From: a virus
Taxonomy: Duplodnaviria > Heunggongvirae > Uroviricota > Caudoviricetes
IMG/VR virus record: IMGVR_UViG_3300047159_000049
Strand: one strand, 5' to 3'
DNA length: 64,000 nucleotides
In this document: piece by piece, positions 1 through 64,000 of the stretch
Layout of the letters: each line of letters begins with the position of its first letter
How positions within the stretch are numbered: position 1 is the stretch's first letter
Notes under the pieces: model-generated
What the model was told of the DNA's origin: nothing
The model's database searches: none
Seen by the model: only the letters and a program-made list of their open reading frames with translations
Made by a program: the position numbers and the translations under genes

Positions 1-2
1 CC

Positions 3-1424
3 ATCATAGACACGAAGAATTCCGAATACGGGACCAAGAGCGCCAATCTGACGAAGCTCGAGATCCTGAACAAACGCCCATTGGCGTGCACGACGATCGA
101 CAGCTGCCCGTTTATCAGCGACGCGCTTAAATACGTCAATCTTCCGTCTGAGCTAAAAACTCTGGATAAGGAGATCTACGACGCCAAAGCGCTTCTCAAA
201 GAAGACCAACGCGCGGCCGACCGTCTGTCTGAGATCGTTCACCTATACGATGAATTCGCGATCTATTATTCAGCCATGAAACCTCGCGAGAATCCTATCA
301 TCGCGTATTTCGTGGCTCAGTCAAAGACGACTTTCTCCAAGACGCTTCAAAAGCCGATCAATGATCTCAACGCTTTGGCGCAATCGGTCATCTCGTCAGC
401 CAAGAAAGGATTGGAGGATCTGCAGTCGATCACGTCCCTCGAAGGAGAGATCGAGCAGCTGAAGACCCGCTACAAAGCCATCTCCGATTCCGAGAAGAAC
501 CGGCAATATTTCAATTCCGAAGCATCGACGAAGACCGATATGGAAGCCGCCGAGAACAAAAAGCTCGCCGCCGCCGTAGAAGCCATCCTGAGCCTCGATA
601 AGCAAAAGGCATCCCAAGAGGCTGCCCTCAAGGAAACCGAGGAATACATCAAGAGCAAGACTGAGTCCAACGGATTGAATGCTGAAGCGACTAAGCTTAA
701 GGCTATCGTCGATGATTACAACAACAAGCTGTCGATGAAGACCGCCAATGACGCTGAACTGGTCACGGTAAACGCCGGGCTCAGCAATGCCAATGGCACC
801 AAAACGCGGCTTCAGGAAAGCATGCGAAACGCCGAAGCCGCGATCACGAACATCGACGCGCTCGACAAAGAGCTCGCGTCGGTAAAAACCGTCTATGCCG
901 ATCAGAAGGCCATCCGCGAATCGCTCGATCCGCGCAAAGGCATCCCATTGCTGTTCGTCCAAGCGTATCTCGGGCAAACCGAGAAGATCGCCAACGAATT
1001 GCTCGATCTGGCATACAACGGCAAGTTCAAGATCATCTTCGCTCCGACCGACAAAGACTTCTTCATCAAAGTCCAGACCGGAACCAACATGAAAGACGAC
1101 ATCACCTTGGCATCGCAAGGCGAGATCGCCATGACCACCGTGTCCATCAGCCTTGCCCTAATCGAGCAGAGCCTTGGGCGGTTTAATTCCGTATGCCTGG
1201 ATGAGATCGACGGCCCTCTGGATTCAGAGAACCGAAGGTCATTCATCTCGATCCTCAAATCGCAGATCTCAAAGATGAGCATCGAGCAGGTGTTCGTCAT
1301 CTCGCATAACGACGCGTTCGATTCGGAGAGCATGGACATGATCCTGCTTCCTGGGTCCCATGTCGACCGAGACAGCGAGTTCTTCGCCAATAAGAGAATC
1401 GTGTTCGATTCAGAAACCCTCTGA
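3..1424 (+). CDS. Rad50/SbcC-like ABC ATPase, C-terminal part (5' end lies outside the window)
   Basis: Reading frame is open to the window start. There is a long coiled-coil region. C-terminal motifs LDEIDGPLD (Walker B/D-loop) and VFVISHN (H-loop) are typical of the SMC/Rad50 family. Confidence 0.6.
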   Translation: MIDTKNSEYGTKSANLTKLEILNKRPLACTTIDSCPFISDALKYVNLPSELKTLDKEIYDAKALLKEDQRAADRLSEIVHLYDEFAIYYSAMKPRENPIIAYFVAQSKTTFSKTLQKPINDLNALAQSVISSAKKGLEDLQSITSLEGEIEQLKTRYKAISDSEKNRQYFNSEASTKTDMEAAENKKLAAAVEAILSLDKQKASQEAALKETEEYIKSKTESNGLNAEATKLKAIVDDYNNKLSMKTANDAELVTVNAGLSNANGTKTRLQESMRNAEAAITNIDALDKELASVKTVYADQKAIRESLDPRKGIPLLFVQAYLGQTEKIANELLDLAYNGKFKIIFAPTDKDFFIKVQTGTNMKDDITLASQGEIAMTTVSISLALIEQSLGRFNSVCLDEIDGPLDSENRRSFISILKSQISKMSIEQVFVISHNDAFDSESMDMILLPGSHVDRDSEFFANKRIVFDSETL

Positions 1425-1470
1425 GAGGATGCCGAAAGGCATTCCCTCAGGGGATTATTTTTTATTTTCC
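1421..1470 (+). terminator. terminator-like hairpin plus T-run
   Basis: CTGAGAGGATGCC...GGCATTCCCTCAG then TTATTTTTTATTTT. Confidence 0.5.
1451..1470 (-). repeat. AT-motif copy (GGGATTATTTTTTATTTTCC)
   Basis: Intergenic, after a terminator hairpin, about 25 nt before the 1496 start. Confidence 0.7.
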
Positions 1471-1495
1471 TTCAAGGAAAGAAACACAACACATT

Positions 1496-3841
1496 ATGTA
1501 TGACAAACCATTCGACCGAGAGAAAGCCATAGATAATCTTCGCGAGCTTGCGACTGTAAGCCTTTCAACAAGAGAAGGCGTCGTATACGGCCAAGCGCTG
1601 TTCTGCATATTAGCCGGATTGCCTCTCAGCGTTCTGGTTGATCCGGAAACTCAGAAAATCGTCGAAGGTATCACTAACCTAAGAACATACGATTCGTATA
1701 ACTACACCAATCCTACTAAGATAAACTTCATCAGCGGCATGCTTGGATTGTACAGAAACTGCTATGTCGACGTCGATTCGAAGCTCAGCGTAGACATCGC
1801 AAAAGTGATCCTTTCAAGCATCGTCAGGGAAAACAAATATTCCTGGTTCGGCGATAACGCGTCAAACGTATTTCAGATGCTTAACAAGATCTTCAAATTC
1901 GAGACTTCTAGGATAGGCGACGTCGTCACGCTTCTTCTCAAAGCGCCAGATTCGTTTTTCGTTTCAAGCGGAAATCTAATGGACTCCGATGCGTCTTTCG
2001 CAGGGATCCCGTTTTCGCCGTGCAACCTATTCCAATACTATCTTGATTGCGAGATCATGTACGACACCGATATCAGCCGAATCATCAAATTCGTGAATAA
2101 GTCCGAAGGAATCCTCAAGGCTTCGTTCAAAGAAGACCCGGATGGAATAGGGCTGTTCCAATGCCCGGCTGGGATGACCTATGACGTCGTCTCCGTCAAC
2201 GCCGCCAATAAGATCCGCATCAACCGCGAGCTGATTTTAGTCAATCCCAACATCGACGACGCCAGCAAAATGGCATTCGTGTCGTCAGATCCGAAGGCAT
2301 GCGTAAAGAAAGCCATACCGGTATATGCGGAGATATTCGATCTCAAATTCACAGATTTTTCTCAGGTTTCGGCGCTTGCGGACATCATCGCCAAGTGCGA
2401 GCATCCTACTCTGACGAAAGGCAGACTTGCGTCAGAAGTTCTCAACGTCCGAGAGCAGATTCTCGTTCCTAAGCTTGAAGCCGCCATCAACACGGTTTAC
2501 AAATACTCGAAGGCTTCCGGAGTCAGCACCGAAGAGAACATCTCCAAGGCAACCCGGGCTAAACACTACAAAGGCATGCCTGGCGCCAATGACTTCTTCT
2601 CATCGGTAAAAGGCTATCGCAGCCTTGAATCCGCCATGTCAAAATTCAACGCCAGAGCCAGCTATGTCGTATGCCCGAGCAATAATAACAACAAACTAAT
2701 CTCAGCCATCGCGATAGACTACAGCGCATGCGAAGGAGATCCGACATATATCATGAAGGCTTCTTTGGCCCATGAATACATCATCGGAACGATATCGTGC
2801 ACAGATCCTGAGGAGATGATCCAATATCCTGGTCTATGGAATATGTTCGCCACAGACAAAGGAGCCCTTCCTTACGACCCTGGAAACAGCGACAGATCAT
2901 CGGCATCTTTCATGTCAGTCGTGAAGCGGTTCGCCAAATTCAGTCCAAACGCCAACAAGAAAGCGTCGTGCCGAATGATATTCGACGCGATGATACGAGG
3001 ATTCGGCGTCTTTGCGTCTAATTGGCAGCTTAACGGAAAGCATCTCAATGCCGCAAATGTCATAATGAACGATTTCTATGACGTGTTCATCAATAAATGC
3101 GTAACTCCAAACGACGATGATCCTAGAGCAAGCGTCTATGACATCTCCAATCTCGACATGACCGACGCCGACAGAGAATCTCTGGCGGCCATAGTCGGGT
3201 CATGCTACGACAGCGGGATAATCTCCGATCAGTATTACGACATCATCTATTCGAAGATCGAAGAATCGTCCATAAACGGTCAACGCTTCGATTATTATCA
3301 CATTCAGCCTATCACTAGGCTTGTCGCCATGTGCGGAAAGGCCGCTTCTAACAAATTGCTGGAAATGGCCGCCGCCCAGAAGACCTATCTTCCAATGGTG
3401 CTATTCGTATCCGGGGCTCTTCCTGGTTGCGTCTATAGTGGACGCGCTGCATTCGAGCAAGCAGCCAGGACTATCAGCGATCAACTGAAGAGCGATATCT
3501 CAAATCCGCATTACGACACGGCATTCAGCCAGATCGATGGCGATCCTGATCTCCCATTAATGACCGCGCTCGGAATCATCGTCGCCAACATCAACAACGA
3601 CTCCGCCGTTACTTATCGCCAAACAGCGGCTATCGCTAATTCCGTTAAGCGAGCTTCTGCTAACGAATATTATCGCGGAGAGGTCTCCTTTACTCCGGCT
3701 TTGCGAAATCAGTTCTCGCAGACATATTTCGAAGGGCTTTTCAAATACTACTTCTCAGATCAATCATCTCCGGAAGCGGTTGAGTTCAAGCATAATCTCG
3801 AGTATATGGACGCGTCAATATCCCTCAATCTGTCAATCTAG
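1496..3841 (+). CDS. hypothetical large protein (781 aa)
   Basis: Long ORF with an ATG start after a terminator-like hairpin. No catalytic motifs recognised. Confidence 0.6.
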   Translation: MYDKPFDREKAIDNLRELATVSLSTREGVVYGQALFCILAGLPLSVLVDPETQKIVEGITNLRTYDSYNYTNPTKINFISGMLGLYRNCYVDVDSKLSVDIAKVILSSIVRENKYSWFGDNASNVFQMLNKIFKFETSRIGDVVTLLLKAPDSFFVSSGNLMDSDASFAGIPFSPCNLFQYYLDCEIMYDTDISRIIKFVNKSEGILKASFKEDPDGIGLFQCPAGMTYDVVSVNAANKIRINRELILVNPNIDDASKMAFVSSDPKACVKKAIPVYAEIFDLKFTDFSQVSALADIIAKCEHPTLTKGRLASEVLNVREQILVPKLEAAINTVYKYSKASGVSTEENISKATRAKHYKGMPGANDFFSSVKGYRSLESAMSKFNARASYVVCPSNNNNKLISAIAIDYSACEGDPTYIMKASLAHEYIIGTISCTDPEEMIQYPGLWNMFATDKGALPYDPGNSDRSSASFMSVVKRFAKFSPNANKKASCRMIFDAMIRGFGVFASNWQLNGKHLNAANVIMNDFYDVFINKCVTPNDDDPRASVYDISNLDMTDADRESLAAIVGSCYDSGIISDQYYDIIYSKIEESSINGQRFDYYHIQPITRLVAMCGKAASNKLLEMAAAQKTYLPMVLFVSGALPGCVYSGRAAFEQAARTISDQLKSDISNPHYDTAFSQIDGDPDLPLMTALGIIVANINNDSAVTYRQTAAIANSVKRASANEYYRGEVSFTPALRNQFSQTYFEGLFKYYFSDQSSPEAVEFKHNLEYMDASISLNLSI

Positions 3842-3891
3842 CCAAAAACGCCCCTCCGAACAACGTATTATTGATCGGAGGGACGTGTCCA

Positions 3892-4353
3892 ATGGCTGCA
3901 CCAACACCAGAAACTAAGCAATTCGAAGATTACTTCAAAGACGATTTAGACGCCATAAACTCGACCATTTCCGATATCGAGCTCTACAAGAAGGGCATCG
4001 ATGGACGAATCGGTTTGATGCAAGGCGCCGGATCAAGAGGAGGCGAGCATTATCTCACCGACCATTACAAGAACGCCATCGCATTGGAAACGATGAAGGC
4101 GACGTTGCTTGAGGATCGGTTCGAGATCCATAAGACCGTCATGGACTACGCAGTCAAAGCCACCGTCACAGGCGGAGGAGACAACGAGTCCGCGCTCATT
4201 TCCATCGCAAGGAACCTTTACAAGGCTCAGGTCGCTGATCTTAATTCGGCAAACGCCGTCATGAACTCCATAGGGCCAAACGGGATCGTCCCTCAAGCCG
4301 CCAATGGAGAAACAGCCGACGCCGCGATTGACAAGCGCCTCGATAAGAAGTAA
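3892..4353 (+). CDS. hypothetical protein
   Basis: ATG at 3892 is preceded by a GGAGGGA ribosome-binding site. The ORF ends before a terminator-like hairpin. Confidence 0.5.
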   Translation: MAAPTPETKQFEDYFKDDLDAINSTISDIELYKKGIDGRIGLMQGAGSRGGEHYLTDHYKNAIALETMKATLLEDRFEIHKTVMDYAVKATVTGGGDNESALISIARNLYKAQVADLNSANAVMNSIGPNGIVPQAANGETADAAIDKRLDKK

Positions 4354-4406
4354 TATCAAGCCTGAGCCAGAGATGGCCCAGGCTAATTTTTAGAAAGGAC
4401 AATAAT

Positions 4407-5468
4407 ATGGACAAAATCATCGCATCGGCAAAGGAGCTTCAAGCCGCGATCAACGCAGGAGAGAAATCCTCCGTTCAGATCGAAGGCTCAATCTCAAGGG
4501 TCGTCTCTGTCCCAAAAGACAACAACGACAACCATCCGATGCATTTCATCATCAAGCTCGAAGCCACCGGAGATGACATCAGCGTATCCAGCTGGGACGC
4601 CGATACCATCGCGCTCATCAAGGCTTCCGAGAACAGCTCCAACGTGTTCGTCGTCACCGGCATTCCGGCGTCATACAACAACTACCCCGAAATCAAAGGC
4701 GCCAAAGCCAAAGACTCCGGAGTCGCGTCTAAGCGCAAAGCCAAGCCAGCATATCCGCAAGGAGACGTCACGATGAAATTCGTCAAGGAAATCGTCGACA
4801 AAAACGTCACGGATCCCACTTGCCTGGCCATTCTAAATGACCTTATTTTCAGCAGCAAGGATTTCTGGGCATGGCCGGCGGCAAAGCGCAACCATCACGC
4901 AGCTATCGGAGGATTGGCGTATCACTCCCTCGGCGTCTGCATGACTGCCATGAAGATCTCCGCCAACTACAACTATCAGAATATCGACAAGAGCATCCTC
5001 ATCACCGGGGCGCTTATCCACGACATCGGAAAGCTGAAGGAATATCAGCAAGACGGCACGTACGTCGATGAGTACGGAACCCTTCTTGGGCATACCGTCA
5101 TCGGCGAGATGATGCTTGAAGACGAAGCCAACAAGCTTGGCCTTTCGTTCGATGACCTTACCATCAGGCAGCTAGCCCATATCATCGCGTCGCATCACGG
5201 CACGAGAGAGAAAGGCGCGGCGGCCGTCCCGGCTACGATGGAAGCTGTGATCGTCTACAAATCAGACGACATCGATGCCACCGAAGACGCTTGCGTCACG
5301 GCTATGGCGCAAACCGTTTCGTACGGTGAGTCGACGAGCCCGATCAAGATGCTCGGACAGGATGAGAACAGATTGATCAGAATGCATCCGGCCCAGGAGG
5401 CTCCGGCCGAAGCAAAGGCCGATGCCCCTGAGGAAAAGCAATCATCCGAAAGCGACGTTCCGTTCTGA
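4407..5468 (+). CDS. HD-domain phosphohydrolase with N-terminal OB-like domain (YhaM-like)
   Basis: H...HD motif (HHAAIGGLAYHS ... GALIHDIGK). RBS AGAAAGGA is upstream. Confidence 0.6.
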   Translation: MDKIIASAKELQAAINAGEKSSVQIEGSISRVVSVPKDNNDNHPMHFIIKLEATGDDISVSSWDADTIALIKASENSSNVFVVTGIPASYNNYPEIKGAKAKDSGVASKRKAKPAYPQGDVTMKFVKEIVDKNVTDPTCLAILNDLIFSSKDFWAWPAAKRNHHAAIGGLAYHSLGVCMTAMKISANYNYQNIDKSILITGALIHDIGKLKEYQQDGTYVDEYGTLLGHTVIGEMMLEDEANKLGLSFDDLTIRQLAHIIASHHGTREKGAAAVPATMEAVIVYKSDDIDATEDACVTAMAQTVSYGESTSPIKMLGQDENRLIRMHPAQEAPAEAKADAPEEKQSSESDVPF

Positions 5469-5476
5469 GACGCCGC

Positions 5477-5493
5477 TTTTTTTTATTTTTTCC
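5477..5493 (-). repeat. AT-motif copy (T-run variant)
   Basis: Intergenic, immediately 5' of a sigma70-like promoter. Confidence 0.5.
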
Positions 5494-5503
5494 AAGCGCG
5501 GCA

Positions 5504-5531
5504 TTGACAACCGGGAAAGCTTCACGTAGAA
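5504..5531 (+). promoter_or_regulatory. sigma70-like promoter TTGACA-N16-TAGAAT upstream of the polymerase gene
   Basis: Read directly from the sequence. Confidence 0.5.
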
Positions 5532-5556
5532 TTGTATCCGTAAAGAAGGAGATCGT

Positions 5557-7596
5557 ATGGGCAAGAAGATAGGCACTCTGATCAAGTCGTTTAAAGGCAG
5601 ACGAAAGTCTTCGTCTGGAGCCGAATATGACACGATTCTTTTGATCTATCGGGATGAGAACGGCGTCAAGAAGACGTTGTTTTATGACCGGCCAGAGGTA
5701 TCGTATTACATCATCAAGGACAAGGAATCCCCAGAGGCGATCAAGCCTCCGATGTACATCGAGAACTATAAGGTCCAGGAAGTTAAGGTTTACAGCGATC
5801 TTCTTCTAAGAGACATCGCTTCGAAAACCAACGCGCTCGGTTTCTATGAAGCGGTAGCCACCACCAAAGGCATCTACTCTTATGACATGCACAACATCTT
5901 CAAGCATCCGTGGATCTATGGAGCGGATATGGATCTCAGCGACAGATACATCGCCAAGTTCCAAAATGAGTATGATCCAGATCCAAACTATAAACTTCAC
6001 AAATGCTATTTCGATATCGAGGTAGATCTCATGCCGAACGGATTCCGCGATAACGGATTCTCAGGTTTCCCAGACGAAGACGTCGCGCCATGCCCGGTCA
6101 ACGTCATCACCCTTATTGATGGCAAATTCAAAAAGATCTACACGTTTGTCAATCATAATCCTCTTAACAAATCTCTTGAGGAATTCGCTGGAGATCTGCA
6201 GGGATTTCAGAAAGACATGGCGGACCAAATTTTCAAAGAAGACAATTTGAAGCTTGATGTCAACGTCATAATGTGCGAAGGAGAGCTCAATACGATTGAG
6301 GCGTTCTTCAAGAAAATCCACGAAATAGATCCAGATTACGTCCTTGGCTGGAACTGCAACTTCGATATCATCACTTTGATCAATCGGCTCAGATATCTTT
6401 ATCGCAAAGTCGAACGCCCGGCAGGAGTTACTGCTGATCAAATGATGCTTGAGATGGTCTGTGACTCAAAATACGCGCATCAGAAAGCGGCCGACGGAGT
6501 CACCGATGTCTGGATCTCTCCTCGGGCTTTCTACCAAAAGAACGAAACCAAGAAGATCGGGTCTCGGCTTGATAACTTCATGGTGCTTGATGGCATCAAC
6601 TGGGAAGACCAGATGCTTTATTATGCGGTCATTCACTTCAGCGAAGGAAAACGCGATAGCTATAGACTAGACGCGATCGCCAACTTCGAGTTGAAGAAAG
6701 AGAAGCTCCCGTTCGCCCCAGGCGAAACCGTCAAGAATCTTCCTTGGAAGAACTTCCGCAAATTCACGAACTACAACATGCACGACGCCTTGCTTCTTCT
6801 CATGATCGAAGACAAGACTCTCGATATCGATCTTCTTCAGACGCTTTCCGAGATTACCAACACCCGCAAGGAAAAGGTATTCTCAAAGTCCATCTCGCTG
6901 CCGAACTTCATCAACAAGTATTCCATCGAGAACGGATTCATCATGAGCGGCAACAAGAATGCCGATTATGGCGATTATGGCAAGGTCTACGACACCGACT
7001 ATCGCGATGTGTCCCCTATCGTGGACAGCGATCCGGCATACACCGCCCAGATCAATCACGCCGACAAATACGGCGCGCTCGTCTCCGATCCTAACCTCAA
7101 TGAGCCTGTTGGCATGATGATGCCAAGCGGCAAGAGATCGAACCGCGTGTTCGAGAACGTCTGCGACCAAGACCTCTCATCTCTGTACCCTTCGATCCTT
7201 CGCACGCTCAATCTTGATTCCAGCACCGAGATCGGAAAGTTCATCCTCGTCGATGACGCGATCAAGTCCAATCTCAAGAAGAAGTATGGATACAGCGGCT
7301 TGTTCAAGCTCAGCGAGAAAGACGACGGAGCCGGCCAGATCGACGACGTTTCCGTTCCAGGAGAGGATGAATCGGCCGCTTCGGATGACACATCCGAAGA
7401 CGACAGCGACATTCTGTCCGACGACAAAGGAAGCTTCGCCGAGACCAGCGACTTGGGCCCGACGCTGTCAGACGAGATCGAAAGCCAGAACTGGTGCCGC
7501 CTCGGAGAGAAGTACATGTTCCTTCCGTCCGTCGACGACAACATCAAGAAAGTCGCCTCGATCATCGCGGCAAGAAAAGCGGAGGCCGGTAAATGA
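5557..7596 (+). CDS. family B DNA polymerase, exonuclease domain plus motif A; motifs B and C not found in this ORF
   Basis: ExoI YFDIEVD, ExoII WNCNFDI, ExoIII YNMHDALL, motif A DQDLSSLYPSIL. The C-terminus is acidic low-complexity, then a stop. Confidence 0.75.
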   Translation: MGKKIGTLIKSFKGRRKSSSGAEYDTILLIYRDENGVKKTLFYDRPEVSYYIIKDKESPEAIKPPMYIENYKVQEVKVYSDLLLRDIASKTNALGFYEAVATTKGIYSYDMHNIFKHPWIYGADMDLSDRYIAKFQNEYDPDPNYKLHKCYFDIEVDLMPNGFRDNGFSGFPDEDVAPCPVNVITLIDGKFKKIYTFVNHNPLNKSLEEFAGDLQGFQKDMADQIFKEDNLKLDVNVIMCEGELNTIEAFFKKIHEIDPDYVLGWNCNFDIITLINRLRYLYRKVERPAGVTADQMMLEMVCDSKYAHQKAADGVTDVWISPRAFYQKNETKKIGSRLDNFMVLDGINWEDQMLYYAVIHFSEGKRDSYRLDAIANFELKKEKLPFAPGETVKNLPWKNFRKFTNYNMHDALLLLMIEDKTLDIDLLQTLSEITNTRKEKVFSKSISLPNFINKYSIENGFIMSGNKNADYGDYGKVYDTDYRDVSPIVDSDPAYTAQINHADKYGALVSDPNLNEPVGMMMPSGKRSNRVFENVCDQDLSSLYPSILRTLNLDSSTEIGKFILVDDAIKSNLKKKYGYSGLFKLSEKDDGAGQIDDVSVPGEDESAASDDTSEDDSDILSDDKGSFAETSDLGPTLSDEIESQNWCRLGEKYMFLPSVDDNIKKVASIIAARKAEAGK

Positions 7597-7985
7597 ACCG
7601 CCGCCGGAAAGCCAAGATGGTCTCAGACGATATGGCCGATCCTATTTCGGCGATAGCGTCGTTCATCCTCTTCTGCGAGGTCAGCCAGGATCAGAAGATA
7701 CAGAAGAGGATGGATGTGCAGTTCTACCGCGAGAGGTTGATGACCAAAGTCGCTGACGGCATATCCAAAGCCGCATACGACTGCGCCATCAACGGCATGG
7801 CCGACGAGGCCAAGTTCATCAACCTCAACATGAAGAACTCTCTTTCGGTGATCGTCAATGATCTGTTCTCCAGAGGCTACTCCCAGCAGAATCAGATGTT
7901 CCTGATCGACATCCTGGAAGAGGATTCCAAGGCGCTCGATGGCGCCATTTCGATCCTGAAAGACAACCTTAGCAAGCTAAAATAG
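7593..7985 (+). CDS. hypothetical protein
   Basis: ORF overlaps the polymerase stop by 4 nt (ATGA). Confidence 0.45.
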   Translation: MNRRRKAKMVSDDMADPISAIASFILFCEVSQDQKIQKRMDVQFYRERLMTKVADGISKAAYDCAINGMADEAKFINLNMKNSLSVIVNDLFSRGYSQQNQMFLIDILEEDSKALDGAISILKDNLSKLK

Positions 7986-8014
7986 TCTCGAACAATCGAT
8001 TATACGATTGTTTC

Positions 8015-8036
8015 GGGATTATTTTTTTTATTTCCC
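8015..8036 (-). repeat. AT-motif copy GGGATTATTTTTTTTATTTCCC
   Basis: Intergenic, hairpin upstream, 17 nt before the ATG at 8053. Confidence 0.7.
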
Positions 8037-8052
8037 TCACGGAGGATCGCAC

Positions 8053-9486
8053 ATGGCTCAAAAACTAAGAAGAGAGAAGGACATCGTCCGCAAATCTGTA
8101 GACAGCTACGTCAAGGCCACGTCGCAGGATTACTCCAAATACATGGAGGGAGGCCCGACCTATCTGACCTACTACAGCTATGACGACATCGCTTCGAAGC
8201 AGGACTATGACCTTGAGGACGTCCATTCGTTCACCGGGGCAAACTCTCCGCGCAAATACAAGAAGATAAACGACGTCGTCGCCTATGGCGTCGATCCGCT
8301 TGCCATCCAAAACGAGCTGTCGAACAGAGGCCTTGAGACGAAGATCACCGGAAAGCTCGTCCTTCTTCCGAACAGCATCCAGCCTTCGTCCGAGGATTTC
8401 TTCGCATTCGACACAGATGGGCTCAGAGACCATCTTTTCAAAGTAACAGAGTACCAGTTCGATAAACCTACAAACAACACTTTCTATGAGGTGCAATGGG
8501 AGCTATACCCAGACGACACCAGCACCATTCTGTCAAATGTCGAGGACGAGTATGAAACCCAGTACGAGAACATCGGCGGAAAAGACAAGACGATCATCAA
8601 GAAAACGACAGCCGACCAAGCCGACAAGGCCAAAGTGGTCGTCGATGACATGATCGACCGCTTCTCTGAGGATTTCTACGACGCCGAGATGGACGAATTC
8701 GTCTATCGCGAATACGACGACGAAGGAAACGCCTCTGACGTCTGGAGCCCATATCTTCAGCATTTCTTGCATAAGAACAAGGTTCTGGCCAAATATTCCC
8801 CAAAGGTTATGGATGACTTCTTCATCCTCGACGTCAATGAGATCGAGAACCCGGGATTGTATTTGGACAAGATCTACCATAAGAGCATCTACAACGCAGT
8901 CGAGACTCAGACCAATTGCGTCGGAATGGAGAGCTCGTTCGCGATGGTTGCCGATTACGGCCTCAAAGACAACCGCAACCTTCCGTTCTTCCTGAATCCT
9001 CGAAAGAGCTATGTTCTGGAGTTCTATGACAGCAAGGAATCGTTCTGGCTCGGCGCGTTCCATTACATCCTGGCAGACGAGAACACCAAATTCGCAAGCT
9101 CTGACGCAGACCACAGATTCGTAAACGAAGCCGATCTTGAGACCAAGAGCAATCTGTCTGTCGGAGACCTGATCTATCAGGTGTCGTCATCGACAAGCGC
9201 CATTCCGATCGACGTGTACAAGATCGTGTCGAACGGAACAGCCGCCGACGTTCTGGCAGCCGGCCTCAACGACATGCTCAGCAGCGAGATGGCCGAAGAA
9301 TATTCAGACGACGTTCTTTTCGATCTTATCAGGAAGTACGTCTTAGGAACAACGATCGAGCTCAGCGACGATCTCCTGAAGAAGCTAAATTCTCGCGAAT
9401 ACACCAGAAGCGTGCATGACTACATGCTCATTCCTGCAGCGATATTCGTCATCAAAAAAGTGATTGATGAGGTGTATGCCCAGTAG
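8053..9486 (+). CDS. hypothetical protein (speculative relation to the polymerase palm: KINDVVAYG and FAFDTDG)
   Basis: ATG at 8053 follows a GGAGGA RBS. Acidic protein. Possible degenerate motif B/C-like strings only. Confidence 0.5.
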   Translation: MAQKLRREKDIVRKSVDSYVKATSQDYSKYMEGGPTYLTYYSYDDIASKQDYDLEDVHSFTGANSPRKYKKINDVVAYGVDPLAIQNELSNRGLETKITGKLVLLPNSIQPSSEDFFAFDTDGLRDHLFKVTEYQFDKPTNNTFYEVQWELYPDDTSTILSNVEDEYETQYENIGGKDKTIIKKTTADQADKAKVVVDDMIDRFSEDFYDAEMDEFVYREYDDEGNASDVWSPYLQHFLHKNKVLAKYSPKVMDDFFILDVNEIENPGLYLDKIYHKSIYNAVETQTNCVGMESSFAMVADYGLKDNRNLPFFLNPRKSYVLEFYDSKESFWLGAFHYILADENTKFASSDADHRFVNEADLETKSNLSVGDLIYQVSSSTSAIPIDVYKIVSNGTAADVLAAGLNDMLSSEMAEEYSDDVLFDLIRKYVLGTTIELSDDLLKKLNSREYTRSVHDYMLIPAAIFVIKKVIDEVYAQ

Positions 9487-9503
9487 TACAATTATGAACG
9501 AAA

Positions 9504-9523
9504 GGAAATAATAAAATAATTCC
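9504..9523 (+). repeat. AT-motif copy GGAAATAATAAAATAATTCC
   Basis: Abuts the ATG at 9524. Confidence 0.7.
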
Positions 9524-10135
9524 ATGGATTACTATTACAATATCTTAAACACTGGAAATTTCCTGGGAATCAAATCCCCGGCACATAAGGTTCTCCTTCC
9601 GGAGTCCATGGCCGTTTTGGCCTCGAGAATGGGCGCGCAGATCGAACGATGGACGCCTGAGAGCGACGCCGTCGCCGAAGCGCAGCCTAAAAGCGCCAAG
9701 ATAGGATCCCCCGCCATAGAAGATATCGGAAACGTCGACAAAATCATAGAGAAAGAGGCTTACGCAGAGCAGCAAAGAAAGCTCCATCGATACGGCTATC
9801 TCACAAGAAACAGCCCAGAATGCCAAGTAAACGCAACCGTTGCCAAGATGACGTCGTACACGAGGCAGCAGCTGAAGGCGATGCCTACTGGCATGCTCGT
9901 CAACATCATCCTCGCCCGCGGGGATAGCCTTGGCCACACATTCAGGCGCGAAGGCTACATCGCCATCATCATGAGAGGAAACATCATACCCGAGCCCGAG
10001 AAGCCTATCACGCATAACGCGATGGTCCAAAAGATCAAGCGGCACGCCGCCCCAAAGGATCCGGACGTTCTCCCAAGAGGGCATCCGACCAGAGAGTACT
10101 GGGCGACTCATAGGAAAAAGCACGATTATGAGTGA
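9524..10135 (+). CDS. hypothetical protein
   Basis: ORF with the AT-rich motif immediately upstream of the ATG. A terminator-like hairpin lies downstream. Confidence 0.5.
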   Translation: MDYYYNILNTGNFLGIKSPAHKVLLPESMAVLASRMGAQIERWTPESDAVAEAQPKSAKIGSPAIEDIGNVDKIIEKEAYAEQQRKLHRYGYLTRNSPECQVNATVAKMTSYTRQQLKAMPTGMLVNIILARGDSLGHTFRREGYIAIIMRGNIIPEPEKPITHNAMVQKIKRHAAPKDPDVLPRGHPTREYWATHRKKHDYE

Positions 10136-10267
10136 TCAAATACCTAGCCTTAGCGGCTGGGTATTTTTTTCTGTAGAAACGGATTAGCACTCTCAACAAT
10201 ACATTGCTAAATGGGAATGCCCATTTTGCGCCAATGTATGAATCGGCGCCATTGAGGTTTTTCATTT

Positions 10268-10786
10268 ATGTTCGAGGATGACTACAATAACGGAATGAAT
10301 GTCGAAGTTCCTACGTTCGGCGATTGGTTCGATTCGTTTTTCAACGGAGCCGCGCCGTTCAGCAAGAGCTGGATCAGATATAACCGTCCGCTTCATGAAG
10401 TCGATGGCTACAAAGTCTATCCGGCAAAAGGGAATCCGAACGGATTAATCGTTGTCGTCAACACCGCCGGAATCCAAGCGAAAGACGTCTCCGTCACATG
10501 CACGCAGAGCAAGACGCTTCACATCTGTGGCAAGACTACTATCGATGCCATTGGCGAAACGAACTCTGTCGACATCTCGCTCAAGATCAATGTCGTCAAT
10601 CCGATCGAGAAGATCGCTTCGAAGACGATCGATGGGTACACCTATATCTATATGCTGTTCAAGTCTAAAGACGCCGAAGCCGTCAAAGTGACTAGCCTAG
10701 AAGACAATCACGACTTCTTCGAGCTCGAGGATAAGAAGGCAGATAGCAAAGCAGACACCAAGTCAGAAGCCAAGCCTTCCAAGTGA
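10268..10786 (+). CDS. hypothetical protein
   Basis: ORF with an ATG start. Confidence 0.5.
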   Translation: MFEDDYNNGMNVEVPTFGDWFDSFFNGAAPFSKSWIRYNRPLHEVDGYKVYPAKGNPNGLIVVVNTAGIQAKDVSVTCTQSKTLHICGKTTIDAIGETNSVDISLKINVVNPIEKIASKTIDGYTYIYMLFKSKDAEAVKVTSLEDNHDFFELEDKKADSKADTKSEAKPSK

Positions 10787-10940
10787 TACTTTTAAGCTTT
10801 TGTCGATTTTTGGCACATCCCATTTAGCACTAGACAGCCGGCCTATAGCCGGCTTTCCGGTGCCTTTGCATATTTTGCATTTTCAAGCCTTTTATAGTAA
10901 ATAGTTGCGTTTTAGGCAATAATACATTATATTAGAGTCT

Positions 10941-10960
10941 GGAAATAAAATATTTTATCC
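10941..10960 (+). repeat. AT-motif copy, palindromic variant GGAAATAAAATATTTTATCC
   Basis: Intergenic, 20 nt before the 10982 start. Confidence 0.65.
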
Positions 10961-10981
10961 AGGAAGCGAGGCACATTTCAT

Positions 10982-11224
10982 ATGAGCGATAGCGTCAAGA
11001 AGCCCGAGAAAGACTCTCAGAAACCGAAGATCATCAAAGCATCGGATCTCGCCAGGATCATCGGCGTGACCTCCCAGACGATCAGAAATCACGTCAATGA
11101 GGGATTGCTTAATCCTCTCATCATCAACGGAAGGTACTATTTCACGATGGACGAGGTCGCAAGATACCTCGGCGAAGGCAAGAAATCCGGAGATCATAAA
11201 TCATCAAAGAAGGATGGCGAATAA
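10982..11224 (+). CDS. small HTH DNA-binding protein (MerR/excisionase-like)
   Basis: IIKASDLARIIGVTSQTIRNHVNEGLL helix-turn-helix pattern. Confidence 0.5.
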   Translation: MSDSVKKPEKDSQKPKIIKASDLARIIGVTSQTIRNHVNEGLLNPLIINGRYYFTMDEVARYLGEGKKSGDHKSSKKDGE

Positions 11225-11227
11225 GCC

Positions 11228-13297
11228 ATGGCAAAGAAATACTTAGTCTTAGTCGAGTCTCCAGGCAAGGTTCACAAGATATCTCAGATCCTTGGGCCGA
11301 ATTACAACGTTCAGGCGTCGATCGGGCATATCGCCAGGATCGCCGACAGCGGAAAATACAGCCTCGGCATCAACGTGGACAAAGACTTCGAGATGGATCT
11401 TGAAGTCGATCCTAAGAAAGCCGAAGTCGTCAAGAGCCTGCGCTCAGCCGTCAAGAACGCCGACATCGTCTATCTGGCATCCGACGCCGACCGCGAAGGG
11501 GAGATGATCTCCTATTCGCTTAAGCGCTTCCTTCAGATCCCCGATGAGAAAGCGAAGAGAATAACTTTCACCGAGATCACCGAATCGGCCATCAAGGAAT
11601 CAGTCAAGAAGCCAGGCGTCATAGACGACAACATGGTCGAAAGCGCCATGACGCGCATGAGCCTTGACAAGATCATAGGATACCGCCTGTCCGGAGTCGT
11701 TCAGCGCAAGCTATGCTGCAAATCGGCAGGCCGCGTCCAATCGGCAGGACTGAAGATCCTGTGCGACAGGGAGAATGAGATCAAGGCATTCGTCCCCGTT
11801 CAATATTTCGAGCTGTATCTCCCGTTTGATAAGAATGGCGTCATATACGAAGCCAAATACCGCGGAACTGACGCCAAGCGCATGTCGACGTTCAAGAGCC
11901 GAGACGACGCGATCGCCGTCATGAACGAATGCAAGCCCGGCAACTACAACGTCGGAAAGATCGAAAGCTCTGACAGAGTCGTCAAATCAAAGCTTCCGTT
12001 CACGACAAGCACGTTTCAGCAGGATTGCTCGTCGAAGCTAAACTACACTCCGAAGAAAGCCATGGAGATCGCCCAGAAGCTGTATGAGCAAGGGTTCATT
12101 TCGTACATGAGAACCGACGCCGTCAGATTCTCCGACGAATTCATCGAAGCCGCCAAGAACAAGATCGTCGGCGAGTTCGGGAGCCAATACTACACCGGGC
12201 TCCGCATCCCGAAGGATCAGAACAAGGATGCCCAGAACGCGCATGAATCGATTCGCCCGACGCACATCGAAGACACCCCCGAAGCGCTGGCCCTCAAATT
12301 GGACTCGGAGCAATTCAACGTCTATAAGCTCATCTATTCCAGATCTCTGGCGGCTTTGATGGCCGATGAGATCATGACGGATCTCGAAACCTCGATCTAT
12401 AACGGGGCCAACAGATTCTCGTTCATCGCGCACTCTGTCAAGTTCGACGGATTCGCCAAAGCCTACAATTACACCGATCCGGACGAGGAAGACGCCAAGT
12501 TCCCGGTCATGTCGATGAATGAGCATGTCAAAGACGGTCCGCTTCGGCTAGACGAGAAATCGACTAACCCGCCAGCCAGATACACGGAAGCTGGGCTCGT
12601 CAAAGCCCTCGAGGATTCCGGCGTTGGCCGCCCATCGACATACGCGACGATCATCGGCGTTCTCAAAGACGCCGCCAGAGGATACACCGAGATGGTAGGC
12701 AAAACGATGAAGCCGACAGACAAGGGTCTGCTTCTGTCAAAATTCCTCGACGATCATTTCTCAGACATCATCTCCCTCGAATACACGTCAGAGATGGAAT
12801 CCAAATTGGACGAGATAGCCGGAGGCAAAGCCACCCGCGTCCCGACGCTGAAGGATTTCTACGGCAAGTTCGATCCTGAGATCAAAGCCGTCAAGGACAT
12901 CGAGGTCGAAGGCCGCCCCGTCGTCGAGAAAGTCGAAGGCCGCAAATGCCCGCTGTGCGGACACGATCTCGTCTATCGCAACGGCAGATACGGCAGATTC
13001 ATAGCCTGCTCAAACTACATGAGAGGCCACTGCAAGTACACCGAGCGCCTGGATGCCAATGGCAACCCCATCCCGTCAAGCGCCAGCGACAAGAAGCCAG
13101 CCCCGGAAAAGACCGGGTTCAAATGCCCTAAATGCGGAGGCGACGTCATCAAGCGCCATTCCGCCAAGACCGGCCAGGACTTCTACGGATGCTCAAACTA
13201 CCCGAAATGCCATCAGGTATGGTCTCAGGCATCCTTCGATGAGACGTTCAAAGGCGCCAAGAAGAAAATAAATAAAATTTCCGTCGATAAAGACTAA
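11228..13297 (+). CDS. type IA DNA topoisomerase (TopA/Topo III-like) with C-terminal zinc ribbons
   Basis: Toprim LVLVESPGKVHKI. Active-site region GFISYMRTDAV. Two Cys4 ribbons (CPLCG...CSNY, CPKCG...CSNYPKC). Confidence 0.85.
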   Translation: MAKKYLVLVESPGKVHKISQILGPNYNVQASIGHIARIADSGKYSLGINVDKDFEMDLEVDPKKAEVVKSLRSAVKNADIVYLASDADREGEMISYSLKRFLQIPDEKAKRITFTEITESAIKESVKKPGVIDDNMVESAMTRMSLDKIIGYRLSGVVQRKLCCKSAGRVQSAGLKILCDRENEIKAFVPVQYFELYLPFDKNGVIYEAKYRGTDAKRMSTFKSRDDAIAVMNECKPGNYNVGKIESSDRVVKSKLPFTTSTFQQDCSSKLNYTPKKAMEIAQKLYEQGFISYMRTDAVRFSDEFIEAAKNKIVGEFGSQYYTGLRIPKDQNKDAQNAHESIRPTHIEDTPEALALKLDSEQFNVYKLIYSRSLAALMADEIMTDLETSIYNGANRFSFIAHSVKFDGFAKAYNYTDPDEEDAKFPVMSMNEHVKDGPLRLDEKSTNPPARYTEAGLVKALEDSGVGRPSTYATIIGVLKDAARGYTEMVGKTMKPTDKGLLLSKFLDDHFSDIISLEYTSEMESKLDEIAGGKATRVPTLKDFYGKFDPEIKAVKDIEVEGRPVVEKVEGRKCPLCGHDLVYRNGRYGRFIACSNYMRGHCKYTERLDANGNPIPSSASDKKPAPEKTGFKCPKCGGDVIKRHSAKTGQDFYGCSNYPKCHQVWSQASFDETFKGAKKKINKISVDKD
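13261..13282 (+). repeat. AT-motif copy
   Basis: Encodes the last residues (KKINKIS) of the topoisomerase. Confidence 0.55.
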
Positions 13298-13302
13298 CCG
13301 CG

Positions 13303-13327
13303 GAAGGGCCTGGGCAACAGGCCCTTT
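13303..13327 (+). terminator. intrinsic terminator after the topoisomerase gene
   Basis: GGGCCTG-GGCAA-CAGGCCC plus TTTTT. Confidence 0.6.
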
Positions 13328-13345
13328 TTCGTGCTTAAAAATAGA

Positions 13346-13376
13346 GATATATGATTTTGGTGCCAGGAAGGAAGAG
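13346..13376 (+). promoter_or_regulatory. GATATATGAT-family element copy 1
   Basis: GATATATGATTTTGGTGCCAGGAAGGAAGAG. Confidence 0.45.
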
Positions 13377-13464
13377 ATCGCCAAAATCCCCTTGTACAAA
13401 GGCTAAATTGGTTGGCGACTTCTGCCATTTCTTGGCTGTGCCTCCTAACACAAAGGCATGATTT

Positions 13465-13524
13465 AAAGACCCATACAGCATCCTATAGGAACTGAATATT
13501 TCACTCCCGCAAGGGATGGGTCTT
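13465..13524 (+). ncRNA. structured element A1: TTTAAAGACCCATACAGCA ... ATGGGTCTT (9-bp stem, about 41-nt loop)
   Basis: Inverted repeat read directly. A paralogous copy lies at 15521. Confidence 0.3.
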
Positions 13525-13570
13525 GCATTATGCCCAAATAAGAGGTATAGTTAAGCAGTCTCAAATAAAG

Positions 13571-13860
13571 GCGCGCACAGCAACCACAACATTTTATCAC
13601 TGAAAATGGTAAGGCCTCATGGCCCCGCGCCTTGTTAAATCTATTCTATATAATCAACATAAATATTAGGCACTTGCAGCAACCAAACCAAACAAAATCC
13701 ACATTTTTGTAAAAAGGTGCCTAGCTAAATCGATCAATACGACTTAAGCGCTCACAGCAATAAGATCACAGAACCAGGCTATTGCTAGCGTGAAAGGCGC
13801 CGGCGTTAAGTAGCAACGTTTCAAAAGCCGTTCGTTAATACGGGTCAGCGCTTAGACAGT
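13571..13860 (+). repeat. four spaced iteron-like repeats GCRCTYRCAGCAA (13571, 13669, 13748, 13847)
   Basis: Read by eye in a 600-bp ORF-free region. Confidence 0.4.
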
Positions 13861-13894
13861 CGTTCTACATGATAACCACAGGAGGTACACAATC

Positions 13895-15517
13895 ATGGAC
13901 AACAAGAATTTCATGGCCGCGATGCAAACCGAGGCCGACAAAGCTCAGAATTATTCTGAGACCGAGAACGGGGCGGTCGGCTACAAGTCGACCGGATCCG
14001 AACTTCTCAATATCAATTTCGCGGCATCGTCGTTCAGATCGATGCCGGAATCCGGAATCGCCGCCAATTTCGAGAAAGCCTATGATGAGAGCAACGAGCT
14101 CGCCATGAAATGGGCCTTCTATCTTCGCGACGTCCGCGGCGGAATGGGCGAGCGCCGTTCTTTCAGAGCCATCATCAAATGGCTCGCCGACAATCATTTG
14201 GATGACTTGAAGAAAGTCATTTCTATGATCCCGGAATACGGCCGCTGGGACGATCTCTTCGTCCTGTTCGGAACCAAAGGCGAATCGGCGATGGCCGAAG
14301 TCGTCAAGGCCGAATGGGCCGCCGAGACCAAAGACGCCGCGGCCAACACCCAACGGATCTACGGCCTTGCGAAATGGGCTCCGTCCGAGAACGCCTCGAG
14401 CGAAGAGACCAAGATGCTCAGCTCCAAAGTCCGCGGGATCCTCGGAGTCAGTCCGAGAGATTACCGCAAGGCTCTTTCGAAGATGCGCGCCATCAGCGGC
14501 ATCGTCGAGACTAAGATGTCCGCCAACGATTGGAAGGACATCGACTTCTCGAAAGTTCCGTCGAAGGCGTCTGCGAACTATGCCAAAGCATTCGACCGCC
14601 ACGATCAGTCGAGATATGAAAAGTACCTCGAGGACGTCAAAGCCGGAGTTGCCAAGATCAACGCCGGAGCGATCCTCCCGCCGGACATCTATCACAAGGT
14701 GTCGACGATGATCTATCTGACATACGGCAAGGCCAACTACCTTCTACATTGCAGCGGATTCAGAAAGATCGACGGATACACCGTGCCCACCCAGAACAAA
14801 GCCGCGGTCGATGCGCTGAACCTCCAATGGAACAGCCTGCCGGCCCCAGCCAAAGATCTTCCTACGACTCTCGTGATCACCGATGGCAGCGGATCAATGA
14901 CCGCATTTGCCACCAAAGGATCCGATGTCATGAACATCGACATCGGCCGAGCGCTCGGCATCTATTTCGCCGAGCACTGCAAAGGCGAGTTCCACAACAA
15001 GATGATCACTTTCAGCGAGCGTCCTGAATTCATCGATCTCGACAAGGCTCCCACTCAGGACCTTGCCGGAAAGATCGCTTACGTCAGCCAATACGACGAA
15101 GTGGCCAACACCGATATCAAGAAGGTCTTCGACCTGATCCTTAAAACCGCCAAAAACGGCAATATGGCTCAGTCTGATCTTCCTGGGACCGTGCTGATCA
15201 TCTCCGACATGGAGTTCGACCAAGGAGCCACCGGACTTGACGCGGCGTACGATCCTAGCGTCAAAGATCCGACTTTGTTCGGCGAGATCGGAGCTGAGTT
15301 CGAAGCCGCCGGCTACAAGCTGCCCCGCCTCGTCTACTGGAATCTCGGATCGCGCTCCGGCACGATTCCGATGACCCAGAACGACAAAGGCGTCTGCCTC
15401 GTCAGCGGATACTCCCAGAACGCCGTCAAGATGTTCATGGACGGAGACACGGACCCCTACAAGGCCTTGGTCAAAGTCCTAATGTCCGACAGATACGCCG
15501 CGGTCACCCTCAAGTGA
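13895..15517 (+). CDS. vWA-domain protein
   Basis: MIDAS-like VITDGSGSMT. Preceded by RBS AGGAGG. Confidence 0.6.
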   Translation: MDNKNFMAAMQTEADKAQNYSETENGAVGYKSTGSELLNINFAASSFRSMPESGIAANFEKAYDESNELAMKWAFYLRDVRGGMGERRSFRAIIKWLADNHLDDLKKVISMIPEYGRWDDLFVLFGTKGESAMAEVVKAEWAAETKDAAANTQRIYGLAKWAPSENASSEETKMLSSKVRGILGVSPRDYRKALSKMRAISGIVETKMSANDWKDIDFSKVPSKASANYAKAFDRHDQSRYEKYLEDVKAGVAKINAGAILPPDIYHKVSTMIYLTYGKANYLLHCSGFRKIDGYTVPTQNKAAVDALNLQWNSLPAPAKDLPTTLVITDGSGSMTAFATKGSDVMNIDIGRALGIYFAEHCKGEFHNKMITFSERPEFIDLDKAPTQDLAGKIAYVSQYDEVANTDIKKVFDLILKTAKNGNMAQSDLPGTVLIISDMEFDQGATGLDAAYDPSVKDPTLFGEIGAEFEAAGYKLPRLVYWNLGSRSGTIPMTQNDKGVCLVSGYSQNAVKMFMDGDTDPYKALVKVLMSDRYAAVTLK

Positions 15518-15520
15518 CCG

Positions 15521-15585
15521 TTTAAAGGCCCATACAGCAATCAACCATTAAATTGCACATTTACCTCTGCGTCAGCAGATGGGCC
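15521..15585 (+). ncRNA. structured element A2: TTTAAAGGCCCATACAGCA ... ATGGGCCTT
   Basis: Same 19-mer and stem with compensatory changes (A/G, T/C). Confidence 0.3.
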
Positions 15586-15593
15586 TTGTTACT

Positions 15594-15640
15594 CCAGAAG
15601 CTTAGGTCAAACGCCTATGCTTCTGGGGTTTATTTTTTTA
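15594..15640 (+). terminator. intrinsic terminator
   Basis: 8-bp stem CCAGAAGC/GCTTCTGG plus T-run. Confidence 0.55.
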
Positions 15641-15647
15641 TTTCCCC
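15625..15647 (-). repeat. AT-motif copy GGTTTATTTTTTTATTTCCCC
   Basis: Follows a terminator hairpin. Confidence 0.65.
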
Positions 15648-15673
15648 GGCTCCGTATTTCAAGAGGATAAGGA

Positions 15674-15700
15674 AATATATGATTTGAATGAAGAAGATGG
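15674..15700 (+). promoter_or_regulatory. GATATATGAT-family element copy 2
   Basis: AATATATGATTTGAATGAAGAAGATGG. Confidence 0.45.
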
Positions 15701-15781
15701 ATCGGATGCTTGGTCTATGCCAGTCCATCTCCGGGGTTGCTCGCCTGCCAACAGAAAGAGCATTGCACAAGGAGGCGCAAT

Positions 15782-16318
15782 ATGATTCAAATCGTTAACA
15801 ACTATGAATTCGAAAGGAAGCCTTTCAGCAGCTCAACCGAGCTGTTCAATCAGCTTTTAGCTGATTCCGAGGCTTTGATCTTCAGAAAGATCATCAGCTA
15901 CAACGGCAGCGACGCGCATGAGTTCACGACTCACGCGATCATCATCACAGCCAGCTATGCCAAGAAATTCGTTTCGCGCAAGACCGGGACCACCGAAGTC
16001 CTTCCGGTCGCGGCCAAGGACATCTTCAAGGTGGATCCTTTGGCCAACGGGAATGGAACGACGACATTCCAATTCCGTTATACCGATCCGAAGACTGGCG
16101 AGGTTCGCTATAGCAGCGGCGAACTTGTTGTTATCCTTCAGATCTACGTCGGAGACGACCATGGCCGCCCGGAGCGGATCGAAGTCGATCCGGCGTCTAT
16201 CTGCGGCATGTCCGCTGAGGACATCTTCAAGAAGTATGCCTATGACTTCTTGGAAAAGAAGTACGAAGCCGCTGAGCAGCGTTTTCAGCAACGCAAGCAG
16301 CAAGGCGGCCAGCACTGA
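15782..16318 (+). CDS. hypothetical protein
   Basis: ATG after an AAGGAGG RBS. Confidence 0.5.
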   Translation: MIQIVNNYEFERKPFSSSTELFNQLLADSEALIFRKIISYNGSDAHEFTTHAIIITASYAKKFVSRKTGTTEVLPVAAKDIFKVDPLANGNGTTTFQFRYTDPKTGEVRYSSGELVVILQIYVGDDHGRPERIEVDPASICGMSAEDIFKKYAYDFLEKKYEAAEQRFQQRKQQGGQH

Positions 16319-16356
16319 TCAGCAAGCGCCGGGAAGACAGCATCTTCCCGGGGCTG

Positions 16357-16557
16357 ATGAATCCCGCCAAACGGCGGAAGGAGTTGATTCCTATGCCATC
16401 AACAAAGAGCAACGACAAACTTAATCTATACTCTAGCTCTACCAAGGATGCTGGCTTCGTGCATCACGTTTGCGCCAATCTAAACATCCTTGGATTATTC
16501 GGATGCTCAGGATTCGAGGTGTCGAAAGACGATCCGAGAAAACTAAATCTCAAATGA
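16357..16557 (+). CDS. possible small protein
   Basis: Short ORF ending just before a terminator hairpin. Weak RBS. Confidence 0.25.
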   Translation: MNPAKRRKELIPMPSTKSNDKLNLYSSSTKDAGFVHHVCANLNILGLFGCSGFEVSKDDPRKLNLK

Positions 16558-16590
16558 ACCCGATCCGATTCGGGTTCTTTTTTTTATTTC
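16558..16590 (+). terminator. intrinsic terminator
   Basis: GAACCCGA-TCCGAT-TCGGGTTC plus T9. Confidence 0.6.
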
Positions 16591-16593
16591 CCG
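16579..16593 (-). repeat. AT-motif copy (T-run plus ATTTCCC)
   Basis: Follows a terminator hairpin, 30 nt before the ATG at 16623. Confidence 0.55.
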
Positions 16594-16622
16594 GCGGCGT
16601 CCGGCGTCCCGAACAATTGATT

Positions 16623-18299
16623 ATGACCGAAGAAACACGCAAAATGATAGAAGACGTCCTTAATACAGAGGAGACCATAATGCTCATCGAATCAGCCGGA
16701 TTCGGAGCTGAGAGCATCTCCCAGACCAGAGCCGAAGTCAAGAAGAAATCCCACTCCAACGCAGTCGAGGATTACAAAAGGGCCAAGGCCGAGCTTGCCA
16801 GACTCGAAGTGGCGATGTCATCCGCTCAAAATCCTGCCGATAAGGCTCAGATGCAAGCGGCCATATCCGCAATGAAAGCGAAGATAATGGAGCTTGATGC
16901 CAAACGCACCAGCTCATTCAACGATCAGAAGGATGCCGTCGCCAACGTTAAGAAAGAATCGGAAGACCCGCTTGAAGGAATATCTCTTAAAGACATCGCC
17001 GATTCCATTCTTAGAGAATCCGAGAACGTCGCTCCGGCCGAAGCGACTCTTCCTGATCAGGCTCAGCAATCGGTGAAAGCATCCGCGCGAAGCAATCCGG
17101 AAACCCAAGCGGCCCAGAAGTCCATCCTGATGCTCAAGTCGAACAAAGAGGCCCTCGATAAGCGCGAAGAGAACATCAAGGATCATACGAATAAGCAGAT
17201 CGATCAGATAACGAAGAGCAAGCAGATCATAGATGACAAGATCTCCAGGATAGAAGCTGCGTCTAAGCCGATCAACGGCAGCCTTGAAATGGATCCGTCA
17301 GCATTCGAGACGTCGATCAACGAAGAGCTCGACGAGATAGATGAGGAGCTTTCTTATCTTGAAGAAGGCCCGCTGTCCGCGCTGATCGGAAAAATAAAAA
17401 AAAGCCACATCGACAAGAAGTCTTCCGCCCTCAAGCAGAAGCAAGTCGATCTCAACACCCAGCTCACAAAGCTTGAAAGTGAGCTTTCCATCTTGGGAGA
17501 CAGCCATCCAGGCAAAGCTAGGTCTCTCGAAGATAAGATCGAATTCCTTCGTTCTGAGATCGATCAGATCAGCCAAGAGCTTACCGATCTTGATTCAAAG
17601 CGCATATCGATCAAAGAAACGTCTGATCCCGAAACCAATCTAAGCCAGATGATCGATGAAGGCATATCGTTCAGCCGAAAGAAAGTCGAATACTACAAGT
17701 CGCAAATAGACAGCCTCACGAAGCGCATCGACGAATATCAGGCAAAATACGATGACATCGGCCCAGGCCACGTCGTCGCGAGATATCAGCTTCGCAAACG
17801 CATCGCCGAAGCCCAAGCCAAAATAGACAGAATCAATGACAAGCTAAGCAAATACGACGCCGACCAATCCGAGCCTTCGGATCCATCGACAGGAGCCCCG
17901 ATCGGAGCCGCCGCCATGGCCGAGGATTATGAATTCGCGCCAGATCTTAGATTCACGCACAAGATGTCTCCGTCTCCCGTGAGATTGGCTCAAGAGAAGA
18001 GCATCGTCCCGTTCGACACCAAGCAAAAGGAGCTCGCGGCCAAAGCAATAAGCAATGACACGAACTCAGGCCTGGCTTTCAGCGGAACGTCTGGGAAAGT
18101 CCTCAATTATCTGGTCGGAGGAGATGACGACGGCGACCCTGACACCCAAGCCAAAGCCGAGCAGCTGATGTCCGATACCACAGCAGCCAGCATGGTCCGA
18201 GCGCTTAGGCGGGCATTCAGAAACCCTGACGCCGACCCCAAAGAGATAGCCAGGCTCAAGATGAAGATCGACATGGCCTATCGCAAGACAGTCAGATAG
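16623..18299 (+). CDS. coiled-coil protein
   Basis: Long heptad-like, K/E/Q-rich sequence. ATG at 16623 downstream of a terminator plus AT-motif. Confidence 0.5.
   Translation: MTEETRKMIEDVLNTEETIMLIESAGFGAESISQTRAEVKKKSHSNAVEDYKRAKAELARLEVAMSSAQNPADKAQMQAAISAMKAKIMELDAKRTSSFNDQKDAVANVKKESEDPLEGISLKDIADSILRESENVAPAEATLPDQAQQSVKASARSNPETQAAQKSILMLKSNKEALDKREENIKDHTNKQIDQITKSKQIIDDKISRIEAASKPINGSLEMDPSAFETSINEELDEIDEELSYLEEGPLSALIGKIKKSHIDKKSSALKQKQVDLNTQLTKLESELSILGDSHPGKARSLEDKIEFLRSEIDQISQELTDLDSKRISIKETSDPETNLSQMIDEGISFSRKKVEYYKSQIDSLTKRIDEYQAKYDDIGPGHVVARYQLRKRIAEAQAKIDRINDKLSKYDADQSEPSDPSTGAPIGAAAMAEDYEFAPDLRFTHKMSPSPVRLAQEKSIVPFDTKQKELAAKAISNDTNSGLAFSGTSGKVLNYLVGGDDDGDPDTQAKAEQLMSDTTAASMVRALRRAFRNPDADPKEIARLKMKIDMAYRKTVR
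17388..17406 (+). repeat. AT-motif variant GGAAAAATAAAAAAAAGCC
   Basis: Intragenic, encodes GKIKKS. Confidence 0.4.
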
Positions 18300-18352
18300 C
18301 CTAAAGCCGCCGGAAAAGATCCGACGGCTTTTCTTTCGCTTTGCCGCCGGAC

Positions 18353-18380
18353 GATATATACTTCTTATGAGAAAGGAAGC
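18353..18380 (+). promoter_or_regulatory. GATATATGAT-family element copy 3 (variant GATATATACTTCTTATGAGAAAGGAAG)
   Basis: Upstream of the RNase H gene. Confidence 0.4.
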
Positions 18381-18388
18381 GACAATTT

Positions 18389-19216
18389 GTGAAATTCGTT
18401 TTGTTTAACATCAAAACATTCGGATGGGCCTCAATGCGAATAACCGATGAATGCATAGTCAAAAATCTTCCCTATGCCAAGAAGACCAAAGACCGGATGA
18501 CCGGCGAAGCCAGCTATGAGTTCGTTTTATCCAAATGCGACGAAAACGCATCCGACCCTGTAAGCGACTACGTGAATGCGATAGTAGCCGATCATGCGAT
18601 TCCATCAACGGTTCCAGATTACATGCTTAACACGATTTCCGATTCCATCGCCAAAGCATTCGCTGACAATACGGAGAAATTGGACCAGGATCACATCAAG
18701 GTCTATCCGTTGGCGGTCATTGATTCAAAAGATATCGGCATGAGCTACTGCGACGGAAGCTCAAGCTCTAAGAAGCCAGCCGCCGGATTCGCGTCGGTGA
18801 CTTTGTATGATCCAAACGAATCCGATTCGCCGATGATCGAATCGTTCTCCGGGCTTCCGAAATGCTACAACGCTTTCAGCGGGTCCATCAAAGGAGGCAC
18901 CAACAACGTCGGGGAGCTTACCGCGATCGGGTCATGCGTCAAAAACTCCGACGCCCACACGATACAGATCATCGCGTCAGACTCGGCATACGCCATCGGC
19001 GCGTTCCGCGAATGGATCGACAATTGGAAATCCAATGGATACAGAGGATACTCCGGCTCCAAAATAACCAATGCCGACCTAATCAAAAGCGTGGAGTCGA
19101 TGATCGACGACCGCAAAGGAGACGTGTTCCTGTTCAGATGGATCAAAGGCCACGACGAGGACAACTTCAATGAGATCTGCGATCGGCTCGCCAAAGACGC
19201 CATCGGCGTGAAATGA
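18389..19216 (+). CDS. RNase HI-domain protein
   Basis: C-terminal CDGS...NNVGELTAIG...DSAY...WIKGHDEDNFNEICDRLA matches the RNase H1 motif order. Confidence 0.6.
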   Translation: MKFVLFNIKTFGWASMRITDECIVKNLPYAKKTKDRMTGEASYEFVLSKCDENASDPVSDYVNAIVADHAIPSTVPDYMLNTISDSIAKAFADNTEKLDQDHIKVYPLAVIDSKDIGMSYCDGSSSSKKPAAGFASVTLYDPNESDSPMIESFSGLPKCYNAFSGSIKGGTNNVGELTAIGSCVKNSDAHTIQIIASDSAYAIGAFREWIDNWKSNGYRGYSGSKITNADLIKSVESMIDDRKGDVFLFRWIKGHDEDNFNEICDRLAKDAIGVK

Positions 19217-19265
19217 CTTGCGAACGGGCGATACGTGTCCTATAGTTAGAAAGGAAGCGATCGGC

Positions 19266-20042
19266 ATGGACACCCAGACAGAAGCAATCGTAGCCAGGAC
19301 GACTTATCTCGATCCTGACATCAGCTACATCAAGAATGCGACGATAACCGAATGGGATATCCATTCAGCCGGCCTTTCCGTGCTTGAGCATAAGCATCTG
19401 CTTAGCCAAACGGAGATCGACTCCCTCAAAGCCATGAGCAAAGAGGACCGAGTCGTTTCCATCGGCAAGAAGATAATCAGAAATCCTGAGCTGTCGAAAG
19501 CGATACTCGATGGCCTGGCCGAAGTCCGAAAGGAATTCGCCGAGGCCAACGGATTAACGTCACGAGACATACTATCGATCAAGAAAGACGCTATCTTCGT
19601 CATCAACAAGTATCCTACGGTCTCCGTGTTCGGAGACGGCGTGTTCGTGTTCAGGCCCAAGAGTACCTACTCGACTTACATGAGATTGGGCCATCAGCCG
19701 TTCGAGGCATACTACTCGGCGGCCAGCCGAAGCGTCGAGATAAAAGGCGTTTCAGAAGACGCCCGAGAGCGGCAGAAAGATCATATCATAAAGGACATTG
19801 GGCGGATGCTCGGCCAAGCAGAGATGCTTGAGCATGACCGGATGTTCAAAGTCCTCGTCGATTATCGTAGGGATTATCTGTCGAAGAGCTTGGACAAAGA
19901 GACTTACCGAAGCCTGATCGACGGCAAGTTCTCATTCGGGAGATACGAAGCCGATGAGATATCGGACGACGATCTTCCAGACCTCGATGTGTCAGCCAAC
20001 TTCAACGAGGCGATACTTCCGCTGATCGCCAACATCATTTAG
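19266..20042 (+). CDS. hypothetical protein
   Basis: ATG after a GAAAGGAAG RBS. Confidence 0.5.
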   Translation: MDTQTEAIVARTTYLDPDISYIKNATITEWDIHSAGLSVLEHKHLLSQTEIDSLKAMSKEDRVVSIGKKIIRNPELSKAILDGLAEVRKEFAEANGLTSRDILSIKKDAIFVINKYPTVSVFGDGVFVFRPKSTYSTYMRLGHQPFEAYYSAASRSVEIKGVSEDARERQKDHIIKDIGRMLGQAEMLEHDRMFKVLVDYRRDYLSKSLDKETYRSLIDGKFSFGRYEADEISDDDLPDLDVSANFNEAILPLIANII

Positions 20043-20051
20043 GAGGCCGCC

Positions 20052-20366
20052 ATGGAAAATAAAAATAATTCCGCTGAAGACAAGGCAGACAAAGCCTGCC
20101 TCAAAGCGGCGAAGGAGAATGGCATCCTCGAGTCTGATTTCTCTCTGTCGAAAGACACCGACACCGGATTCTGGTGGGCCAATCTCAAAGCGACGTCGTT
20201 CGTCATCTTCGGCATCGGCGAAGGAGTCCATGACTTCGAGCCTGTGACCGACGATGAGTCGAAGAAGCGAGCCTTGCGCCAGGCGATGATCAGGACCGGA
20301 AAGGCCTTGCTCAATCCCAGGCTCAAAGACAAGCTGCTCTTCGACATCAAATCAAATCGATCCTAA
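20052..20366 (+). CDS. hypothetical protein
   Basis: ATG after an AGGAGG RBS. The AT-rich motif encodes residues 2-7. Confidence 0.5.
   Translation: MENKNNSAEDKADKACLKAAKENGILESDFSLSKDTDTGFWWANLKATSFVIFGIGEGVHDFEPVTDDESKKRALRQAMIRTGKALLNPRLKDKLLFDIKSNRS
20054..20072 (+). repeat. AT-motif copy GGAAAATAAAAATAATTCC
   Basis: Begins in the start codon, encodes MENKNNS. Confidence 0.7.
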
Positions 20367-20425
20367 AACATTCGATTCCTTCACAAATTCTTCAACAATG
20401 AATTATGACGTCGGAGGCTTAAGCG

Positions 20426-21229
20426 ATGAGTAAAAAAACATTCAAATGCCCGTTCTGCTCCAAGAAATACGTCCTCAAAGACGCGATCTATGACCACATG
20501 GAGAAAGAGCATCACGACGACCTTTGCGGGCTGCCGGCATGCCAGGTGTGGTTCAATTGGAACAACGGATATCCCATCACCAAAGCGACAGGCAGATCCG
20601 TCATGAGCGGAAAGCCGACGAAGTTCAACGTCAATTCATGCAGATACGAGAGATTCGCCGACGACGAAGAGCGCAAGCAATATCGCGAATACTTCCGCCA
20701 GAATATGATAAAGGCGTTCGGCAAAGACAATCTTCTCAACGACATCGACCATCAAAAGGAGATGCTCGCCGACAGAGGGATATCAGGCCAATACCTTTGG
20801 AGCGATGGAAAGACGCGTACGACGTACACCGGCTCATATGAGAGAAAGTTCCTGGAGTTCCTCGATCTCTACATGGGATGGGACAATCCAGAGGACGTGA
20901 TGGCGCCTGCCCCTATGACGTTCCCCTACACGGACGACGAGGGAAAGAGCCATCTGCACATACCGGACTTCTACATATCCTCGCTCAATATGATCATCAA
21001 CGTGAAAGCAGCCGATAACATGCATTATCGCCTGAGGGACATCGCATATGAAAAACTTGAAGATGCCGCCATAAAACAGTCATCGTTCAATTACGTCAAG
21101 GTATACGACAACAATTTCGAGCCATTCGCAGACGCAGTCCAGACCATAAGGGAATCGGATCCAAAGGATAAGATACGAGTGTTCCTTGAGGATCCGGCGC
21201 CATCGGCAGACAACGGCATCGTACTGTAA
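20426..21229 (+). CDS. zinc-finger protein, possible nuclease-like C-terminus
   Basis: N-terminal CPFCSKKY...H..EKEHH C2H2-like finger. Confidence 0.4.
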   Translation: MSKKTFKCPFCSKKYVLKDAIYDHMEKEHHDDLCGLPACQVWFNWNNGYPITKATGRSVMSGKPTKFNVNSCRYERFADDEERKQYREYFRQNMIKAFGKDNLLNDIDHQKEMLADRGISGQYLWSDGKTRTTYTGSYERKFLEFLDLYMGWDNPEDVMAPAPMTFPYTDDEGKSHLHIPDFYISSLNMIINVKAADNMHYRLRDIAYEKLEDAAIKQSSFNYVKVYDNNFEPFADAVQTIRESDPKDKIRVFLEDPAPSADNGIVL

Positions 21230-21248
21230 ACAGCAAATTCCGTTATCG

Positions 21249-21278
21249 GGATATATGATTTGTATGCATTGAGAAGAG
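21249..21278 (+). promoter_or_regulatory. GATATATGAT-family element copy 4
   Basis: GATATATGATTTGTATGCATTGAGAAGAGG, about 50 nt before the ATG at 21327. Confidence 0.45.
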
Positions 21279-21326
21279 GTTCCTTTAAATCGGAGCTTCT
21301 TTTTATGCCAATGAAGGAGGCCATGT

Positions 21327-22895
21327 ATGGCAAACATTGAACAGGCGAAACGAATCGCCAAAATCGCCAGCTATCTCAACATAGTTGACGGACACAAAGG
21401 ATTAGCGATCACACCGCTGATCTCAGGAGCTCAGGGCATCGGCAAATCGCAGATCTGCTCTGGAGCCGCCAAGGAAATGGGTGGATTCGGATTCACCATT
21501 GAAGGCGGCACCCTCAAGGACGGCGAGATCACCGGCCTTCCGCTTGCTTATCACGATCCGGTAACCAATGAAGACAAATTCAAATTCGTTCCGTATCACG
21601 TCACTTATTCGGTCATGAAGCTCCAAGACGAGATCTATTCTCACGCCACCAAAGAAGGCTTCCTCGGCGGCCGCGTTCGCATTATCGAAAAAGACATCAC
21701 AGATACTTTCAAAGGCCCCGATGGCAAAGATACTACCAAGGTCATCGCGCATGCCGGAGACACCGTTGTTTTCGATACGAAAGGGCACGTCTATCAAGTG
21801 GTCAGCAAATGGACCAATGAAGAAGCTGCCGTCAAAGGCGATCAGAATAAGCATCAGTTCGGCGAGGATCTCCTTCCTGAAGTCAAGCGCGAGCTCATCG
21901 AATCCGGAGACATCAAGCCGGTGATTCTGTTCTTCGATGAAATCAACCGCACTCCTCAAGAGACCATGAAGGAGCTGATGAACGTCATCCTCAACCGCGA
22001 GGTCAACGGCTACGAATTCCCGTGGTGGGTCTCCATCATCGCCGCCCAGAACCCGAGCTCTCAGAACTCGAGCTTCTCCGTCAACCAGATGGACCCTGCG
22101 CAGCTCGACCGTTTCATGAAGATCAAGGTCAACCCCGACTTCGAGAAATGGTGCCAGTGGGCGCTTGACCATGGCATGAACCTGGAATATCTCCAGGCGC
22201 TCACCGCGGCCAACTCCGGCCTTTCCAAGAACGACAACAACACGGTGTTCTGCGTCAAAGACGCCGGCACCGAAGATACCGAGAACATGGATCCGTCTCC
22301 ACGGTCTCACGAAATCTGCTCGAACATCATCAGCGGATACGATCTGGTCAAGTCCAGCAATCTCTTCACGAAGGAAGAGAAGGAAAGCCTCGACGCCGAT
22401 ATCGAGACCATGATCCTCGGCAAGATCGGCACCACCGCCGGCAACTCGATTCTCAAGTGCTTGCAAGATAAGAGCTCCCGCATCAATCCGAACGAGGTTC
22501 TCACCGGCGCCAGCAAAGAGATCGACAAATCGACCATGATGAAGCTCTCTCAGATGCGCTTCATGGCGAAGACGATCATGAGCCGCAGCATCGTCAACTA
22601 CATCGCAGACAACTACGATGCTTGGTTCGCAGCCCGCAAGGCAAATCCGAAATTCTTCGACAATGTCTTGGGCGCCGACGGCCAGTTCATCCAATTCGTC
22701 AAGTCCCTCGACCGCGCGAATGAGGTTGACCTCTATCGCTACGTCCGTGGCAAGCACACCGCTGAAGGCCGCGATCTCCGCCACGAGCTCGACGACGGCA
22801 AGTGCGCGCGGCTCGCTTCGGCGTTGATCAACGGCGTCAACTCGTCCTGCGAAAGCATCGACAAGCTCGACGCGATGACCAATCCGAAAAAATAA
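21327..22895 (+). CDS. MoxR/CobS-like AAA+ ATPase (AAA_5)
   Basis: Walker A GAQGIGKS. Walker B VILFFDEINR. AAQNP sensor. Confidence 0.65.
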   Translation: MANIEQAKRIAKIASYLNIVDGHKGLAITPLISGAQGIGKSQICSGAAKEMGGFGFTIEGGTLKDGEITGLPLAYHDPVTNEDKFKFVPYHVTYSVMKLQDEIYSHATKEGFLGGRVRIIEKDITDTFKGPDGKDTTKVIAHAGDTVVFDTKGHVYQVVSKWTNEEAAVKGDQNKHQFGEDLLPEVKRELIESGDIKPVILFFDEINRTPQETMKELMNVILNREVNGYEFPWWVSIIAAQNPSSQNSSFSVNQMDPAQLDRFMKIKVNPDFEKWCQWALDHGMNLEYLQALTAANSGLSKNDNNTVFCVKDAGTEDTENMDPSPRSHEICSNIISGYDLVKSSNLFTKEEKESLDADIETMILGKIGTTAGNSILKCLQDKSSRINPNEVLTGASKEIDKSTMMKLSQMRFMAKTIMSRSIVNYIADNYDAWFAARKANPKFFDNVLGADGQFIQFVKSLDRANEVDLYRYVRGKHTAEGRDLRHELDDGKCARLASALINGVNSSCESIDKLDAMTNPKK

Positions 22896-22906
22896 ATAAA
22901 ATCGCC
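22884..22906 (+). repeat. AT-motif variant
   Basis: Spans the stop codon of the AAA+ gene. Confidence 0.4.
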
Positions 22907-22963
22907 GAATGCCCCCAGGACCAACAATCCTGAGGGCGCCCCGATTTGGAAAGGGTATCAGAA

Positions 22964-24655
22964 ATGTCATCAGATTTAACCTCGGCTCAGGTAGCCGAGA
23001 AATACCGAGATTGCCAAGAAGCGATCCGGGCTGCAATGAAGCCTCATCCATCCGAAGACGGCGATCAGTCTGCAGCTGCGATGGTGGCTAAGATAGCGGC
23101 CTCGACGCCAGGAGTCATGGCGAGCCAGCAGCTAAACGACGAAGCCAGCCCGCAGAAATTCGACATCGACAAGTCGTTCATCCCCGTCATCGAGGACACG
23201 TTCCTTCCGGTCTATGACTGGATCAAGGCGTCGCTTGTCGTCTCAGAAGATTGCTACTTCGGCATCCTTTTGATGAACATGGATATGAAGTTCGACCTCA
23301 GCCAGCAAGGCTTCGTCGACATCGACGTGTCCAACGTCATCATGAAGCTCAAGATCAATCCGTTTTACATCATCAACTACACGATCAAGGAAGCCCGCAC
23401 GCTGATCGTCGCCGAACTGACGAAGATCACGATGCAGCATCCTCTCGACTATCTCAACATCAACCGCGCCAATGACCAAGGCGTCCACAATGAGCTTGAG
23501 AAAGCCTCAAGCGCGTCCATCTCCGAGATGCTGATCCACGATCTTTCGCTCAAGGCGAAGATGGATCCGACTTCCGGCAGCGGGCTTTCGATCCCGAAAG
23601 GGTACTATACGAAGTCCGATATGGAGCATGAAGTCGGGTACACCGCTCAGAAGGAATCCGACCTCAAATACTATTACGATTTCTATCATTCTCATCGCAA
23701 GCCTCAGAAGCCTGGCCAAAATCAGCAGAAACCCGGGCAAGGCCAAGGACAAGGTCAGGGCCAAGGACAGGGACAAAGCGACTCCGGTCAAGGCCAAGGC
23801 CAAGATCAGGGCGATCCCAATGGGATCTCAGCCCCAGGAAACTCGAACGGGCATCCTACTCATCAGTGGGAAACCCAAGGCGATCCCGACCTCGTCAAGA
23901 ACAACATCTCAGACAGCGTCAAGACCGCATGGGAGAAGTACCTTGAGCAAGACAATGATTCGTCGTCTCGTCTCAGAGGTCTCATGCCAGCCGATATGGT
24001 CGCGTCGATCGAGGATCTCCTCAAGAAGCCAAGAACCTCTCTGTGGAAGATCATCAAGAACATGCTCGGGACCCTTCCGGTTCCGTACAGAGCGACGAGA
24101 ATGCGGCTCAATCGCCGGCAGCCTTATCGCCCAGACTTGCCTGGACGCCTTCCGAAGTACAAGATCAAGATCATCGTGGCCATCGACACATCAGGGTCTG
24201 TCTCTGACGAAGCAATCTCATACTTCCTCAACGAGATCGCCCTTTTGTGCAAGAGCTATGAATCCGAGATCATCGTCATCGAATGCGATGCCGCCATCGG
24301 CGCCATCTACACGATGAAGAAGCCCGGCGACATCCATAAGGAAGTCAGCGGGCGCGGCGGAACCAGCTACATGCCGGTCATCAGATGGATCAACGGCGTC
24401 AAAGACGAATACTCCGACCCGAAATGGTTCGACGATCCGAGATGCGGCCGCCTTCAAGACGCGCTGCTCATCTACTTCACCGATGGCTTTGGCGACGACG
24501 AGATCGACAAGCCGAAGACCTCTAAGAACATCTGGGTCGTTCTGGATGATTCCGACAATCTCTCGGTTAAGAATCCGTACGGCCAAGTTCTGTCGATGTC
24601 ATCCGATCCGAATCCTGAATGGAAGAGCATCCACGGGAACAGCAGAGGCTATTAA
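22964..24655 (+). CDS. vWA-domain protein (CobT/ViaA-like partner of the AAA+ ATPase) with a GQ repeat
   Basis: MIDAS IVAIDTSGSVSD. (GQ)n low-complexity linker. Confidence 0.6.
   Translation: MSSDLTSAQVAEKYRDCQEAIRAAMKPHPSEDGDQSAAAMVAKIAASTPGVMASQQLNDEASPQKFDIDKSFIPVIEDTFLPVYDWIKASLVVSEDCYFGILLMNMDMKFDLSQQGFVDIDVSNVIMKLKINPFYIINYTIKEARTLIVAELTKITMQHPLDYLNINRANDQGVHNELEKASSASISEMLIHDLSLKAKMDPTSGSGLSIPKGYYTKSDMEHEVGYTAQKESDLKYYYDFYHSHRKPQKPGQNQQKPGQGQGQGQGQGQGQSDSGQGQGQDQGDPNGISAPGNSNGHPTHQWETQGDPDLVKNNISDSVKTAWEKYLEQDNDSSSRLRGLMPADMVASIEDLLKKPRTSLWKIIKNMLGTLPVPYRATRMRLNRRQPYRPDLPGRLPKYKIKIIVAIDTSGSVSDEAISYFLNEIALLCKSYESEIIVIECDAAIGAIYTMKKPGDIHKEVSGRGGTSYMPVIRWINGVKDEYSDPKWFDDPRCGRLQDALLIYFTDGFGDDEIDKPKTSKNIWVVLDDSDNLSVKNPYGQVLSMSSDPNPEWKSIHGNSRGY
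23736..23812 (+). repeat. tandem hexanucleotide (GGMCAR)n encoding a (GQ)n linker
   Basis: GGCCAAGGACAAGGTCAGGGCCAAGGACAGGGACAA... Confidence 0.6.
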
Positions 24656-24661
24656 AGGCCT

Positions 24662-24877
24662 TTGCCGTTTCCTGGACGGCCTCCGTCTGCTAAAAAGAAA
24701 GCCAATGATGGCGATTTCATCGACGGCAACGACGGAGACGCTTCCGACCATTATAATGGGCCCGACTACGAAGAAAACGATATGGAGTTCGAATCCGCTA
24801 AAGAGTGTTCTCCGTCAAAGACCAAGGAATTTTGGAAAGAGATGGGAGAAGGTTATCGTGATTACGATGATCAATAA
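24662..24877 (+). CDS. small acidic protein
   Basis: ORF of 71 aa. Confidence 0.35.
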   Translation: MPFPGRPPSAKKKANDGDFIDGNDGDASDHYNGPDYEENDMEFESAKECSPSKTKEFWKEMGEGYRDYDDQ

Positions 24878-24913
24878 GATGGAACGATAGTTTCATCGGA
24901 AAGGAAAAAACTT
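24878..24913 (+). promoter_or_regulatory. conserved intercistronic leader GATGGAACGATAGTTTCATCGGAAAGGA copy 1
   Basis: Starts right after the upstream stop and contains the RBS of the 24914 gene. Confidence 0.55.
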
Positions 24914-25267
24914 ATGGATAGAAAATGCATCGAATACCTGCTTGCGCAAACCGCGAACATGGCAAATGGCTATCATGGATTCGATTTCTACGCGCAAGAC
25001 GCCGAAGTCGAAAATGAGGTCATTGACGACGGAGTAATCAACGCTGTCATTTACTTTCGCAAGGAAGGATTCAAACCATGCTATATCCTGACGGATGACT
25101 ATCAGGCGGCGGCGCTTGAGAAAGGACTCACCGGAATCGCCATCGTGGGCGTCTATAACCCCGACTCACATAGCGATCTGAAATATGACGTCTTCCCTGT
25201 GCGTTTCGTTAATGGGGAAGAAGTCGATATGGTCACCAAAGAGCCGAAAAAGAAAGGAGGCAAATAG
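24914..25267 (+). CDS. hypothetical protein
   Basis: Preceded by the conserved intercistronic element and RBS. Confidence 0.5.
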   Translation: MDRKCIEYLLAQTANMANGYHGFDFYAQDAEVENEVIDDGVINAVIYFRKEGFKPCYILTDDYQAAALEKGLTGIAIVGVYNPDSHSDLKYDVFPVRFVNGEEVDMVTKEPKKKGGK

Positions 25268-25448
25268 TATGATCGTCGTCTATATCTACGAGGACATGTC
25301 GTTCCTTGTCGATTACGAAGGCTATGGATATTCAAACGAACCGAGTGTCGTTAATGCTTACGTCAATGCAATCAAAGCAACAGTCTCTGAAGAAGATTTC
25401 AATCGTATTCAAGACTATTGTATCAGACACAAATACGAACAGCTTTAA
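25268..25448 (+). CDS. small hypothetical protein
   Basis: ATG after an AAAGGAGG RBS. Confidence 0.45.
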
Positions 25449-25453
25449 TTTAG

Positions 25454-25487
25454 ATGGAACGATAGTTTCATCGGAAAGGAAAAATTT
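25454..25487 (+). promoter_or_regulatory. conserved intercistronic leader copy 2
   Basis: Identical 30-mer. Confidence 0.55.
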
Positions 25488-25658
25488 ATGAAATATACCT
25501 TAACTATTACTATCAACGCCAAAGACAAGGAGGAGGTTGCCGATAAATTAGCGAACAAAATTGAAATCGCCAACTCTGAGTTCCAGTTACCCGATTCAGA
25601 ATGGCTACACAGAGCCGGTTTCCATTTTGCGCGTCGTCATGCCAAGGAGGGCAAATAA
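25488..25658 (+). CDS. small protein, paralogous to the N-terminus of the next gene
   Basis: MKYTLTITINAKDKEEVADKL...EIANSEFQ versus MKITITATVNADDDSEALEQF...DIANEKFQ. Confidence 0.45.
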   Translation: MKYTLTITINAKDKEEVADKLANKIEIANSEFQLPDSEWLHRAGFHFARRHAKEGK

Positions 25659-25664
25659 TATGAA

Positions 25665-26271
25665 AATCACTATTACTGCCACAGTCAATGCCGACGATGA
25701 TTCCGAGGCGCTTGAGCAATTCCAGCAAAAAATGGATATTGCCAACGAAAAGTTCCAAATCGATGCGGGCAATCCGCCCGATCTGAAATGGGCCAAAGCC
25801 GTTGGTTTGAAGTTTAAAGACTTCATTCCGGGCTATGGCTACAAACTCATCATAAAAGACTGGGCCGACACCGATAATTTCAACGGCCCGAGTTGCTTTA
25901 CCGATTCCGTTGTTTTCACGACTGAAGAACTGGCTAAGCGCGCGTTGCGTTTGGTCTTCATCGCGAAAGCTGACGGATACTGCGATGTCGATGGCGGCCT
26001 GCTGACGCCCGACAAGACCGATGTCATCCAAAACTGCGACGACCTGTATCGTGTCCTTTTGACAAAAGATAAAGCCAGCGTCATGTTCGGCGATGGGTGT
26101 GGGTTCGGCCTGAAAATCCAACGGGTCAAACTCGCCAATCTGAAACATAAACCGCTTGCGGCCATCAGCAAGAGCATCGCTGATAACGAAATCACAAAGG
26201 AGGTACAGGAAATCGATGCCAAATTAGTTAAGGCAATCGACCGAGGTCATGACGATTACGATAAGATTTAG
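25665..26271 (+). CDS. hypothetical protein
   Basis: ATG after an AAGGAGGG RBS. Confidence 0.5.
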
Positions 26272-26308
26272 GTGAAACGATAGTTCCATCGGAAAGGAGG
26301 CGATAGCA
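26271..26308 (+). promoter_or_regulatory. conserved intercistronic leader copy 3 (GGTGAAACGATAGTTCCATCGGAAAGGAGG)
   Basis: One or two substitutions. Confidence 0.5.
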
Positions 26309-26464
26309 ATGCCAATGTACGCAATTACATATTACACACAGACAAAAACGGTTTATGTGCGTGCGAACAACCCCAGTCAAGCAAAAAACCTGGTTACGAA
26401 CGATGACCTGGCTCATGCAGAATCCAACGATGTCGTCGATGATGATCCGCTTGTCGAAAAAATA
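26309..26464 (+). CDS. small hypothetical protein
   Basis: ATG after a GGAAAGGAGG RBS. Confidence 0.4.
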
Positions 26465-26487
26465 AAAGACTAAAGGAGGCCCAAATA

Positions 26488-26505
26488 TGGACTAACGATA
26501 GCATC
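26488..26505 (+). promoter_or_regulatory. degenerate copy 4 (GGACTAACGATAGCATC) before the ClpA-like gene
   Basis: Partial match. Confidence 0.3.
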
Positions 26506-28770
26506 ATGACCTCTCCGATCGATGACGATGTCAACAGCATCTTCAACGAATTCATGGTGAAGTTCGCGTGCGATTATGGCCATACCACGATCGGCACTCA
26601 GCATCTTTATCTTGGAGTCATGGCTTTCTTAAACAAGCACTCCGGATCCGGAGACAAATACAGCGATCTGTTCGGCAAAATGCAAGCGATCCTTTCCAAG
26701 TACGGAATGTCGGATCTCGCTTTCGCCACGGCGATGTTCAGCATCTATCCGAAGTGCCATATCATCGATCCAAGCACCGATCCTGAGATGAGCTCTGACA
26801 ACGATATCCAGACCATTGTCTCAAAGCTTCAGCGCCAAGCGATCAAAGAGAGCCGAACGCTTGGGGTTCCGAATCTCATGATCCAGCTCTTCGCCGACAG
26901 CGACAAAGCTCCGTTCAATCTCAGAAAGATCTTCATCAAGGCTTTCACCGATACGAAGCGGCCGGAGAAAGTCCAGAGCATGTACGATGAATTCATCGAG
27001 ATGTTCAAGCCCGACGCCGAGACCAAATCGAGCAATCAAGGAATCGCTGATATCTGCGAGAAAACCGATTTCCTCACCGACATCAACGCTCTCGTAGCCG
27101 ATTGTCCGCATTCGATCGTCGGCGGAGACGATCTCATCAAGTCGATCTCGGTCGGCCTGATCGGAAAGAACAAACGCAGCGTCGTGCTCACTGGCATGGC
27201 CGGCGTCGGAAAGACCGAGGCGGTGTATGACTTGGCTCAGCGCATCAATGCTGGCAAAGCCCCTTCCGCCATCAACGTCAAGCATATCTATCGTCTCAAT
27301 CTCGATAAGATCTCCGCTGGCGGAACCTATCCCGGCATGATCGAAGGCCGCCTTGGCGTCGTTCTCGATGCCGCGGCCGCAGACCATAATTCGATCTTGT
27401 TCGTCGATGAGGCTCAGTATCTGTTCACCATCGCAGAGATGGGATCTCCGATCATCAGCATCATCAAGCCGTATCTTTCCGATGGAAGCGTGTCAATGAT
27501 CATGACGATCACCGACAGCGATTTCCACAAATACTTCTCCAAGGACAGCGGGTTCTCCCGCCGGCTTCGCGAGATCCATGTGAAAGAGCCGTCTGACGAA
27601 GACACCAAGACCATCCTGCTTGGCATCCGCGGCGACAAAGACAAATTCTATGGCATGACGCTCTCCGACGACATCGTCAGCGAGATCGCGACATTGTCGA
27701 AGAAATACTCGCTCAACAAAGCAAATCCTGATAAGTCGATCGACATGATGGACCTCGCTTATTCTTATGCGAAGGTCACTCATCCGGCAGACAAGAACGT
27801 CACCAAAGACGATTTGGTCGACGCCATCACGCAGCAATACGGAATCCACGTCTCGAAGGACAATGCCACCGAGACCGAGAAAGCGCTGCATGAGAAGCTG
27901 CTCGGGCAAGACGAAGCGATCAATCAGATCGCCTGGTCTCTCAGAACGATCGATCTTGGTTTGTACAATCCTGAGAAGCCGATGCTCTCGATGCTCTTCG
28001 CCGGACCGACCGGAGTCGGCAAAACCGAATCCGCCCGCATCATCGCGAAGAACTATTTCGGCAAGTCCGATGCGCTCATCAAACTGAGCATGGGCGAATA
28101 CGCGGATGAGATCAGCTACAACAAGCTCATCGGCTCCGCTCCTGGCTATGTCGGCTATGATGACGACACCGGCCTGCTCGCAAGCATCAAGCGCAATCCG
28201 TGCTCGCTCGTTCTCTTCGATGAGATCGAGAAGGCGCATCCGAAAGTGCTCAAGACCTTGCTCAGCATGCTCGACGACGGCATCGTGAATGACTCTCATG
28301 GCGACGAGGTTTCGTTCCGCAACGCCATCATCGTGTTCACGACAAACCTCGGATACGATTCAGAATCGACCAATACGAGCGGCATGGGCGAGATCAAGGT
28401 CATGGACGACAAGCACGACGCTGAGATGGCGATCACCAAGTACTTCCCGCCTGAGTTCAAGGCGAGAATCAACAAAGTGGTCATCTTCAACCGTCTTGAC
28501 GATCGCGTGTTCGACTCGCTGATCAAGAGATACCATGAGATGTATGAGACGCTCTCCGGAGGCAAGGTCAAAGTGGCCTTCACCAAAGAAGACATCGACG
28601 CGATCAAGGTCGCTGCCGACATCGAGAACAAAGGAGCCCGCGGGCTTGACGAGGCTGTTCGCAGCCAGATCCAGACCGCATATGAGCGCCAGATCTCCGA
28701 AACGGCTAAGCTCTTCGCGGCGTCTAAGCTGGCCACGGCGTCCAAAGCCACGGCCAAGAAAGGTAAGTGA
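26506..28770 (+). CDS. ClpA/ClpC-like double AAA+ unfoldase
   Basis: Clp-N-like IGTQHLYLGV. D1 GMAGVGKTEAV...ILFVDEAQ. D2 FAGPTGVGKTESAR...LVLFDEIEKAHP. Confidence 0.8.
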   Translation: MTSPIDDDVNSIFNEFMVKFACDYGHTTIGTQHLYLGVMAFLNKHSGSGDKYSDLFGKMQAILSKYGMSDLAFATAMFSIYPKCHIIDPSTDPEMSSDNDIQTIVSKLQRQAIKESRTLGVPNLMIQLFADSDKAPFNLRKIFIKAFTDTKRPEKVQSMYDEFIEMFKPDAETKSSNQGIADICEKTDFLTDINALVADCPHSIVGGDDLIKSISVGLIGKNKRSVVLTGMAGVGKTEAVYDLAQRINAGKAPSAINVKHIYRLNLDKISAGGTYPGMIEGRLGVVLDAAAADHNSILFVDEAQYLFTIAEMGSPIISIIKPYLSDGSVSMIMTITDSDFHKYFSKDSGFSRRLREIHVKEPSDEDTKTILLGIRGDKDKFYGMTLSDDIVSEIATLSKKYSLNKANPDKSIDMMDLAYSYAKVTHPADKNVTKDDLVDAITQQYGIHVSKDNATETEKALHEKLLGQDEAINQIAWSLRTIDLGLYNPEKPMLSMLFAGPTGVGKTESARIIAKNYFGKSDALIKLSMGEYADEISYNKLIGSAPGYVGYDDDTGLLASIKRNPCSLVLFDEIEKAHPKVLKTLLSMLDDGIVNDSHGDEVSFRNAIIVFTTNLGYDSESTNTSGMGEIKVMDDKHDAEMAITKYFPPEFKARINKVVIFNRLDDRVFDSLIKRYHEMYETLSGGKVKVAFTKEDIDAIKVAADIENKGARGLDEAVRSQIQTAYERQISETAKLFAASKLATASKATAKKGK

Positions 28771-28775
28771 TCGTT

Positions 28776-29456
28776 ATGTCAAAGCCAGTTATGGAAGGAT
28801 ACGAGCCTGAACAGCAGGCCGTCACATTCCAAGATTCTATCGCGACTTCCTTGTATAAGGATCGTGTTGTTCTGCTTTACGGCGAGGTGTCGGAGCAATC
28901 CGCCAGCCTCGTCATCGCGGAGCTCAAGAACCTCAGCAAGAAAGATCCAAAGAAGCCTATCGAGCTCGACATCATGTCGGGCGGAGGCGATATCACGGCA
29001 GGGCTCGCCATCGTCGATCAGATGATGGAGATCCAAGCGCCGATCATCACGGTCTGCAAAGGCTTCTGCGCCTCGATGGCGGCGGTCATCTTCTCGAGCG
29101 GCGATTACCGGCTCGTTCAGAAACACGGGTTCGTCCTGATCCATCAGGGCCGCACGTATCATCAGAACGAAATGGAGACCGTCCTCGACGCCGATGCCAG
29201 CCAGAAGATGATGCACATGCTCAATGACGCATGCCTCAATCTCTTGGCGGACAACTCCGGCAAGACCTATGAGCAGATCAACGCCGACACCCAGCGCGAC
29301 AACAACATGTCCGCCGAAGAGACCGTCAAATACGGTTTGGCCGACGCGGTCATGGAGTATGGCAAGCCGCTCGTCTTCAACAGCGACGACGTGTCTAAGC
29401 TCCGCAAGCGATACGTCCAGAATGCCGAGCGCAAAGCCAAGCAGTCTGGGAAATAA
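28776..29456 (+). CDS. ClpP-family serine peptidase
   Basis: GFCASMAA (Ser), VLIHQG (His) and a downstream Asp in the ClpP arrangement. Confidence 0.7.
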   Translation: MSKPVMEGYEPEQQAVTFQDSIATSLYKDRVVLLYGEVSEQSASLVIAELKNLSKKDPKKPIELDIMSGGGDITAGLAIVDQMMEIQAPIITVCKGFCASMAAVIFSSGDYRLVQKHGFVLIHQGRTYHQNEMETVLDADASQKMMHMLNDACLNLLADNSGKTYEQINADTQRDNNMSAEETVKYGLADAVMEYGKPLVFNSDDVSKLRKRYVQNAERKAKQSGK

Positions 29457-29470
29457 ATAAATAAATCCGG
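29448..29470 (+). repeat. AT-motif copy GGGAAATAAATAAATAAATCCGG
   Basis: Spans the ClpP stop, then a GC hairpin. Confidence 0.6.
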
Positions 29471-29514
29471 GATCGGGCCATTCCGGTCCCGGGCTTATGG
29501 AAGGAGGCACTATT

Positions 29515-30759
29515 ATGCCAATCAAAGTCAACGGAATCAATTTCAAGAACATCAAAACCAAGGATGACGACAGCAAGTCATCCGACGATGATGAGACATC
29601 GAAGAAGATCGATAAGCTCGCCGGAGATCAAGAAGCCTTGAAGAAAGCCGCTCTCAGCGACGATCCGGTTCAGTCCTTGGCTGAGTCCCAGGCTGAGCAA
29701 AGCGGCAAGATCGACATCCCGGATCACAATCCGATCTTCGAAGCTCTTTTGGACAACCGCGGGCCGATCGATTCGTTCCCGATCAGATTCTCCAGCAGCG
29801 ATCTTTCGAAGACGGAAGCCGCCCTCGGAGACGTCCAGGAAGCGAAAGACAAGCTCGGCGTCCCGAGCCTTTCGATCGCCTGCCTTAATCTAGACGCCAT
29901 CGATTACGTCCATTGCGACCGATATGACGACGTCCTCGGGATGCTCTCGCAATATTGCGGGGTAAGCCTCCCGACCAAGGATTCGCCCGAGAAGCTTTCG
30001 GTCGCTCTCAAGAGCGTCAAAGACACCCATGGCCTGAAGAACGCGCGCAGCATCATCGACGATTATGACATCGCCACGCCGATCCTTCACACCGATTGCT
30101 TCGTGCTCATCATGGCGTCCGACAGCAAAGACGAAACGAACACCGAGGCCTATTTCGCTCTGTACATCAAGGACGGCGACGCCCATATGTACATCCCGTC
30201 GTTCGGCAACACGTTCGACGTCAGCGACGACGGAAACAGCCTCATGACCTATGACAGCACCCCTGGTGCCTTCGTCAGCATCCAATGCGACCAAGACGCC
30301 AACGAAGAGAAGTGGGTCTGCGTCGTTTCCGATCCTGAGAGAATGGCGGCCGAGCTCAATCTCGCCGTGCGCGAAACCCCGAATATTTACGGCAGAACTT
30401 TCGTCAGCGAGTTCGGCGATCCGCAGGCGCTCATGGTCTCCTCGAGCCTTGACAGCGACATGATCCGCGTAGGATCGATCGCCAGCAACGGCAGCAAGGA
30501 TGCCCAGCGTTTCCTCATCGGCAATGGCAGCTCAGACGGAGTGGCCGACGGAGACTATGACTTCGCCGTCACGCCGACAGAGCATTTCTCGAGCACGAAT
30601 ATGCGCGCTCTCAAAGCATGGATCGGCACGTTCAAAGACGCGTACTGCCTGTCGTTCGTCAAAGACGCCCCGATCGCGATGACCCCGTCTGGGGCGATCG
30701 TGGCCCAAGTCGATTTCGGGAATCTCTCCGAGCATATGGCGGAGTGGTTCATCATCTGA
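29515..30759 (+). CDS. hypothetical protein
   Basis: ATG after a GGAAGGAGG RBS. Confidence 0.5.
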   Translation: MPIKVNGINFKNIKTKDDDSKSSDDDETSKKIDKLAGDQEALKKAALSDDPVQSLAESQAEQSGKIDIPDHNPIFEALLDNRGPIDSFPIRFSSSDLSKTEAALGDVQEAKDKLGVPSLSIACLNLDAIDYVHCDRYDDVLGMLSQYCGVSLPTKDSPEKLSVALKSVKDTHGLKNARSIIDDYDIATPILHTDCFVLIMASDSKDETNTEAYFALYIKDGDAHMYIPSFGNTFDVSDDGNSLMTYDSTPGAFVSIQCDQDANEEKWVCVVSDPERMAAELNLAVRETPNIYGRTFVSEFGDPQALMVSSSLDSDMIRVGSIASNGSKDAQRFLIGNGSSDGVADGDYDFAVTPTEHFSSTNMRALKAWIGTFKDAYCLSFVKDAPIAMTPSGAIVAQVDFGNLSEHMAEWFII

Positions 30760-30855
30760 TAAAAGATCCGCTGAGACCAATCATCTCAGCGGATTTTATT
30801 TTCCAGTGAATAGGAGCAACTTGTCAATATCAGCAAATCAAGCAATGCTGTTACT

Positions 30856-31284
30856 TTGCGCGATGGAACCAGTTTCGCAATAAACGGAAAGTACTATCAC
30901 GATCCAAGCGTAGCCATGCAAGACATCGTCGATAAAATCATGAATTCGTCAGGATGCAGCTCCAAGGAAGCATTCACCGTAGTCGATGGAAACAAGACTC
31001 TAACCGGATTCATAGATGACTGCCTTGCCAATCCTACTACTTATGGCAGCCTTTATGACGAAGGAAACGAGGGCAAAGTTCAATTTGGCGAAAACATGTG
31101 CATCGAATGCGAGCACACCAGCGGCGGAGACAATTGCGTTGATGTCTGCGTACTTGACATGTCGGCGGCATCGAAAGCCAACATGGACGAATACACCTAT
31201 ATGGCCTATTGCGCTGGATCCGAATTCTATTTCTCTGATCCACGCAATGGAAAGATGTACGCATTAATCGTCAACGTCGATTGA
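30856..31284 (+). CDS. hypothetical Cys-rich protein
   Basis: ORF with uncertain start. Confidence 0.35.
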   Translation: MRDGTSFAINGKYYHDPSVAMQDIVDKIMNSSGCSSKEAFTVVDGNKTLTGFIDDCLANPTTYGSLYDEGNEGKVQFGENMCIECEHTSGGDNCVDVCVLDMSAASKANMDEYTYMAYCAGSEFYFSDPRNGKMYALIVNVD

Positions 31285-31361
31285 TGAAAGAAGACAACGA
31301 TGGCTGGGCCCGCAACGGCGAGTCAGCCGAATGAGCCATTGGCTCAAAGGAGTTTAAAATT

Positions 31362-32669
31362 ATGACAGCATTGATCTGCACGATCGTGTTCGGCGTCCTG
31401 TTATTGGTCGCCGGGCTGATCGCAGCCATTTATCTGTACAATCGTTCTAAAGAAGACGCCGAGGATTCCAGCGGCAACACGCTCGTGTCCATGGCCGAAG
31501 AGGAATACGCCAAGGTCTATCCCGGCAATCCCATCAAGACATACGGCAACAAATACACAGCCGATTTCGTCAAGTTCTACAAAGGATACAAGAATTCCGC
31601 CGCCGCCAAGAAGAACGCCCCGAAGGGAAATAAAAAATATTTCGGCCTCGCGTTCGTCTGGCTACTCATCGGGATCATCCCGCTCTGCAATTCGTTCACC
31701 AAGGTCGGCCCGAATGAGGTCGGCATCGTTTACGATGAGCTGAACGGAGGCATCCAGGACTGGACTTATGGCGAAGGATTCCATTCCAAGTCTATCTTCC
31801 AGCACGTCACGACGATCCCAACCACCAACGTCGTCGTTCATCTCGAGAGCAACGAGACGAAGAACGACAGCCTAACCTGCCAGACGATGGATGGCCAATA
31901 CGCCAGCCTTGAGATCAGCCTGATCTATCACATCACCAAAGACAACGCCCAGTCGTTCTATCGCATCACGCAAGCGAGCAAGATGCCGGAGGACGCGATC
32001 AAGTCGATCATCAAGAACGTGATGAAGGAAGTCACGCCCCAATACACCATCTTCGAGCTTCTTTCGACGAAGTTCAACGACGCCAACTCCCAATTCCAGA
32101 CGAAATTCATCGTCGCCATGAAAGAGCAATACTACGTCACCGTCACCAATGCGTCGCTTGACGACATCGACGCCGGATCCGAGATCGAGGCGATCCTGAA
32201 GAAGGAAGCCGAGGCGAAGAAGCAGATCGAGATCGCTCAGGAAGAGGCCCAGGCCGCCGGCATCAAAGCCGCGTCAGACGCCGCCGTCCAGAGAACGCTC
32301 GCCGACGCAGACGCCTATGCGACCACCGTCAAAGGCAAGGCCGCAGGAGACGCTTCCGCGGCTTACATCAAATCCGTTGAGTCGATGATCAACCGGCTGT
32401 ACTGCTCCGTCAACGGAGTGGCCGACGCCGACATCGTCGTCGACAAGGACGGCTACGTCACATCGTTCAAGCCGGTCGAATCGTCCAAGGAGACGCTCAC
32501 TTATTCCAAGTGCGCCAATCTTATCCTTGGCATCATCTTCTATGATACCTGGGACGGCAAGCTCCCGGAAGTTCTCACCTCCGATCAGCTCAGCGCCCTC
32601 ATCGGATCGCTTCTCGCCAACGGAGCGTCGAGCTCTTCGAGCACCAGCTCCAGCTCGGCAGGAGCCTGA
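31362..32669 (+). CDS. SPFH/band-7 (HflK/C-like) membrane protein
   Basis: N-terminal TM helix. KVGPNEVGIVYDELNGGIQDW...LEISLIYHI SPFH pattern. Confidence 0.6.
   Translation: MTALICTIVFGVLLLVAGLIAAIYLYNRSKEDAEDSSGNTLVSMAEEEYAKVYPGNPIKTYGNKYTADFVKFYKGYKNSAAAKKNAPKGNKKYFGLAFVWLLIGIIPLCNSFTKVGPNEVGIVYDELNGGIQDWTYGEGFHSKSIFQHVTTIPTTNVVVHLESNETKNDSLTCQTMDGQYASLEISLIYHITKDNAQSFYRITQASKMPEDAIKSIIKNVMKEVTPQYTIFELLSTKFNDANSQFQTKFIVAMKEQYYVTVTNASLDDIDAGSEIEAILKKEAEAKKQIEIAQEEAQAAGIKAASDAAVQRTLADADAYATTVKGKAAGDASAAYIKSVESMINRLYCSVNGVADADIVVDKDGYVTSFKPVESSKETLTYSKCANLILGIIFYDTWDGKLPEVLTSDQLSALIGSLLANGASSSSSTSSSSAGA
31625..31645 (+). repeat. AT-motif copy GGGAAATAAAAAATATTTCGG
   Basis: Intragenic (SPFH gene), encodes GNKKYFG. 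Confidence 0.6.
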
Positions 32670-32671
32670 TC

Positions 32672-32992
32672 ATGCGCAAGCGCATCTTAATGGCGGCGAT
32701 CCTGCTGCCGATGGCGCTGGCATTAGCCGGATGCACCGATGGAAACGCCAATACCGCCAATTGGGACTACCCGGCGGTATATGGCGCCCATTTCTACGAG
32801 CCGCTCAAGAGCGGAAGGAACGACGTCAACATCGTGTCTTACTCGATGCTCGGGTATCACGACAGCGTCGTTATCAAGATCGTCACCGAGGACGACGTTT
32901 ATCTCGTCAGCCCGACGCAGGTCCTGCTGTTCCACGAGACCTGCCCGCATTGCGGGACGACGTACAAGTCAGCCGCCACGGCTGACAGCTGA
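32672..32992 (+). CDS. lipoprotein
   Basis: Signal peptide with lipobox LALAGC. Confidence 0.55.
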   Translation: MRKRILMAAILLPMALALAGCTDGNANTANWDYPAVYGAHFYEPLKSGRNDVNIVSYSMLGYHDSVVIKIVTEDDVYLVSPTQVLLFHETCPHCGTTYKSAATADS

Positions 32993-33234
32993 TGCCTTCC
33001 GAAGGATTCGTCCCGGAGTATTACGTAAGCATGCTCCGGGGCGTTTACAGAAAAGGCCAGCACGTCATCTGCGATCGGATGGTGTCAAACGGCCCCGGCC
33101 GGATGATACCGAGCGGATTCGACGGGACGATCAGCTTCGTCAACGACGACGGGAGCCTGGCCGTTCTGTGGAACGACGGGTCATCGATCCCGCTCGATCC
33201 GCTGAGGGATGACTTCCATGTCGTCCCTTGGTGA
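32992..33234 (+). CDS. hypothetical protein
   Basis: ORF of 80 aa, start overlaps the upstream stop (TGATG). Confidence 0.4.
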   Translation: MPSEGFVPEYYVSMLRGVYRKGQHVICDRMVSNGPGRMIPSGFDGTISFVNDDGSLAVLWNDGSSIPLDPLRDDFHVVPW

Positions 33235-33251
33235 AAAATAAAATTATTCCA
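33232..33251 (+). repeat. AT-motif copy GTGAAAAATAAAATTATTCC
   Basis: Just upstream of the AGGAGGA RBS of the 33264 gene. Confidence 0.6.
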
Positions 33252-33263
33252 GGAGGACACAAC

Positions 33264-33731
33264 ATGCCCAGAAAAGCATTGACTGACTATGACGTCTCAT
33301 ACCGGTGCCTGCTCACGCTGGAAGCGGTTGTGCCGGCATTGAGCGCCAGCGAGGCGAAGTCGGCCATCAAGGCCGCGCTCAAGAAGAAGGACAAGCTCGA
33401 TCCGTTCCCCGACGATTCCGGCAAATTCCACGACAGCAACGACGCTTGGGCGTGGGAGTGCGGGACCGAGAGCGACGGATGGAACGTCATATCCTGCAAG
33501 GACGTCGGAAACGGCCGATACAAAGTCACGCTGCGAGAGTACGCGTATTACACCGTCCTCAGCGTGATGGCGTACGACTGGCAGGATGCCTGCGACACAG
33601 CGTCCGATCTGGCAGATCTGCCAGGCACGAACGCATGCGTCAAATCGCTGAAGATCTCCGGAGGCAAATCAGGGAAGTCGGTGTCGTACGTGCTAAGCGG
33701 CTCTGACTGGGAGATGCAACCGGAGGACTAA
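33264..33731 (+). CDS. hypothetical protein
   Basis: ATG after an AGGAGGA RBS. Confidence 0.5.
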   Translation: MPRKALTDYDVSYRCLLTLEAVVPALSASEAKSAIKAALKKKDKLDPFPDDSGKFHDSNDAWAWECGTESDGWNVISCKDVGNGRYKVTLREYAYYTVLSVMAYDWQDACDTASDLADLPGTNACVKSLKISGGKSGKSVSYVLSGSDWEMQPED

Positions 33732-33810
33732 TATCTTCTCATGCGCCATTGTCGTCTAAGCCAAAGCGGTGAAGAAGCGGTTGGTACGGTCATATCCGCC
33801 AATCGTTTTC

Positions 33811-33839
33811 TTGACTATCTCCCCGCCGTGGTTTATGAT
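33811..33839 (+). promoter_or_regulatory. sigma70-like promoter TTGACT-N17-TATGAT with about 190-nt leader upstream of nrdD
   Basis: Read directly. The leader contains a hairpin plus U-run at about 33880-33935. Confidence 0.5.
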
Positions 33840-34030
33840 GAGTCCGCGCAAAAGAAAGGAGCGCCTGAATGACAATATCATGCATGCGTTTCTTTTTTTG
33901 GGAAGGGCTTCTGGAAAATATTTTTTTTCGCATAAGAGGACGATTCTCGAAGAAGAAACCGTCTTGGATATAAACCGATCCGGCCCCGAACAAAGCATTA
34001 CACCATTTTTTAGAGGAAGGTTAACACCAC

Positions 34031-37000
34031 ATGGAAACAGCCGAGCTGAAAGTAGTCAAAAGAGACGATAGCGTCGAGGATTTCGATATCAAGAAGATCG
34101 AACGCGCCATTGCGCGCGCCTGCCAGGAGACCCATGACGCGGAAGGCGAGAAGAACGCCAGCATCGTCGCCGAGAAGGCCCTGGACGAGTTCTCCGGGAA
34201 AATAAAAAATAATTCCGTCGGGATCGAAGACATCCAGGACGGGGTCGAGCTCGCGCTCATCGACACGGGCCACAAGCAGACCGCTTTGGCATACGCCAGA
34301 TACCGCGAGAAGCACGCCCAGATGAGAAACGGGCTGAACTACGGGAAGCTCGTCGACGACTACCTCGGCCAGAACGACTGGCGCGTCAAGGAAAACGCAA
34401 CCGTCAACTTCTCGCTCGGAGGGCTCGTGCTCTCGAACAACGGAGCGGTCACTGCCAACTATTGGCTCAACGACATCTACGACAAGGAAATCGCCGACGC
34501 GCACAGAAACGCGGATCTTCACCTGCATGACCTTAGCTTATTGAACGGTTATTGCGCAGGCTGGTCGCTCAAGCAGTTGATCAACGAAGGCCTCGGCGGA
34601 GTCCCGGGCAAGATCGCGTCTACCCCGGCTAGCCATCTTTCGACTCTCTGCAACCAGATGGTCAATTTCTTGGGCTGCTTCACCGACGATACCAGAATCG
34701 TGTTCGCCGATGGGACTAATCACAGCATCCGCGAGATGCTCGATTCAGGAAAGACAGAATTCATGGTCAGGTCATTCGATCCCAACACCGGCAAATACGT
34801 CGCGTCGAAGATGGATAACTTGCATAAGACGAGAACCGTTAGTCAGCTCATTGAGCTCACGACCGAAGACGGCCATAAGATCAAATGCACTCTTGACCAT
34901 AAATTCTATACGCTTAACCGTGGATGGGTTGAGGCGCAGGATTTAACCGAAGACGACGACGTCCTTCAATACAACTCAAAGGTTATGTACGTGTACAAAT
35001 TCACTTGCAAAGACACCGGAGAGTGTATGAAAATCGTATCTAAGAGAATTATCAATCAGACATCCGATGTTTATTGCGGAACCGTCCATAACGATTTTCA
35101 CGCATTCTTCGTAACCGATTCGGAATCATCAGACACCAGTATCTGTGCGAGAAATTGCCTACAAAATGAATGGTCGGGTGCTCAGGCGTTCTCGAGCTTT
35201 GACACGTACCTGGCCCCGTTCGTCAAGAAGGACAATCTGTCATACAAAGAAGTTAAGCAAGCCATTCAGAGCTTCATCTTCGGTGTCAACACCCCGTCCA
35301 GATGGGGCTGTGTCGACACGGACACCGAAGTGCTGTCGACCGGTGGATGGAAGAAATACGATCAGCTTAAAAAAGGCGATGACATTTACGTTTGGGACAA
35401 TGGGACGCTGACGACCAAAAAGGTCAACGAAGTCGTCGTGAAACCGTACAAAGGCGAGATGCACCGCTATCTTGGAGCCGGATACGAGCAAACCGTCACA
35501 CCTGAGCACCGTATTCTTGTCAAAAAATTCAATTTGAACGAATACGAAATCAAACATTCGTCTGACATTTTCAGTGTCAAGACTTCTTATTACCTCCCAG
35601 CATCTTTTTCGGGCAACGATTTGCCTGAATGCGGGGCTGAGCGATGACGAGATAAAACTGGCGGCGATGGTCTATACCGATGGAAGCATAGACGTAAGAA
35701 ACGGATCGATTCACAAAATAACGATATACAAATCTCCGAAAAGGCCAGGAAACGCCGACATCGCAAATGTGGCAAATTCGCTTTCTCTAGCTTTTTCGCT
35801 TTGCGAAGTAAAAGGCGGGTTTGATACTCCAGTAAATAAATACGTCTTCTTCGGTGACTCAGCAAGAAAGATTTTCGAACTCGTTGGCGGAACCAAAAAA
35901 GCCATTGATGACAAGTTCGTCAAAATGAGCAGAAGGCAATCGGAGCTGTTCCTTAGAACGTGGTCGAGTTTCGACGGAGATTTCGAAAAATTCAAACTTC
36001 AGTACGACAATGACGAAATAGCGGACAGGCTTCAAGAAATAGCATTGAGAGCCGGATTTTTGAGTTTCAAGAAAAAGACGAGTAAAGCGAACTACGTCCG
36101 CGTTCATGACGTCAAAAACATCCAGCCAAAACATAGGGAAGCCATTCAATATGACGGTCTTGTATGGTGTCCGAACGACGACGCCGGAACAGCCATTTTC
36201 AGAAAGAACGGATGCGTTTTCATTTCAGGACAATGCCAAGCGCCATTCACGAACGTCACGCTCGACTGGGTCGTTCCTGACGATCTGAAGAACCTGCCTG
36301 CCGTTGTCGGAGGCAAGATGCAGGACTTCACGTATGGCGAATGCCAGAAAGAAGCCGACATGGTCAACAAGGCCTTCATCGAAACGATGATCGAAGGCGA
36401 TGCCAATGGGCGCGGCTTCCAATACCCGATTCCGACTTACTCCATCACCAAAGGCTTCGACTGGTCCGATACCGAGAACAACCGTTTGCTGTTTGAGATG
36501 GCGGCCAAATACGGCATCCCGTATTTCTCAAACTACATAAATAGTTCGATGAATCCTCAAGATTGCAGGAGTATGTGCCCTTTGACGTCAGACACCGAGA
36601 TTCTCGTCAAAAACTCGCGTGATGGAATCGTCGTCAGAAAGATAGGAACTCTTTATGATGGATACAATCTCAAGAAAACGAACTATCTTTTCTGGAATGG
36701 GCATAAATGGGTGTCAGGCCATCCGGTTCAGATGCCGATGACACCGGTTTTCAAAATCGTCCTTTCGAACGGAACGACCGTCAAAATGGGCGAAAACCAT
36801 CTTCAGCCGACAAAGGATAGAGGAACGTTGAAAGCGAGCGATCTCGAAGTCGGCGACTGGCTTCCTTTCAACAAGACCCCGATTGAGACGGAAAGGCTCG
36901 GTGATTCCGACCTCGGTTTTGCGATAGGTGCTTACGCAGGAGACGGAAGTCACGACGAAGGAGCAGTTGTTTATTCTCTTAATGTCGATGTCGATCAAGA

Positions 37001-39830
37001 CACGGTTTCGCGCCTCACGGCTTTCTGGAACAGAGTAGGCTATCCGGTGAAAACGACGGTTTCCGAAAAAGTGGAATATGTCAGAGTCGATAAGAACCCG
37101 TTCGCCATTGTGTCGGAATACATCGATGGCGATGCTTTGACGAAGAAGCTTTCCAATCGTTGTTTCAATGCTTCGAACGAATTCAAAGAAGGATTCATAT
37201 CGGGTTTGAGAGCCAGCGATGGGTCGAAGGAGAAAAAGAGGATATACACTTCATCGGAAACGATGAAAAACGATGTGATGAAACTTTTGGCATCCATGGG
37301 GCACAAAGCTTTGTCAAACTACGTCGACAACAGAGAAAGTCGCTTATCCGACAAGCCGAATTACAGAATTGACTTCCCGGATCGCGAGCGCTATGGCGAG
37401 CTTTTCGATCAAGACGATTCCTACAATTATTACAAGATAGTGTCGATAGAGAAAACCAATGACGCATCAAGTGATTTTCTTTACTGCTTGGAGATAGACA
37501 GCGACGATCATGTTTTCGCTTTGGCATCAGGTCTCATGACTCACAACTGTCGTCTTCGCCTCGATCTTCGCGAACTGCGCAAGCGCAACGGCGGGTTCTT
37601 CGGAGCCGGAGAATCCACTGGCAGTATCGGCGTCGTCACCATCAACATGCCGCGCATCGGCTACCTCGCCGCCGACAAAGACGACTTCTACGCCCGGCTC
37701 GACCACATGATGGACATCGCCGCCCGCTCGCTTGAGATCAAGCGCAAAACAATCACCGACCTCTATAACCGTGGCCTCTATCCGTACACCAAGCGCTATC
37801 TGGGCGAAACCGCGTTCAAGAACCATTTCTCGACGATCGGCCTCGTCGGCATGAACGAAGCCTGTCTCAACGCCAAATGGCTGAAAGACGACCTCACGCA
37901 CAAGGACGCCCAGGACTTCACCGTCGAGGTCCTCAATCACATGCGCAACCGGCTATCTGACTACCAAGTCCAGTATCCATCGACACTTTTCAACCTTGAA
38001 GCGACGCCGGCGGAGTCAACGTGCGTTTCAGGAGACACCAATGTTTGGACTGATAAAGGCCGTATGACCGTCAACGATATCATCGCCGATAAAAATAAAA
38101 ATATCGGCATCATGTCATTCAACGCCGAAACCAACTCAGTCGAGTTCAAGAAGCTCGTCGACTGCTGGAAGACGAAGAAAGACGCCGAAGTGATGAAGAT
38201 CACCTTCTCCAATGGCGACAGCGTCAAAGTCACGCCTAACCATAAGATGGCGAAGCGGTTCGTCACCGGATGCGGTCCCAGTCGCAAATGCTGGATCGAT
38301 TACGTCGAAGCCGGATCCTTAAAAGTCGGAGACAGATTATTCGCGTGCCATGTTTATACTAAGAATTCTAAAGCATATGGAGAAACGTATCGCAATGTCG
38401 AATGCGTACTTGGCAAAAATAAAGGATCTTTCCCGATGCATCGTCTTCTAGCTGAATATTACTATGGCAAGATCCCAGACGGATTCGTAGTCCATCATAA
38501 GGATTTCGACAAGACCAACAACGCCAAAGACAACCTTGAGATAATGTCGGATGCCGATCACCGCCGGCTGCATGAGCATGACGAAGGCCGTAATTTTGTA
38601 AGATGCGTAGACGGCTCCGCCAACCCATTCTTCGGCAAGCATCACACCGAAAAATCAAAAGAGCTTATTTCCGAGACGAAGAGGGAAACCAAAGACGAAT
38701 GGTATCCTAAGTTCCTTGAGAACATGGCATCCGAAGACACCCGCAGAAAGATGTCTGAAGGGAATAAGAAAAAGAGCTTCGAGCAGTATTCGAGATACAT
38801 GCCGGAATGCTCAACCGAAGCCATAATCGCTAAATGGAAGGAAAACAAGAGCATCGGCGAAATCGCCAAAGAGCTCGGAGAGCCTTACACTTACTCGCTC
38901 GTCAAATCGCGCCTGAAGCATGCCGGCCTGCTTCCAAACCATCAGATCGTCAAGATCGAATACCTCACCGAGAGGGAAGACGTCTACGATCTCGAAGTCG
39001 AAGGCAACCACAACTTCTTCATCAGCGGCGGCGTTGACGACGCGGTGCTGGTGCACAACTGCTTCCGCCTCGCCAAGCACGACAAGGAAATGTATCCCGA
39101 CATCATCACCGCCGGCAAATCCGGCGAGACGCCTTACTACACCAACAGCTCGCACCTCCCCGTCGGATACACCGACGACATGTTCAGCGCGCTTGACGTC
39201 GAGGACCGCTTCCAGACCCTATACACCTCCGGTACCGTCTTCCACGCCTTCCTCGGGCAGCGTCTGCCCGACTGGCATTCGTGCATGAGGCTCGTCCGCA
39301 AGATCGCGGAGAACTACAAGCTGCCGTACTTCACCATGTCGCCGACCTATTCCATCTGCCCCGACCACGGCTACATCGTCGGCGAGAAATGGAAGTGCCC
39401 GATCTGCGGCAAGGAGACCGAGGTCTACAGCCGCATCACCGGATACTACCGCCCGCTCAAGAACTGGAACGCCGGCAAGATGCAGGAGTTCCATGACCGC
39501 AAGGAATACGATTCCTCGAAAGAGGAAGTCCATGACGGATGCAACGCCTGCTCCCTGGAAAATAAAAATATTTCCGCCGAGGCGCCCAAAGTCGATCATC
39601 TGATGCTGTTCACCAACCCGACGTGCCCGAACTGCAAGATGGCGAAGATGCTGCTCGACAAAGCCGGGATCAAGTACGACAACATCGACGCGTCGACGCA
39701 TCTCGACCAGGTCAACGCGTTCGGCATCACCGCCGCCCCGACGATGATCGTCCCGGATGGGGCCTCGTTCGACGTCTACAGAAACGCCTCGGAGATCGCC
39801 GGATGGATAAAATCGCGCTCCAACGCGTGA
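34031..39830 (+). CDS. nrdD: anaerobic ribonucleotide reductase NrdD with ATP-cone, four inteins and a C-terminal glutaredoxin/NrdH-like domain; apparent +1 frameshift near 35.6 kb
   Basis: Extein strings NQMVNFLG / LQNEWSGAQAFSSFDTYLAPFV / NTPSRWG / QAPFTNVTLDW / RSM|CRLRLDLRELRKR / FNLEATPAEST|CFRLAKHD. Zn ribbon CPDHG...CPICG. Glycyl-radical RITGYYRP. CPNC redoxin domain at the C-terminus. Confidence 0.9.
34195..34215 (+). repeat. AT-motif copy GGGAAAATAAAAAATAATTCC
   Basis: Intragenic in the NrdD ATP-cone, encodes GKIKNNS. Confidence 0.7.
34676..35155 (+). mobile_element. intein 1 in NrdD (mini-intein, about 160 aa)
   Basis: Cys start after NFLG. Internal TVHN. Ends ...ICARN followed by Cys and the extein LQNEWSGAQAF. 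Confidence 0.6.
35309..36233 (+). mobile_element. intein 2 in NrdD (LAGLIDADG type; C-terminal boundary uncertain; contains the frameshift)
   Basis: Starts RWG|CVDTDTEV. LAAMVYTDGS motif. Extein resumes at CQAPFTNVTLDW. Confidence 0.55.
35574..35647 (+). other. frame change (+1) between two NrdD ORFs inside intein 2
   Basis: Two ORFs overlap here in different frames. The second frame carries the LAGLIDADG motif. A T5 run lies at about 35604-35608. Confidence 0.6.
36576..37547 (+). mobile_element. intein 3 in NrdD (double LAGLIDADG)
   Basis: RSM|CPLTSDTEILV ... LGFAIGAYAGDGS ... FISGLRASDGS ... LMTHN|CRLRLD. Confidence 0.8.
38022..39059 (+). mobile_element. intein 4 in NrdD (HNH endonuclease type)
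   Basis: AEST|CVSGDTNVW ... HHKDFDKTNNAKDNLEIMSDADHRRLH ... VLVHN|CFRLAKHD. Confidence 0.8.
38088..38108 (+). repeat. AT-motif weak variant
   Basis: Inside intein 4, encodes DKNKNIG. Confidence 0.3.
39557..39575 (+). repeat. AT-motif copy, palindromic GGAAAATAAAAATATTTCC
   Basis: At the junction of the NrdD core and the redoxin domain, encodes ENKNIS. Confidence 0.7.
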
Positions 39831-39839
39831 GGAATCGAT

Positions 39840-39971
39840 TATGAACGACCAAGACAAGCTGAAGTCGATGGGCCAGGAAGCGGAATCTCAGGATCCCACG
39901 ATCGACCCGCAGGAATTCGAGGACGCCATGGATCTGGCGATGAGCCCGGACCCCGAAGTCCAGAAAGACTG
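39840..39971 (+). CDS. small acidic protein (43 aa)
   Basis: ATG after GGAATCG. Ends before a strong terminator. Confidence 0.3.
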
Positions 39972-39976
39972 AAAGA

Positions 39977-40004
39977 AGAGCCATCCGTCGAGGATGGCTC
40001 TTTT
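39977..40004. terminator. bidirectional intrinsic terminator between convergent genes
   Basis: AGAGCCATCC-GTCG-AGGATGGCTCT plus TTTT. Confidence 0.65.
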
Positions 40005-40010
40005 CAATGG

Positions 40011-40958
40011 TTATTTGAGATCGGATATCTGCTTCTTTCGCTTGTTGGCTCTCGCTTTCGCGACGGCCGCGGCTGCCCCAAGACCAAGCCCGGCGACGGC
40101 CCCTCCGACTTCCATCGTATGGCCGATCGCGTTCTTGGTGTCATACTTCGCCTTGGTCTCTTTGCCGTATCCGGTCGAGCTGATGTTCTTGACGGTGGTG
40201 TACAAGCCGTTCATCCCGTCATTGTCCTTCTCGGTCCCGGCGGTTCCGTCCGGCCTCTCGCCATACATCCATTTGTTGGCTTTGTCGAGCTTGCTTGATG
40301 CGTTCTCAACGTTTTTGTCGACATATGCGATCTTCTCGTCGGAGGTATCAGGCGTGCCGATCTTCTTATGCTCTTCCTCTTTGGCTTTCTCGGCCGCGTC
40401 AAGCTCATTCTGCGCGTTTTTGACGATGGCCTTCACGTTGGTGAGCTGCGTCTCGGTGGAATACGGGTTGTCGCTCTTGGTCCCAGCGATAGGAACCGTG
40501 TACGTGGTTTGGCCGTAATCGTTGGATCTCGTCGTTGTAAGATCTGAATCCATGACGGACCTGACGGTTCCCTTGGTGACAGGATTGGTGAATACGGCGG
40601 TCTTGGTTCCGTCGTCTGATTTGATGTCGGAAGGCTTCGTCTCGCCTTTCTCAAGCTGACGGCCGACGTTTGACGTCTCGGTTCTATTGACGTATTCGTC
40701 CTTGGCCTTGACGTTGTTGACGGCTCCGCCGACGAGTCCCGTTGCCGCAAGTCCTGCCCCGGCGATTCCGAGCGCGACGGCTTTGCCGTTTCCCTTCGAT
40801 TCGTCAAGCGTGTATGCGCTGGCGCCGTTGGCCTGATTGAACTGCTTGCTGAAAGAGACCCCTTCCATCAGAAGGTAATCTTCGACGGTTAAGAACGATG
40901 GGTCAAGCCCCTCGCTCATCATGTAACTCTTCAATGCGTCTTCGCTGAGTGTGACCAT
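40011..40958 (-). CDS. Gly/Ala-zipper membrane-associated protein
   Basis: ATG at 40958 is preceded by RBS AAGAGGA. The upstream extension of the ORF overlaps a promoter-like motif. Confidence 0.5.
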   Translation of the reverse strand: MVTLSEDALKSYMMSEGLDPSFLTVEDYLLMEGVSFSKQFNQANGASAYTLDESKGNGKAVALGIAGAGLAATGLVGGAVNNVKAKDEYVNRTETSNVGRQLEKGETKPSDIKSDDGTKTAVFTNPVTKGTVRSVMDSDLTTTRSNDYGQTTYTVPIAGTKSDNPYSTETQLTNVKAIVKNAQNELDAAEKAKEEEHKKIGTPDTSDEKIAYVDKNVENASSKLDKANKWMYGERPDGTAGTEKDNDGMNGLYTTVKNISSTGYGKETKAKYDTKNAIGHTMEVGGAVAGLGLGAAAAVAKARANKRKKQISDLK

Positions 40959-41016
40959 ATTGCCGTAATCCTCTTGTAAATACTGATAATCAATTGTTGC
41001 TGGATTGGCGATTCTT

Positions 41017-41037
41017 GGATTTATTTTTTTATTTTCC
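41017..41037 (-). repeat. AT-motif copy
   Basis: About 60 nt upstream (- sense: T-run orientation) of the 40958 start. Confidence 0.6.
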
Positions 41038-41090
41038 TTGAAAACGGGCCTTTGCCATTGTATCGTATTCCCGTAGAAAGAAGGGACAAC

Positions 41091-41744
41091 ATGCTCTTTT
41101 ACTTCAATCCTCTCGCCATCAGAACGATGGCTGACGTGCAACGAACCAACGAGCGCATTTCAAAGCTGTGCTCATGCAATCTTAATGGGTCATATGGAGG
41201 AACCGATGACATGGATTCTTCGATGCTTCCATGCATGGTTGAGATTAACTCAGCCGACGGATTCGGCGTCATGCACGCGCATGACCGCTCATCCATGTCC
41301 GGCACGTCATCCAAGCAATTGCAGGTGTCCATAGGCAAAGTCGCCATCAACACGGACAGCATCGTCAGCATCGAGCCGGCTCTCATTTTCAAAGCAAACG
41401 AAATTCGCGATTACCAGTCTAAGATAGAGAACTATCAAACGGCATACAACCAATCGCAAAACTGGTCATATACCACGTCGTCATACAGGAATTCGGCGTG
41501 CAGCCGTCTTGCCAGCATGCTGGGAGGCGGATCGCCCACCGTATCCCCGGTAGATGACCAGGCAATGATGAAAATGGCCACTGAAGGCAGCATCATCATC
41601 TCCGGAAACGGCGGATCCGAAAAAGTCGTATACATTCTCAAAGAGCCGATTTCCGACGTGATGTCTCTGATGATCAAATGCGGCATCAGCACGAACGCCG
41701 ACCAGGCTGAGCTGGACTCGGACAGCCTGCAGAGAAAAGTGTGA
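41091..41744 (+). CDS. hypothetical protein
   Basis: ATG after an AGAAGGGA RBS. Confidence 0.45.
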   Translation: MLFYFNPLAIRTMADVQRTNERISKLCSCNLNGSYGGTDDMDSSMLPCMVEINSADGFGVMHAHDRSSMSGTSSKQLQVSIGKVAINTDSIVSIEPALIFKANEIRDYQSKIENYQTAYNQSQNWSYTTSSYRNSACSRLASMLGGGSPTVSPVDDQAMMKMATEGSIIISGNGGSEKVVYILKEPISDVMSLMIKCGISTNADQAELDSDSLQRKV

Positions 41745-41804
41745 TATTTGTCTTTTCTTTTAGAATAGACGGTGATATCATTTCAGTAGCATAAGAAAGG
41801 AGCA

Positions 41805-42548
41805 ATGAATCCTATGCAAATCGACAACATCGGAAGCACCAACTTACCGGCAAGCGTCGTCTCAAAGATCAACGCGCTGCCTCAAATCCCGACAAAGGAC
41901 GAATATGAATCCAACAAAGAGATCTATCTCCTCAAGATGGTGGTCGCCATCGTCGACTCTAAAGAGAAGCACGTCACCGACGAGCTCATCCGCAGAGCGG
42001 CAAAAGCCACCGGCATCTACGACTACGCCGACAGCAAGATGCGCAAACGCGCCGTCAACAACTTCTTCCAATACGGCATGATCGACCGCCGCAGGACCAA
42101 ATTGCTTGATCCGGTCAAGCACGTCACTAATCTGACCGGCAAGGTCATCAACGCCCCGTATTACAAAGTGCGGAAGCTCACCATCAGCGAAGCGAGGGAG
42201 ATCATGCGCGAATGGCTCTTCACCGGAATCCATCTCCGCCCGTTCATCGAGAAGCACAATCTCTGCTATTCGCAGCTGTACACCATGATCAGAACGCTGT
42301 CTGTCAGCGGGCGCATCTATGGCTATCGCACGATCAAGAGCGGCAAGGACGCCGGCAAGGAGATCTACTCCTACAAGACGATCTTCAACTACATCAAGTA
42401 CGCCAAAGTCGATATCAAGACCCTGGCGCATCTCACCAAGTACGGGACGTACCGCAAGAGTGTCTACCTCGAGAAGCATCCCGGCCTCAGCACGGCTGAG
42501 CTGCTTCAATATCAGCGCTCGATCAGCGTCCTTCAGAAGTATCTCTGA
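41805..42548 (+). CDS. hypothetical protein
   Basis: ATG after a GAAAGGAG RBS. Confidence 0.5.
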   Translation: MNPMQIDNIGSTNLPASVVSKINALPQIPTKDEYESNKEIYLLKMVVAIVDSKEKHVTDELIRRAAKATGIYDYADSKMRKRAVNNFFQYGMIDRRRTKLLDPVKHVTNLTGKVINAPYYKVRKLTISEAREIMREWLFTGIHLRPFIEKHNLCYSQLYTMIRTLSVSGRIYGYRTIKSGKDAGKEIYSYKTIFNYIKYAKVDIKTLAHLTKYGTYRKSVYLEKHPGLSTAELLQYQRSISVLQKYL

Positions 42549-42580
42549 TCGAAGCCTCGCCTAAGATCCTCGGCAATCCG

Positions 42581-42601
42581 GGGATCTTTTTTTTATTTTC
42601 C
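42581..42601 (-). repeat. AT-motif copy GGGATCTTTTTTTTATTTTCC
   Basis: After a hairpin, about 50 nt before the ATG at 42654. Confidence 0.6.
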
Positions 42602-42653
42602 TTGAACGGGGCATCGGCAAGATGTATCCTTATGTCGTAAGAAAAACGCAAAT

Positions 42654-44442
42654 ATGAATAGCGACATTGATTCTTACGCAATCAAAATGCAAATCAAGAA
42701 TCCTTCAGACTTTCCTAAGATCGACGGACTTGGGGCATACGCATCGGCCCTAATGAGCATGAACGGGATCACGGCTGATTCCTTTTTCTCGTCCCTACCA
42801 GACACCAAGATGCATTACGAGCTAGAAGAATGGATGAAGATCATGGAGCCTATGCCTGGCCAGCATGATTTCTCGGACATGGTCCTCAAGAACAAATCGC
42901 GCCATTTCTGCGTGATCGGGGATTACGACTGCGACGGAATCATGGCGACCGCCATCGTGGCCAAATCACTGAGATTGGCCGGAATCAAATGCGATTTCAT
43001 AACCCCGAACAGATTCGTCGACGGATACGGCATGTCCGTAAAGCACGTCACCGAAGCCCTTTCCAAAGGGGCCAACGCGATCATCACCGTGGACAATGGA
43101 ATAACCTGCAAAGACGAGATCGCCTTCGCCAAGGAGCATGACGCGATAGCGATCGTAACCGACCACCATATCTCGCAAGGACCGATCCCGGCCGATCTCG
43201 TCTGCGACCCTTTCTGCGACGGATCAAAATTCACCGAGATCAGCGGAGCTACCGTGGCGTTCAAGCTATGCCGCCAGCTTCTCCTTGACAAAGGATTCGC
43301 TGATTCGCAGCTGAAAGACATGGCCGCGATGGCAGCCATAACCGTGATGTCGGACTCGATGCAGATGATCGGCGAGAACAGAATCCTCGTCAAAGCCGCC
43401 CTGGATTACCTCAACTCAGAAGAGAACGATCCGAAGACGTTCTCGAACAGACTGGCCAGGATGATGGGATACTACCGCTTCCCGTCAGACAGCGGGATCC
43501 TTCGCAGATACACCGTGTCTGGTCTGCAGTTCTCGCTGATCCCGGTCGTCAATGCGGTCAACCGCATCCTCGGAGACCCGACCAAGCTGGTGTCAGACAT
43601 CGTCAAGATACTCGACGGAAACGAGCCATCCGAGGATCTCGGATCAAAATACGTCGAGATCAACAACCTCCGCAAGCAATGCAAGAAGGATCTGCTGAAG
43701 CAATACCATCCGAACGGAGACAAGATCGCGATCGTCGTCCTCCCAGGATCCGACACGATGAACTATTCCGGGATGGCCGGCCTCGTCGCGTCGCAGATAG
43801 CCGAGGACGAAGGCAAGCCCGCCCTCGTCGGAATCGACGACGGCCATACGGGGAAAAATAAAATTTTCCGGACGAAGCATCAACGGATTCCCTCTATACG
43901 ATTTCCTGATGGATCTGTCCAAAGACCATCCTGAGCTCAACATGGAATTCGGAGGCCACAGCGAAGCGCTTGGCGGATCCGTGCCCAAGCAAAAAGTCCC
44001 GGCTTTCAGAACGGCCGCAATCAGGGCAATGCTTTCCGTCAATCTCCCGAAATCCGAGGAAACGGTCGTGTCCATGTCCACCGGATCGGAAGCCATGAAA
44101 GCCTATCTCGACTTCGCCCCGTATGGCAAGGGATTCAAATTCCCTGAGCTGTACACCGAAGGCAATATCGTCAGCGGAGGATTCGACCGCAGATCGAGGA
44201 CGTTCACGCTCGATTCGGCGCCTAGCCTCAAAATCAAATGCTACGACAAGGAGCTGTACAAATACATCTCGGAGATCTATTACAACAATCTCTGCTCCAA
44301 AGTCAAGATCGATGCGGTGATCTCCATCTCAGACGGGGATGACGGCATCCCATCTCCCGACCTCCGCAAGATCTGCAACATCGACAAAAACGTCAAATTG
44401 GCTGCGGATCTGCGGGAATATCAGTACAACTCTAGAAAATAG
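42654..44442 (+). CDS. RecJ-like DHH/DHHA1 single-strand exonuclease, apparently frameshifted near 43855
   Basis: VIGDYDCDGIMATAI, TVDNGI, VTDHHI motifs. After the frame change come SGRSINGFPLYDFL and FGGHSEALGG (DHHA1). Confidence 0.7.
43850..43869 (+). repeat. AT-motif copy GGGGAAAAATAAAATTTTCC
   Basis: Coincides with the RecJ frameshift site. Confidence 0.65.
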
Positions 44443-44444
44443 GA

Positions 44445-44472
44445 TTGCTTTGCAGAGAGCTTGTGATATAAT
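44445..44472 (+). promoter_or_regulatory. sigma70-like promoter TTGCTT-N16-TGaTATAAT
   Basis: Extended -10 region, upstream of the phosphoesterase gene. Confidence 0.5.
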
Positions 44473-44499
44473 TTTTACGTGGAAAGCAGGTATTCTATC

Positions 44500-45105
44500 A
44501 TGGATAACTCAAAAACATTCGTAACTTCGGACTTTCACTTCAATCACAACAACATTCTCAGCTATGAGCGATCTGGGTTCAAAGACATAAACGATCATAA
44601 CGAGACGATCATCCGTCTATACAACGAAACCGTCGGAGAGAACGATAAGTGCTATATTCTCGGCGACGTCGGATTCGGGAGCATCGATAAGCTCCGCGAG
44701 CTCATCCATCGCCTCAACGGGCATAAGATCCTCATTTTCGGAAACCATGACAAGTTCACGGTCAGCGCCGCCATATCCATGGGATTCGACAGAGCCATGC
44801 AAGGGCCGTACTTCTGCCCAGAGGGAAAGGGGCATATCGTCCTCTCTCACTTCCCGGTAAGAGACGCCCTCGACAATCCGTATGAAATCAACGTCCATGG
44901 CCATTTGCACAGCAGCAAGCTGAATCTCCCTCATTATTACAACGTCAACGTCGCTCTCACAGACTATAAGCCAGTCGACATCCATACATTCGTGGACGAG
45001 CTTGATCGCTTAGGCATCAAGAGCAGACGCGAAGACTTCCATGACGAATGGTATAAGGATCATGTCGTCAAAGCCGACGGATCCTGGAAAGGCCATGACA
45101 GATGA
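44500..45105 (+). CDS. calcineurin-like metallophosphoesterase
   Basis: TSDFHFNH, GDVGF, GNHD motifs. Confidence 0.7.
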   Translation: MDNSKTFVTSDFHFNHNNILSYERSGFKDINDHNETIIRLYNETVGENDKCYILGDVGFGSIDKLRELIHRLNGHKILIFGNHDKFTVSAAISMGFDRAMQGPYFCPEGKGHIVLSHFPVRDALDNPYEINVHGHLHSSKLNLPHYYNVNVALTDYKPVDIHTFVDELDRLGIKSRREDFHDEWYKDHVVKADGSWKGHDR

Positions 45106-46214
45106 GCGAAGGAACTTACGGAGACGGCATCTTCGAGGCCAGGCCAAACTACCAGGCCCTTGGCAAGATACTGGGACCGAAATTAACCGATGTGACGTTC
45201 TCGAAGAACGTCAATCTCATCATCGACGTCAAGCAGCTATTCCGCAAAGCCTTCAGAAAGGGAAGCGGATATGACGACATCCAAAGCATCAACGCCGCGA
45301 TGGCCGTCCAATCCATATCGTCGGAGATCATCAACGTCGTCGGCCATTACCGAAACTTCATTTTCAAGGAGTACGGAAAATACACGACGGCATACCTTCT
45401 GTACAGCACAAGCACTTGCAAAAGGATCCTAAAAGACGTCCCCACTTACAAAAGCGAATACTACACCAAGTACATCTACGGAACCGAAGCCGATTCCATC
45501 CGCCCAGGAATCGTGATCAGATGCGCCGCGGCGATCAAGATGGTGTGCGACAGAGTCCCGCATTGCTATTTCATCGACACCAGCAATTTCGACGAATACG
45601 CCGTCGCAAGATACATCACCTCCAAATCGCAGCCGTCAGACCTCGACATCATCCTGAGCAACGACGAAGCGATGCTGACGATGATCGGGCCTCGCGTATG
45701 CGTTCTGTCAGCCAAAGGCCAGCTATCGAAGCTGTCTGACGAATCAAGCGCCCTTGAGAATTTCCTAGGAAGCGACTATTTGGGCAAATCGATCGGGATG
45801 TCCTATCATATGATCCAAACGATTTTGGCCATAGCCGGAGACGAAAGATGCTCGCTTAAGCCAATCCCAGGGGTAGGACTGTCGGGGGCGTCGAAGATCG
45901 TCGAGAAGCTGATCTCATCCGAGTCTATCACGGACGCGGATCACGTCGACTTCCCGATCAAGCCTGAGTTCCTGAGAGGATCGTCCTCCGTGGAAAATAA
46001 AATTATTTCCCATATCAATGACGTGTCAAAGGCCTACGAGATCATCGGAGGAAGGCATATCATGCTGATAAACGAAGAGCCGATAGCCGAGCTCTTGATA
46101 GGATGCTCCAAGAAAGCCCCTATTGACAAACGGCTGTATATGGATATAAACTCGAAGGCGTTCCCGGACTTCCCGGTGAACTTCGAGATGCTCATGAAAG
46201 GAGAGCAAGCGTAG
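45102..46214 (+). CDS. FEN/5'-3' exonuclease (T4 RNase H-like)
   Basis: NLIIDVKQLFRK, ILSNDEAML and the H3TH PIPGVGLSGASKIVEKL. Confidence 0.6.
   Translation: MSEGTYGDGIFEARPNYQALGKILGPKLTDVTFSKNVNLIIDVKQLFRKAFRKGSGYDDIQSINAAMAVQSISSEIINVVGHYRNFIFKEYGKYTTAYLLYSTSTCKRILKDVPTYKSEYYTKYIYGTEADSIRPGIVIRCAAAIKMVCDRVPHCYFIDTSNFDEYAVARYITSKSQPSDLDIILSNDEAMLTMIGPRVCVLSAKGQLSKLSDESSALENFLGSDYLGKSIGMSYHMIQTILAIAGDERCSLKPIPGVGLSGASKIVEKLISSESITDADHVDFPIKPEFLRGSSSVENKIISHINDVSKAYEIIGGRHIMLINEEPIAELLIGCSKKAPIDKRLYMDINSKAFPDFPVNFEMLMKGEQA
45992..46010 (+). repeat. AT-motif copy GGAAAATAAAATTATTTCC
   Basis: Intragenic (FEN gene), encodes ENKIIS. Confidence 0.65.
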
Positions 46215-46535
46215 ATGGAACACAAAAGCAAATGGGAGATCATGGAGGATTCCCAGAAAGTCGTCATGAAGAAACTCCATGACACGTCAGAGGTTCGCGA
46301 ATTCCTGGCCCACAAGACCGAGCAAGGCAAGGTCTGGGATTCCAAATACCACGTCGAGCGCGATCTGTCGAAGCTCACCAACACGCCGACGTCGATGCTC
46401 AGCCGCTTAGGCAAAGAGCTCGATGCGTTCTACAGAGTCGTCACGACGCCGGAAGACCGCAAGTACATCATCAGCAAGAAGACGGAGATCGACTCAGAGA
46501 TCTCCAGGCGCGCCAGCGAACCCGTTTCGGATTAG
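46215..46535 (+). CDS. hypothetical protein
   Basis: ORF immediately after the upstream stop. Confidence 0.45.
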   Translation: MEHKSKWEIMEDSQKVVMKKLHDTSEVREFLAHKTEQGKVWDSKYHVERDLSKLTNTPTSMLSRLGKELDAFYRVVTTPEDRKYIISKKTEIDSEISRRASEPVSD

Positions 46536-46546
46536 AAAGGACATCC

Positions 46547-47029
46547 ATGGATTTCAATTTAGGAAGCAACTCAGACGATGACGGAGACGATCAGTCTAAT
46601 TCGATCAAGCTGCCTTGGGGCATAATCTCTGACACCGCGGCTATGTACGGGGCCAGATTCCTTATCAAAGGGATCGTCGGATTGTCGTTCCTTCTGGCTT
46701 GGACCGGAGTCATCCTCGGATTCGGGATCGCCATCTGGGTCAACGCATGGCAGGTTCCGGCGCTGTATTGGGCCGGAGTGGCCGTCATGGGAGCCCATTG
46801 GGTGGCGGCTCCGTCATTCATCACCGACATCACCAGCGCATCAGATCTGCTGATGATCAAGAAAGTCGTCAGCAAAGGATCCTCTGGAGACGGCGGAAAA
46901 GACGATGATGACAAAGATGACGACGATGACGGAGATTCAGACGCCGATGGATTCCCAGACGACGATGACGATTGGGGAATGCCAAATCAGACGAATGGCG
47001 GCGGCCACAATAGCGGCAACCAAGCCTGA
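46547..47029 (+). CDS. membrane protein with poly-acidic C-terminus
   Basis: Two TM-like segments, then a D-rich tail. Confidence 0.45.
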   Translation: MDFNLGSNSDDDGDDQSNSIKLPWGIISDTAAMYGARFLIKGIVGLSFLLAWTGVILGFGIAIWVNAWQVPALYWAGVAVMGAHWVAAPSFITDITSASDLLMIKKVVSKGSSGDGGKDDDDKDDDDDGDSDADGFPDDDDDWGMPNQTNGGGHNSGNQA

Positions 47030-47061
47030 TAGACGCCATAAAGATCCGCAAATCACGGATC

Positions 47062-47077
47062 TTTTTTATTTTTTCCC
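47062..47077 (-). repeat. AT-motif copy (T6ATTTTTTCCC)
   Basis: After a hairpin, about 30 nt before the 47107 start. Confidence 0.5.
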
Positions 47078-47106
47078 GAGAGACGCGAACCGGAACAAAT
47101 GATTAT

Positions 47107-47583
47107 ATGGTCCATATAACCGAGAAAGCCATTCTTGAAGCGGCTGAGCAAAACACAGCCTATGACGTCTATTCAATGACAGCGGCAGACATCCTTTGCG
47201 AAGAAGGGATTCCTTATACCGAATCAGGCGATGGATTCGACATCGAAGAAAGCGTTATCGCGGAAGCCAAACCTAACTCATTGATTGAAAATCTGTTCAT
47301 GACCGATACAGAGCGCGCTAAGATCGAGCATGCCAAAAGAGTTAAGCAAATGCAAGAGTACAAAGCTAAGCAAATAGCTATTGCCGAAGCTAAGCGGAAA
47401 GCTGCCGCAGCGCAAGATGAACAATCCAAAGACGATGAGGCCATTCAGACAACCGTTGCCTTGCATTATCCTTGGCTAAGCGGAATCCAGGCCAGTCAAG
47501 CTGTCAAATACATAAAATCAGGGCATGAAGATTATGTAGATCAGCAGTTCCCTAAGCCTCCTGAAGAACAAGAATCCCACTAG
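47107..47583 (+). CDS. hypothetical protein
   Basis: ORF after a terminator plus AT-motif. Confidence 0.45.
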   Translation: MVHITEKAILEAAEQNTAYDVYSMTAADILCEEGIPYTESGDGFDIEESVIAEAKPNSLIENLFMTDTERAKIEHAKRVKQMQEYKAKQIAIAEAKRKAAAAQDEQSKDDEAIQTTVALHYPWLSGIQASQAVKYIKSGHEDYVDQQFPKPPEEQESH

Positions 47584-47614
47584 CAAAACAGGTCTGAAGA
47601 CAGATCTGTTTTCT

Positions 47615-47643
47615 TTGCTTATGCGCCGTCGCAGGCGTATCAT
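47615..47643 (+). promoter_or_regulatory. possible promoter TTGCTT-N17-TATCAT
   Basis: Follows a terminator-like hairpin. Confidence 0.3.
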
Positions 47644-47664
47644 ATTCCTGTAGGAGTGATAATC

Positions 47665-49164
47665 ATGCGAAAGACATGGCCAGACAAAGACGAGATGATC
47701 CGATGGATAACTGAAAACTCAGCCACCAGGACAGACGTGATGGCGCATTACGGATTCTCAAAGCAATCCATGCGCACCATCAGCGCCAAATACGGGCTTA
47801 AGGAATATCTCAAACCCATCTCCGAAGACGAGAGGATCGCCAGAAGCAAGGAAGCTGTCAAAGCCAAGTACGGCGTCGACAACGTCTTTAGGCTGAAATC
47901 GATCCAGGACAAATCCGCCAAAACCAACGTCGAGAGATACGGCTTCAGCTCCCCCAACAAGAACAAGGAAGTCGTCGCTAAGCGCAAGAAGACCAATCTA
48001 GTCAGATATGGCTATGCCATGCCGATGATGAACAAAGTCATAAAGGCCAAAGCCAACAAGACGAACCTGGAGAAGTACGGATCGGCATGCGTCCTGGCGT
48101 CTCCGGAAATAAAAAATAAAATCTCCAAGACGAGCGACGCCAAATACGGAACGCCTGTCATTCAGTCGAGAGATCTCACAGACATCGGCAAATCAGCCAC
48201 GCAATCAAAGGAAGCGATGTCCGCTTTCATAGAATCGCAATCAGACCGCACCAGCAAGCATCTCATGGACGAGCTCGGATACGAGTCAAGAACCGGATTC
48301 TTCATAATGATCCACAAGTACGGCTTGTTCGATCTGCTTGACTGCGACAAGGAAACGTCTTTCGCCGAGAAGGAAATAGCCGATCTGATAGAGTCGCTCG
48401 GATTCAAAGTCGATCGCAACAGACGCGATCTTCTTGGCGATGGGCGCGAGATAGACATCTACGTCCCAGACAGGCATCTTGGGATCGAATACAACGGGAC
48501 GTATTGGCATTCCGATCTCAAGAAGGATGACAAAGAGTATCATCAGCGCAAAGTCCTCGATGCCGAGAAGAACGGAATCCATCTGATTCACATCTACGAA
48601 TTCCAATGGGAGAATCCCGTCCTTAAGCCGATAATCATCTCAGTCGTAAAACTGTTCTTAGGCCTTAACTTCAATCGCGTATATGCGAGAGACTGCGTCA
48701 TCAAGACGATCCCGGAAAGCGTGAGCAGGCCATTCTGCGAGAGCAACCACATGCAAGGATATGTCTATGCCAAAATCACTTATGGGCTGTTCTCCAAATC
48801 AGGAGAGCTTCTTCAGCTGATGAGCTTCGGAAAGCCAAGATACAGCCATCTGGCCCAATGGGAGATCATCAGAGGATGCCCAGGATCGAATAACCTCGTC
48901 GTCGGAGGCGTGTCCAGGCTGTTCTCGCATTTCGTCAAAGACAACAGCCCGGAGTCCGTGCTGTCATACTGCGACCTCAATATGTTCGACGGCAAAGGAT
49001 ACAAAGCCATCGGAATGAATCTCGTCGGCGTGACAAAGCCAAACAAATGGGTGATCCTCCCAGACGGAAGGGTCATCGACAGAGACCCGTCAAAGTACGA
49101 AGAGTACAAAGGCTATCCGTCCATATACGGAGCTGGAAGCGCCGTGTACCTGTGGAAAAAATAA
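47665..49164 (+). CDS. homing-endonuclease-like protein: NUMOD-like K..TN..KYG repeats plus DUF559/Vsr-like PD-(D/E)xK domain
   Basis: Repeats ...KTNVERYG / KTNLVRYG / KTNLEKYG / SDAKYG. IDIYVPDRHLGIEYNGTYWH...GIHLIHIYE. Confidence 0.45.
   Translation: MRKTWPDKDEMIRWITENSATRTDVMAHYGFSKQSMRTISAKYGLKEYLKPISEDERIARSKEAVKAKYGVDNVFRLKSIQDKSAKTNVERYGFSSPNKNKEVVAKRKKTNLVRYGYAMPMMNKVIKAKANKTNLEKYGSACVLASPEIKNKISKTSDAKYGTPVIQSRDLTDIGKSATQSKEAMSAFIESQSDRTSKHLMDELGYESRTGFFIMIHKYGLFDLLDCDKETSFAEKEIADLIESLGFKVDRNRRDLLGDGREIDIYVPDRHLGIEYNGTYWHSDLKKDDKEYHQRKVLDAEKNGIHLIHIYEFQWENPVLKPIIISVVKLFLGLNFNRVYARDCVIKTIPESVSRPFCESNHMQGYVYAKITYGLFSKSGELLQLMSFGKPRYSHLAQWEIIRGCPGSNNLVVGGVSRLFSHFVKDNSPESVLSYCDLNMFDGKGYKAIGMNLVGVTKPNKWVILPDGRVIDRDPSKYEEYKGYPSIYGAGSAVYLWKK
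48105..48126 (+). repeat. AT-motif copy
   Basis: Intragenic, encodes EIKNKIS. Confidence 0.55.
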
Positions 49165-49172
49165 AATAAAGG
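49154..49172 (+). repeat. AT-motif copy
   Basis: Spans a stop codon and precedes the bidirectional terminator. Confidence 0.55.
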
Positions 49173-49197
49173 CCGGCGATTGAGCGCCGGTCTTTTT
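49171..49197. terminator. bidirectional terminator between convergent genes
   Basis: GGCCGGCG-ATTGA-GCGCCGGTC plus TTTTT. A-run on the other side. Confidence 0.6.
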
Positions 49198-49201
49198 AGT
49201 G

Positions 49202-52200
49202 TCAGTAGTCCCAGATGGCTTTTATCATCCGCCCTAGCTCAACGAGTACTTTGTTCGAGTAGAGGTATGAGAAGAAGTCAGATGTCATGCGTCCTAATAT
49301 TCCTGTAGGAGTGCATACTGCATTGCATGGAAGCTCGCTATGATATTCCGACGTAGGAGATTCTCCTGCGGCAAACACCTTAGACACGACTCCCTTGAGA
49401 GCGCTCGTGTAAGTGATCTTGTCTCCAGGGCCGATCGGGTCGAGTATCTCAACGTAGTATTCGATGAGAACGCCTTGATACTGGCTTCCGTTGACCTTGG
49501 ACTTTCCTGAGCTGTCGGTTCCCATCTGGTTGGTCGTGTCTATATGCACGCTTCCGCCATGAGGGACGTTGTATTTGGTGAGGAACTCAGATCTGTCAAG
49601 CTGGATGCCTTTGTATTCCGATATGAGCTTTCTGAGGGTCGGGCTGAGCTCAGCCAAAGGCATATTGTAATACACCTTCACAGAAACGACGCTTCCGGAG
49701 TATCTAGAAAGGATCTTATCGCGTGATATCTCGTTCACGGCATTGGCGCCCAAGACATCTTTCATGTTGTTCATGTATTCGGCAGTCGATGGATCGAGAT
49801 AGCTCTTGGAGTATTCCAGAAGGGTATCCTCAGATTCAACCTTGTCTCCGGCATGAACCGTGCTGTAGATCGTCGCATTGGGGCCAAGCGCCACCGATGT
49901 CATCATCGTGAAGTAAGACGCGCATTCGTTTGACAGAGTCTCATCGACCATCGTCGAGTCCTCAAACGCGCCATCCGATGCGGCAAGCGCAACCTTGGCA
50001 AGCGTTCCAGGCATATAATCGATGTCCTTTCCCTTTCCGCTGAAATAAGACGGGTTGTAGGCAATGACGTCGCCTTTATTGAATCTCTCGCCTTGGCTGT
50101 ATTTGATGAGGAAGTGCTCTTTGATGAAGAATCCGCTGTTCGAGTTCTTAACGAGAACGTCGCCGAGATCGATCGCGTCGTTCGTCCCATCGTCATATGC
50201 CAGAATGGCGATGTGCTTATTGGTGTCGATTGTCTTGATTACTCCGTTCTTCTTGGCTTTGAAGCAGAAGTCATCGGATATCATGAACGCCATCGTCTTA
50301 TTTATTCCTGATCCGACAAGCTGCTTATGGGCTTTGACGACGGGCATCGTGTGCTTAGTCTGCGAAATCTGCATCGCTGAGCGAGGCGCATCCGACTGAG
50401 CCGACACGAACGATGCCAGCATCTCGGCAGGGCTTAGGATGTTCGTAGCCGACAGACTGCTCTTATCGACGTCTGGGATGTATCCGCGGATCGTCGAGAT
50501 CTTAGGATCATATGAAATCGATCGGCTCATTCCGGCCGTTCCGCCGAACTGAGTGTCGTTTCCTGACAGGAATCCGATCATGCTAGGATCATAAGCGCGC
50601 ATCTTCATGGTGTACGCCTTGTCCAGGTTGACGCCGTTGAATCCCTTTGCCGTGCAGTTTGAAAGGCTTTCAAGCTCAAGCACCGGGTTCAATACGCTTG
50701 CCGGATTGACGTTTACCTGGTTGGTCAGGGCCTTGATGAGGGCGTTCTTAGGAAGATCAAGCCCTCCTCTGTGCCCATTAAGGCGGCCGTTCTGATAGTT
50801 CTTGTATGCGTCGGCAAGGACTTTGTACAGAACAGCGTATATCTCTTCGTTTCCTCTGATGCGGTAGTTTCTTGCGTCGTTTAGCGATCGGCAGGTATTG
50901 GTCGTCAGAAGCGTGTTGGCGAATAAGAGCATCCCGACGATATCCGTAGGCTGCTTAAGATCTTTCTGAACGTCGTAGGTAATAGGATCGACCATCGCCG
51001 ACAGATGAAGCTTGATGGTGTTTCTGGCATACGAGTTGTATCCAAGGACATTGACGAAGAAATTGACATACGGATCCTCAGTGTCAAAGTCTCTGAAGTC
51101 GTATTGGTCGGTCTCCATCAAGCGAAGGACGTTAAGAAGCATCGTGTTCTTGAGATTGTCCAGGAAATAAAAATATTTATCCCTGAAACGGATCTCGACG
51201 TAATTGGAAAGAAGCGTTCTGTCGCGCTTGTCTGAAAGCGTGTATTTGACTCCGTATCTTCTCAAAACGCTGGTGATTCCTTCCATGAATCCGCACAGAG
51301 AGAAGATCGGATAGAACTGCTCGATCATCTTGGCTCTCGAATAGACGAAGCTCTTTCCGATAGACGGGATATCCGCATTCTGCAGCCCCAATGCAGCCAG
51401 AACGAATGCCTGGATGCAATCGGCAGCTTTGTTGTCAGACGCGATAGATCCTCCGTCTTTAGTCGGAATGGCCAGATAGACAGCTCCGTCAGGCTTGATG
51501 TGAATGACGTTGGATGAGTTCTTCTCGATCGCTATAGGGGTGTCCATCGAATCGTCTTTGAAGAATCCGTCTGGGAAGTCCATCGCGGATATCTTGCTCA
51601 TGATGCGCTGACGATCGAGGTCGATATCGTATCTCGGGGCGTCTATCGAAGAGATGCTAGACGCTAGCTCTTCATATTCGAAATCGCTGACGTATCTGTC
51701 GTTATGGACAGAATTGTCTCCCCAAAGGACAGTCCATCCCTTGGCAGAAGGCTCGGCGGTTTTGATCATCTTCAGAAGACGGACGTTTCTGCGCGAAACC
51801 TTCTCATTGGTGCGTTCAACCGTGATCTTGCTGTATGATGTCGAGATCTCGACGACGTTTGGCTTGGTCTTGACGATAGGAAGACGGAGAAGCTGCTTCT
51901 CGATGAACATCTTGTTTCCGTTGATGAAGATGAATCTGCCATCGATCACCTCAGGGATGTCGAGCGTGAATCCAAGCGACGATCCGTCGTCAGCTTTGTA
52001 ATGAGCCGTAAGGGTCATCTTCTTATTGAAGTCATCGCTCGAGTCAACGATGTTGATTCTGTCCATCGCGATCGGAAGGAACTGCGAGTTTGAGAAATGG
52101 GTGAGGATGCTCATCAGGTCTTTCTTGGCCTGCTTGGTGTTATAGTCTTCGTCAAGCGCCATCAATGAGCTATGCCTAACGCGGCTGTCGAAGTTGGCGA

Positions 52201-53539
52201 CATCGACGTCTATTTCCTTGTCATCGAGGAGAGACTCGGCATCGACGGCTATAGGAGAAGCCTTGCTTTCATCATCGTCTTTAGCGGCATATTTCGCAGC
52301 CGCCGCGGATTTCAGAGCCGACAGAACCGATGGCTTTACAGCGGTTCCGGCAGTTTGCTTCGATTTGTCTTCCGGCTCTTCTTTATCGGATGCAGACGAT
52401 TTTTCGAAATCATCTATGACTTTGGCCTCTTTCTCAAGGCCCTTGGCAAGCTGATTGAGCTTTTGGCTGTTGCTCTTCTTGGTCTCGACGTACTTAATGG
52501 CAGCCGCTTTCACATCGGGATCCGCTTCGATCGTTGTCTTTAGATCGTCATAGGACTTTCCGGCATTCTCTTTCTTGGAAAGATATCCGTCGATCTTCTT
52601 ATCGACGACAGCCGCGATGTCTCCTTCGTCTTTGGTGGCGGCGTCAAATGTCTCAGGAGCTCTGATCTTAAGTGACTTAGAGACTGACGTGAATACGAAA
52701 TTTTTTATTTTTTCCTTCGCTTCGTCGCTCTTGTCGGAGTCATCAGCCTCATCAGATCCATCGGAATCGACGTCATCTCCTTCTAGGGCCTCTCCCTTAT
52801 TCGCGTTATTGAGACGCGATATCTTAAGGAGATAGTCGTTGATCGATTTCTCAAGAGTCGGATCTGACGGATCCATGACCACGACAGCCTCGTTGTTAGG
52901 ATTATAGAAGATGATCCTGTCGAACATCTTATAGACGGACATATCGGCAAGGCCTTTTCTGAGCGTAAGAAGGAATAATGACATAGGGGTCACGTCTTCA
53001 ACGCTTGTGTCAAACAATCCCATTTTGGCGACTGATCCGAGTTTGTCAGAATAGTCGCAAATAGGGAAAATCAAATAATTCTTCTGATATCCTACTGAGG
53101 AAACAGCTTCAGGAAGGAACTCTTCCAGGAAGTCCTTCATCGCGATATACCTTGCAAATCCCTGCTTGTTTTCACGAAGAGCAAGGGTTTCTTTGAAATC
53201 AGGAATCATATCGTACACCAGATTTTTCTCGGCATACGATGTGACAAATGGCTTTCCAATTTTTAATCTACCGGAGCTTTTGTCTCTGAGCGAGGCATAA
53301 ACGGCAGCTTGATCCTCGCGAACGATCTTTCTGTTTAAAGGGCGGACCACACGAGGCGTGTACATGCAGTAAAGCTGCTGAGGCCTAAACAGCATATGAG
53401 TCATCACCGAAGCTATGTCGTCATAAGAATCCGTGGCCAGAACCACAAGATTTCCGTACATCTTTCTCTCTGTGTCGAAATTGATCGTGCGCCCTAGAAG
53501 GATACGATCCAACTTCATCTTACTCGGTGATACGAACAT
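49202..53539 (-). CDS. giant divergent RNA polymerase beta-subunit-like protein (1445 aa)
   Basis: RAYDPSMIGFLSGNDTQFGGTAGMSRSIS resembles the beta R(D)VHP..YGR.CP.ETPEG.N.GL.NSLS region. GDKITYTSALKGVVSKVF resembles GDK...RHGNKGVVS. Confidence 0.45.
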   Translation of the reverse strand: MFVSPSKMKLDRILLGRTINFDTERKMYGNLVVLATDSYDDIASVMTHMLFRPQQLYCMYTPRVVRPLNRKIVREDQAAVYASLRDKSSGRLKIGKPFVTSYAEKNLVYDMIPDFKETLALRENKQGFARYIAMKDFLEEFLPEAVSSVGYQKNYLIFPICDYSDKLGSVAKMGLFDTSVEDVTPMSLFLLTLRKGLADMSVYKMFDRIIFYNPNNEAVVVMDPSDPTLEKSINDYLLKISRLNNANKGEALEGDDVDSDGSDEADDSDKSDEAKEKIKNFVFTSVSKSLKIRAPETFDAATKDEGDIAAVVDKKIDGYLSKKENAGKSYDDLKTTIEADPDVKAAAIKYVETKKSNSQKLNQLAKGLEKEAKVIDDFEKSSASDKEEPEDKSKQTAGTAVKPSVLSALKSAAAAKYAAKDDDESKASPIAVDAESLLDDKEIDVDVANFDSRVRHSSLMALDEDYNTKQAKKDLMSILTHFSNSQFLPIAMDRINIVDSSDDFNKKMTLTAHYKADDGSSLGFTLDIPEVIDGRFIFINGNKMFIEKQLLRLPIVKTKPNVVEISTSYSKITVERTNEKVSRRNVRLLKMIKTAEPSAKGWTVLWGDNSVHNDRYVSDFEYEELASSISSIDAPRYDIDLDRQRIMSKISAMDFPDGFFKDDSMDTPIAIEKNSSNVIHIKPDGAVYLAIPTKDGGSIASDNKAADCIQAFVLAALGLQNADIPSIGKSFVYSRAKMIEQFYPIFSLCGFMEGITSVLRRYGVKYTLSDKRDRTLLSNYVEIRFRDKYFYFLDNLKNTMLLNVLRLMETDQYDFRDFDTEDPYVNFFVNVLGYNSYARNTIKLHLSAMVDPITYDVQKDLKQPTDIVGMLLFANTLLTTNTCRSLNDARNYRIRGNEEIYAVLYKVLADAYKNYQNGRLNGHRGGLDLPKNALIKALTNQVNVNPASVLNPVLELESLSNCTAKGFNGVNLDKAYTMKMRAYDPSMIGFLSGNDTQFGGTAGMSRSISYDPKISTIRGYIPDVDKSSLSATNILSPAEMLASFVSAQSDAPRSAMQISQTKHTMPVVKAHKQLVGSGINKTMAFMISDDFCFKAKKNGVIKTIDTNKHIAILAYDDGTNDAIDLGDVLVKNSNSGFFIKEHFLIKYSQGERFNKGDVIAYNPSYFSGKGKDIDYMPGTLAKVALAASDGAFEDSTMVDETLSNECASYFTMMTSVALGPNATIYSTVHAGDKVESEDTLLEYSKSYLDPSTAEYMNNMKDVLGANAVNEISRDKILSRYSGSVVSVKVYYNMPLAELSPTLRKLISEYKGIQLDRSEFLTKYNVPHGGSVHIDTTNQMGTDSSGKSKVNGSQYQGVLIEYYVEILDPIGPGDKITYTSALKGVVSKVFAAGESPTSEYHSELPCNAVCTPTGILGRMTSDFFSYLYSNKVLVELGRMIKAIWDY
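51163..51183 (+). repeat. AT-motif copy GGAAATAAAAATATTTATCCC
   Basis: Intragenic in the - strand RNAP-like gene. Confidence 0.6.
52697..52715 (-). repeat. AT-motif copy
   Basis: Intragenic in the - strand RNAP-like gene, encodes KEKIKNF. Confidence 0.55.
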
Positions 53540-53598
53540 TATCTTGATGCCTCAAATTAGTCTGCAATAATCTATTGTTCGAGGCCCCTTTGCCAGCA

Positions 53599-53622
53599 GG
53601 GGAAAATAAAAAAAAGATCCCC
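53599..53622 (+). repeat. AT-motif copy GGGGAAAATAAAAAAAAGATCCCC
   Basis: About 60 nt upstream (T-run orientation in - sense) of the RNAP-like gene start. Confidence 0.65.
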
Positions 53623-54025
53623 ATGCCGCACGAATGCAGCTCACGACCGGGGATTCAGCATAGGATACAGCTTCTGGCTCGTTGTTATGCAGTTGTCGTA
53701 AGCAAAGCGGTTTGATACGGACTGATTCAGAGTTCGGCCATACCCGTTAGATCTCTGATCTCATTGTGCGCATGATCAGGCATGCTACAAATCCTATGCT
53801 AATTTGACAACTTAGCGCAGCCACTGGCGTGAATCACGCAGTTGGACTATTTGTGCAGCATGCAAGCTACCTTCGTGTATAGCGCATGTTTTAACGGCCG
53901 CCGTATGCCAGAAGTCTTAGGTTCACGGCCGGCAAGTCAGCCCGCTAGAAATCAAACCCTAGCCAAGCAATCCCTGCAATAAGACTTTACCATACGGCTT
54001 CCGTCTAGTCAAATGCAAGATAGCG

Positions 54026-54051
54026 GATATATGATCTTGTTGAAAGAAAGG
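54026..54051 (+). promoter_or_regulatory. GATATATGAT-family element copy 5
   Basis: GATATATGATCTTGTTGAAAGAAAGGG, about 50 nt before the start at 54102. Confidence 0.45.
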
Positions 54052-54101
54052 GCACTGATCTAATCCGTGCTTTGCCTTTTTTCAGAAAGGAGTAAATAAA
54101 A

Positions 54102-54404
54102 GTGTCAGATTACGACAAAGACAAGAAGATCCATGAGCTGGAAGCCACAATCGACAGCCAGCATCTAATGCTTGAGCAATACGCAAAGTTTTACATTCTG
54201 TCAAAAGCGGACCGGGAAGAATACTCCAAGAGCATCCTCAGCGTTCTTAAGATATGCTCGGATATGCTTTCAGTTGCGCTCGATGAGAATACGCCAAGCA
54301 AATACAAAGACATTATGATCAAAGACTGTCAGCAGTCGCTGCAGAAACTGTCAGACAGCATCGGAAAAACTCTGCCGTCTAAAGGCGAGTCTGAAAAGAA
54401 GTGA
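54102..54404 (+). CDS. hypothetical protein
   Basis: GTG start after a GAAAGGAG RBS. Confidence 0.4.
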   Translation: MSDYDKDKKIHELEATIDSQHLMLEQYAKFYILSKADREEYSKSILSVLKICSDMLSVALDENTPSKYKDIMIKDCQQSLQKLSDSIGKTLPSKGESEKK

Positions 54405-54411
54405 TGCCATA

Positions 54412-54762
54412 ATGCGAATGAGACATCACCACGATAATACTCTGCACGCGATCAAGCGAACGGATGAGAGGATGGGCGTTAGAGATAACGAACAGGCCAA
54501 TCGTCTGATCGCCGAGGCGCGAAATAACGGAAAGCTCTGGTACGAGCTTCCGCCGGGCCCGACTGCTGACTTTGTCAAAAGAAAGTCAGATAAGCAAGGC
54601 AAGATAGTCAAGTACTACAAGGGATGGATCTACGTCTTCTTCAAGACGAGCAAGAGATGCATCACCATGTATGATTCTGCCGTCAAATTGCCTGAAGACT
54701 CAAACAATAAGCCTTCAAGCTCTGACGGATATTCAGATCCTGCTCTTAAGAGCGTCAGCTGA
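54412..54762 (+). CDS. hypothetical protein
   Basis: ATG start, basic protein. Confidence 0.4.
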   Translation: MRMRHHHDNTLHAIKRTDERMGVRDNEQANRLIAEARNNGKLWYELPPGPTADFVKRKSDKQGKIVKYYKGWIYVFFKTSKRCITMYDSAVKLPEDSNNKPSSSDGYSDPALKSVS

Positions 54763-55975
54763 CATTATCCAACGATGCGGATCACCGAAAGCATCTTTCG
54801 GCTACTGTTTAGACTGCTGTTTTTATGGACTTGCGATAGGCTCGCATTCTCTGAATCCCGCTTGCGGATATCTTGCTTAGGTCGTCTTCGACTGGCGTAA
54901 GATATCCAGCAAGCTGTAGATTCAGATCGTTTGCGAGCGTCGCACCGCGCTGACTGGCTTACATGGCACCGGTGATCTTCATCTCAGAAGTGCAGGCACT
55001 TCTGAAGATGAGTTCATCCGGTGCATCCGCCAAGCAGATCTGCTAGAGCTCGTGCGCAGCGGGGATCCAGGCATGGATGCCTGGATCACCGCTGCCATGT
55101 AGCTCTTGCATCTCTGCTTCACCACAGCGCTAAGTCCATAGGCTCTTTGAACTGAGATCCTGATCATGAGCTTCAGACCGTTAAGTCACATGCTGTGGCT
55201 AAACGGTTGAATTCATGATCAGGATTCATTTCTAATTATTAAAGGCGCATCGTCTAGAAATAATAAGGCATAGTTTTGCGCAGGATTCCTGCGATTGCGC
55301 GATATGATTCTCAAACATGACGCTTTCCCAAATCCAGAAGCTTTCGGCTTGAACCGGCGTTTTGCGCACGGAGCGAACGCCGATTCAAACACAACAGCCT
55401 CTGGACTGGGACGCATCTGTCTTTCAATTATCGTATGCCTTTTGCACAAGCATGGAAAATACCGGGGCATCCTCGGTTGTACTATAAGCTATCGCTTAAA
55501 GCCTTACGCTATCTGATGACGACCATGCGATCCGGATCTTTGACGTCGGGCACAGACGCCTCGTTAAATATCCTGATCCCCAGGCGTCAACAGATAAGCT
55601 TCAGACCAAATAGCGATATCCCGTCCGGCCCGCGAAGAACTCCCCGCTCTACAGACATAGCCAAGCAACTATTTCTGTTTCGTGGAGGAGTTCACACGCG
55701 GGCCCGATCGGGATACGCTGTCATGTGAAAGCATGCTTGAGATACACAATTAAGTCTGTGTCGTAGTAAATCGCTGAGGCTCTCAGCAGTTCAAATGCCT
55801 GAAGCGCATGTTCGCTTCTTCCCTCAGGCGCCTCGCCTGGGACTTGCTTTTGGAACTCTCTCAACACGGAATATTCAAGATTTCCAAACTTGAGAACGGC
55901 GTGCAAGTCCCCGCAGGCGCCTCAGGTCAGAGTTTCGATATCGTATCTCGTACGGCACTAAAAAAGCCAGACAGT
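54763..55975 (+). other. 1.2-kb ORF-poor, hairpin-rich region closed by an intrinsic terminator (candidate structured ncRNA locus)
   Basis: No ORF over 100 codons. A 15-bp perfect palindrome at 54981-55013. A palindrome at 55066-55086. A 13-bp inverted repeat pair at 55155-55226. Confidence 0.4.
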
Positions 55976-56004
55976 TAGTCTGGCTTTATTTTTTTTGTTT
56001 CCCG
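55966..56004 (+). terminator. intrinsic terminator closing the ORF-poor 54.8-55.97 kb region
   Basis: AGCCAGAC-AGTTAG-TCTGGCT plus T-run. Confidence 0.55.
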
Positions 56005-56400
56005 CGAAGCCATCAGGCATTGAATGCCGTAAACTTGCGATTTAAGGCTACTAATATCAGAAGTCATGTCCTTCAATGAAGAAAGCCCATATGCGTTGAC
56101 GCGATTTGAATACTCAGTCTGAACTATGGCTTTTGTAGGATGCCCGTCGACGTAATTAACCTGGTTGGGATATATGTCTCTGAATGACCCATCCTCAAAG
56201 AAATCCTTGTCTTGGACGTATCCGCCATCGGTGATCTTTATGAAATCATTCTGCACCCTATTGCACAGCATCGAAAGATTGGCTTCTAGATTGTCCAGTC
56301 TGGCGTTTATCTCGTCGATGCTTTTTAAGATATAGACATCGATCTGAGTCACGACGATCGCGTATCTGGGATCTTCGTAATAATCATTTGGCATATTCAA
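55975..56400 (-). CDS. hypothetical protein
   Basis: ORF of 141 aa, ends at a bidirectional terminator. Confidence 0.45.
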   Translation of the reverse strand: MNMPNDYYEDPRYAIVVTQIDVYILKSIDEINARLDNLEANLSMLCNRVQNDFIKITDGGYVQDKDFFEDGSFRDIYPNQVNYVDGHPTKAIVQTEYSNRVNAYGLSSLKDMTSDISSLKSQVYGIQCLMASRETKKIKPD

Positions 56401-56410
56401 GTCCTTTCTT

Positions 56411-57040
56411 TCATACGCGCATATCCATCATTGCGCTCTCGATTGCTGATTTGACGTCTATCGTCTTGCCTTGGAGAACCGGAGCCAATTCTTTGAGCTG
56501 CTCAGTGATGATGTACGTCAGATCTTGAACGGGGTCTCCATTGGCTTTCTGATAGGCATCGACGTCGCCATATCGCATATACGTCCCGCACATATGAATC
56601 GCGTTTGACGGCGAATTATTGCTCTTTGACGTCCCAGACAGCACTCTGATCTTGGCATGATCTGATTTTTTCTTGACTTGCTTGAACACCAGGAGCGTTT
56701 CGACGGCATAATCATATTCTCCGTGGTGATGAACTTTCTTGGTGATGATGAACGTCGCTTCGACATCATCGATGTAGGATTTATTTATTATTATGTAATA
56801 CCAAGGCTTGCGAACTCGCCTCGGGGCATCCAGCTTTCTTGAGACCGGGATTATCTCCCCGTTTGCCACCAGATCATCGACGTCCTTGATATCGACGTTG
56901 TCCCCATCGATTGAGTCATATCCATATCTTGAATTGACGCAGATGCCGTCGCTCATGTCAAAAGGATCGAACGCAAACGTAGTCCGATCGTTAGGAGTTT
57001 TTGAGTAGAAGAGCCCTGCTATGATTGATTTGTATCTCAT
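56411..57040 (-). CDS. hypothetical protein
   Basis: ORF. The ATG at 57040 is chosen to avoid overlap with the upstream gene. Confidence 0.4.
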   Translation of the reverse strand: MRYKSIIAGLFYSKTPNDRTTFAFDPFDMSDGICVNSRYGYDSIDGDNVDIKDVDDLVANGEIIPVSRKLDAPRRVRKPWYYIIINKSYIDDVEATFIITKKVHHHGEYDYAVETLLVFKQVKKKSDHAKIRVLSGTSKSNNSPSNAIHMCGTYMRYGDVDAYQKANGDPVQDLTYIITEQLKELAPVLQGKTIDVKSAIESAMMDMRV

Positions 57041-57098
57041 CGCGATTATTGTACACCGTAAGCCAAGCAAAGAAAAGGCCAATCTTCTAAGATCGGCC

Positions 57099-57416
57099 TT
57101 ACTTAGCAACGGATGGCTTCTTGGCAGCCCTTGCGGCCATGATGGCTTTGAGCTTCGCCTTGATCGGATTGTCATCATCTGAGCTTTCGTTGAGAATGCC
57201 TTGATCGGCATATGGCTTTATTCCCACGTTGACGCAGCTCTCGGCGATGTAGTGCTCGGTGTCTCCGCCGAAGCGATATTGGAATTTGCCGTCGTAATAT
57301 CCGCACTCATATGAGATTCCCTCATTGATGAGATATTCTTCCGGGGTCCATCTTTCCTGGTCGAACCCGAGATCTTTTAGAACGGCGTATGCCTGGTTTT
57401 CATTTAGTACGATCAT
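57099..57416 (-). CDS. hypothetical protein
   Basis: ATG at 57416 downstream of a promoter, long leader and terminator arrangement. Confidence 0.45.
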   Translation of the reverse strand: MIVLNENQAYAVLKDLGFDQERWTPEEYLINEGISYECGYYDGKFQYRFGGDTEHYIAESCVNVGIKPYADQGILNESSDDDNPIKAKLKAIMAARAAKKPSVAK

Positions 57417-57438
57417 AATCAGTTGTTCCCGCCTTAGC

Positions 57439-57459
57439 GGGAAATAAAAAAAATAACCC
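57439..57459 (+). repeat. AT-motif copy GGGAAATAAAAAAAATAACCC
   Basis: Overlaps the - strand attenuator/terminator. Confidence 0.6.
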
Positions 57460-57470
57460 TTACGGGTTAT
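57439..57470 (-). terminator. intrinsic terminator or attenuator in the leader of the 57416 gene
   Basis: Hairpin ATAACCCGTAAGGGTTAT followed by a U8 run on the - strand. Confidence 0.5.
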
Positions 57471-57703
57471 TCTCTTAGCCAAGGTCTTTGCCATTTCTGG
57501 CTTCCGTGGGACTACCTTAGCGAGCCCTTACCTTTCCATCTGAGACGCGCGCGTTCCGTGATCTTGCGATCATTGGGAACGGAATCGAATCTCGCCGGAT
57601 AGACACCGCCCGTTTCTTTTCCGACGGCCGGAGATCGGAGCCCTTCAAACGTGCCGATCGAGCACTTGGGCAGCTTCTTAGGTTTCCCCGAGATGCAAGT
57701 ATG

Positions 57704-57731
57704 ATTATAATAGCTATTTTAGAAGTGTCAA
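57704..57731 (-). promoter_or_regulatory. consensus sigma70-like promoter TTGACA-N16-TATAAT on the - strand
   Basis: Perfect hexamers. It drives an approximately 240-nt leader that ends in an intrinsic terminator before the 57416 start. Confidence 0.55.
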
Positions 57732-57737
57732 GTGAAA

Positions 57738-58676
57738 TCAAACAATTTTGTTTAAAATCGCCGAAGACACTTTAGCTCGTAGCTCATCGGCATCGACAAC
57801 TCCCGCATCTATAAGCTCTTTTACGACATCTTCGACGTCCATGCCTATTTCAGCGGGGTCGTTATCGTCTCCGATAACGAAGTCCTTAGACTTGACTGGT
57901 ATCTTCACGTCATAGCTTCTTTGCTTGAACGCGATGCCTCCGACCGTATATCCGTTTGATTTAAGCCCATCGTCGATGTAAATGCTTCCGGTGGTCGTCG
58001 TGCTTCCTTTTATGACATACGCCAAACTTCCCAAGGCATTGATGTCATCGATAAGCTCATCTGACGAAATGCAATTGTCGCTGTATTTTCTAGGCTTCTT
58101 CGATAATCCGCTGTAGGACACGGAAGGAGTAGCCTCCGTGTCATCGTAATTAAGGCATAAGTCCGCGCCTATCGTCATATTGATGCGATAATCTTTGGCC
58201 AACGCGTCATATTCCCAGGTCTGCGTGATGCTTACCAGCAGCCCAAGATCTTTCTTTAAACGGTCGCTGACCAAGAGAGTCCATTTTCCATTGGGGGTGT
58301 CGTTCGACATTATGGCGCTTGCTTTTCCGTTGAGGAACTCGCTGATATCCGAAACGGATACTGACGAATCGTCGCAGGCGCAGAATCCAAGATATTGGTA
58401 ATCCTTTCCTAAGGTCTTTGACGCAGCGCTTTTCGGATCGGCTTTCCTTGACATGACAAGAACCCTGATCTTAGACGATGAACTAATCGGGCATCCTTTG
58501 CCAGAGTATGCGTATATAGCTTCGACCGTCTCATCCTCAGGATCGGCAGTCCCTTCATCGCTGTCGCACAGCTGAAGCCCTGTCAACGCCCCAGAAAAAG
58601 ACGATTTGATAGAATCTATTAGTTTCACTTCGTAATTGGTTGATGACAACATTGAGCTACCGACGGTAAGATTCAC
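57738..58676 (-). CDS. hypothetical protein
   Basis: ORF of 312 aa. Confidence 0.5.
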   Translation of the reverse strand: MNLTVGSSMLSSTNYEVKLIDSIKSSFSGALTGLQLCDSDEGTADPEDETVEAIYAYSGKGCPISSSSKIRVLVMSRKADPKSAASKTLGKDYQYLGFCACDDSSVSVSDISEFLNGKASAIMSNDTPNGKWTLLVSDRLKKDLGLLVSITQTWEYDALAKDYRINMTIGADLCLNYDDTEATPSVSYSGLSKKPRKYSDNCISSDELIDDINALGSLAYVIKGSTTTTGSIYIDDGLKSNGYTVGGIAFKQRSYDVKIPVKSKDFVIGDDNDPAEIGMDVEDVVKELIDAGVVDADELRAKVSSAILNKIV

Positions 58677-58713
58677 AATTCCTTTCTCCTCCGCATACGA
58701 ATTGTATCATACA

Positions 58714-61245
58714 TCACTTCGAATGTGAATATTTTTGTTTTTCCGGAATCCTTGAGAACAGATTATCCATAGTGAAGTACACGACAGGCATCGCCAGAAC
58801 GCTGATCAAAATCATCAGCCAATCCCCGCTGGATAATGCGCTAAGCGTTCCTCCGAGATCGAATATCTTTGAGAACGCGTCATAGTACGCGCCATCTATT
58901 TTTATAACCCATAAATGCATTACGCCATCGGATGCGATTTTGAAAAGGCTGGTAGAGCATCCGCCAAACGCGCTGAGAGGAAGGAACATCGAGTATATCA
59001 CGGCCCCAGCCATGTTGCCGATGAACACTCCGGACCTATATCCGTTCATAGGAACGCTTATGCGGAACAGAACCATGAACGACGCTATCGAATAAAGCAT
59101 GCAGATCAGAGTTTTGTCTTTCATCGTCGGAGCGACTATGCTCCATGTCTGCCCGCCCGAAAGCCATATCTTTCCAACAAGAACCGACCCGGCAAGCAGC
59201 AACGCGGCCGGTATCGCTCGCACCATGATATTGCGTTTGAATGATCCTGAAAGCCTTTCCTGGCAAGGCTCGACCGACAGGAAGAACGAGGCGATCCCGA
59301 TGACGAATGTCTCCATCAAGGCAAGATTTTCCATCTCGAGAGGGAAATAATAAAATAATCCGCACAGCGTCATTATCCCAAGAAGCATCATCGAGAAAGT
59401 CTTCATCAGGAACAAAGTTGAAGTCCTGGTTATGTTGTTGACGACTCTGCGCCCTTCGCCTATAGCAGCCGGAAGATCATCGAAATTAGAATCGATGAGA
59501 ACGATGTTGGAAACCGCTTTGGCGGCATCCGCCCCTCCGGCCATGGCGACCGAGCAATCCGCTGTCTTCAGAGATATGACGTCATTGACCCCGTCTCCGG
59601 CATACGCCACTTTATGGCCTTGCTTCTGAAGAGCCTTGATGATCTTAGCCTTCTGCTCCGGGCTAACGCGCCCAAACACATTGAAATCCGCCGCCATCTG
59701 AGGGATATCCTCATCTCGGATCCCCTCCATAGAAACCGCCTTGTCCCAATCTGGGACTCCGGCTTCTTTGGCGATCTGCGACACGGTTGATGGATTGTCG
59801 CCAGAGATGATCTTGACGCTGACGGAATTGTCTTTGAACCATTTCATCGTGCTGATGACCGCTGGCCTGACGCCATCCCTAAGCACTATGAGAGCCAGCG
59901 GATCGATGTCAGCCGATCTGTCCTCTCCTTGCGGCTGCAGGCTTCCATGGCGCCTTGCGAACAAGACGACCCGAAGCCCTCTGGAAGCCAGCTTCGCGTA
60001 TTCTGAAAGTATGATAGAATCCCCGGTGATATATTCCGGCGCTCCCAAAACGTAAATGAATCCGTCAGGCATCCCGGCAGAAGACGTCTTCCTGTCGCTG
60101 GAGAACTCAAGCACTTCCTGAGCCGTCATCGACCCTACGGATCCGAACTGAGCTATCAGAGCGGCTGACGTCGCGTTGCTCGTCTTGAATGAGCCGATGA
60201 AAGATGACAGAAGATCGACGAGCTGATTGTCTTTGACCTTTCGGCTGAGGCTGATTATGGAATCAACCTTCATATGCCCGTCCGTAAGGGTTCCCGTCTT
60301 GTCGAACGCGACGGTGTCTACCCTGGCCAGCATCTCGATGGAATACATGTCCTGAACGAGCGCTTTCTTCGACGCTAATTTGATTATTCCGACGGCAAGC
60401 GCTATGGACGTAAGGAGAATCATCCCTGAAGGAATCATGCCGACCATCATGGTCCCTGTCGGGATTATGACGTCGGACTCAAACGAAGTCGTGTACGCCG
60501 CCGGCATCCCGTTGGTAAGCCAAAGCTTAAGCCCCAGGGCGAATCCGAGCGGGACGATGATGCACGCCAGAACCTTGAGCAGCCACATGATCGTGGTCAT
60601 CAGCTCAGACTTGGCTCTCTTGAATTCCTTGGCTTTGTTTTGGATGCCGGACGCGTAAGTCGATTGCCCCACGGCCGTAGCCACGATGGAGCATGACCCC
60701 GAAATGATGAACGACCCGGCAAGAACCTTAGCCCCGGATTCCTTCTTTATGGCGTCGGCCTCTCCGGTGAGAAGCGACTCATTGGCTTCGGCGCTTCCGT
60801 CGATGACGTCTCCGTCGACAGGGATCTGATCGCCAGATCTCAGAATGACGACGTCTCCCAAAACGATGTCGTCGGAATTTATTTTTATTTCCTTCCCGTC
60901 TCTGCGAACAGATGCCTTAGATGAGCACACTATCGACAGCTTCTCTACGGCTTTCTTTGACCTGATTTCCTGGATGATTCCGATTGCCGTATTGAGGACA
61001 AGATTGATGCAGAATCCGTATTTCGACCAGTCATCCACCCCGAACACGAGGAAGCATATGGCTATGCCGGCAAGCAACGCGTTGAAGAATGTGAACACGC
61101 TGTCCCTGATGATATCCCAATAGGACTTCGAGCATTTCTTGTTGGTGACGTTTGCCAATCCATCTGACTTAAGCTGAGCGGCTTTCTCAGACGTAAGCCC
61201 CTGCGAACGGCTGTCGACGATCTTTGCATTTTGGTGTGTTTTCAT
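58714..61245 (-). CDS. P-type cation-transporting ATPase (P2-like)
   Basis: DKTGTLT, TGEADAI, GDGVNDV motifs. N-terminal GLTSEKAAQLKSDG. Multiple TM segments. Confidence 0.85.
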   Translation of the reverse strand: MKTHQNAKIVDSRSQGLTSEKAAQLKSDGLANVTNKKCSKSYWDIIRDSVFTFFNALLAGIAICFLVFGVDDWSKYGFCINLVLNTAIGIIQEIRSKKAVEKLSIVCSSKASVRRDGKEIKINSDDIVLGDVVILRSGDQIPVDGDVIDGSAEANESLLTGEADAIKKESGAKVLAGSFIISGSCSIVATAVGQSTYASGIQNKAKEFKRAKSELMTTIMWLLKVLACIIVPLGFALGLKLWLTNGMPAAYTTSFESDVIIPTGTMMVGMIPSGMILLTSIALAVGIIKLASKKALVQDMYSIEMLARVDTVAFDKTGTLTDGHMKVDSIISLSRKVKDNQLVDLLSSFIGSFKTSNATSAALIAQFGSVGSMTAQEVLEFSSDRKTSSAGMPDGFIYVLGAPEYITGDSIILSEYAKLASRGLRVVLFARRHGSLQPQGEDRSADIDPLALIVLRDGVRPAVISTMKWFKDNSVSVKIISGDNPSTVSQIAKEAGVPDWDKAVSMEGIRDEDIPQMAADFNVFGRVSPEQKAKIIKALQKQGHKVAYAGDGVNDVISLKTADCSVAMAGGADAAKAVSNIVLIDSNFDDLPAAIGEGRRVVNNITRTSTLFLMKTFSMMLLGIMTLCGLFYYFPLEMENLALMETFVIGIASFFLSVEPCQERLSGSFKRNIMVRAIPAALLLAGSVLVGKIWLSGGQTWSIVAPTMKDKTLICMLYSIASFMVLFRISVPMNGYRSGVFIGNMAGAVIYSMFLPLSAFGGCSTSLFKIASDGVMHLWVIKIDGAYYDAFSKIFDLGGTLSALSSGDWLMILISVLAMPVVYFTMDNLFSRIPEKQKYSHSK
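59342..59361 (+). repeat. AT-motif copy GGGAAATAATAAAATAATCC
   Basis: Intragenic in the P-type ATPase (encodes GLFYYFPL). Confidence 0.6.
60875..60892 (-). repeat. AT-motif copy GGAATTTATTTTTATTTCC
   Basis: Intragenic in the P-type ATPase (encodes KEIKINS). Confidence 0.6.
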
Positions 61246-61342
61246 GATAATTGGTTGTTACTTGCTTGCAAATTCACTTGGGGAAAACGCTGATTAGCAG
61301 ATTGGCAGATATATCATTTCTCTGAGAAAGAAGGATTAGCAT

Positions 61343-61882
61343 ATGCTGATTCACTGTATCAAAGCATCACGAAATCGCATCGTCGGATTCTGCGGAGACG
61401 ACGAATACGATTATTATGTCGTCTACAAAACGGCATCCACCGCAAAGAACGAATTCGTTGACACCGAAGACACCATACATGAGCTGGTCGGAAGATTCCC
61501 AACGGCCTCAGGAGAAAGCTTCATCGAGGCCATATTCCCGGAGCTCGCAGGGCATCCTCGCCTTGCCAAGCGGCACTACTTCGACCAAGCGGTCATCGAG
61601 CTTGCCAAAGCGGCTATCTTAGTCAATGGCAGCAAGATCGACGGCGAGGTTAGGCTCCCAAGCAATCCGTTCGTTCGCAAAGGAGGCCCATTCGACAGAC
61701 GCCTTGACTTCAAGACGCTGAAGGATACCGCAATCCTCTATCACAGAGACCGCGCCCATGGCTGGATAGTCGATAAGGTATTCGACTGCCAGACTAAGTA
61801 TCAGGCCGTTGTTCTTGAGGCTTTCAAAAACGGAGCCAATGACTCCGAGCTTGAGGATCTCGCTAAAGAAAAGACCGAGTGA
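61343..61882 (+). CDS. hypothetical protein
   Basis: ORF with an ATG start. Confidence 0.45.
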   Translation: MLIHCIKASRNRIVGFCGDDEYDYYVVYKTASTAKNEFVDTEDTIHELVGRFPTASGESFIEAIFPELAGHPRLAKRHYFDQAVIELAKAAILVNGSKIDGEVRLPSNPFVRKGGPFDRRLDFKTLKDTAILYHRDRAHGWIVDKVFDCQTKYQAVVLEAFKNGANDSELEDLAKEKTE

Positions 61883-61894
61883 CGACCACCCGAT

Positions 61895-61909
61895 CTTTTT
61901 TTTATTTCC
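61895..61909 (-). repeat. AT-motif variant (T-run plus ATTTCC)
   Basis: Between convergent genes. Confidence 0.4.
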
Positions 61910-62246
61910 ACCGGCGAATACGGCTTCCTTTAGAATTGATCGTCTTAGGATGCGCAAGCGCTTCTTTCTTGTGATTCTTAAGCCATTCGTCAACGGTATA
62001 TTCGAGCTCTTCTTCCCAGCAAGGATTGAACGATCCTCCGGAATAATCGCTGCCTTTGAAATACCAATATTCCTGCTGGCCATTATCGTCGCAGAACACG
62101 TCTATGTTGTACCCGCGGTATTTGACGCGCTTTTCAAAAACCGTTTCGCGCTCTTCCTTGGTAGCATGGCGATGCCCCTCTGAGAAAGCGTCGTATCCGC
62201 ATTTAGCCTCGTTGCCATTTTTGTCAATAATCATAGCAAATCCCAC
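61902..62246 (-). CDS. hypothetical protein
   Basis: ORF of 114 aa. Confidence 0.4.
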   Translation of the reverse strand: MGFAMIIDKNGNEAKCGYDAFSEGHRHATKEERETVFEKRVKYRGYNIDVFCDDNGQQEYWYFKGSDYSGGSFNPCWEEELEYTVDEWLKNHKKEALAHPKTINSKGSRIRRWK

Positions 62247-62259
62247 TTAGATTATATTA

Positions 62260-62943
62260 TTATTTTCCTGTTCTTGCAATCTTCGAATTGCTCGGAAGCG
62301 GCTTAAGAGAAGCCGACTTCAGTATTTTCTGAAGCTTATCCCTTTCAATAACCTTAATTCCATATTGCTCGGCAAGCTCTCTGGAAGGCTTCATCAAATA
62401 CCCATTGGTTATGATCATCAGATCTGAATGCCTATGGAATCTCTTTGATATGGCGAATTGCTTTATCAGATCAGGGCTGATTCTCCCTATAGCCAATTCG
62501 CAGCGCACCCTTGTTCTCCTGATGCCGCGCTTCTTGACTATTATGGAAGCGCCTTCCATTGAGTCAGGGCTCCCAAGCTTAACTCTGTATCCGCACTTGA
62601 GGAACATCATCGTGCACACTATTGAGAACTGCTCGGGGCTGACATCGTCTATCTCGGTAGCCTTCGAACTGGCCACTCCGTATACCTCGGACATGAATCT
62701 GTTCTTTATCTTGTCCTCGGCGCGCCTGTTTATGATCATCATGACGATCATGCCTGACGCTATAAGGAACAGCACGACGGCCCCGGCTATCAGCAGCGGC
62801 TGCTCAGAATGCGAAGCGATCGCTATGAAAAACAAGAACGTCGCAACGATGAATATTACGAATGCGGCAACGCCGATTATGACGTTCGCCTGCCGCTTCA
62901 ATTCGTTGGCTGATTTCTCACGCAATATCTTTAGATCTGACAT
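62260..62943 (-). CDS. membrane-anchored Mrr-like restriction endonuclease-domain protein (start uncertain)
   Basis: Two TM helices. The C-terminal GSPDSMEGASIIVKKRG...VRCELAIG resembles Mrr_cat. Confidence 0.4.
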   Translation of the reverse strand: MSDLKILREKSANELKRQANVIIGVAAFVIFIVATFLFFIAIASHSEQPLLIAGAVVLFLIASGMIVMMIINRRAEDKIKNRFMSEVYGVASSKATEIDDVSPEQFSIVCTMMFLKCGYRVKLGSPDSMEGASIIVKKRGIRRTRVRCELAIGRISPDLIKQFAISKRFHRHSDLMIITNGYLMKPSRELAEQYGIKVIERDKLQKILKSASLKPLPSNSKIARTGK

Positions 62944-62983
62944 AATTGATTGTTGAGGATCCCGTATTTTAGCCAGGATCAAG

Positions 62984-63011
62984 GATATATGATTCTTATG
63001 AAACAAAGGAG
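62984..63011 (+). promoter_or_regulatory. GATATATGAT-family element copy 6
   Basis: GATATATGATTCTTATGAAACAAAGGAGG, directly upstream of the 63022 start. Confidence 0.45.
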
Positions 63012-63021
63012 GCATATGCAT

Positions 63022-63600
63022 ATGCTTGTTTCAAAAAATGTCGCAGCGATCAGAGAATTGGTCGCACATCACCAAGCCGATAAAATCGGCTACATCGTGG
63101 ACAGATTCCACAATGAGTTGTCTTTGATCAGAGACAACGAAAATTTTGATCTGTACGTCGTTTATGAGCCGCACAACTTTGTCCCTAATCAGGACAGAGC
63201 TTTCGTTGTCATCTCGACAATGAAAGCAGCCAAAGAATTCATGGCCGCCATGATTGTCAGAGATGTCATCTCCTACAAAGATTTCTGCGATGCGAAATTT
63301 TCGTACATCGCAAAAACAAAAAAATCTTCGCCGGATGATTCGGCGAAGGTTTTAGCAAACGCGACGAACAGCGCTTACGAAAAGCTTATCGCGGCGATTT
63401 CGGCTCCGTCTAAGGCCGCGATGGAATCGGCGACGATCATCGTCTCTGGGGTTTCCCCTGAGGAGCCGTCAGCCATTCCGCAGCCTGAGCCGAAGCCTAA
63501 GCAGCAAACCGCTTCTCATCGCGACATCGGGTACCAGCCAACGGCTGCCGATATCGCAGCCAAGTTCGCGGTTGGCCGCAACGCTGCCTTAAAGAAGTAG
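63022..63600 (+). CDS. hypothetical protein
   Basis: ATG after an AAGGAGG RBS. Confidence 0.45.
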   Translation: MLVSKNVAAIRELVAHHQADKIGYIVDRFHNELSLIRDNENFDLYVVYEPHNFVPNQDRAFVVISTMKAAKEFMAAMIVRDVISYKDFCDAKFSYIAKTKKSSPDDSAKVLANATNSAYEKLIAAISAPSKAAMESATIIVSGVSPEEPSAIPQPEPKPKQQTASHRDIGYQPTAADIAAKFAVGRNAALKK

Positions 63601-63608
63601 CAAAAGAA

Positions 63609-63646
63609 AGGCCTGACAACAAGTCAGGTCTTTTTTTTTATTTTTT
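63609..63646 (+). terminator. intrinsic terminator
   Basis: AGGCCTGAC-AACAAG-TCAGGTCT plus T9ATTTTTT. Confidence 0.6.
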
Positions 63647-63841
63647 ACGAAGATCGTCTCGGATCGTCTTAATCGCGGATATCACGAACCAGATTCCGCA
63701 TAGCACGAGCAGAATGCACGCTACCAGCATGTATGTGTCGTGCCAGTAAAGAACGTTGTATGGTATCAGCACGGCCGAGGCTACGCCGATCAGCCCATAC
63801 ACGAAGTCGCATAAGACCCAGACGATGTCCATTCCCGGCAT
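63638..63841 (-). CDS. small membrane protein
   Basis: Two hydrophobic helices. Confidence 0.4.
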   Translation of the reverse strand: MPGMDIVWVLCDFVYGLIGVASAVLIPYNVLYWHDTYMLVACILLVLCGIWFVISAIKTIRDDLRKK

Positions 63842-63842
63842 A

Positions 63843-64000
63843 TCAGAATCCTAATGCCGACGGAGTCGCCGGAGCTTGAGGCTGAGATTTGGCGTCGTCT
63901 TGGCTCTGAATCTGCGTAGGCTCGGCAGCCGGGGCTTGGGTCGAAATGGTCTTGAGGCTGTCTTTGATCTCTCGATCCTGGGTCTCGATTTCTCTTCCGG
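63843..64000 (-). CDS. 3' end of a gene continuing beyond the window
   Basis: Open frame to the window edge, stop at 63843-63845. Confidence 0.3.
   Translation of the reverse strand, partial: GREIETQDREIKDSLKTISTQAPAAEPTQIQSQDDAKSQPQAPATPSALGF

Follow-up and report, generated by a model that had tools for sequence, protein, structure and literature searches.

The four-intein ribonucleotide reductase (RNR) of Trichodesmium erythraeum is a B12-dependent class II enzyme. Its gene, described by Liu, Yang and Meng in 2003, lies on a cyanobacterial chromosome and also contains group II introns; archaeal MCM likewise holds four inteins and Prp8 of Anaeramoeba five (PMC2874743, PMC10710043), and four was the highest count reported until the 2023 Anaeramoeba study, with five in one protein. 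Splicing without the penultimate His is documented, and inteins ending in Gln, such as those of Pab PolII and Chilo iridescent virus (CIV) RNR, do splice (PMC4031507), glutamine cyclisation being a known alternative last step (PMC4031507, PMC8175363). For class 3 inteins, the prototype from mycobacteriophage Bethlehem (MP-Be) DnaB begins with Pro1 (PMC2807308), and Trp B:12 is essential in the WCT inteins tested (PMC2807308, PMC5222942). A class 3 intein that does not have this Trp, the MCT intein AceL NrdHF, was shown to be functional, and triplet deviations are found in ~6% of catalogued class 3 inteins (PMC7891396). Cys+1 was known in class 3 from one case as of 2016, that of Bvi IcmO (PMC5222942).

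The locus described here lies in a window of 64,000 nucleotides, which is the whole stretch of viral DNA that was analysed (IMG/VR record IMGVR_UViG_3300047159_000049). It resembles the Trichodesmium locus in having four inteins in one RNR gene, but the gene is of class III and belongs to a phage-like genome. Moreover, its set of inteins is mechanistically mixed, unlike that of Trichodesmium: a single polypeptide unites an HNH intein of the standard kind, a mini-intein lacking the penultimate His, an intein ending in Gln and one that begins with Pro1 and separates two catalytically essential cysteines. The initial annotation had called four inteins in one RNR gene exceptional, which is overstated in view of the precedents in Trichodesmium RNR, archaeal MCM and Anaeramoeba Prp8. 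Among the 121 related NrdD sequences compared, the maximum otherwise is three inteins per gene.

Two overlapping open reading frames on the plus strand, ORF1 (34031-35647, 538 aa) and ORF2 (35574-39830, 1418 aa, in the +1 frame relative to ORF1), are confirmed as one NrdD-glutaredoxin fusion. An SD-like motif, aggaagg, precedes the nrdD ATG, and deletion of one base gives a precursor of 1932 codons uninterrupted by a stop. Pfam recognises ATP-cone (68.6 bits), NRDD (397 bits), Intein_splicing, HNH_3, NUMOD3 and Glutaredoxin (31.3 bits) domains in the region, with Thioredoxin also matched, and matches to NrdD proteins in the PDB reach 6e-44. The NRDD domain, the finger-loop Cys motif, the Zn ribbon and the glycyl-radical motif together identify the host protein as the class III RNR NrdD, and SMCCRL, CPxC and RITGY are legible in the spliced sequence. 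Rfam and tRNA scans of the window were empty.

The exteins were placed by alignment to an intein-less NrdD-glutaredoxin of 802 aa from a human-gut phage contig (MT835493, L001:1647-4055), against which the four insertions are exact and in-frame. Extein 1 (34031..34675, 215 aa), placed with the help of Pfam as well, holds the ATP-cone and the N-terminal part of NRDD and ends ...MVNFLG. It is followed by extein 2 (35156..35308, 51 aa, CLQNEWSGAQAFSS...NTPSRWG), extein 3 (36234..36578, 115 aa, CQAPFTNVTLDW...QDCRSMC), whose last residue, a Cys (36576-78), opens the CCR motif, and extein 4 (37548..38021, 158 aa, CRLRLDLRELRKR...FNLEATPAEST). Extein 5 (39060..39830, 256 aa and the stop), which was assigned from Pfam (NRDD, Glutaredoxin, Thioredoxin) and PDB matches, carries the Zn-ribbon cysteines, the glycyl-radical motif SRITGYYRP (39429-55) and a C-terminal glutaredoxin/thioredoxin-like domain with CPNC (39624-35). 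The spliced product of 795 aa is identical to the reference at 521 positions, with zero gaps at all four junctions. The segments of NrdD that had been read by eye are thus confirmed by Pfam and by the gapless spliced alignment, and the alignment to NrdD that had been proposed as a boundary check places all four intein boundaries exactly.

Several claims of the initial annotation can be settled on this basis. The count of four inteins holds, since four exact insertions are seen relative to the intein-less homologue, as do the three architectures, which are mini, LAGLIDADG twice and HNH. The description of four Cys-initiated insertions is correct for inteins 1, 2 and 4 and wrong for intein 3, which starts with Pro1 and is preceded by a Cys that is an essential extein residue. 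A contrast drawn between a LAGLIDADG intein and a double-LAGLIDADG intein disappears, because inteins 2 and 3 each have two motifs; in both, two acidic-ended helices lie in an alpha-beta-beta-alpha-beta-beta-alpha double domain, with Foldseek matches to I-DmoI. The ARN end of intein 1, suspected for want of a penultimate His, is the real end according to the reference alignment. Finally, whether the insertions are Hint domains at all had been left to profile alignment: the Pfam Intein_splicing model passes inteins 1 and 4 above its cut-off, finds intein 3 below it (26.6 bits) and does not find intein 2, and AF2 models searched with Foldseek place inteins 2 and 3 among known endonuclease-containing inteins, so that a Hint fold, blocks A, B, F and G included, is present in all four. 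For annotation, the lesson is that Pfam alone overlooks two of the four inteins.

The class 1 signature (Cys/Ser/Thr1, C-terminal Asn, Cys/Ser/Thr+1) is complete in inteins 1 and 4, whereas intein 2 has Gln in place of the Asn and intein 3 has Pro1. With Cys1 and Cys+1, inteins 1, 2 and 4 should follow the standard four-step class 1 pathway. From the sequence, we infer that all four inteins are excised and the flanks ligated: the repaired gene would give a 1932-aa precursor, from which each intein would excise itself post-translationally, the five exteins being joined into the 795-aa enzyme. Three inteins, two LAGLIDADG and one HNH, carry apparently intact homing endonucleases, and the GC content of the inteins is 46.5% compared to 56.7% for the exteins, all four inteins being lower than the host gene; both observations fit horizontal acquisition by homing. 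Collectively, we consider it quite probable that the region is a single class III RNR gene of a large phage-like genome, invaded independently by four inteins at conserved sites. This confidence applies to the best explanation as a whole, including the single gene, the four inteins, their splicing routes and the frame break.

Intein 2 (35309..36233, +1 Cys 36234-36) is a LAGLIDADG intein running from C1 to VFISGQ, and its 925 nt correspond to 308 codons plus 1 nt. Its block B (TVTPEH, 35492-518), block F (VWCPN, 36159-79) and two LAGLIDADG motifs (35658-87, ...VYTDGS, and 35946-81, ...SFDGD) are readable, and the Gly-Gln end means that the penultimate His is absent here too. Pfam returns zero hits for intein 2, including for LAGLIDADG_3. 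The AF2 model of the repaired intein has a pLDDT of 91.2, and its best Foldseek matches are the TliVMA, PhoVMA, PI-PfuI and PI-SceI inteins (E 1e-14 to 1e-10). All 11 homologues are found in NrdD, at the same site in each one that has the N-terminal junction present. The Gln end, for which a boundary check had been advised, is genuine and is common to seven of the eight homologues whose C-terminal junction can be read, the remaining one ending in Asn; relatives inserted two residues downstream have the normal Gly-Asn end. Given the Gly-Gln end, the last step of splicing would be glutamine cyclisation. The inteins of Pyrococcus PolII and Chilo iridescent virus RNR likewise have a Gln end followed by Cys+1, but they belong to an unrelated sequence family, and in intein 2 the penultimate His is replaced by Gly.

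The gene as written cannot produce NrdD because of a one-base frame break in intein 2. As initially noted, the frame changes within this intein, which is evident from the two open reading frames, their +1 offset and the one nucleotide in excess of 308 codons. The attribution of the change to the T5 run does not stand: when every single-base deletion was scored with the homologue profile, the frame-change zone, with one extra base or two missing, extended over 35599..35639 on the plus strand. Deletions of 1 nt anywhere in this zone score 474-479 bits in a flat plateau, so that T5 (35605-09, 476.6 bits) is just one of several equally good sites such as G4 (35633-36, 478.2 bits); the zone also includes G3 (35611-13). 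The ORF2 frame is open from 35538 and ORF1 stops at TGA 35645-47, with both frames open over 35538-35644.

For the frame break, which is situated in the intein 2 linker, an error in sequencing or assembling a homopolymer is the most likely cause, and we hold this with slightly better than even confidence. The frame 3′ of the break is open and conserved over 4.2 kb and the other large genes of the window are intact, which fits a recent or artefactual break. A genuine mutation is a lesser though substantial possibility; nrdD would then be a freshly inactivated pseudogene, with translation ending at 35645-47 after the N-lobe of intein 2. The lack of any other obviously broken large gene in the 64-kb window indicates that the assembly is not error-ridden, short runs such as T5, G3 and G4 are seldom miscalled by short-read consensus, and nrdD is an auxiliary gene whose loss the phage might survive. 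However, with conserved exteins and intact intein motifs in the fully open 4.2-kb frame downstream, any inactivation must be very recent, and one residual homopolymer error per 64 kb is what is expected of a polished long-read assembly. In addition, the nearest relative, L002, has an intact nrdD under its own genetic code. Decay of the L002 gene was considered and rejected, as three TAG codons lie in-frame in a continuous frame, which indicates stop-codon reassignment; an apparent second nrdD copy in L002 was rejected as well, the match belonging to L003. Recoding in the window itself was tested and rejected. Exact-product look-ups with ORF1 and ORF2 gave zero matches, as did exact-pattern scans of metagenome, genome and viral contigs that allowed either homopolymer length, and peptide-seeded scans of viral contigs found no second copy.

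Two further explanations of the break are very improbable. Intein 2 could be a naturally split intein, with ORF1 encoding the N-extein and IntN and ORF2 the endonuclease, IntC and the rest, joined by trans-splicing; the ORFs do overlap, the break falls at the junction of the Hint N-lobe and the endonuclease, where natural split inteins divide, and split inteins or fractured genes are known in phage RNR (NrdJ-1, AceL NrdHF; PMC7891396), but the region does not show two genes that each have a start and a ribosome-binding site of their own, as no Shine-Dalgarno sequence precedes GTG 35574 or ATG 35667 although most window genes including nrdD have one, ATG 35667 falls within the first LAGLIDADG helix, homologous sequence continues directly from one frame into the other with a shift of a single base, and every homologue is contiguous. 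Programmed +1 ribosomal frameshifting or transcriptional slippage at T5 or G4 could bypass the break, and the P-site tRNA would re-pair perfectly after a +1 slip at both runs (UUU_U, GGG_G), but an SD-like stimulator is absent upstream, the site offers neither a stop nor an obviously hungry codon, efficient slippage of the polymerase needs longer runs than these, and zero homologues change frame here.

Intein 3 (36579..37547, +1 Cys 37548-50), placed by extein alignment, is a 323-aa LAGLIDADG intein running from P to THN without an N-terminal nucleophile. Its Pro1 (36579-81) follows directly the first of the two essential cysteines of the conserved CCR motif, which the intein splits. Block B reads GENHLQ with Gly B:7, His B:10 (36798-800) and Gln B:12 (36804-06), block F reads FLYCLEI with Cys F:4 (37485-87), and block G ends in Thr-His-Asn at G:5-7 (37539-47); the LAGLIDADG motifs lie at 36912-50 (...YAGDGS) and 37182-226 (...RASDGS). 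Besides its sub-cut-off Intein_splicing score, Pfam gives just 20.2 bits to LAGLIDADG_3. The AF2 model has a pLDDT of 92.4 and matches the TliVMA intein in Foldseek (E 9e-17, TM 0.71).

A family of 540 relatives of intein 3 was seen by exhaustive HMMER search only, a word-indexed homologue search having returned zero. At least 43 sequences, a number counted on cluster representatives, begin with Pro1, of which 42 are metagenomic relatives and one is the window. Cys F:4 and the Thr-His-Asn end are present in 43/43 of them, B:12 is Gln in 22, Asn in 21 and Trp in none, and +1 Cys is found in all; Thr G:5 is nearly invariant in the whole family. At the same site there are also mini-intein derivatives devoid of the endonuclease, and their retention of Pro1 and Cys F:4 speaks for selection on splicing. 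Relatives with Cys1 at the intein 3 site have either Asp or Cys at F:4, the latter for example in phage c-st. Experimental studies of the Pro1 NrdD intein clade were not found in the literature.

Since Pro1 does not allow the usual N-terminal thioester, intein 3 must splice by a non-standard route. In sequence it resembles class 3 inteins without their full signature: position 1 has no nucleophile and Cys F:4 and Thr G:5 are present, whereas Trp B:12 is replaced by Gln, and Cys takes the place of the typical, not obligatory, Ser/Thr+1. By analogy with class 3, the block-F Cys (37485-87) would attack the Cys(-1)-Pro1 peptide bond, the N-extein would then move to Cys+1, which is the second CCR Cys, and Asn cyclisation would free the intein. 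Cys F:4 is also common in class 1 (PMC4031507) and occurs in the Cys1 relatives, and it is therefore no proof of a class 3 mechanism. Our tentative proposal, held at clearly less than even confidence, is that intein 3 belongs to a large NrdD clade in which the N-terminal nucleophile was lost and the block-F Cys serves for splicing in the absence of the Trp, with Cys1 family members at the same site.

The principal alternative, which we regard as unlikely, is a class 2 route as in KlbA, in which the first nucleophile would be the +1 Cys, acting directly on the Cys(-1)-Pro1 amide, rather than the block-F Cys. The universal +1 Cys of the Pro1 members and the missing Trp B:12 agree with this route, and the Cys F:4 of the Cys1 relatives may be ancestral rather than an adaptation. 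On the other hand, Asp at F:4 is found in 10/57 Cys1 members compared to 0/43 Pro1 sequences and is thus confined to Cys1, Thr G:5 is conserved, and in Bvi IcmO, the sole tested intein having both Cys F:4 and Cys+1, Cys+1 is no substitute for Cys F:4 (PMC5222942). An ordinary class 1 intein that really starts at Cys 36576 and has one extra residue inserted in block A is hardly credible: a Cys does directly precede the Pro, and three relatives one residue upstream have Cys1 (RSM|CF..THN|CCRL; P0086, P0090, P0123), but these retain CC after the intein where the window has a single C, the product RSM-CRL would lose one CCR Cys, block A spacing fits Pro as residue 1 (P-x-x-x-D-T, equivalent to C-x-x-x-D-T of the other three inteins), and the same arrangement recurs in 42 diverged Pro1 relatives. 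The reference and Thermotoga NrdD conserve both cysteines; in the latter, ASCCRL aligns to SMCCRL of the window and the C329A and C330A mutants are each inactive (PMC4493059).

Among known inteins, that of Clostridium phage c-st / D-1873 is found in the same host protein, NrdD, at the same site between the CCR cysteines, and it shares with intein 3 the LAGLIDADG architecture, Cys F:4, the Thr-His-Asn end and Cys+1. Its homology to intein 3 is detectable (26% identity, E 1e-22), but it has Cys1 and a Thr-x-x-His block B, compared to Pro1 and Gly-x-x-His-x-Gln in intein 3. All GenBank phage relatives found are of this Cys1 type. When compared with the class 3 inteins MP-Be DnaB, Msm DnaBi1, Bvi IcmO and AceL NrdHF, intein 3 shares Pro1 (with MP-Be), Cys F:4, Thr G:5, His B:10, the LAGLIDADG endonuclease and the phage context; it has Cys+1 like Bvi IcmO and no Trp like the MCT intein AceL NrdHF (PMC2807308, PMC5222942, PMC7891396). 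However, its QCT triplet, with Gln B:12, is absent among the triplets given for 1702 class 3 inteins in 2020, in which NCT occurs 3 times, and its host is NrdD, whereas class 3 hosts are helicase or ATPase P-loop proteins. By sequence it falls in a family in which the other members are Cys1 inteins, and no class 3 intein of the PDB was among its top 50 structural matches in Foldseek.

A midpoint-rooted NJ tree of the family suggests a nested Cys1/Pro1 series, and with a bootstrap of 23/100 for Pro1 monophyly no direction of the change between Cys1 and Pro1 is claimed. If the proposed block-F route is correct, the family would form a natural series between class 1 and class 3 splicing. Such a link is disputed, as Beyer et al. 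2020, who did not succeed in turning one class into the other, proposed that class 3 arose separately. The Pro1 family, which is represented here by metagenomes only, could supply constructs for testing both a class 3-type origin and the dispensability of the WCT Trp. Furthermore, the cysteines at -1, F:4 and +1 lie together at the active site of an enzyme that is sensitive to oxygen, so that splicing might be redox-gated, in which case NrdD would mature under reducing, anoxic conditions only.

Intein 1 (34676..35155, +1 Cys 35156-58) is a mini-intein of 160 aa running from C1 to ICARN, with block B CTLDH (34886-909), block F VYCGTV (35069-86) including Cys at F:4, and a penultimate Arg instead of His. 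Its Intein_splicing score is 49.8 bits against a cut-off of 35.8, and its top PDB sequence match is the NrdJ-1 split intein (8ubs, 6.5e-9), a representative of the NrdJ-1/gp41-1-type split mini-inteins from phage metagenomes. The homologue search found relatives of the N-lobe only, which are N-halves of split inteins, and none for the C-lobe and block G; the N-lobe also matches short proteins ending ...NRGWVEAQDLTEDDD that resemble such N-halves. Unlike the NrdJ-1/gp41-1 type, intein 1 is contiguous and thus cis-splicing, occupies a different site (NFLG|C in NrdD), and is also set apart by Cys at F:4 and by a divergent block G, SICARN, preceded by a 6-residue insertion, SESSDT.

Block G of intein 1 may be defective. 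It is nevertheless quite unlikely that one or more of the inteins, most plausibly intein 1, are splicing-dead, so that no NrdD would be formed even after frame repair. The Ala-Arg-Asn in place of x-His-Asn, the SESSDT insertion and the lack of homologues backing the C-lobe point in this direction, but Cys1, Thr-x-x-His, the block F His, Asn and Cys+1 are all present, the Pfam domain score exceeds its cut-off, inteins without a penultimate His can splice (PMC4031507), and the host gene is otherwise well conserved.

Intein 4 (38022..39059, +1 Cys 39060-62) is an intein of 346 aa from C1 to VLVHN with an HNH_3 and NUMOD3 endonuclease. Block B VTPNH (38223-49), the HNH region (38487-573) and block F VYDLEV (38982-39020), with Asp at F:4, are readable, and Pfam scores 67 bits for Intein_splicing, 51.2 bits for HNH_3 (cut-off 24.8), which identifies an HNH homing endonuclease, and 31 bits for NUMOD3. 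One of the related NrdD sequences, P0054, has a homologous HNH intein at the same site.

The nrdD gene occupies two overlapping plus-strand reading frames, ORF1 (34031-35647, 538 aa; Pfam ATP-cone, NRDD, and Intein_splicing) and ORF2 (35574-39830, 1418 aa; NRDD at 397 bits, Intein_splicing, HNH_3, NUMOD3, and Glutaredoxin), the latter shifted into the +1 frame with respect to the former. The sole DNA-level relative among GenBank phages is MT835493, an unannotated human-gut phage contig, which encodes at 1647-4055 an 802-aa NrdD without inteins and with a C-terminal redoxin domain, as in the window. Alignment to this reference fixed four plus-strand insertions (slashes mark junctions): intein 1 (34676-35155, 160 aa, C...ICARN/C), intein 2 (35309-36233, 925 nt, C...VFISGQ/C), intein 3 (36579-37547, 323 aa, P...MTHN/C), and intein 4 (38022-39059, 346 aa, C...VLVHN/C). 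The four insertions reported in the initial annotation are exact: all four junctions are gap-free, and the five joined exteins form a 795-aa protein that is identical to the reference at 521 positions. Its matches among solved NrdD structures reach E 6e-44. Deletion of one base from intein 2 yields a stop-free precursor of 1932 codons, 59% of which is intein. An N-terminal ATP-cone, a Thermotoga (SCCR)-type CCR motif (Cys at 36576-78 and 37548-50), and a glutaredoxin/thioredoxin-like domain in the C-terminal extein (39060-39830; CPNC at 39624-35) together suggest a class III RNR that depends on a redoxin. By tblastn, the whole 64 kb yielded no nrdG activase gene.

Inteins 1 and 4 score 49.8 and 67 bits against Pfam Intein_splicing, above the cut-off of 35.8 bits, whereas intein 3 reaches 26.6 bits and intein 2 gives no match. 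AlphaFold2 models built with homologue alignments are confident for repaired intein 2 (pLDDT 91.2) and intein 3 (92.4), and the structures they match best in the PDB are TliVMA, PhoVMA, PI-PfuI, and PI-SceI, all of them inteins with an endonuclease (intein 2, E 1e-14 to 1e-10; intein 3, E 9e-17, TM 0.71), followed by I-DmoI, which covers the LAGLIDADG core. Because inteins 2 and 3 each carry two LAGLIDADG motifs with the acidic residues present, and intein 4 carries HNH_3 and NUMOD3, the three architectures proposed earlier are mini, LAGLIDADG (twice), and HNH; the contrast then drawn between a LAGLIDADG and a double-LAGLIDADG intein does not hold. GC content is 46.5% in the inteins versus 56.7% in the exteins, and GC3 is 55-62% versus 69-86%, as horizontally acquired elements would show. 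Cys is found at F:4 in inteins 1, 2, and 3, intein 4 alone having Asp, the commoner residue. Four inteins in one gene, initially called exceptional, are rare but not unprecedented: the maximum among the 121 representatives that match the reference NrdD by BLAST is three, in four proteins, whereas a Trichodesmium RNR gene and archaeal MCM are known with four and Anaeramoeba Prp8 with five (PMC2874743, PMC10710043).

The most interesting element is intein 3, which the initial annotation, largely right about a real observation, misread; Cys initiation holds for inteins 1, 2, and 4, but intein 3 is a Pro1, class 3-like intein splitting an essential Cys-Cys pair. The reference reads RSMCCRLRL where the window has RSMC-[PLTSDTEILV...GLMTHN]-CRLRL, and ASCCRL of Thermotoga NrdD aligns at the same site. 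Since both Cys of the Thermotoga 'SCCR motif' are essential, C329A and C330A being inactive (PMC4493059), both Cys of the CCR motif must be extein residues, and the intein starts with Pro. Its P-L-T-S-D-T has the block A spacing of C-x-x-x-D-T in the other three inteins.

A word-indexed protein search returned no relatives of intein 3, and an exhaustive HMMER search of 1.84 billion representatives returned 540 (196 below 1e-10). Tabulating the 102 matches covering both ends together with the window gives 103 sequences, of which 43 have Pro1, all 43 with Cys at F:4; Cys1 accompanies Cys F:4 in 45 and Asp F:4 in 10. The Thr-His-Asn end is near-invariant, and Trp at B:12 occurs in none of the 103, the Pro1 members having Gln (22) or Asn (21). 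Mini-inteins of 145-180 aa with no endonuclease retain Pro1/Cys-F:4 at the intein 3 site of NrdD, a retention that indicates selection for splicing, and they offer compact candidates for biochemistry. Such mini-inteins are carried by the protein relatives P0034, P0044, P0046, P0068, P0121, P0128, P0142, P0147, P0153, and P0161. The GenBank phage relatives (Clostridium phages c-st and D-1873, a Desulfovibrio phage, and MT835492) are all Cys1/Cys-F:4. In P0086, P0090, and P0123, an intein of this family lies one residue upstream (RSM/CF...THN/CCRL): it starts with Cys1 and is followed by both extein Cys, the insertion point having slid by one residue. In a bootstrapped NJ tree the Pro1 members form one clade in 23/100 replicates, and hence we claim no direction for the Cys1/Pro1 change.

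The defining residues of class 3 inteins are Trp B:12, Cys F:4, and Thr G:5, with a +1 residue that is usually Ser or Thr (PMC2807308). Intein 3 most probably works like a class 3 intein; it lacks the Trp and, by sequence, sits in a family whose other members resemble class 1. AceL NrdHF is functional with Met for Trp (PMC7891396), and Bvi IcmO, with Cys+1, still requires Cys F:4 (PMC5222942); among 1702 class 3 inteins catalogued in 2020, NCT occurs 3 times and QCT never (PMC7891396 and supplement). The class 2 route, in which Cys+1 attacks directly, is a real alternative.

Intein 2 has 11 relatives in NrdD (identity 39-60%), and all homologues with the N-terminal junction present are inserted at SRWG/C. 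Since seven of the eight readable C-terminal junctions end in ...ISGQ followed by Thr or Cys (...ISGN in the other), the Gln end noticed earlier is borne out and is a family trait. A Gly precedes this Gln, and splicing by Gln-ended inteins is documented (PMC4031507, PMC8175363). The homologues (P0018, P0036, P0040, and P0079 compared with the window) fall into two registers 2 residues apart, G/C...GQ/[C/T]QAPF, with the Gln end of the window, and GxQ/C...GN/[S/T]PF, with a normal Asn end; the Gln end may have arisen together with a shift of insertion site.

The frame change within intein 2 stands as two ORFs in the +1 relation, but it is not pinned to a T5 run. Both frames are open over 35538-35644, and a profile HMM of the relatives, scored against each single-base deletion, gives a plateau of 474-479 bits for deletions from 35599 to 35639 (T5 run 476.6, G4 run 478.2), so that the T5 run is possible but not favoured. 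As the other large genes in the window show no obvious break and the 4.2 kb 3' of this one are intact, it is either a homopolymer error left in the sequence or a mutation that arose very recently; no second copy of this DNA turned up in the collections searched (protein look-ups; metagenome, genome, and viral contigs). A split intein made of two separately translated parts is argued against, because an SD-like motif, found before most window genes including nrdD, precedes neither GTG 35574 nor ATG 35667, and the latter falls within the first LAGLIDADG helix. Nothing points to programmed frameshifting.

The N-lobe of intein 1 resembles the NrdJ-1 split intein (PDB 8ubs, 6.5e-9) and short metagenomic proteins stopping directly after ...NRGWVEAQDLTEDDD. 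All relatives found for 34676-34975 (P0163-P0169 and the contigs L004 and L005) are of this short kind, and they look like N-halves of split inteins from various host genes. The C-lobe (VYCGTVHNDFHAFFV...SICARN), for which a homologue search found none, carries Cys at F:4 together with the block-F His and terminates in Ala-Arg-Asn. The suspected lack of a penultimate His is confirmed in this single sequence, and splicing is possible in inteins without it (PMC4031507). The +1 Cys is kept in close intein-less relatives (NFLGCTQNEW in P0013 and in L002, the contig of the nearest relative, JGI 3300055294, Ga0554530_0006571). Intein 4, with Cys1, Thr-x-x-His, Asp F:4, His-Asn, and Cys+1, is a standard class 1 intein with an HNH endonuclease, and P0054 has a related HNH intein at the same site.

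The nrdD of L002 (3499-6870; also L003:2-2353) is one 1123-codon frame with a TGA stop and three in-frame TAG codons, one at the conserved Gln of AGAQAF, and the gene caller split it into several pieces; TAG is apparently a sense codon in this phage. The window shows no sign of stop-codon reassignment, and no tRNA or Rfam family was found in its 64 kb. Its gene content fits a large phage, with a PolB-type exonuclease domain (5557-7596), a topoisomerase I-type enzyme (11228-13297), a ClpB-like AAA+ protein then ClpP (26506-29456), a Band 7/SPFH protein (31362-32669), a P-type ATPase (58714-61245), and a head-tail joining protein. The ClpB/ClpP pair is common to the window and L002.

Follow-up and report, generated by a model that had tools for sequence, protein, structure and literature searches.

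The window, by which we mean the whole 64,000-nucleotide stretch of Caudoviricetes DNA analyzed here (IMG/VR record IMGVR_UViG_3300047159_000049), encodes a class III RNR (NrdD) precursor with a redoxin domain at its C-terminus. As given, the gene is split into two overlapping open reading frames on the plus strand, A (34031-35647) and B (35574-39830), and removal of one G from the run GGGG at 35633-35636 yields a single frame of 1,932 amino acids. Frame B alone exceeds the curated cut-offs of NF006126 (640.9 bits against 548) and TIGR02487 (339.9 against 326.35) and matches Pfam NRDD with 397 bits, which, together with an RxxGY motif beside a Zn-ribbon, places the product among the class III RNRs. 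The preliminary description was concerned with 39557-39830, which comprises the end of a linker, the redoxin domain and the stop codon; the start of nrdD at 34031, the four inteins and the frameshift were not noticed in it. The features of the locus are as follows, with a slash marking intein-extein junctions:

34031-39830, plus strand: nrdD precursor gene, with ATP-cone, class III RNR core, glycyl-radical domain, linker, redoxin and four inteins
34049-34318, plus strand: ATP-cone (allosteric on/off domain), residues 7-96 of frame A (Pfam PF03477, 68.6 bits)
34553-34555, plus strand: βA cysteine in NGYCAGW, equivalent to Cys125 of Thermotoga maritima NrdD
34676-35155, plus strand: intein 1, a 160-residue mini-intein (C...ARN/C) at NFLG/CLQNEW
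35309-36233, plus strand: intein 2, LAGLIDADG type, 308 residues after repair, ending in ...SGQ/C, at RWG/CQAPF
36573-36578, plus strand: first half (Met-Cys) of the finger-loop MCCR, on the N-extein side of intein 3
36579-37547, plus strand: intein 3, 323 residues, class-3-like, between the two finger-loop cysteines
37548-37553, plus strand: second half (Cys-Arg) of MCCR, C-extein positions +1 and +2 of intein 3
37998-38000, plus strand: active-site Glu in FNLEATPAE, equivalent to T. maritima E495
38022-39059, plus strand: intein 4, 346 residues, with an HNH_3 and NUMOD3 endonuclease (Pfam), at AEST/CFRLAKHD
39357-39407, plus strand: zinc-ribbon ligands CPDH...CPIC of the glycyl-radical domain, recognized from the sequence
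39432-39455, plus strand: glycyl-radical motif RITGYYRP, Gly codon at 39441-39443
39456-39599, plus strand: flexible linker of 48 residues (pLDDT <50)
39540-39551, plus strand: linker cysteine pair CNAC
39558-39575, plus strand: linker segment ENKNIS, encoded by the AT-rich stretch gaaaataaaaatatttcc
39600-39827, plus strand: thioredoxin-fold redoxin domain, 76 residues
39624-39635, plus strand: redoxin active site CPNC, with Cys728 and Cys731
39732-39743, plus strand: redoxin cis-Pro in AAPT
39976-40010, plus strand: terminator-like hairpin, after a 43-residue acidic frame (39841-39972)

All four inteins are predicted to splice. Intein 1 is recovered by Pfam Intein_splicing and TIGR01445, with its boundaries set by comparison with intein-free homologs, and a mini version of intein 4 occupies the identical site in one homolog (P0015). 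The last two residues of intein 2 are Gly-Gln in place of His-Asn, and it contains the +1 frameshift at GGGG, with the stop codon of frame A (35645-35647) also lying within it. Intein 3 has Pro at position 1, a block-F Cys in LYCLEI, a Thr before the terminal His-Asn (MTHN) and a Cys at +1; its counterparts in two homologs (P0122 and P0123) read GYCFE...ILTHN. It thus shares with class 3 inteins, whose definition and Pro1 precedent are available (PMC2807308), the non-nucleophilic first residue, the block-F Cys and the block-G Thr; since its block B (ENHLQ) lacks the Trp at position 12 and its +1 residue is Cys instead of Ser/Thr, we term it class-3-like and do not assign it to that class, one WCT intein with Cys at +1 having been noted (PMC2807308). 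We also considered a start of this intein at the preceding Cys, which would leave a single-cysteine MCR loop after splicing, and rejected it, since block A is in register with Pro1 as the first residue, the arrangement SMC/PL...THN/CRL recurs in three diverged alleles, and class 3 inteins have the same block-F Cys and block-G Thr.

This junction bears directly on the type of NrdD encoded, as the presence of an xCCR loop in the phage enzyme hinges on intein 3 starting at Pro36579, a placement that we adopt on the strength of the three alleles of the intein and of the precedent among class 3 inteins. All homologs have RSMCCRLRLD, for which the phage equivalent is RSMC/intein 3/CRLRLD. A phmmer alignment to the T. 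maritima enzyme (4coi_A) matches Cys175 of the phage protein with C125 and Glu532 with E495, FNLEATPAE aligning with FNIEQVPAE; the βA cysteine is invariant in 53 homologs, as are the Glu, the zinc ligands (C639, H642, C652, C655) and RITGYYRP among the homologs. The residue at the T. maritima E495 position (defined in PMC9669993) is proposed to donate a proton in NrdD2 enzymes, and NrdD2 is the thioredoxin-using subtype of class III RNRs (PMC4493059, PMC9669993). The extra cysteine of thioredoxin-dependent NrdDs, which had been raised in the preliminary description, is thus present as the third finger-loop Cys, along with the active-site Glu, and MCCR and NLEATPAE occur together in every viral or bacterial fusion in which the motifs are readable. 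By these residues the core would be of the thiol-using NrdD2 type, with the reductant itself being a prediction. A full-length AlphaFold2 model of the spliced 795-residue protein, built with 53 close homologs, was too poor for docking of the redoxin (pLDDT 59.8, pTM 0.48), and hence only domain-level topology is used below.

Downstream of RITGYYRP the frame runs on into the redoxin exactly as had been described: it is free of stops from 35574 up to the stop codon at 39828-39830, and the linker segment ENKNIS was likewise correctly read from its AT-rich stretch. The domain itself, LMLFTNPTCPNC...GITAAPTMIV...SRSNA, had been estimated at about 80 residues, and its proposed thioredoxin fold is borne out. 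In the last 130 residues Pfam Glutaredoxin (PF00462) scores 34.8 bits against a cut-off of 22.9 (E 1.9e-8) and Pfam Thioredoxin (PF00085) 24.5 against 23.5. In an AlphaFold2 model covering the last 132 residues the domain has a pLDDT of 84-94 and a β-α-β-α-β-β-α topology, with CPNC at the junction of strand 1 and helix 1 and A-P-T ahead of strand 3; Foldseek matches of this model are to thioredoxin, PDI and glutaredoxin folds. The Pfam scores, the cis-Pro loop and the position of CxxC at the start of helix 1 thus identify a member of the glutaredoxin/thioredoxin-fold redoxins. The narrower label of glutaredoxin/NrdH-like holds in part: Glutaredoxin, Thioredoxin and NrdH profiles all score, but in the NCBIfam profile search the domain stays below every cut-off, including those of the glutathione-type families TIGR02181 (Grx3; 27.6 bits against 90) and NF007923 (21.6 against 129) and that of NrdH TIGR02194 (31.7 against 85.75). 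The alignment to the glutaredoxin 2KLX is limited to residues 5-44, and at the positions of the NrdH motifs CVQC and WSGFRP the phage domain has CPNC and SFDVYR. It therefore belongs neither to the curated glutathione-type glutaredoxin families nor to NrdH. The NrdD-redoxin junction is unchanged in all 53 aligned homologs, none of which departs from F-T-x-x-T-C-P-N-C-K or from the cis-Pro (A-P), confirming a real and conserved C-terminal CxxC redoxin fused to the phage NrdD. The linker cysteine pair is found in 49 of the 53, the other four having a single Cys, and is absent from the short-linker forms that make up many of the viral fusions. We had considered this pair as an obligatory shuttle comparable to the C-terminal tails of class I/II enzymes, and downgraded that idea on account of these viral forms, because of which a relay through the pair cannot be general.

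The fusion is genuine but common, being present in hundreds of gut Firmicutes. PF00462 is detected in every one of the 120 best homologs of the phage NrdD, and the fused form occurs in at least 596 species-level genomes (Bacilli, Erysipelotrichaceae and Clostridia) and in about 40 IMG/VR viral contigs, for which an alignment query was needed, a single-sequence pattern scan having returned nothing. Given these counts the fusion appears to be under selection, not an accident. The phage NrdD is 72-76% identical to enzymes of the host lineage. Against 50,697 phage records a 24-kb megablast gave no match, and at the protein level the fused form was found in only one of them (MT835493.1). A query with the 81-residue domain against 1.84 billion representatives recovered mostly short proteins or fragments, among them stand-alone redoxins of 73-83 residues with TCPNCK, and no full-length fusions, which probably reflects the choice of cluster representatives.

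Contextual information from the bacterial loci points to a dedicated reductase for the fusion. In all 79 evaluable species loci a thioredoxin-reductase-like flavoprotein gene lies directly 3' of the fusion on the same strand, often overlapping it, and the four loci obtained by exact-protein lookup have the same arrangement. This flavoprotein matches TIGR01292 over its full length (308-315 bits) and has a CAxCDG redox motif; the canonical NADPH motifs GxGxxA and HRRxxxR are not present in it, GD(A/G)N(T/S)A and TLFDKFF standing where GGGNSA and HRRxxxR would be expected. An NrdG2 gene (193 bits against a profile cut-off of 131) is convergently oriented about 0.9 kb beyond the flavoprotein in 59 of 76 bacterial loci. 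In the 64-kb phage window neither type of NrdG was found by a CxxxCxxC scan or by phmmer queries of both the NrdG2 and the NrdG1 type, in line with what had been stated earlier, and there is no thioredoxin-reductase-like gene in the window, including after nrdD. PHROGs gave two matches, both uninformative, among ten neighboring frames. The self-contained thiol route suggested in the preliminary description survives as a thiol-based one: since the window has neither a reductase nor an NrdG gene, the phage route would not be self-contained, the fused redoxin still needing a reductase.

Several known systems provide precedents for parts of this arrangement. The NrdD2 enzymes of Neisseria bacilliformis and T. 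maritima share with the phage protein the glycyl-radical enzyme, the βA Cys, the double-Cys finger loop and the active-site Glu, and use a thioredoxin-type protein instead of formate as reductant (Wei et al. 2014, per PMC4493059 and PMC9669993). In contrast to the phage protein, with its C-terminally fused redoxin, MCCR and N-terminal ATP-cone, they have a separate redoxin and SCCR without the Met, and the identity between the T. maritima and phage enzymes is low (126 bits). In the NrdB fusion of Facklamia ignava a redoxin is likewise covalently attached to an RNR component, and this fused glutaredoxin was shown to be an efficient RNR reductant (PMC6187632); it is however N-terminal, glutathione-dependent and part of a class I system, whereas the phage redoxin follows the glycyl-radical domain at the C-terminus and lacks a glutathione-type signature. 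Unlike F. ignava NrdB, the present family is paired in its bacterial loci with the thioredoxin-reductase-like gene. An NrdD of Lachnospiraceae bacterium TWA4 has been tabulated as Glutaredoxin:NrdD, written in the manner of the N-terminal NrdB fusions (PMC6187632). NrdH-redoxin, the reductant of class Ib RNRs (PDB 4FIW, 1R7H), shares the glutaredoxin-size fold of about 75 residues and aligns with the phage domain over nearly its full length (residues 8-67 with 4-65); it is reduced by thioredoxin reductase, which fits the gene context of the bacterial fusions. Wei et al. are said to have described, in 2015, a Methanosarcina barkeri NrdD3 system using ferredoxin:disulfide reductase. There too nrdD is accompanied by genes for a small redoxin and a reductase that are both dedicated to it, the reductase maybe not using pyridine nucleotides; but this reductase is an Fe-S enzyme and the redoxin is unfused, as against a thioredoxin-reductase-like flavoprotein and a fused redoxin here. 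A glutaredoxin-like NrdH is listed as the NrdD3 reductant (PMC9176816), and NrdD3, unlike the phage NrdD, has no Glu and a QCCR loop (PMC9669993).

Taking the observed domain, fusion, catalytic residues and conserved gene neighborhood together, we propose that the CPNC dithiol redoxin, held on a disordered linker, probably serves as the thiol reductant of this NrdD2-type class III RNR. In the electron path that we infer, turnover would leave the βA cysteine joined to either finger-loop cysteine, C381 or C382, in a disulfide that the tethered redoxin would reduce, either directly or via the linker cysteine pair. The redoxin would in turn depend on re-reduction by the thioredoxin-reductase-like flavoprotein, encoded in the bacterial relatives directly 3' with NrdG nearby, while the phage, with its NrdD-redoxin gene only, would have to borrow the reductase and activase of its host, which its high identity to the host-lineage enzymes makes plausible.

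The main alternative is that formate is the catalytic reductant, acting via a Met-Cys thiosulfuranyl radical as in Escherichia coli NrdD, with the redoxin in an accessory role such as post-oxygen disulfide repair or redox gating. The finger-loop Met of the formate mechanism (Met380 of MCCR) is indeed invariant, MCCR enzymes hold the components for both routes and could use either formate or thioredoxin (PMC9669993), and one homolog (P0046) is named "(formate)" by JGI. Yet two residues that formate enzymes lack, the third Cys and the Glu, are equally invariant here, and translational coupling of a thioredoxin-reductase-like gene to the fusion in 79 of 79 genomes exceeds the need expected for occasional repair, so that we judge this alternative unlikely. 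A still less probable explanation is that the phage gene is decaying and its redoxin domain a relic without current function. It draws on the broken frame of intein 2, within which frame A ends as given, on the four inteins that need splicing, and on the atypical termini of intein 3, where the first residue is no nucleophile, and of intein 2, with its Gly-Gln end. Against this, the gene has no defect other than a surplus G in the GGGG run, of the sort that sequencing or assembly commonly introduces, and its removal leaves a clean frame; nothing is disrupted among the catalytic residues, splice junctions or redoxin motifs; and Pro1 inteins are known to splice, with three diverged allelic inteins sharing the junction. 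It is highly improbable that the redoxin acts on some other client, such as NrdG or an unrelated protein of phage or host, and that its attachment to NrdD serves co-expression only: the stand-alone redoxins do indicate that the module can work unattached, but the fusion is always to the double-Cys and Glu type of NrdD, and NrdG is disfavored as a client because its [4Fe-4S] cluster is commonly regarded as out of reach for a dithiol/disulfide couple, such a couple being too oxidizing to reduce it.

With the tethered redoxin as thiol reductant, a wider reading suggests itself, which we offer tentatively as a serious possibility that falls short of being probable. The NrdD-redoxin, the flavoprotein and NrdG may constitute a dedicated reductant module of gut Firmicutes that is independent of pyridine nucleotides, with ferredoxin or flavodoxin perhaps as the inferred ultimate electron donor; phages would plug the NrdD-redoxin alone into the host reductase, and the MCCR group would use thiols, not formate. 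No new principle is involved, redoxin-fused RNRs and thioredoxin-dependent NrdDs being already known and the fusion being abundant in databases. MCCR is carried by 83% of double-cysteine class III enzymes, for which formate or thioredoxin is possible in principle (PMC9669993); if the above is true, the fusion shows that this large ambiguous group uses thiols rather than formate. The tethered redoxin and its ever-present coupled reductase gene make a natural and tractable system in which to examine the thiol route, and the fusion could help to test the entry of the CC loop into the active site, a point that the T. maritima structures leave open. For phage biology, the locus suggests how a phage could supply an RNR matched to the reductase and activase of its host while encoding neither.

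The preliminary description placed a glutaredoxin/NrdH-like CxxC domain behind the glycyl-radical motif of the phage class III ribonucleotide reductase (NrdD), and took an AT-rich stretch to encode ENKNIS in the linker. Both points held, with the frame open to a stop at 39828-39830:

35574 to stop 39828-39830, plus strand: open frame (by translation) including the redoxin fusion
39432-39455, plus strand: glycyl-radical motif RITGYYRP, read from the sequence
39456-39599, plus strand: 48-aa linker between RITGYYRP and the redoxin
39540-39551, plus strand: CNAC Cys pair of the linker
39558-39575, plus strand: AT-rich stretch within the linker, coding ENKNIS
39600-39827, plus strand: 76-aa redoxin domain
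39624-39635, plus strand: redoxin active site CPNC
39732-39743, plus strand: redoxin A-A-P-T loop

The last 130 aa of NrdD score above the Pfam thresholds of both Glutaredoxin (34.8 bits against 22.9, E 1.9e-8) and Thioredoxin (24.5 bits, threshold 23.5), while the top NCBIfam redoxin matches, namely NrdH, Uxx-star, YruB and the MJ0307 type, all score far under their curated cut-offs; of the two profiles proposed earlier, Glutaredoxin was thus recovered and NrdH only below threshold. Modelled with AlphaFold2, the last 132 aa give a domain of beta-alpha-beta-alpha-beta-beta-alpha topology (pLDDT 84-94) preceded by a disordered linker, and Foldseek comparison of the redoxin model with the PDB retrieved thioredoxins, PDI a-domains and glutaredoxins. 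Alignment with NrdH proteins spans almost the entire domain, whereas that with glutaredoxin 2KLX is limited to its first half; the NrdH signatures CVQC and WSGFRP are nevertheless replaced by CPNC and SFDVYR. Given these profile scores, the fold model and the signature comparison, the domain is a minimal thioredoxin-fold dithiol redoxin outside the curated glutaredoxin and NrdH families.

A Cys pair in the linker is found in 49 of 53 aligned NrdD-redoxin sequences, the other four having a single Cys; it takes the form CxC, CC, CxxC or CxxxC, mostly amid His and acidic (Glu) residues. This suggests a possible thiol shuttle, similar to the C-terminal tails of class I/II ribonucleotide reductases, or a metal site. 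The pair was not found in the short-linker viral fusions and is hence not essential to the family. Two viral loci, L010 and L022, have an extra C-terminal tail beyond the redoxin (about 10400-10630) with a Cys-rich cluster, CPCVIEKTPDTKCMCKEFRESNEIGLCHCG.

The fusion is widely distributed. PF00462 is present at the C-terminus of each of the 120 best homologues in the database, which are 70-76% identical to the spliced NrdD and come from Bacilli and Enteromonas MAGs on contigs of at most 1.6 Mb; one bears the JGI name 'anaerobic ribonucleoside-triphosphate reductase/glutaredoxin'. The 53 aligned sequences show no variation in F-T-x-x-T-C-P-N-C-K, A-P or N-x-S. A GTDB scan with one genome per species recovered the fused C-terminus in at least 596 species genomes, the best 80 of these belonging to Bacilli (Enteromonas, Alloenteromonas, Onthovivens), Erysipelotrichaceae, Clostridia, Christensenellaceae and Oscillospiraceae. 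Among viruses, NrdD with a CP[NK]C redoxin occurs on about 40 IMG/VR contigs, and MT835493.1 is the only deposited phage genome, among 50,697, with the fused form. In the searchable literature we found a 'Glutaredoxin:NrdD' entry from Lachnospiraceae bacterium TWA4 (PMC6187632), no other mention of such a fusion and no characterisation of the C-terminal redoxin form. One homologue, P0003 (950 aa), repeats about 155 of its residues internally (WGTQAPFTN...INMPRIAYL occurs twice), probably an assembly artefact. In another protein, P0126 (128 aa), about 50 residues of a thioredoxin reductase (TrxR)-like FAD-binding N-terminus run straight into a TCPNCK redoxin; this could stem from a chimeric assembly or from rearrangement at an nrdD-trxB junction.

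Gene context is the strongest functional evidence for the fusion. In four of four bacterial loci obtained by exact protein lookup, a Pyr_redox_2 gene of 292-313 aa follows fused nrdD on the same strand at -11 to +47 nt, with a convergent radical-SAM gene beyond it in three. The flavoprotein carries a CAxCDG redox motif and matches the thioredoxin-disulfide reductase model TIGR01292 end-to-end (308-315 bits, slightly below the 343 cut-off), and the radical-SAM gene encodes NrdG2 (193 bits against 131). Among the best 80 of the at least 596 species loci, 79 have a TrxR-like ORF immediately downstream on the same strand (for example L075:6375-7289, from the set L068-L155); in the exception just 165 nt of sequence are available beyond nrdD. 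Of the 76 loci whose downstream sequence reaches 1.2 kb or more, 59 have NrdG inside the 5-kb flank. At the GGGNSA site of NADPH-dependent enzymes 73 of the 79 companion reductases have GD(A/G)N(T/S)A, and nearly all have TLFD(K/R/H)FF at the HRRxxxR site. Thioredoxin reductases without GxGxxA and HRRxxxR are held not to use NAD(P)H (PMC10880999); the companions form a distinct TrxR-like clade that is thus probably independent of NAD(P)H, and since these motifs are missing the ultimate donor may be ferredoxin or flavodoxin.

The phage nrdD carries four inteins, positioned by comparison with intein-free homologues (slashes mark insertion sites):

34031, plus strand: nrdD start, with an ATP-cone at the N-terminal end
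34676-35155: intein 1, 160-aa mini-intein, site NFLG/CLQNEW
35309-36233: intein 2, LAGLIDADG type, ending SGQ, site RWG/CQAPF
35633-35636: +1 frameshift inside intein 2, one extra G in a GGGG run
36579-37547: intein 3, 323 aa, class-3-like, site RSMC/CRLRLD
38022-39059: intein 4, 346 aa, HNH and NUMOD3, site AEST/CFRLAKHD

Intein 3 bears on the present finding because it exactly separates the two catalytic finger-loop Cys (36576-37550): the window reads RSM-C-P-L-T-S-D-T-E-I-L … M-T-H-N-C-R-L where all homologues read RSMCCRLRLD. The register of its block A is compatible with Pro at position 1, as in the prototype class 3 intein, for which splicing was shown (PMC2807308). Block F has Cys at position 4 (LYCLEI), Thr precedes the terminal His-Asn of block G, and three diverged allelic inteins in other NrdDs (P0121-P0123, 33-43% identity) share the junction SMC/PL…THN/CRL. 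It appears to begin with Pro. Against full class 3 membership, its block B lacks the Trp that belongs to the WCT triplet, so that we call it class-3-like only, and the +1 residue is Cys. With intein 3 beginning at Pro, the spliced NrdD would retain MCCR, and with it the extra Cys sought as a mark of thioredoxin dependence. In alignment with T. maritima NrdD (4COI), NGYC175 supplies the betaA Cys (Y124-C125) and the Glu of FNLE532ATPAE matches E495; by these residues the phage enzyme is an NrdD2 of the MCCR and Glu kind. MCCR and NLEATPAE recur in every IMG/VR viral fusion with a readable core. The PDB holds no close structure, its top matches being P. copri NrdD at 153 bits and T. maritima NrdD at 126 bits.

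We consider it fairly likely that the reductase would pass electrons to the CPNC of the tethered redoxin, which would then reduce the disulfide between the betaA Cys and a finger-loop Cys. Class III finger loops split into MGCR and MCCR, and in the latter, the majority of double-Cys enzymes, both formate and thioredoxin are possible reductants (PMC9669993); that formate still serves here, the redoxin being accessory, is unlikely beside the conserved reductase gene. Decay of the phage nrdD appears more doubtful still. Owing to the extra G the gene appears as two overlapping ORFs. Once one G is removed the frame runs through as one ORF, with the natural LAGLIDADG reading LPECGLSDDEIKLAAMVYTDGS and a 1,932-aa precursor (795 aa extein, 1,137 aa intein); the surplus G is either an error of sequencing or a mutation that arose very recently. 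P0001 and P0015, the nearest relatives free of inteins, keep Cys at the vacant intein 1 site (NFLGC), the vacant intein 2 site reading RWGC in P0001 only. Intein 2 ends F-I-S-G-Q/C (36219-36236), with Gly-Gln where His-Asn is usual. TCPNCK redoxins of 73-83 aa also occur unattached, and action of the fused domain on another client is very improbable.

Two features follow the phage gene:

39841-39972: 43-aa highly acidic ORF
39976-40010: terminator-like hairpin

The 64-kb window yielded no TrxR-like protein and, as first remarked, no NrdG, a result that covers both NrdG types; the thiol interpretation proposed earlier stands, but the route is not self-contained. The companion reductase is absent from all viral NrdD-redoxin loci examined. 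In many of the less closely related loci nrdG lies immediately upstream; it was not found there in the ten IMG/VR loci that most resemble the query in the C-terminal region. On the simplest reading, the phage would bring NrdD with its attached adaptor and the host would give reductase and activase. At the DNA level the window has no relative in 50,697 phage records. L072, the contig that encodes the closest NrdD, shares AAA and DUF2201 genes with the window, has a 56-aa ORF in the place of the acidic one, and carries a ClpP gene, none being identified in the window. Other window ORFs encode a PolB-exonuclease-like protein (5557-7596), a type IA topoisomerase (11228-13297), a DUF2828/DUF7788 protein (13895-15517), a DUF2201 VWA-like protein (22946-24655), a ClpB-like double-AAA ATPase (26506-28770) and a P-type ATPase (58714-61245).

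The gene adds a phage-borne member, rich in inteins, to a widespread family of NrdD-redoxin fusions. The principle of thioredoxin use is already known from NrdD2, and that of a fused redoxin from Grx-NrdB. Its interest lies mainly in what the fusion may tell about the reductant of MCCR enzymes, and in the odd companion reductase.

What the first reader, a model, noticed from the sequence alone, without database searches (positions are those of the whole stretch)
49202..53539. 1445-aa protein with degenerate RNA polymerase beta-subunit signatures
Two segments align by eye to the most conserved beta regions. They are RAYDPSMIGFLSGNDTQFGGTAGMSRSIS and GDKITYTSALKGVVSKVF. Essential residues are substituted, for example RHGN becomes TSAL. 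This is reminiscent of the highly divergent multisubunit RNAPs of jumbo and crAss-like phages. A phage-encoded RNAP would also explain the abundant non-sigma70 motifs in the window.
Basis: inference. Interest (0 to 1): 0.6.

Follow-up and report, generated by a model that had tools for sequence, protein, structure and literature searches.

The report
Jumbo-phage virion RNA polymerase beta subunit

Summary
The ORF is real: 49202-53539, minus strand, 1445 aa. Both quoted peptides are present, at aa 981-1009 and 1372-1389. PHROG 'RNA polymerase beta subunit' profiles match at E=3.5e-142. A family profile aligns to E. coli RpoB 518-1109 at 97.7 % probability. The closest cultured relatives (30-37 % identity) are AR9/PBS1 gp189 (annotated virion RNAP subunit), phiR1-37 g099 (virion structural protein) and Staphylococcus/Listeria jumbo-phage orthologs. 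It is therefore the 'N-beta' subunit of a jumbo-phage virion RNAP (vRNAP). 'RHGN to TSAL' is not decay, because every virion N-beta lacks RHGN. The two double-psi-barrel lysines (K1374, K1382), the ED pair (E1193/D1194), D1050/R1053 and R1418 are all kept. The chain stops near E. coli residue 1134, as expected for a split beta. Its first ~450 aa are a family-specific extension: a confident alpha/beta domain with no structural relative, then an acidic/Lys-rich linker. The gene has an AR9-type late-promoter element (AACA-N6-TA) 29 nt before the ATG, an SD and a terminator. Non-virion RNAP beta' genes (NADYDGD) occur on contigs from the same samples. The virion beta' partner was not found. Verdict: new member of a known kind, moderate-to-low interest.

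The parts
49202..53539 (-). Complete CDS (with stop) of the virion-RNAP N-beta-like subunit, 1445 aa
   Evidence: ORF; PHROG RNAP beta families E=3.5e-142, 2.3e-140, 4.3e-98; best cultured hits are AR9/PBS1 virion RNAP beta, phiR1-37 g099 and Staph/Listeria jumbo phages
52790..53539 (-). aa 1-250: family-specific N-terminal alpha/beta domain with no counterpart in cellular beta
52190..52789 (-). aa 251-450: acidic / Lys-Ala-Ser-rich low-complexity linker
   Evidence: Composition per 100 aa: D+E 18-22 %, K up to 19 %. Conserved only patchily in the family.
49205..52189 (-). aa 451-1445: beta-homologous core, equivalent to E. coli beta from near residue 1 to about 1134; it ends just after the double-psi beta-barrel
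   Evidence: Collinear anchors: q527-557 = bacterial beta ~132-162; q950-1420 = E. coli 518-1109. The Foldseek top 50 are all RNAP beta chains, E~1e-12, although the model is poor (pLDDT 53).
   Evidence: hhalign. Retained: R981=R548, G989=G556, T996=T563, G999=G566, G1003=G570. Family conservation.
50342..50392 (-). aa 1050-1066, DAPRSAMQISQTKHTMP = E. coli D675-P691 (DANRALMGANMQRQAVP); also the intron/homing-endonuclease hotspot of this gene family
   Evidence: D1050=D675, R1053=R678, K1062=R687, P1066=P691. Relative L104 is split at ADPPR|QAMQ by a 1.2 kb insert. AR9 exon boundary at QQKH|IPTT. The PhiPA3 intron sits at the D675 equivalent (PMC11620839).
49958..49963 (-). E1193-D1194 = E. 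coli beta E813-D814
   Evidence: conserved in 12 of 13 metagenomic homologs (P0001 has QD) and in all four cultured orthologs
   Evidence: The same K-x7-K without RHGN is seen in AR9, phiR1-37, SA1 and phiKZ-like DT01.
49283..49303 (-). aa 1413-1419, GILGRMT = E. coli GVPSRMN (R1418=R1106)
53568..53579 (-). AACAATAGATTA: AR9-type late (non-virion RNAP) promoter-like element; the predicted start is A53568, 29 nt before the ATG
   Evidence: AACANNNGATTA occurs 6 times against 0.33 expected, with 0 of 100 shuffles reaching 6. AR9 late consensus AACA-N6-TA/G and AR9 gp189 being a late gene are from PMC5312081. Function is inferred.
53550..53553 (-). GAGG Shine-Dalgarno, 10 nt before the ATG at 53539
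   Evidence: Sequence
53601..53648 (-). Imperfect hairpin followed by TTTTTTTATTTTCC (stereotyped terminator-like module) immediately upstream of the promoter-like element
   Evidence: upstream fold dG -14.0 against background -6.7 +/- 3.4
49163..49190 (-). Intrinsic terminator of the N-beta gene: CCGGCG-CTCAAT-CGCCGG, then CCTTTATTTT; starts 12 nt after the stop codon
47656..49164 (+). Neighbouring free-standing homing-endonuclease gene (convergent). It is context and not part of the enzyme. The same pairing is seen in AR9 (gp187 next to gp188).
   Evidence: phrog_3339 homing endonuclease E=4.7e-96; PF24308 DUF7487; AR9 layout

Best explanation
The gene encodes the N-beta polypeptide of a jumbo-phage virion RNA polymerase (vRNAP). 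It is the ortholog of AR9 gp189, phiR1-37 g099, SPN3US gp241 and phiKZ gp178, and it comes from an uncultured ~50 % GC phage of the AR9/PBS1/phiR1-37-like lineage. Shown here: residues ~451-1445 are homologous to bacterial beta from its N-terminus through the double-psi beta-barrel. They keep the barrel's two lysines (K1374, K1382), the E813/D814 pair, the D675/R678 equivalents and the R1106 equivalent. The chain ends ~25 residues after that Arg, so the last ~200 residues of beta must be supplied by a separate C-beta polypeptide. Residues 1-450 are an extension found only in this family. Inferred from characterised relatives (PMC7598289, PMC5694885, PMC5312081): late in infection the gene is transcribed by the phage's second, non-virion RNAP, from the AACA-N6-TA element 29 nt upstream. 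N-beta then assembles with C-beta and three beta' pieces, without alpha or omega, into a five-subunit enzyme that is incorporated into the prohead. The enzyme is ejected with the DNA and transcribes early genes independently of the host polymerase. The N-terminal extension most likely serves assembly or capsid incorporation. In 201phi2-1 the equivalent region is removed as a propeptide, while in SPN3US it is retained.
For: The ORF and both motifs are present. [quoted passage not shown] The best cultured hits are AR9/PBS1, Staph S6-like, Listeria LPJP1 and phiR1-37 at 29-37 % identity, against 22-23 % for phiKZ-like phages. The AR9 ortholog is annotated 'virion RNAP subunit' and phiR1-37 g099 'phage structural protein'. 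Orthologs are 1393-1463 aa with the beta core starting at residue 418-507. Active-site residues are conserved across 13 metagenomic and 4 cultured orthologs, and RHGN is absent in all of them. No nvRNAP beta chain from the solved AR9 or phiKZ entries is matched, although those entries are in the PDB copy. Foldseek returns RNAP beta chains only. The expression cassette is complete. nvRNAP beta'N (NADYDGD) and beta'C occur on contigs from the same three samples, with the same 50 % GC and the same late-promoter motif. AR9 gp189 is a late gene and the vRNAP has five subunits.
Against: No proteomic or transcript data exist for this phage, so virion location and timing rest on orthology and on a motif. 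The virion beta' and C-beta partners were not found in the window, in the extra 3.7 kb, or in the public-collection searches. Pfam gives no hit for the window protein. The AF2 model of the core is poor (pLDDT 53), so the barrel fold is supported by sequence profiles and local 3Di matches, not by a confident model. Linkage of the nvRNAP contigs to this genome is circumstantial, because they are different contigs.
Confidence: 0.9

Rival explanations
1. It is the beta subunit of the phage's non-virion RNAP (the enzyme made after infection), not of the virion enzyme.
For: Both enzymes derive from beta/beta' and coexist in such phages. nvRNAP beta' genes are present in the same samples.
Against: The best match in AR9 is the gene annotated as a virion RNAP subunit. 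The 1400-aa architecture with a 420-500 aa N-terminal extension is that of the virion N-beta proteins. The solved AR9 and phiKZ nvRNAP beta chains are not matched at E<=10 or by the profile at E<=1, although those entries are in the library. A late-promoter-type element precedes the gene, whereas in AR9 the nvRNAP genes carry early promoters.
Confidence: 0.04
2. It is a catalytically dead relic of beta that now serves only as an internal head or ejection (structural) protein.
For: RHGN, NMQRQ and ETPEG are altered relative to cellular beta. Pfam thresholds are not met. The long N-terminal extension and low-complexity linker look like typical internal head proteins.
Against: The same alterations occur in AR9, phiR1-37, Staph and phiKZ-like virion N-beta proteins. 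vRNAP subunit genes, including the SPN3US N-beta ortholog, are essential in SPN3US, and vRNAP transcribes the early genes in phiKZ and AR9. The residues that contact RNA and Mg are conserved in nearly all homologs over 36-70 % overall identity (K1374, K1382, E1193/D1194, R1053, R1418), with single substitutions in one or two metagenomic members.
Confidence: 0.04
3. It is a tail, baseplate or other structural protein, and the beta-like peptides are chance resemblances.
For: None was found beyond the large size and the 'structural protein' label of the phiR1-37 ortholog.
Against: Collinear, statistically significant similarity to beta extends over about 1000 residues. All top 50 structural hits are RNAP beta chains.
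Confidence: 0.005

Closest known systems
Bacillus phage AR9 / PBS1 virion RNAP N-beta (gp189; RefSeq BI022_gp188)
   Same: It is the best cultured match, at 34-38 % identity over the main aligned pieces of aa 454-1443 (49 % on one short exon piece), with weak similarity also in the N-terminal domain (E=3e-4). It has the same GDK-x7-K barrel motif without RHGN, plus ED, ADPPR and SRMT. A homing-endonuclease gene lies next to it. It is a late gene (PMC5312081), and the window gene carries the AR9 late-promoter consensus.
   Different: The AR9 gene is broken into 6 exons by introns with homing endonucleases, whereas the window gene is uninterrupted. AR9 is 29 % GC and this phage is 50 %. There is no nucleotide similarity.
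Yersinia phage phiR1-37 g099, and the Staphylococcus (S6, SA1) and Listeria LPJP1 orthologs
   Same: They are uninterrupted 1393-1418 aa proteins with the same layout: an N-terminal extension, then the beta core from residue ~418-427. Identity is 29-32 %. g099 is annotated as a phage structural protein.
   Different: Their N-terminal extensions are not detectable with the HMM of this clade's N-terminal domain. Their genomes are low-GC.
phiKZ gp178 / SPN3US gp241 / 201phi2-1 vRNAP beta (Chimalliviridae and relatives)
   Same: They have the same subunit role, size (~1460 aa, 159 kDa) and barrel motif type. SPN3US genetics show a five-subunit vRNAP that assembles before capsid incorporation. The gene is a target of intron homing endonucleases at the D675-equivalent site, the same hotspot found here in relative L104.
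   Different: Identity is only 22-23 %. In 201phi2-1 the N-terminus is removed at TFE-275, in SPN3US it is not, and the status here is unknown. Nucleus-forming biology is not implied for the AR9-like lineage.
Bacterial RNA polymerase beta (RpoB)
   Same: It is homologous from the N-terminal 'GxERVxxSQxxRSP'-type motif through fork-loop/region D, the DANR motif, the ED pair and the double-psi barrel.
   Different: The window protein lacks the last ~200 residues. It carries a 450-aa N-terminal extension. RHGN, NMQRQ and ETPEG are altered. There is no Pfam hit. No alpha, omega or sigma partners are expected (PMC7598289).

Membership tests
Jumbo-phage virion RNAP N-beta subunit (phiKZ gp178 / AR9 gp189 / SPN3US gp241 / phiR1-37 g099; PHROGs 3148, 14872, 38251) | Significant, near full-length similarity to the family's profiles and members | tested here: met
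   PHROG E=3.5e-142 (aa 228-1444), 2.3e-140, and 4.3e-98 (aa 29-973). tblastn finds 293 phage records, all jumbo phages annotated as RNAP beta.
Jumbo-phage virion RNAP N-beta subunit (phiKZ gp178 / AR9 gp189 / SPN3US gp241 / phiR1-37 g099; PHROGs 3148, 14872, 38251) | Closest to the virion paralog, not the non-virion paralog | tested here: met
   The AR9 match is annotated 'virion RNAP subunit'. There is no match to the solved nvRNAP beta chains, although 7S00 and 7OGP are in the library.
Jumbo-phage virion RNAP N-beta subunit (phiKZ gp178 / AR9 gp189 / SPN3US gp241 / phiR1-37 g099; PHROGs 3148, 14872, 38251) | Beta-homologous core with double-psi barrel B carrying the two conserved lysines, plus the ED pair and the Arg of SRM | tested here: met
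   K1374/K1382, E1193/D1194 and R1418 align to E. coli K1065/K1073, E813/D814 and R1106. They are conserved in the homologs.
Jumbo-phage virion RNAP N-beta subunit (phiKZ gp178 / AR9 gp189 / SPN3US gp241 / phiR1-37 g099; PHROGs 3148, 14872, 38251) | The polypeptide stops shortly after the barrel (split beta) | tested here: met
   The alignment reaches E. coli 1109 at query 1420, and the protein ends at 1445, about E. coli 1134 of 1342.
Jumbo-phage virion RNAP N-beta subunit (phiKZ gp178 / AR9 gp189 / SPN3US gp241 / phiR1-37 g099; PHROGs 3148, 14872, 38251) | An N-terminal extension of roughly 420-500 aa before the beta core | tested here: met
   The beta core starts at ~451 here, at 427 in SA1, 418 in phiR1-37 and 507 in DT01.
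Jumbo-phage virion RNAP N-beta subunit (phiKZ gp178 / AR9 gp189 / SPN3US gp241 / phiR1-37 g099; PHROGs 3148, 14872, 38251) | Partner genes for C-beta and three beta' pieces of the virion enzyme in the same genome | tested here: inconclusive
   None is in the window or in the 3.7 kb beyond it. The virion beta'N family was retrieved (consensus GGDYDGD), but no member could be tied to this phage. The genome is incomplete.
Jumbo-phage virion RNAP N-beta subunit (phiKZ gp178 / AR9 gp189 / SPN3US gp241 / phiR1-37 g099; PHROGs 3148, 14872, 38251) | Coexistence with a second, non-virion RNAP gene set | tested here: met
   nvRNAP beta'C (P0099; AR9 7S00_D at E=3e-78) and beta'N (LNADYDGDVLN) lie on contigs from the same JGI samples (3300059061, 3300076289, 3300056808). 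They share the 50 % GC and the AACA-N3-GATTA density. They are not on the same contig, so linkage is circumstantial.
Jumbo-phage virion RNAP N-beta subunit (phiKZ gp178 / AR9 gp189 / SPN3US gp241 / phiR1-37 g099; PHROGs 3148, 14872, 38251) | Late expression from a non-virion-RNAP promoter | tested here: inconclusive
   An AACA-N6-TA element lies 29 nt upstream of the ATG, and the motif is 18-fold over-represented. No transcript data are available.
Jumbo-phage virion RNAP N-beta subunit (phiKZ gp178 / AR9 gp189 / SPN3US gp241 / phiR1-37 g099; PHROGs 3148, 14872, 38251) | Physical presence in the virion and ejection into the host | not testable with these tools
   This is known only for the orthologs: the phiR1-37 g099 annotation and SPN3US gp241.
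Cellular RNAP beta subunit (RpoB / Rpb2) | Full-length beta meeting the Pfam Rpb2 domain thresholds, with GRHGNKG and the C-terminal clamp/anchor region | tested here: not met
   There are no Pfam hits even at E<=10. RHGN is replaced. The C-terminal ~200 residues are absent.
Jumbo-phage non-virion RNAP beta (AR9 gp105+gp089; phiKZ gp71-73+gp123) | Detectable similarity to the solved nvRNAP beta chains, and early or continuous expression | tested here: not met
   A late-type promoter element precedes the gene.
crAss-like phage gp66-type RNAP (single polypeptide with two barrels) | A second double-psi barrel with DxDGD in the same polypeptide | tested here: not met
   There is no DxDGD anywhere in the 1445 aa. 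All matches are to beta only.

The most novel reading that the evidence does not exclude
Probability: 0.3. Interest if true: 0.55.

Novelty: new member of a known kind. Interest (0 to 1): 0.3.

Why it matters
The finding identifies the window as part of an uncultured jumbo phage that carries its own injected transcription machinery. It extends the AR9/PBS1/phiR1-37-like lineage, so far known only from low-GC phages, to a 50 % GC genome. No virion RNAP has been purified or solved: the 2020 review says none had been purified, the 2026 review still describes it only by subunit composition, and no such chain was matched in the 2026 PDB copy. An intron-free, GC-balanced N-beta with 13 near-full-length metagenomic homologs is therefore a useful extra sequence for structure and expression work. 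The residue map shows which beta features the virion enzymes keep (K-x7-K, ED, DxxR, SRM) and which they all drop (RHGN, NMQRQ, ETPEG). The AR9-type AACA-N6-TA element in a distant, GC-balanced relative suggests that template-strand promoter recognition, and possibly uracil-containing DNA, may be wider than the Bacillus phages. Otherwise this is an expected gene of a known family.

Tried and rejected
(1) Pfam scan of the protein: no hit at E<=10. The family is too divergent for Pfam, and PHROGs, phmmer and hhalign were needed.

(2) Nucleotide search of 13 kb around the gene against 50,697 phage records: no match.

(3) Search for other RNAP subunits in the window: PHROG scans of 41 ORFs, plus phmmer of E. 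coli beta and beta', the Staph SA1 408-aa 'beta' protein, part of phiR1-37 g102 and DT01 beta'N against all six-frame ORFs. Only the N-beta ORF itself was found.

(4) Search for the virion beta'N of this phage. AR9 gp145 exon 1 was used as the query and returned 559 relatives. Candidates P0250 and P0254 came from other samples. No protein on contig L013 belongs to the virion beta'N family. A profile scan of the metagenome contigs returned 80 loci, none from this phage's samples and none with its GC and motifs. Walking 3.7 kb beyond the window found no RNAP-like protein.

(5) AF2 model of the beta core (aa 451-1445): poor, with pLDDT 53 and pTM 0.32. It was used only for a cautious Foldseek check.

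(7) The T-rich 14-mer as the early (vRNAP) promoter: largely rejected. Most gene-sense copies abut a stable hairpin, so they behave as terminator U-tracts. Upstream of the nvRNAP genes the AT-rich element is in the opposite orientation. The early promoter remains unidentified.

(8) tRNA and Rfam scans of the window, to explain the gene-free stretches next to the gene: nothing found.

Full report
**Observation.** The window contains one long ORF at 49202-53539 on the minus strand (1445 aa, ATG start). The start is credible. A GAGG lies 10 nt upstream, and Met1/Pro5 are invariant in 17 aligned homologs.

**Is it RNAP beta?** Pfam reports nothing. Three PHROG families annotated 'RNA polymerase beta subunit' match almost end to end, at E=3.5e-142, 2.3e-140 and 4.3e-98. 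Plain phmmer against PDB sequences finds bacterial RpoB chains at E=1.2e-8. A 17-sequence family profile raises this to 3e-13 and adds collinear anchors:
- The N-terminal 'DIP...G.F..NG....I..QL.R.P.V' motif, at about query 527-557, matches bacterial beta ~132-162.
- The fork-loop/region-D segment is matched.
- The DANR-to-ED block is matched.
- The barrel motif is matched.

hhalign of the profile against E. coli RpoB (taken) gives 97.7 % probability and E=1.6e-12 for query 950-1420 = E. coli 518-1109.

An AlphaFold model of aa 451-1445 is poor (pLDDT 53). Even so, all 50 best Foldseek hits in the PDB are RNAP beta chains, at E~1e-12 with alignments of 1050-1240 columns, and no tail or baseplate protein appears.

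**Which beta?** The best cultured relatives by tblastn are:
- Bacillus phages AR9/PBS1/Goe21, at 36-37 % identity.
- Staphylococcus S6-like and Listeria LPJP1 jumbo phages, at 31-32 %.
- Yersinia phiR1-37, at 29 %.
- phiKZ-like and Ralstonia phages, at only 22-23 %.

There is no nucleotide-level match to any phage record. The AR9 gene under the match is annotated 'virion RNAP subunit' and is joined from six exons. phiR1-37 g099 is a 1393-aa 'phage structural protein'. The Staph SA1 and phiKZ-like DT01 orthologs are 1418 and 1463 aa.

The literature adds the following:
- AR9 vRNAP consists of gp078, gp125, gp145, gp189 and gp264, all encoded by late genes (PMC5312081).
- SPN3US gp241 (159 kDa) is the beta-N head/ejection protein of an essential five-subunit vRNAP that assembles before entering the prohead (PMC5694885).
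- The vRNAP beta is split into N-beta and C-beta (PMC7598289).

The protein does not match the solved non-virion RNAP beta chains of AR9 or phiKZ, although those entries are in the library. It is therefore the virion-enzyme N-beta.

**Are essential residues lost?** Mapping through searches gives these equivalences (query = E. coli beta):

| Query | E. coli beta |
|---|---|
| R981 | R548 |
| G989 | G556 |
| T996 | T563 |
| G999 | G566 |
| G1003 | G570 |
| D1050 | D675 |
| R1053 | R678 |
| K1062 | R687 |
| P1066 | P691 |
| E1193/D1194 | E813/D814 |
| K1374 | K1065 |
| K1382 | K1073 |
| R1418 | R1106 |

The two barrel lysines are the universally conserved ones that contact the RNA backbone (figure legend in PMC7598289). 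RHGN is replaced by TSAL, but [TS]xALKG is conserved in the metagenomic homologs. AR9, phiR1-37, SA1 and DT01 all have GDK-x7-K without RHGN, together with ED and the Arg of SRM. This is a signature of the virion enzymes, which are essential and active in the studied phages, and not degeneration. The chain ends 25 residues after R1418, at about E. coli 1134 of 1342. That is the expected split point, so a separate C-beta must exist.

**The N-terminal extension.** The beta core begins near residue 451. In SA1, phiR1-37 and DT01 it begins at 427, 418 and 507, so an extension of this size is a family trait, although its sequence is clade-specific.
- Residues 1-250 fold confidently (pLDDT 86, pTM 0.87) into an alpha/beta domain.
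- An exhaustive profile search of 1.84 billion representatives finds 33 proteins. In every one the domain is at residue 1 of an N-beta or of a fragment of one.
- Residues 251-450 are acidic and Lys/Ala/Ser-rich.
- In 201phi2-1 the orthologous N-terminus is cut off at TFE-275 by the prohead protease. In SPN3US it is not.

A role in assembly or capsid incorporation is the most economical inference, but it is untested.

**Gene context and expression signals.** The window is a jumbo-phage fragment. It encodes:
- a family-B DNA polymerase;
- RNase H;
- a RecJ-like exonuclease;
- an SbcC-like protein;
- NrdD with inteins;
- a Lon-like protease with a ClpP-like protease;
- a virion protein.

The exact N-beta protein is found on 10 metagenome contigs. 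The longest is a 103.6 kb JGI contig that is 99.96 % identical to the window.

The motif AACANNNGATTA occurs 6 times against 0.33 expected. It fits the AR9 late-promoter consensus AACA-N6-TA/G. One copy, at 53579-53568, lies 29 nt before the N-beta ATG. A strong intrinsic terminator follows the stop codon.

A second motif, TTTTTTTATTTYCC, occurs 17 times against 0.05 expected. Most copies abut a stable hairpin, so it is mainly a stereotyped terminator tail.

**Partner polymerase genes.** A relative on a 316.6 kb contig has a beta'-like gene 8 kb from its N-beta. Using it as a query retrieved P0099. P0099 lies on contigs from the same JGI samples as the N-beta (3300059061 and 3300076289, later also 3300056808), next to a 484-aa protein with PF00623. 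That protein carries LNADYDGDVLN and a Zn ribbon. The contig has 50 % GC like the window, whereas the other AR9-lineage loci compared are 27-32 % GC, and it has the same late-motif density. Both proteins are orthologs of AR9's non-virion beta'N and beta'C (7S00_D at E=3e-78). The phage population therefore has the two-polymerase system. The virion beta' and C-beta of this phage were not found despite several attempts.

**Mobile-element hotspot.** Several homologs end at 'ADPPR'.
- In relative L104, the gene is split exactly between ADPPR and QAMQISQTKH (query R1053|S1054 = E. coli R678|A679). The insert is 1.2 kb and carries a Zn-ribbon/Vsr-like endonuclease ORF, and the 3' part resumes downstream.
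- AR9 has at least three interruptions between query 973 and 1150, one of them at QQKH|IPTT.
- In PhiPA3 an intron homing endonuclease sits at the D675 equivalent and nicks phiKZ gp178 (PMC11620839).

The window's allele is uninterrupted. It is flanked by a free-standing homing-endonuclease gene at 47656-49164, as in AR9.

**Verdict.** It is a new and distant member of a known family, with at most 37 % overall identity to any cultured ortholog and 68 % to the nearest metagenomic one. Interest is moderate to low. The uncharacterised N-terminal domain and the AR9-type promoter in a GC-balanced lineage are the parts worth following up.

Noticed in passing
window 7991-8002(+), 16612-16623(+), 40987-40998(-), 47094-47105(+), 53568-53579(-), 57416-57427(-); also L013 3592, 4419, 6001: AACANNNGATTA is 18-fold over-represented and fits the AR9 late-promoter consensus AACA-N6-TA. 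In three window copies and one L013 copy the predicted start nucleotide is the A of an ATG start codon, or 2 nt before it (16623, 57416, 47105/47107; L013 4430). This suggests leaderless late mRNAs.
   Followed up: partly
window, 17 sites, e.g. 8023, 15633, 16579, 41024, 42588 (+) and 53614, 57452 (-): TTTTTTTATTTYCC (at most 1 mismatch) occurs 17 times against 0.05 expected. Most gene-sense copies directly follow a stable hairpin (dG -11 to -19), so this is a stereotyped intrinsic-terminator tail. G-runs before it and C-runs after it tend to be complementary (GGGGA...TCCCC).
   Followed up: partly
L013 9960-9974 and ~17020-17034; window 29449-29465 (+): Both nvRNAP beta' genes are preceded, 25-40 nt before the ATG, by an A-rich element: GGAAATAAATAAATA or GGAAAAAAATAAATA. 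The identical 15-mer precedes window ORF 29497. This is a candidate early (virion-RNAP) promoter, but it is unproven.
   Followed up: partly
window 53615-54101 and 54763-55720: Two stretches of about 490 and 960 bp next to the N-beta gene have no called gene, no tRNA and no Rfam match. The first ends, on the minus strand, in a hairpin plus T-tract, so it may be an unannotated transcript.
   Followed up: partly
window 42654-44442 (+): The RecJ-like DHH/DHHA1 gene is one 595-aa ORF on the JGI contig. In the window it is split into two ORFs by a single extra base (1789 nt against 1788 nt). This is either a strain variant or an assembly error.
   Followed up: yes
window 34031-39830 (+): The anaerobic ribonucleotide reductase NrdD is interrupted by two inteins and an HNH endonuclease and fused to a glutaredoxin/thioredoxin-like tail. 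It is called as a single 1932-aa product on the JGI contig.
   Followed up: no
window 58714-61245 (-); L105 10516-12159: An 843-aa P-type (E1-E2) ATPase gene lies near the N-beta gene. The same neighbour is present in a 38 %-identical relative, so it is a conserved and unusual phage gene.
   Followed up: no
L104 8180-9073: The endonuclease-like ORF inside the split N-beta gene of a 30 % GC relative has three in-frame TGA codons, at positions where Trp fits the repeat pattern. This hints that the phage reads TGA as Trp (code 4).
   Followed up: partly
window 26506-29456 (+): A 754-aa Lon-like AAA+ 'ATP-dependent protease' (phrog_4871, E=2e-143) is immediately followed by a 229-aa ClpP-like 'head maturation protease' homolog.
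   Followed up: no
L105 7141-7143 and 8147-8158: The N-beta gene of this relative carries frameshifts inside the QTKH motif and near its 3' end. It may be a pseudogene or the result of assembly errors.
   Followed up: partly
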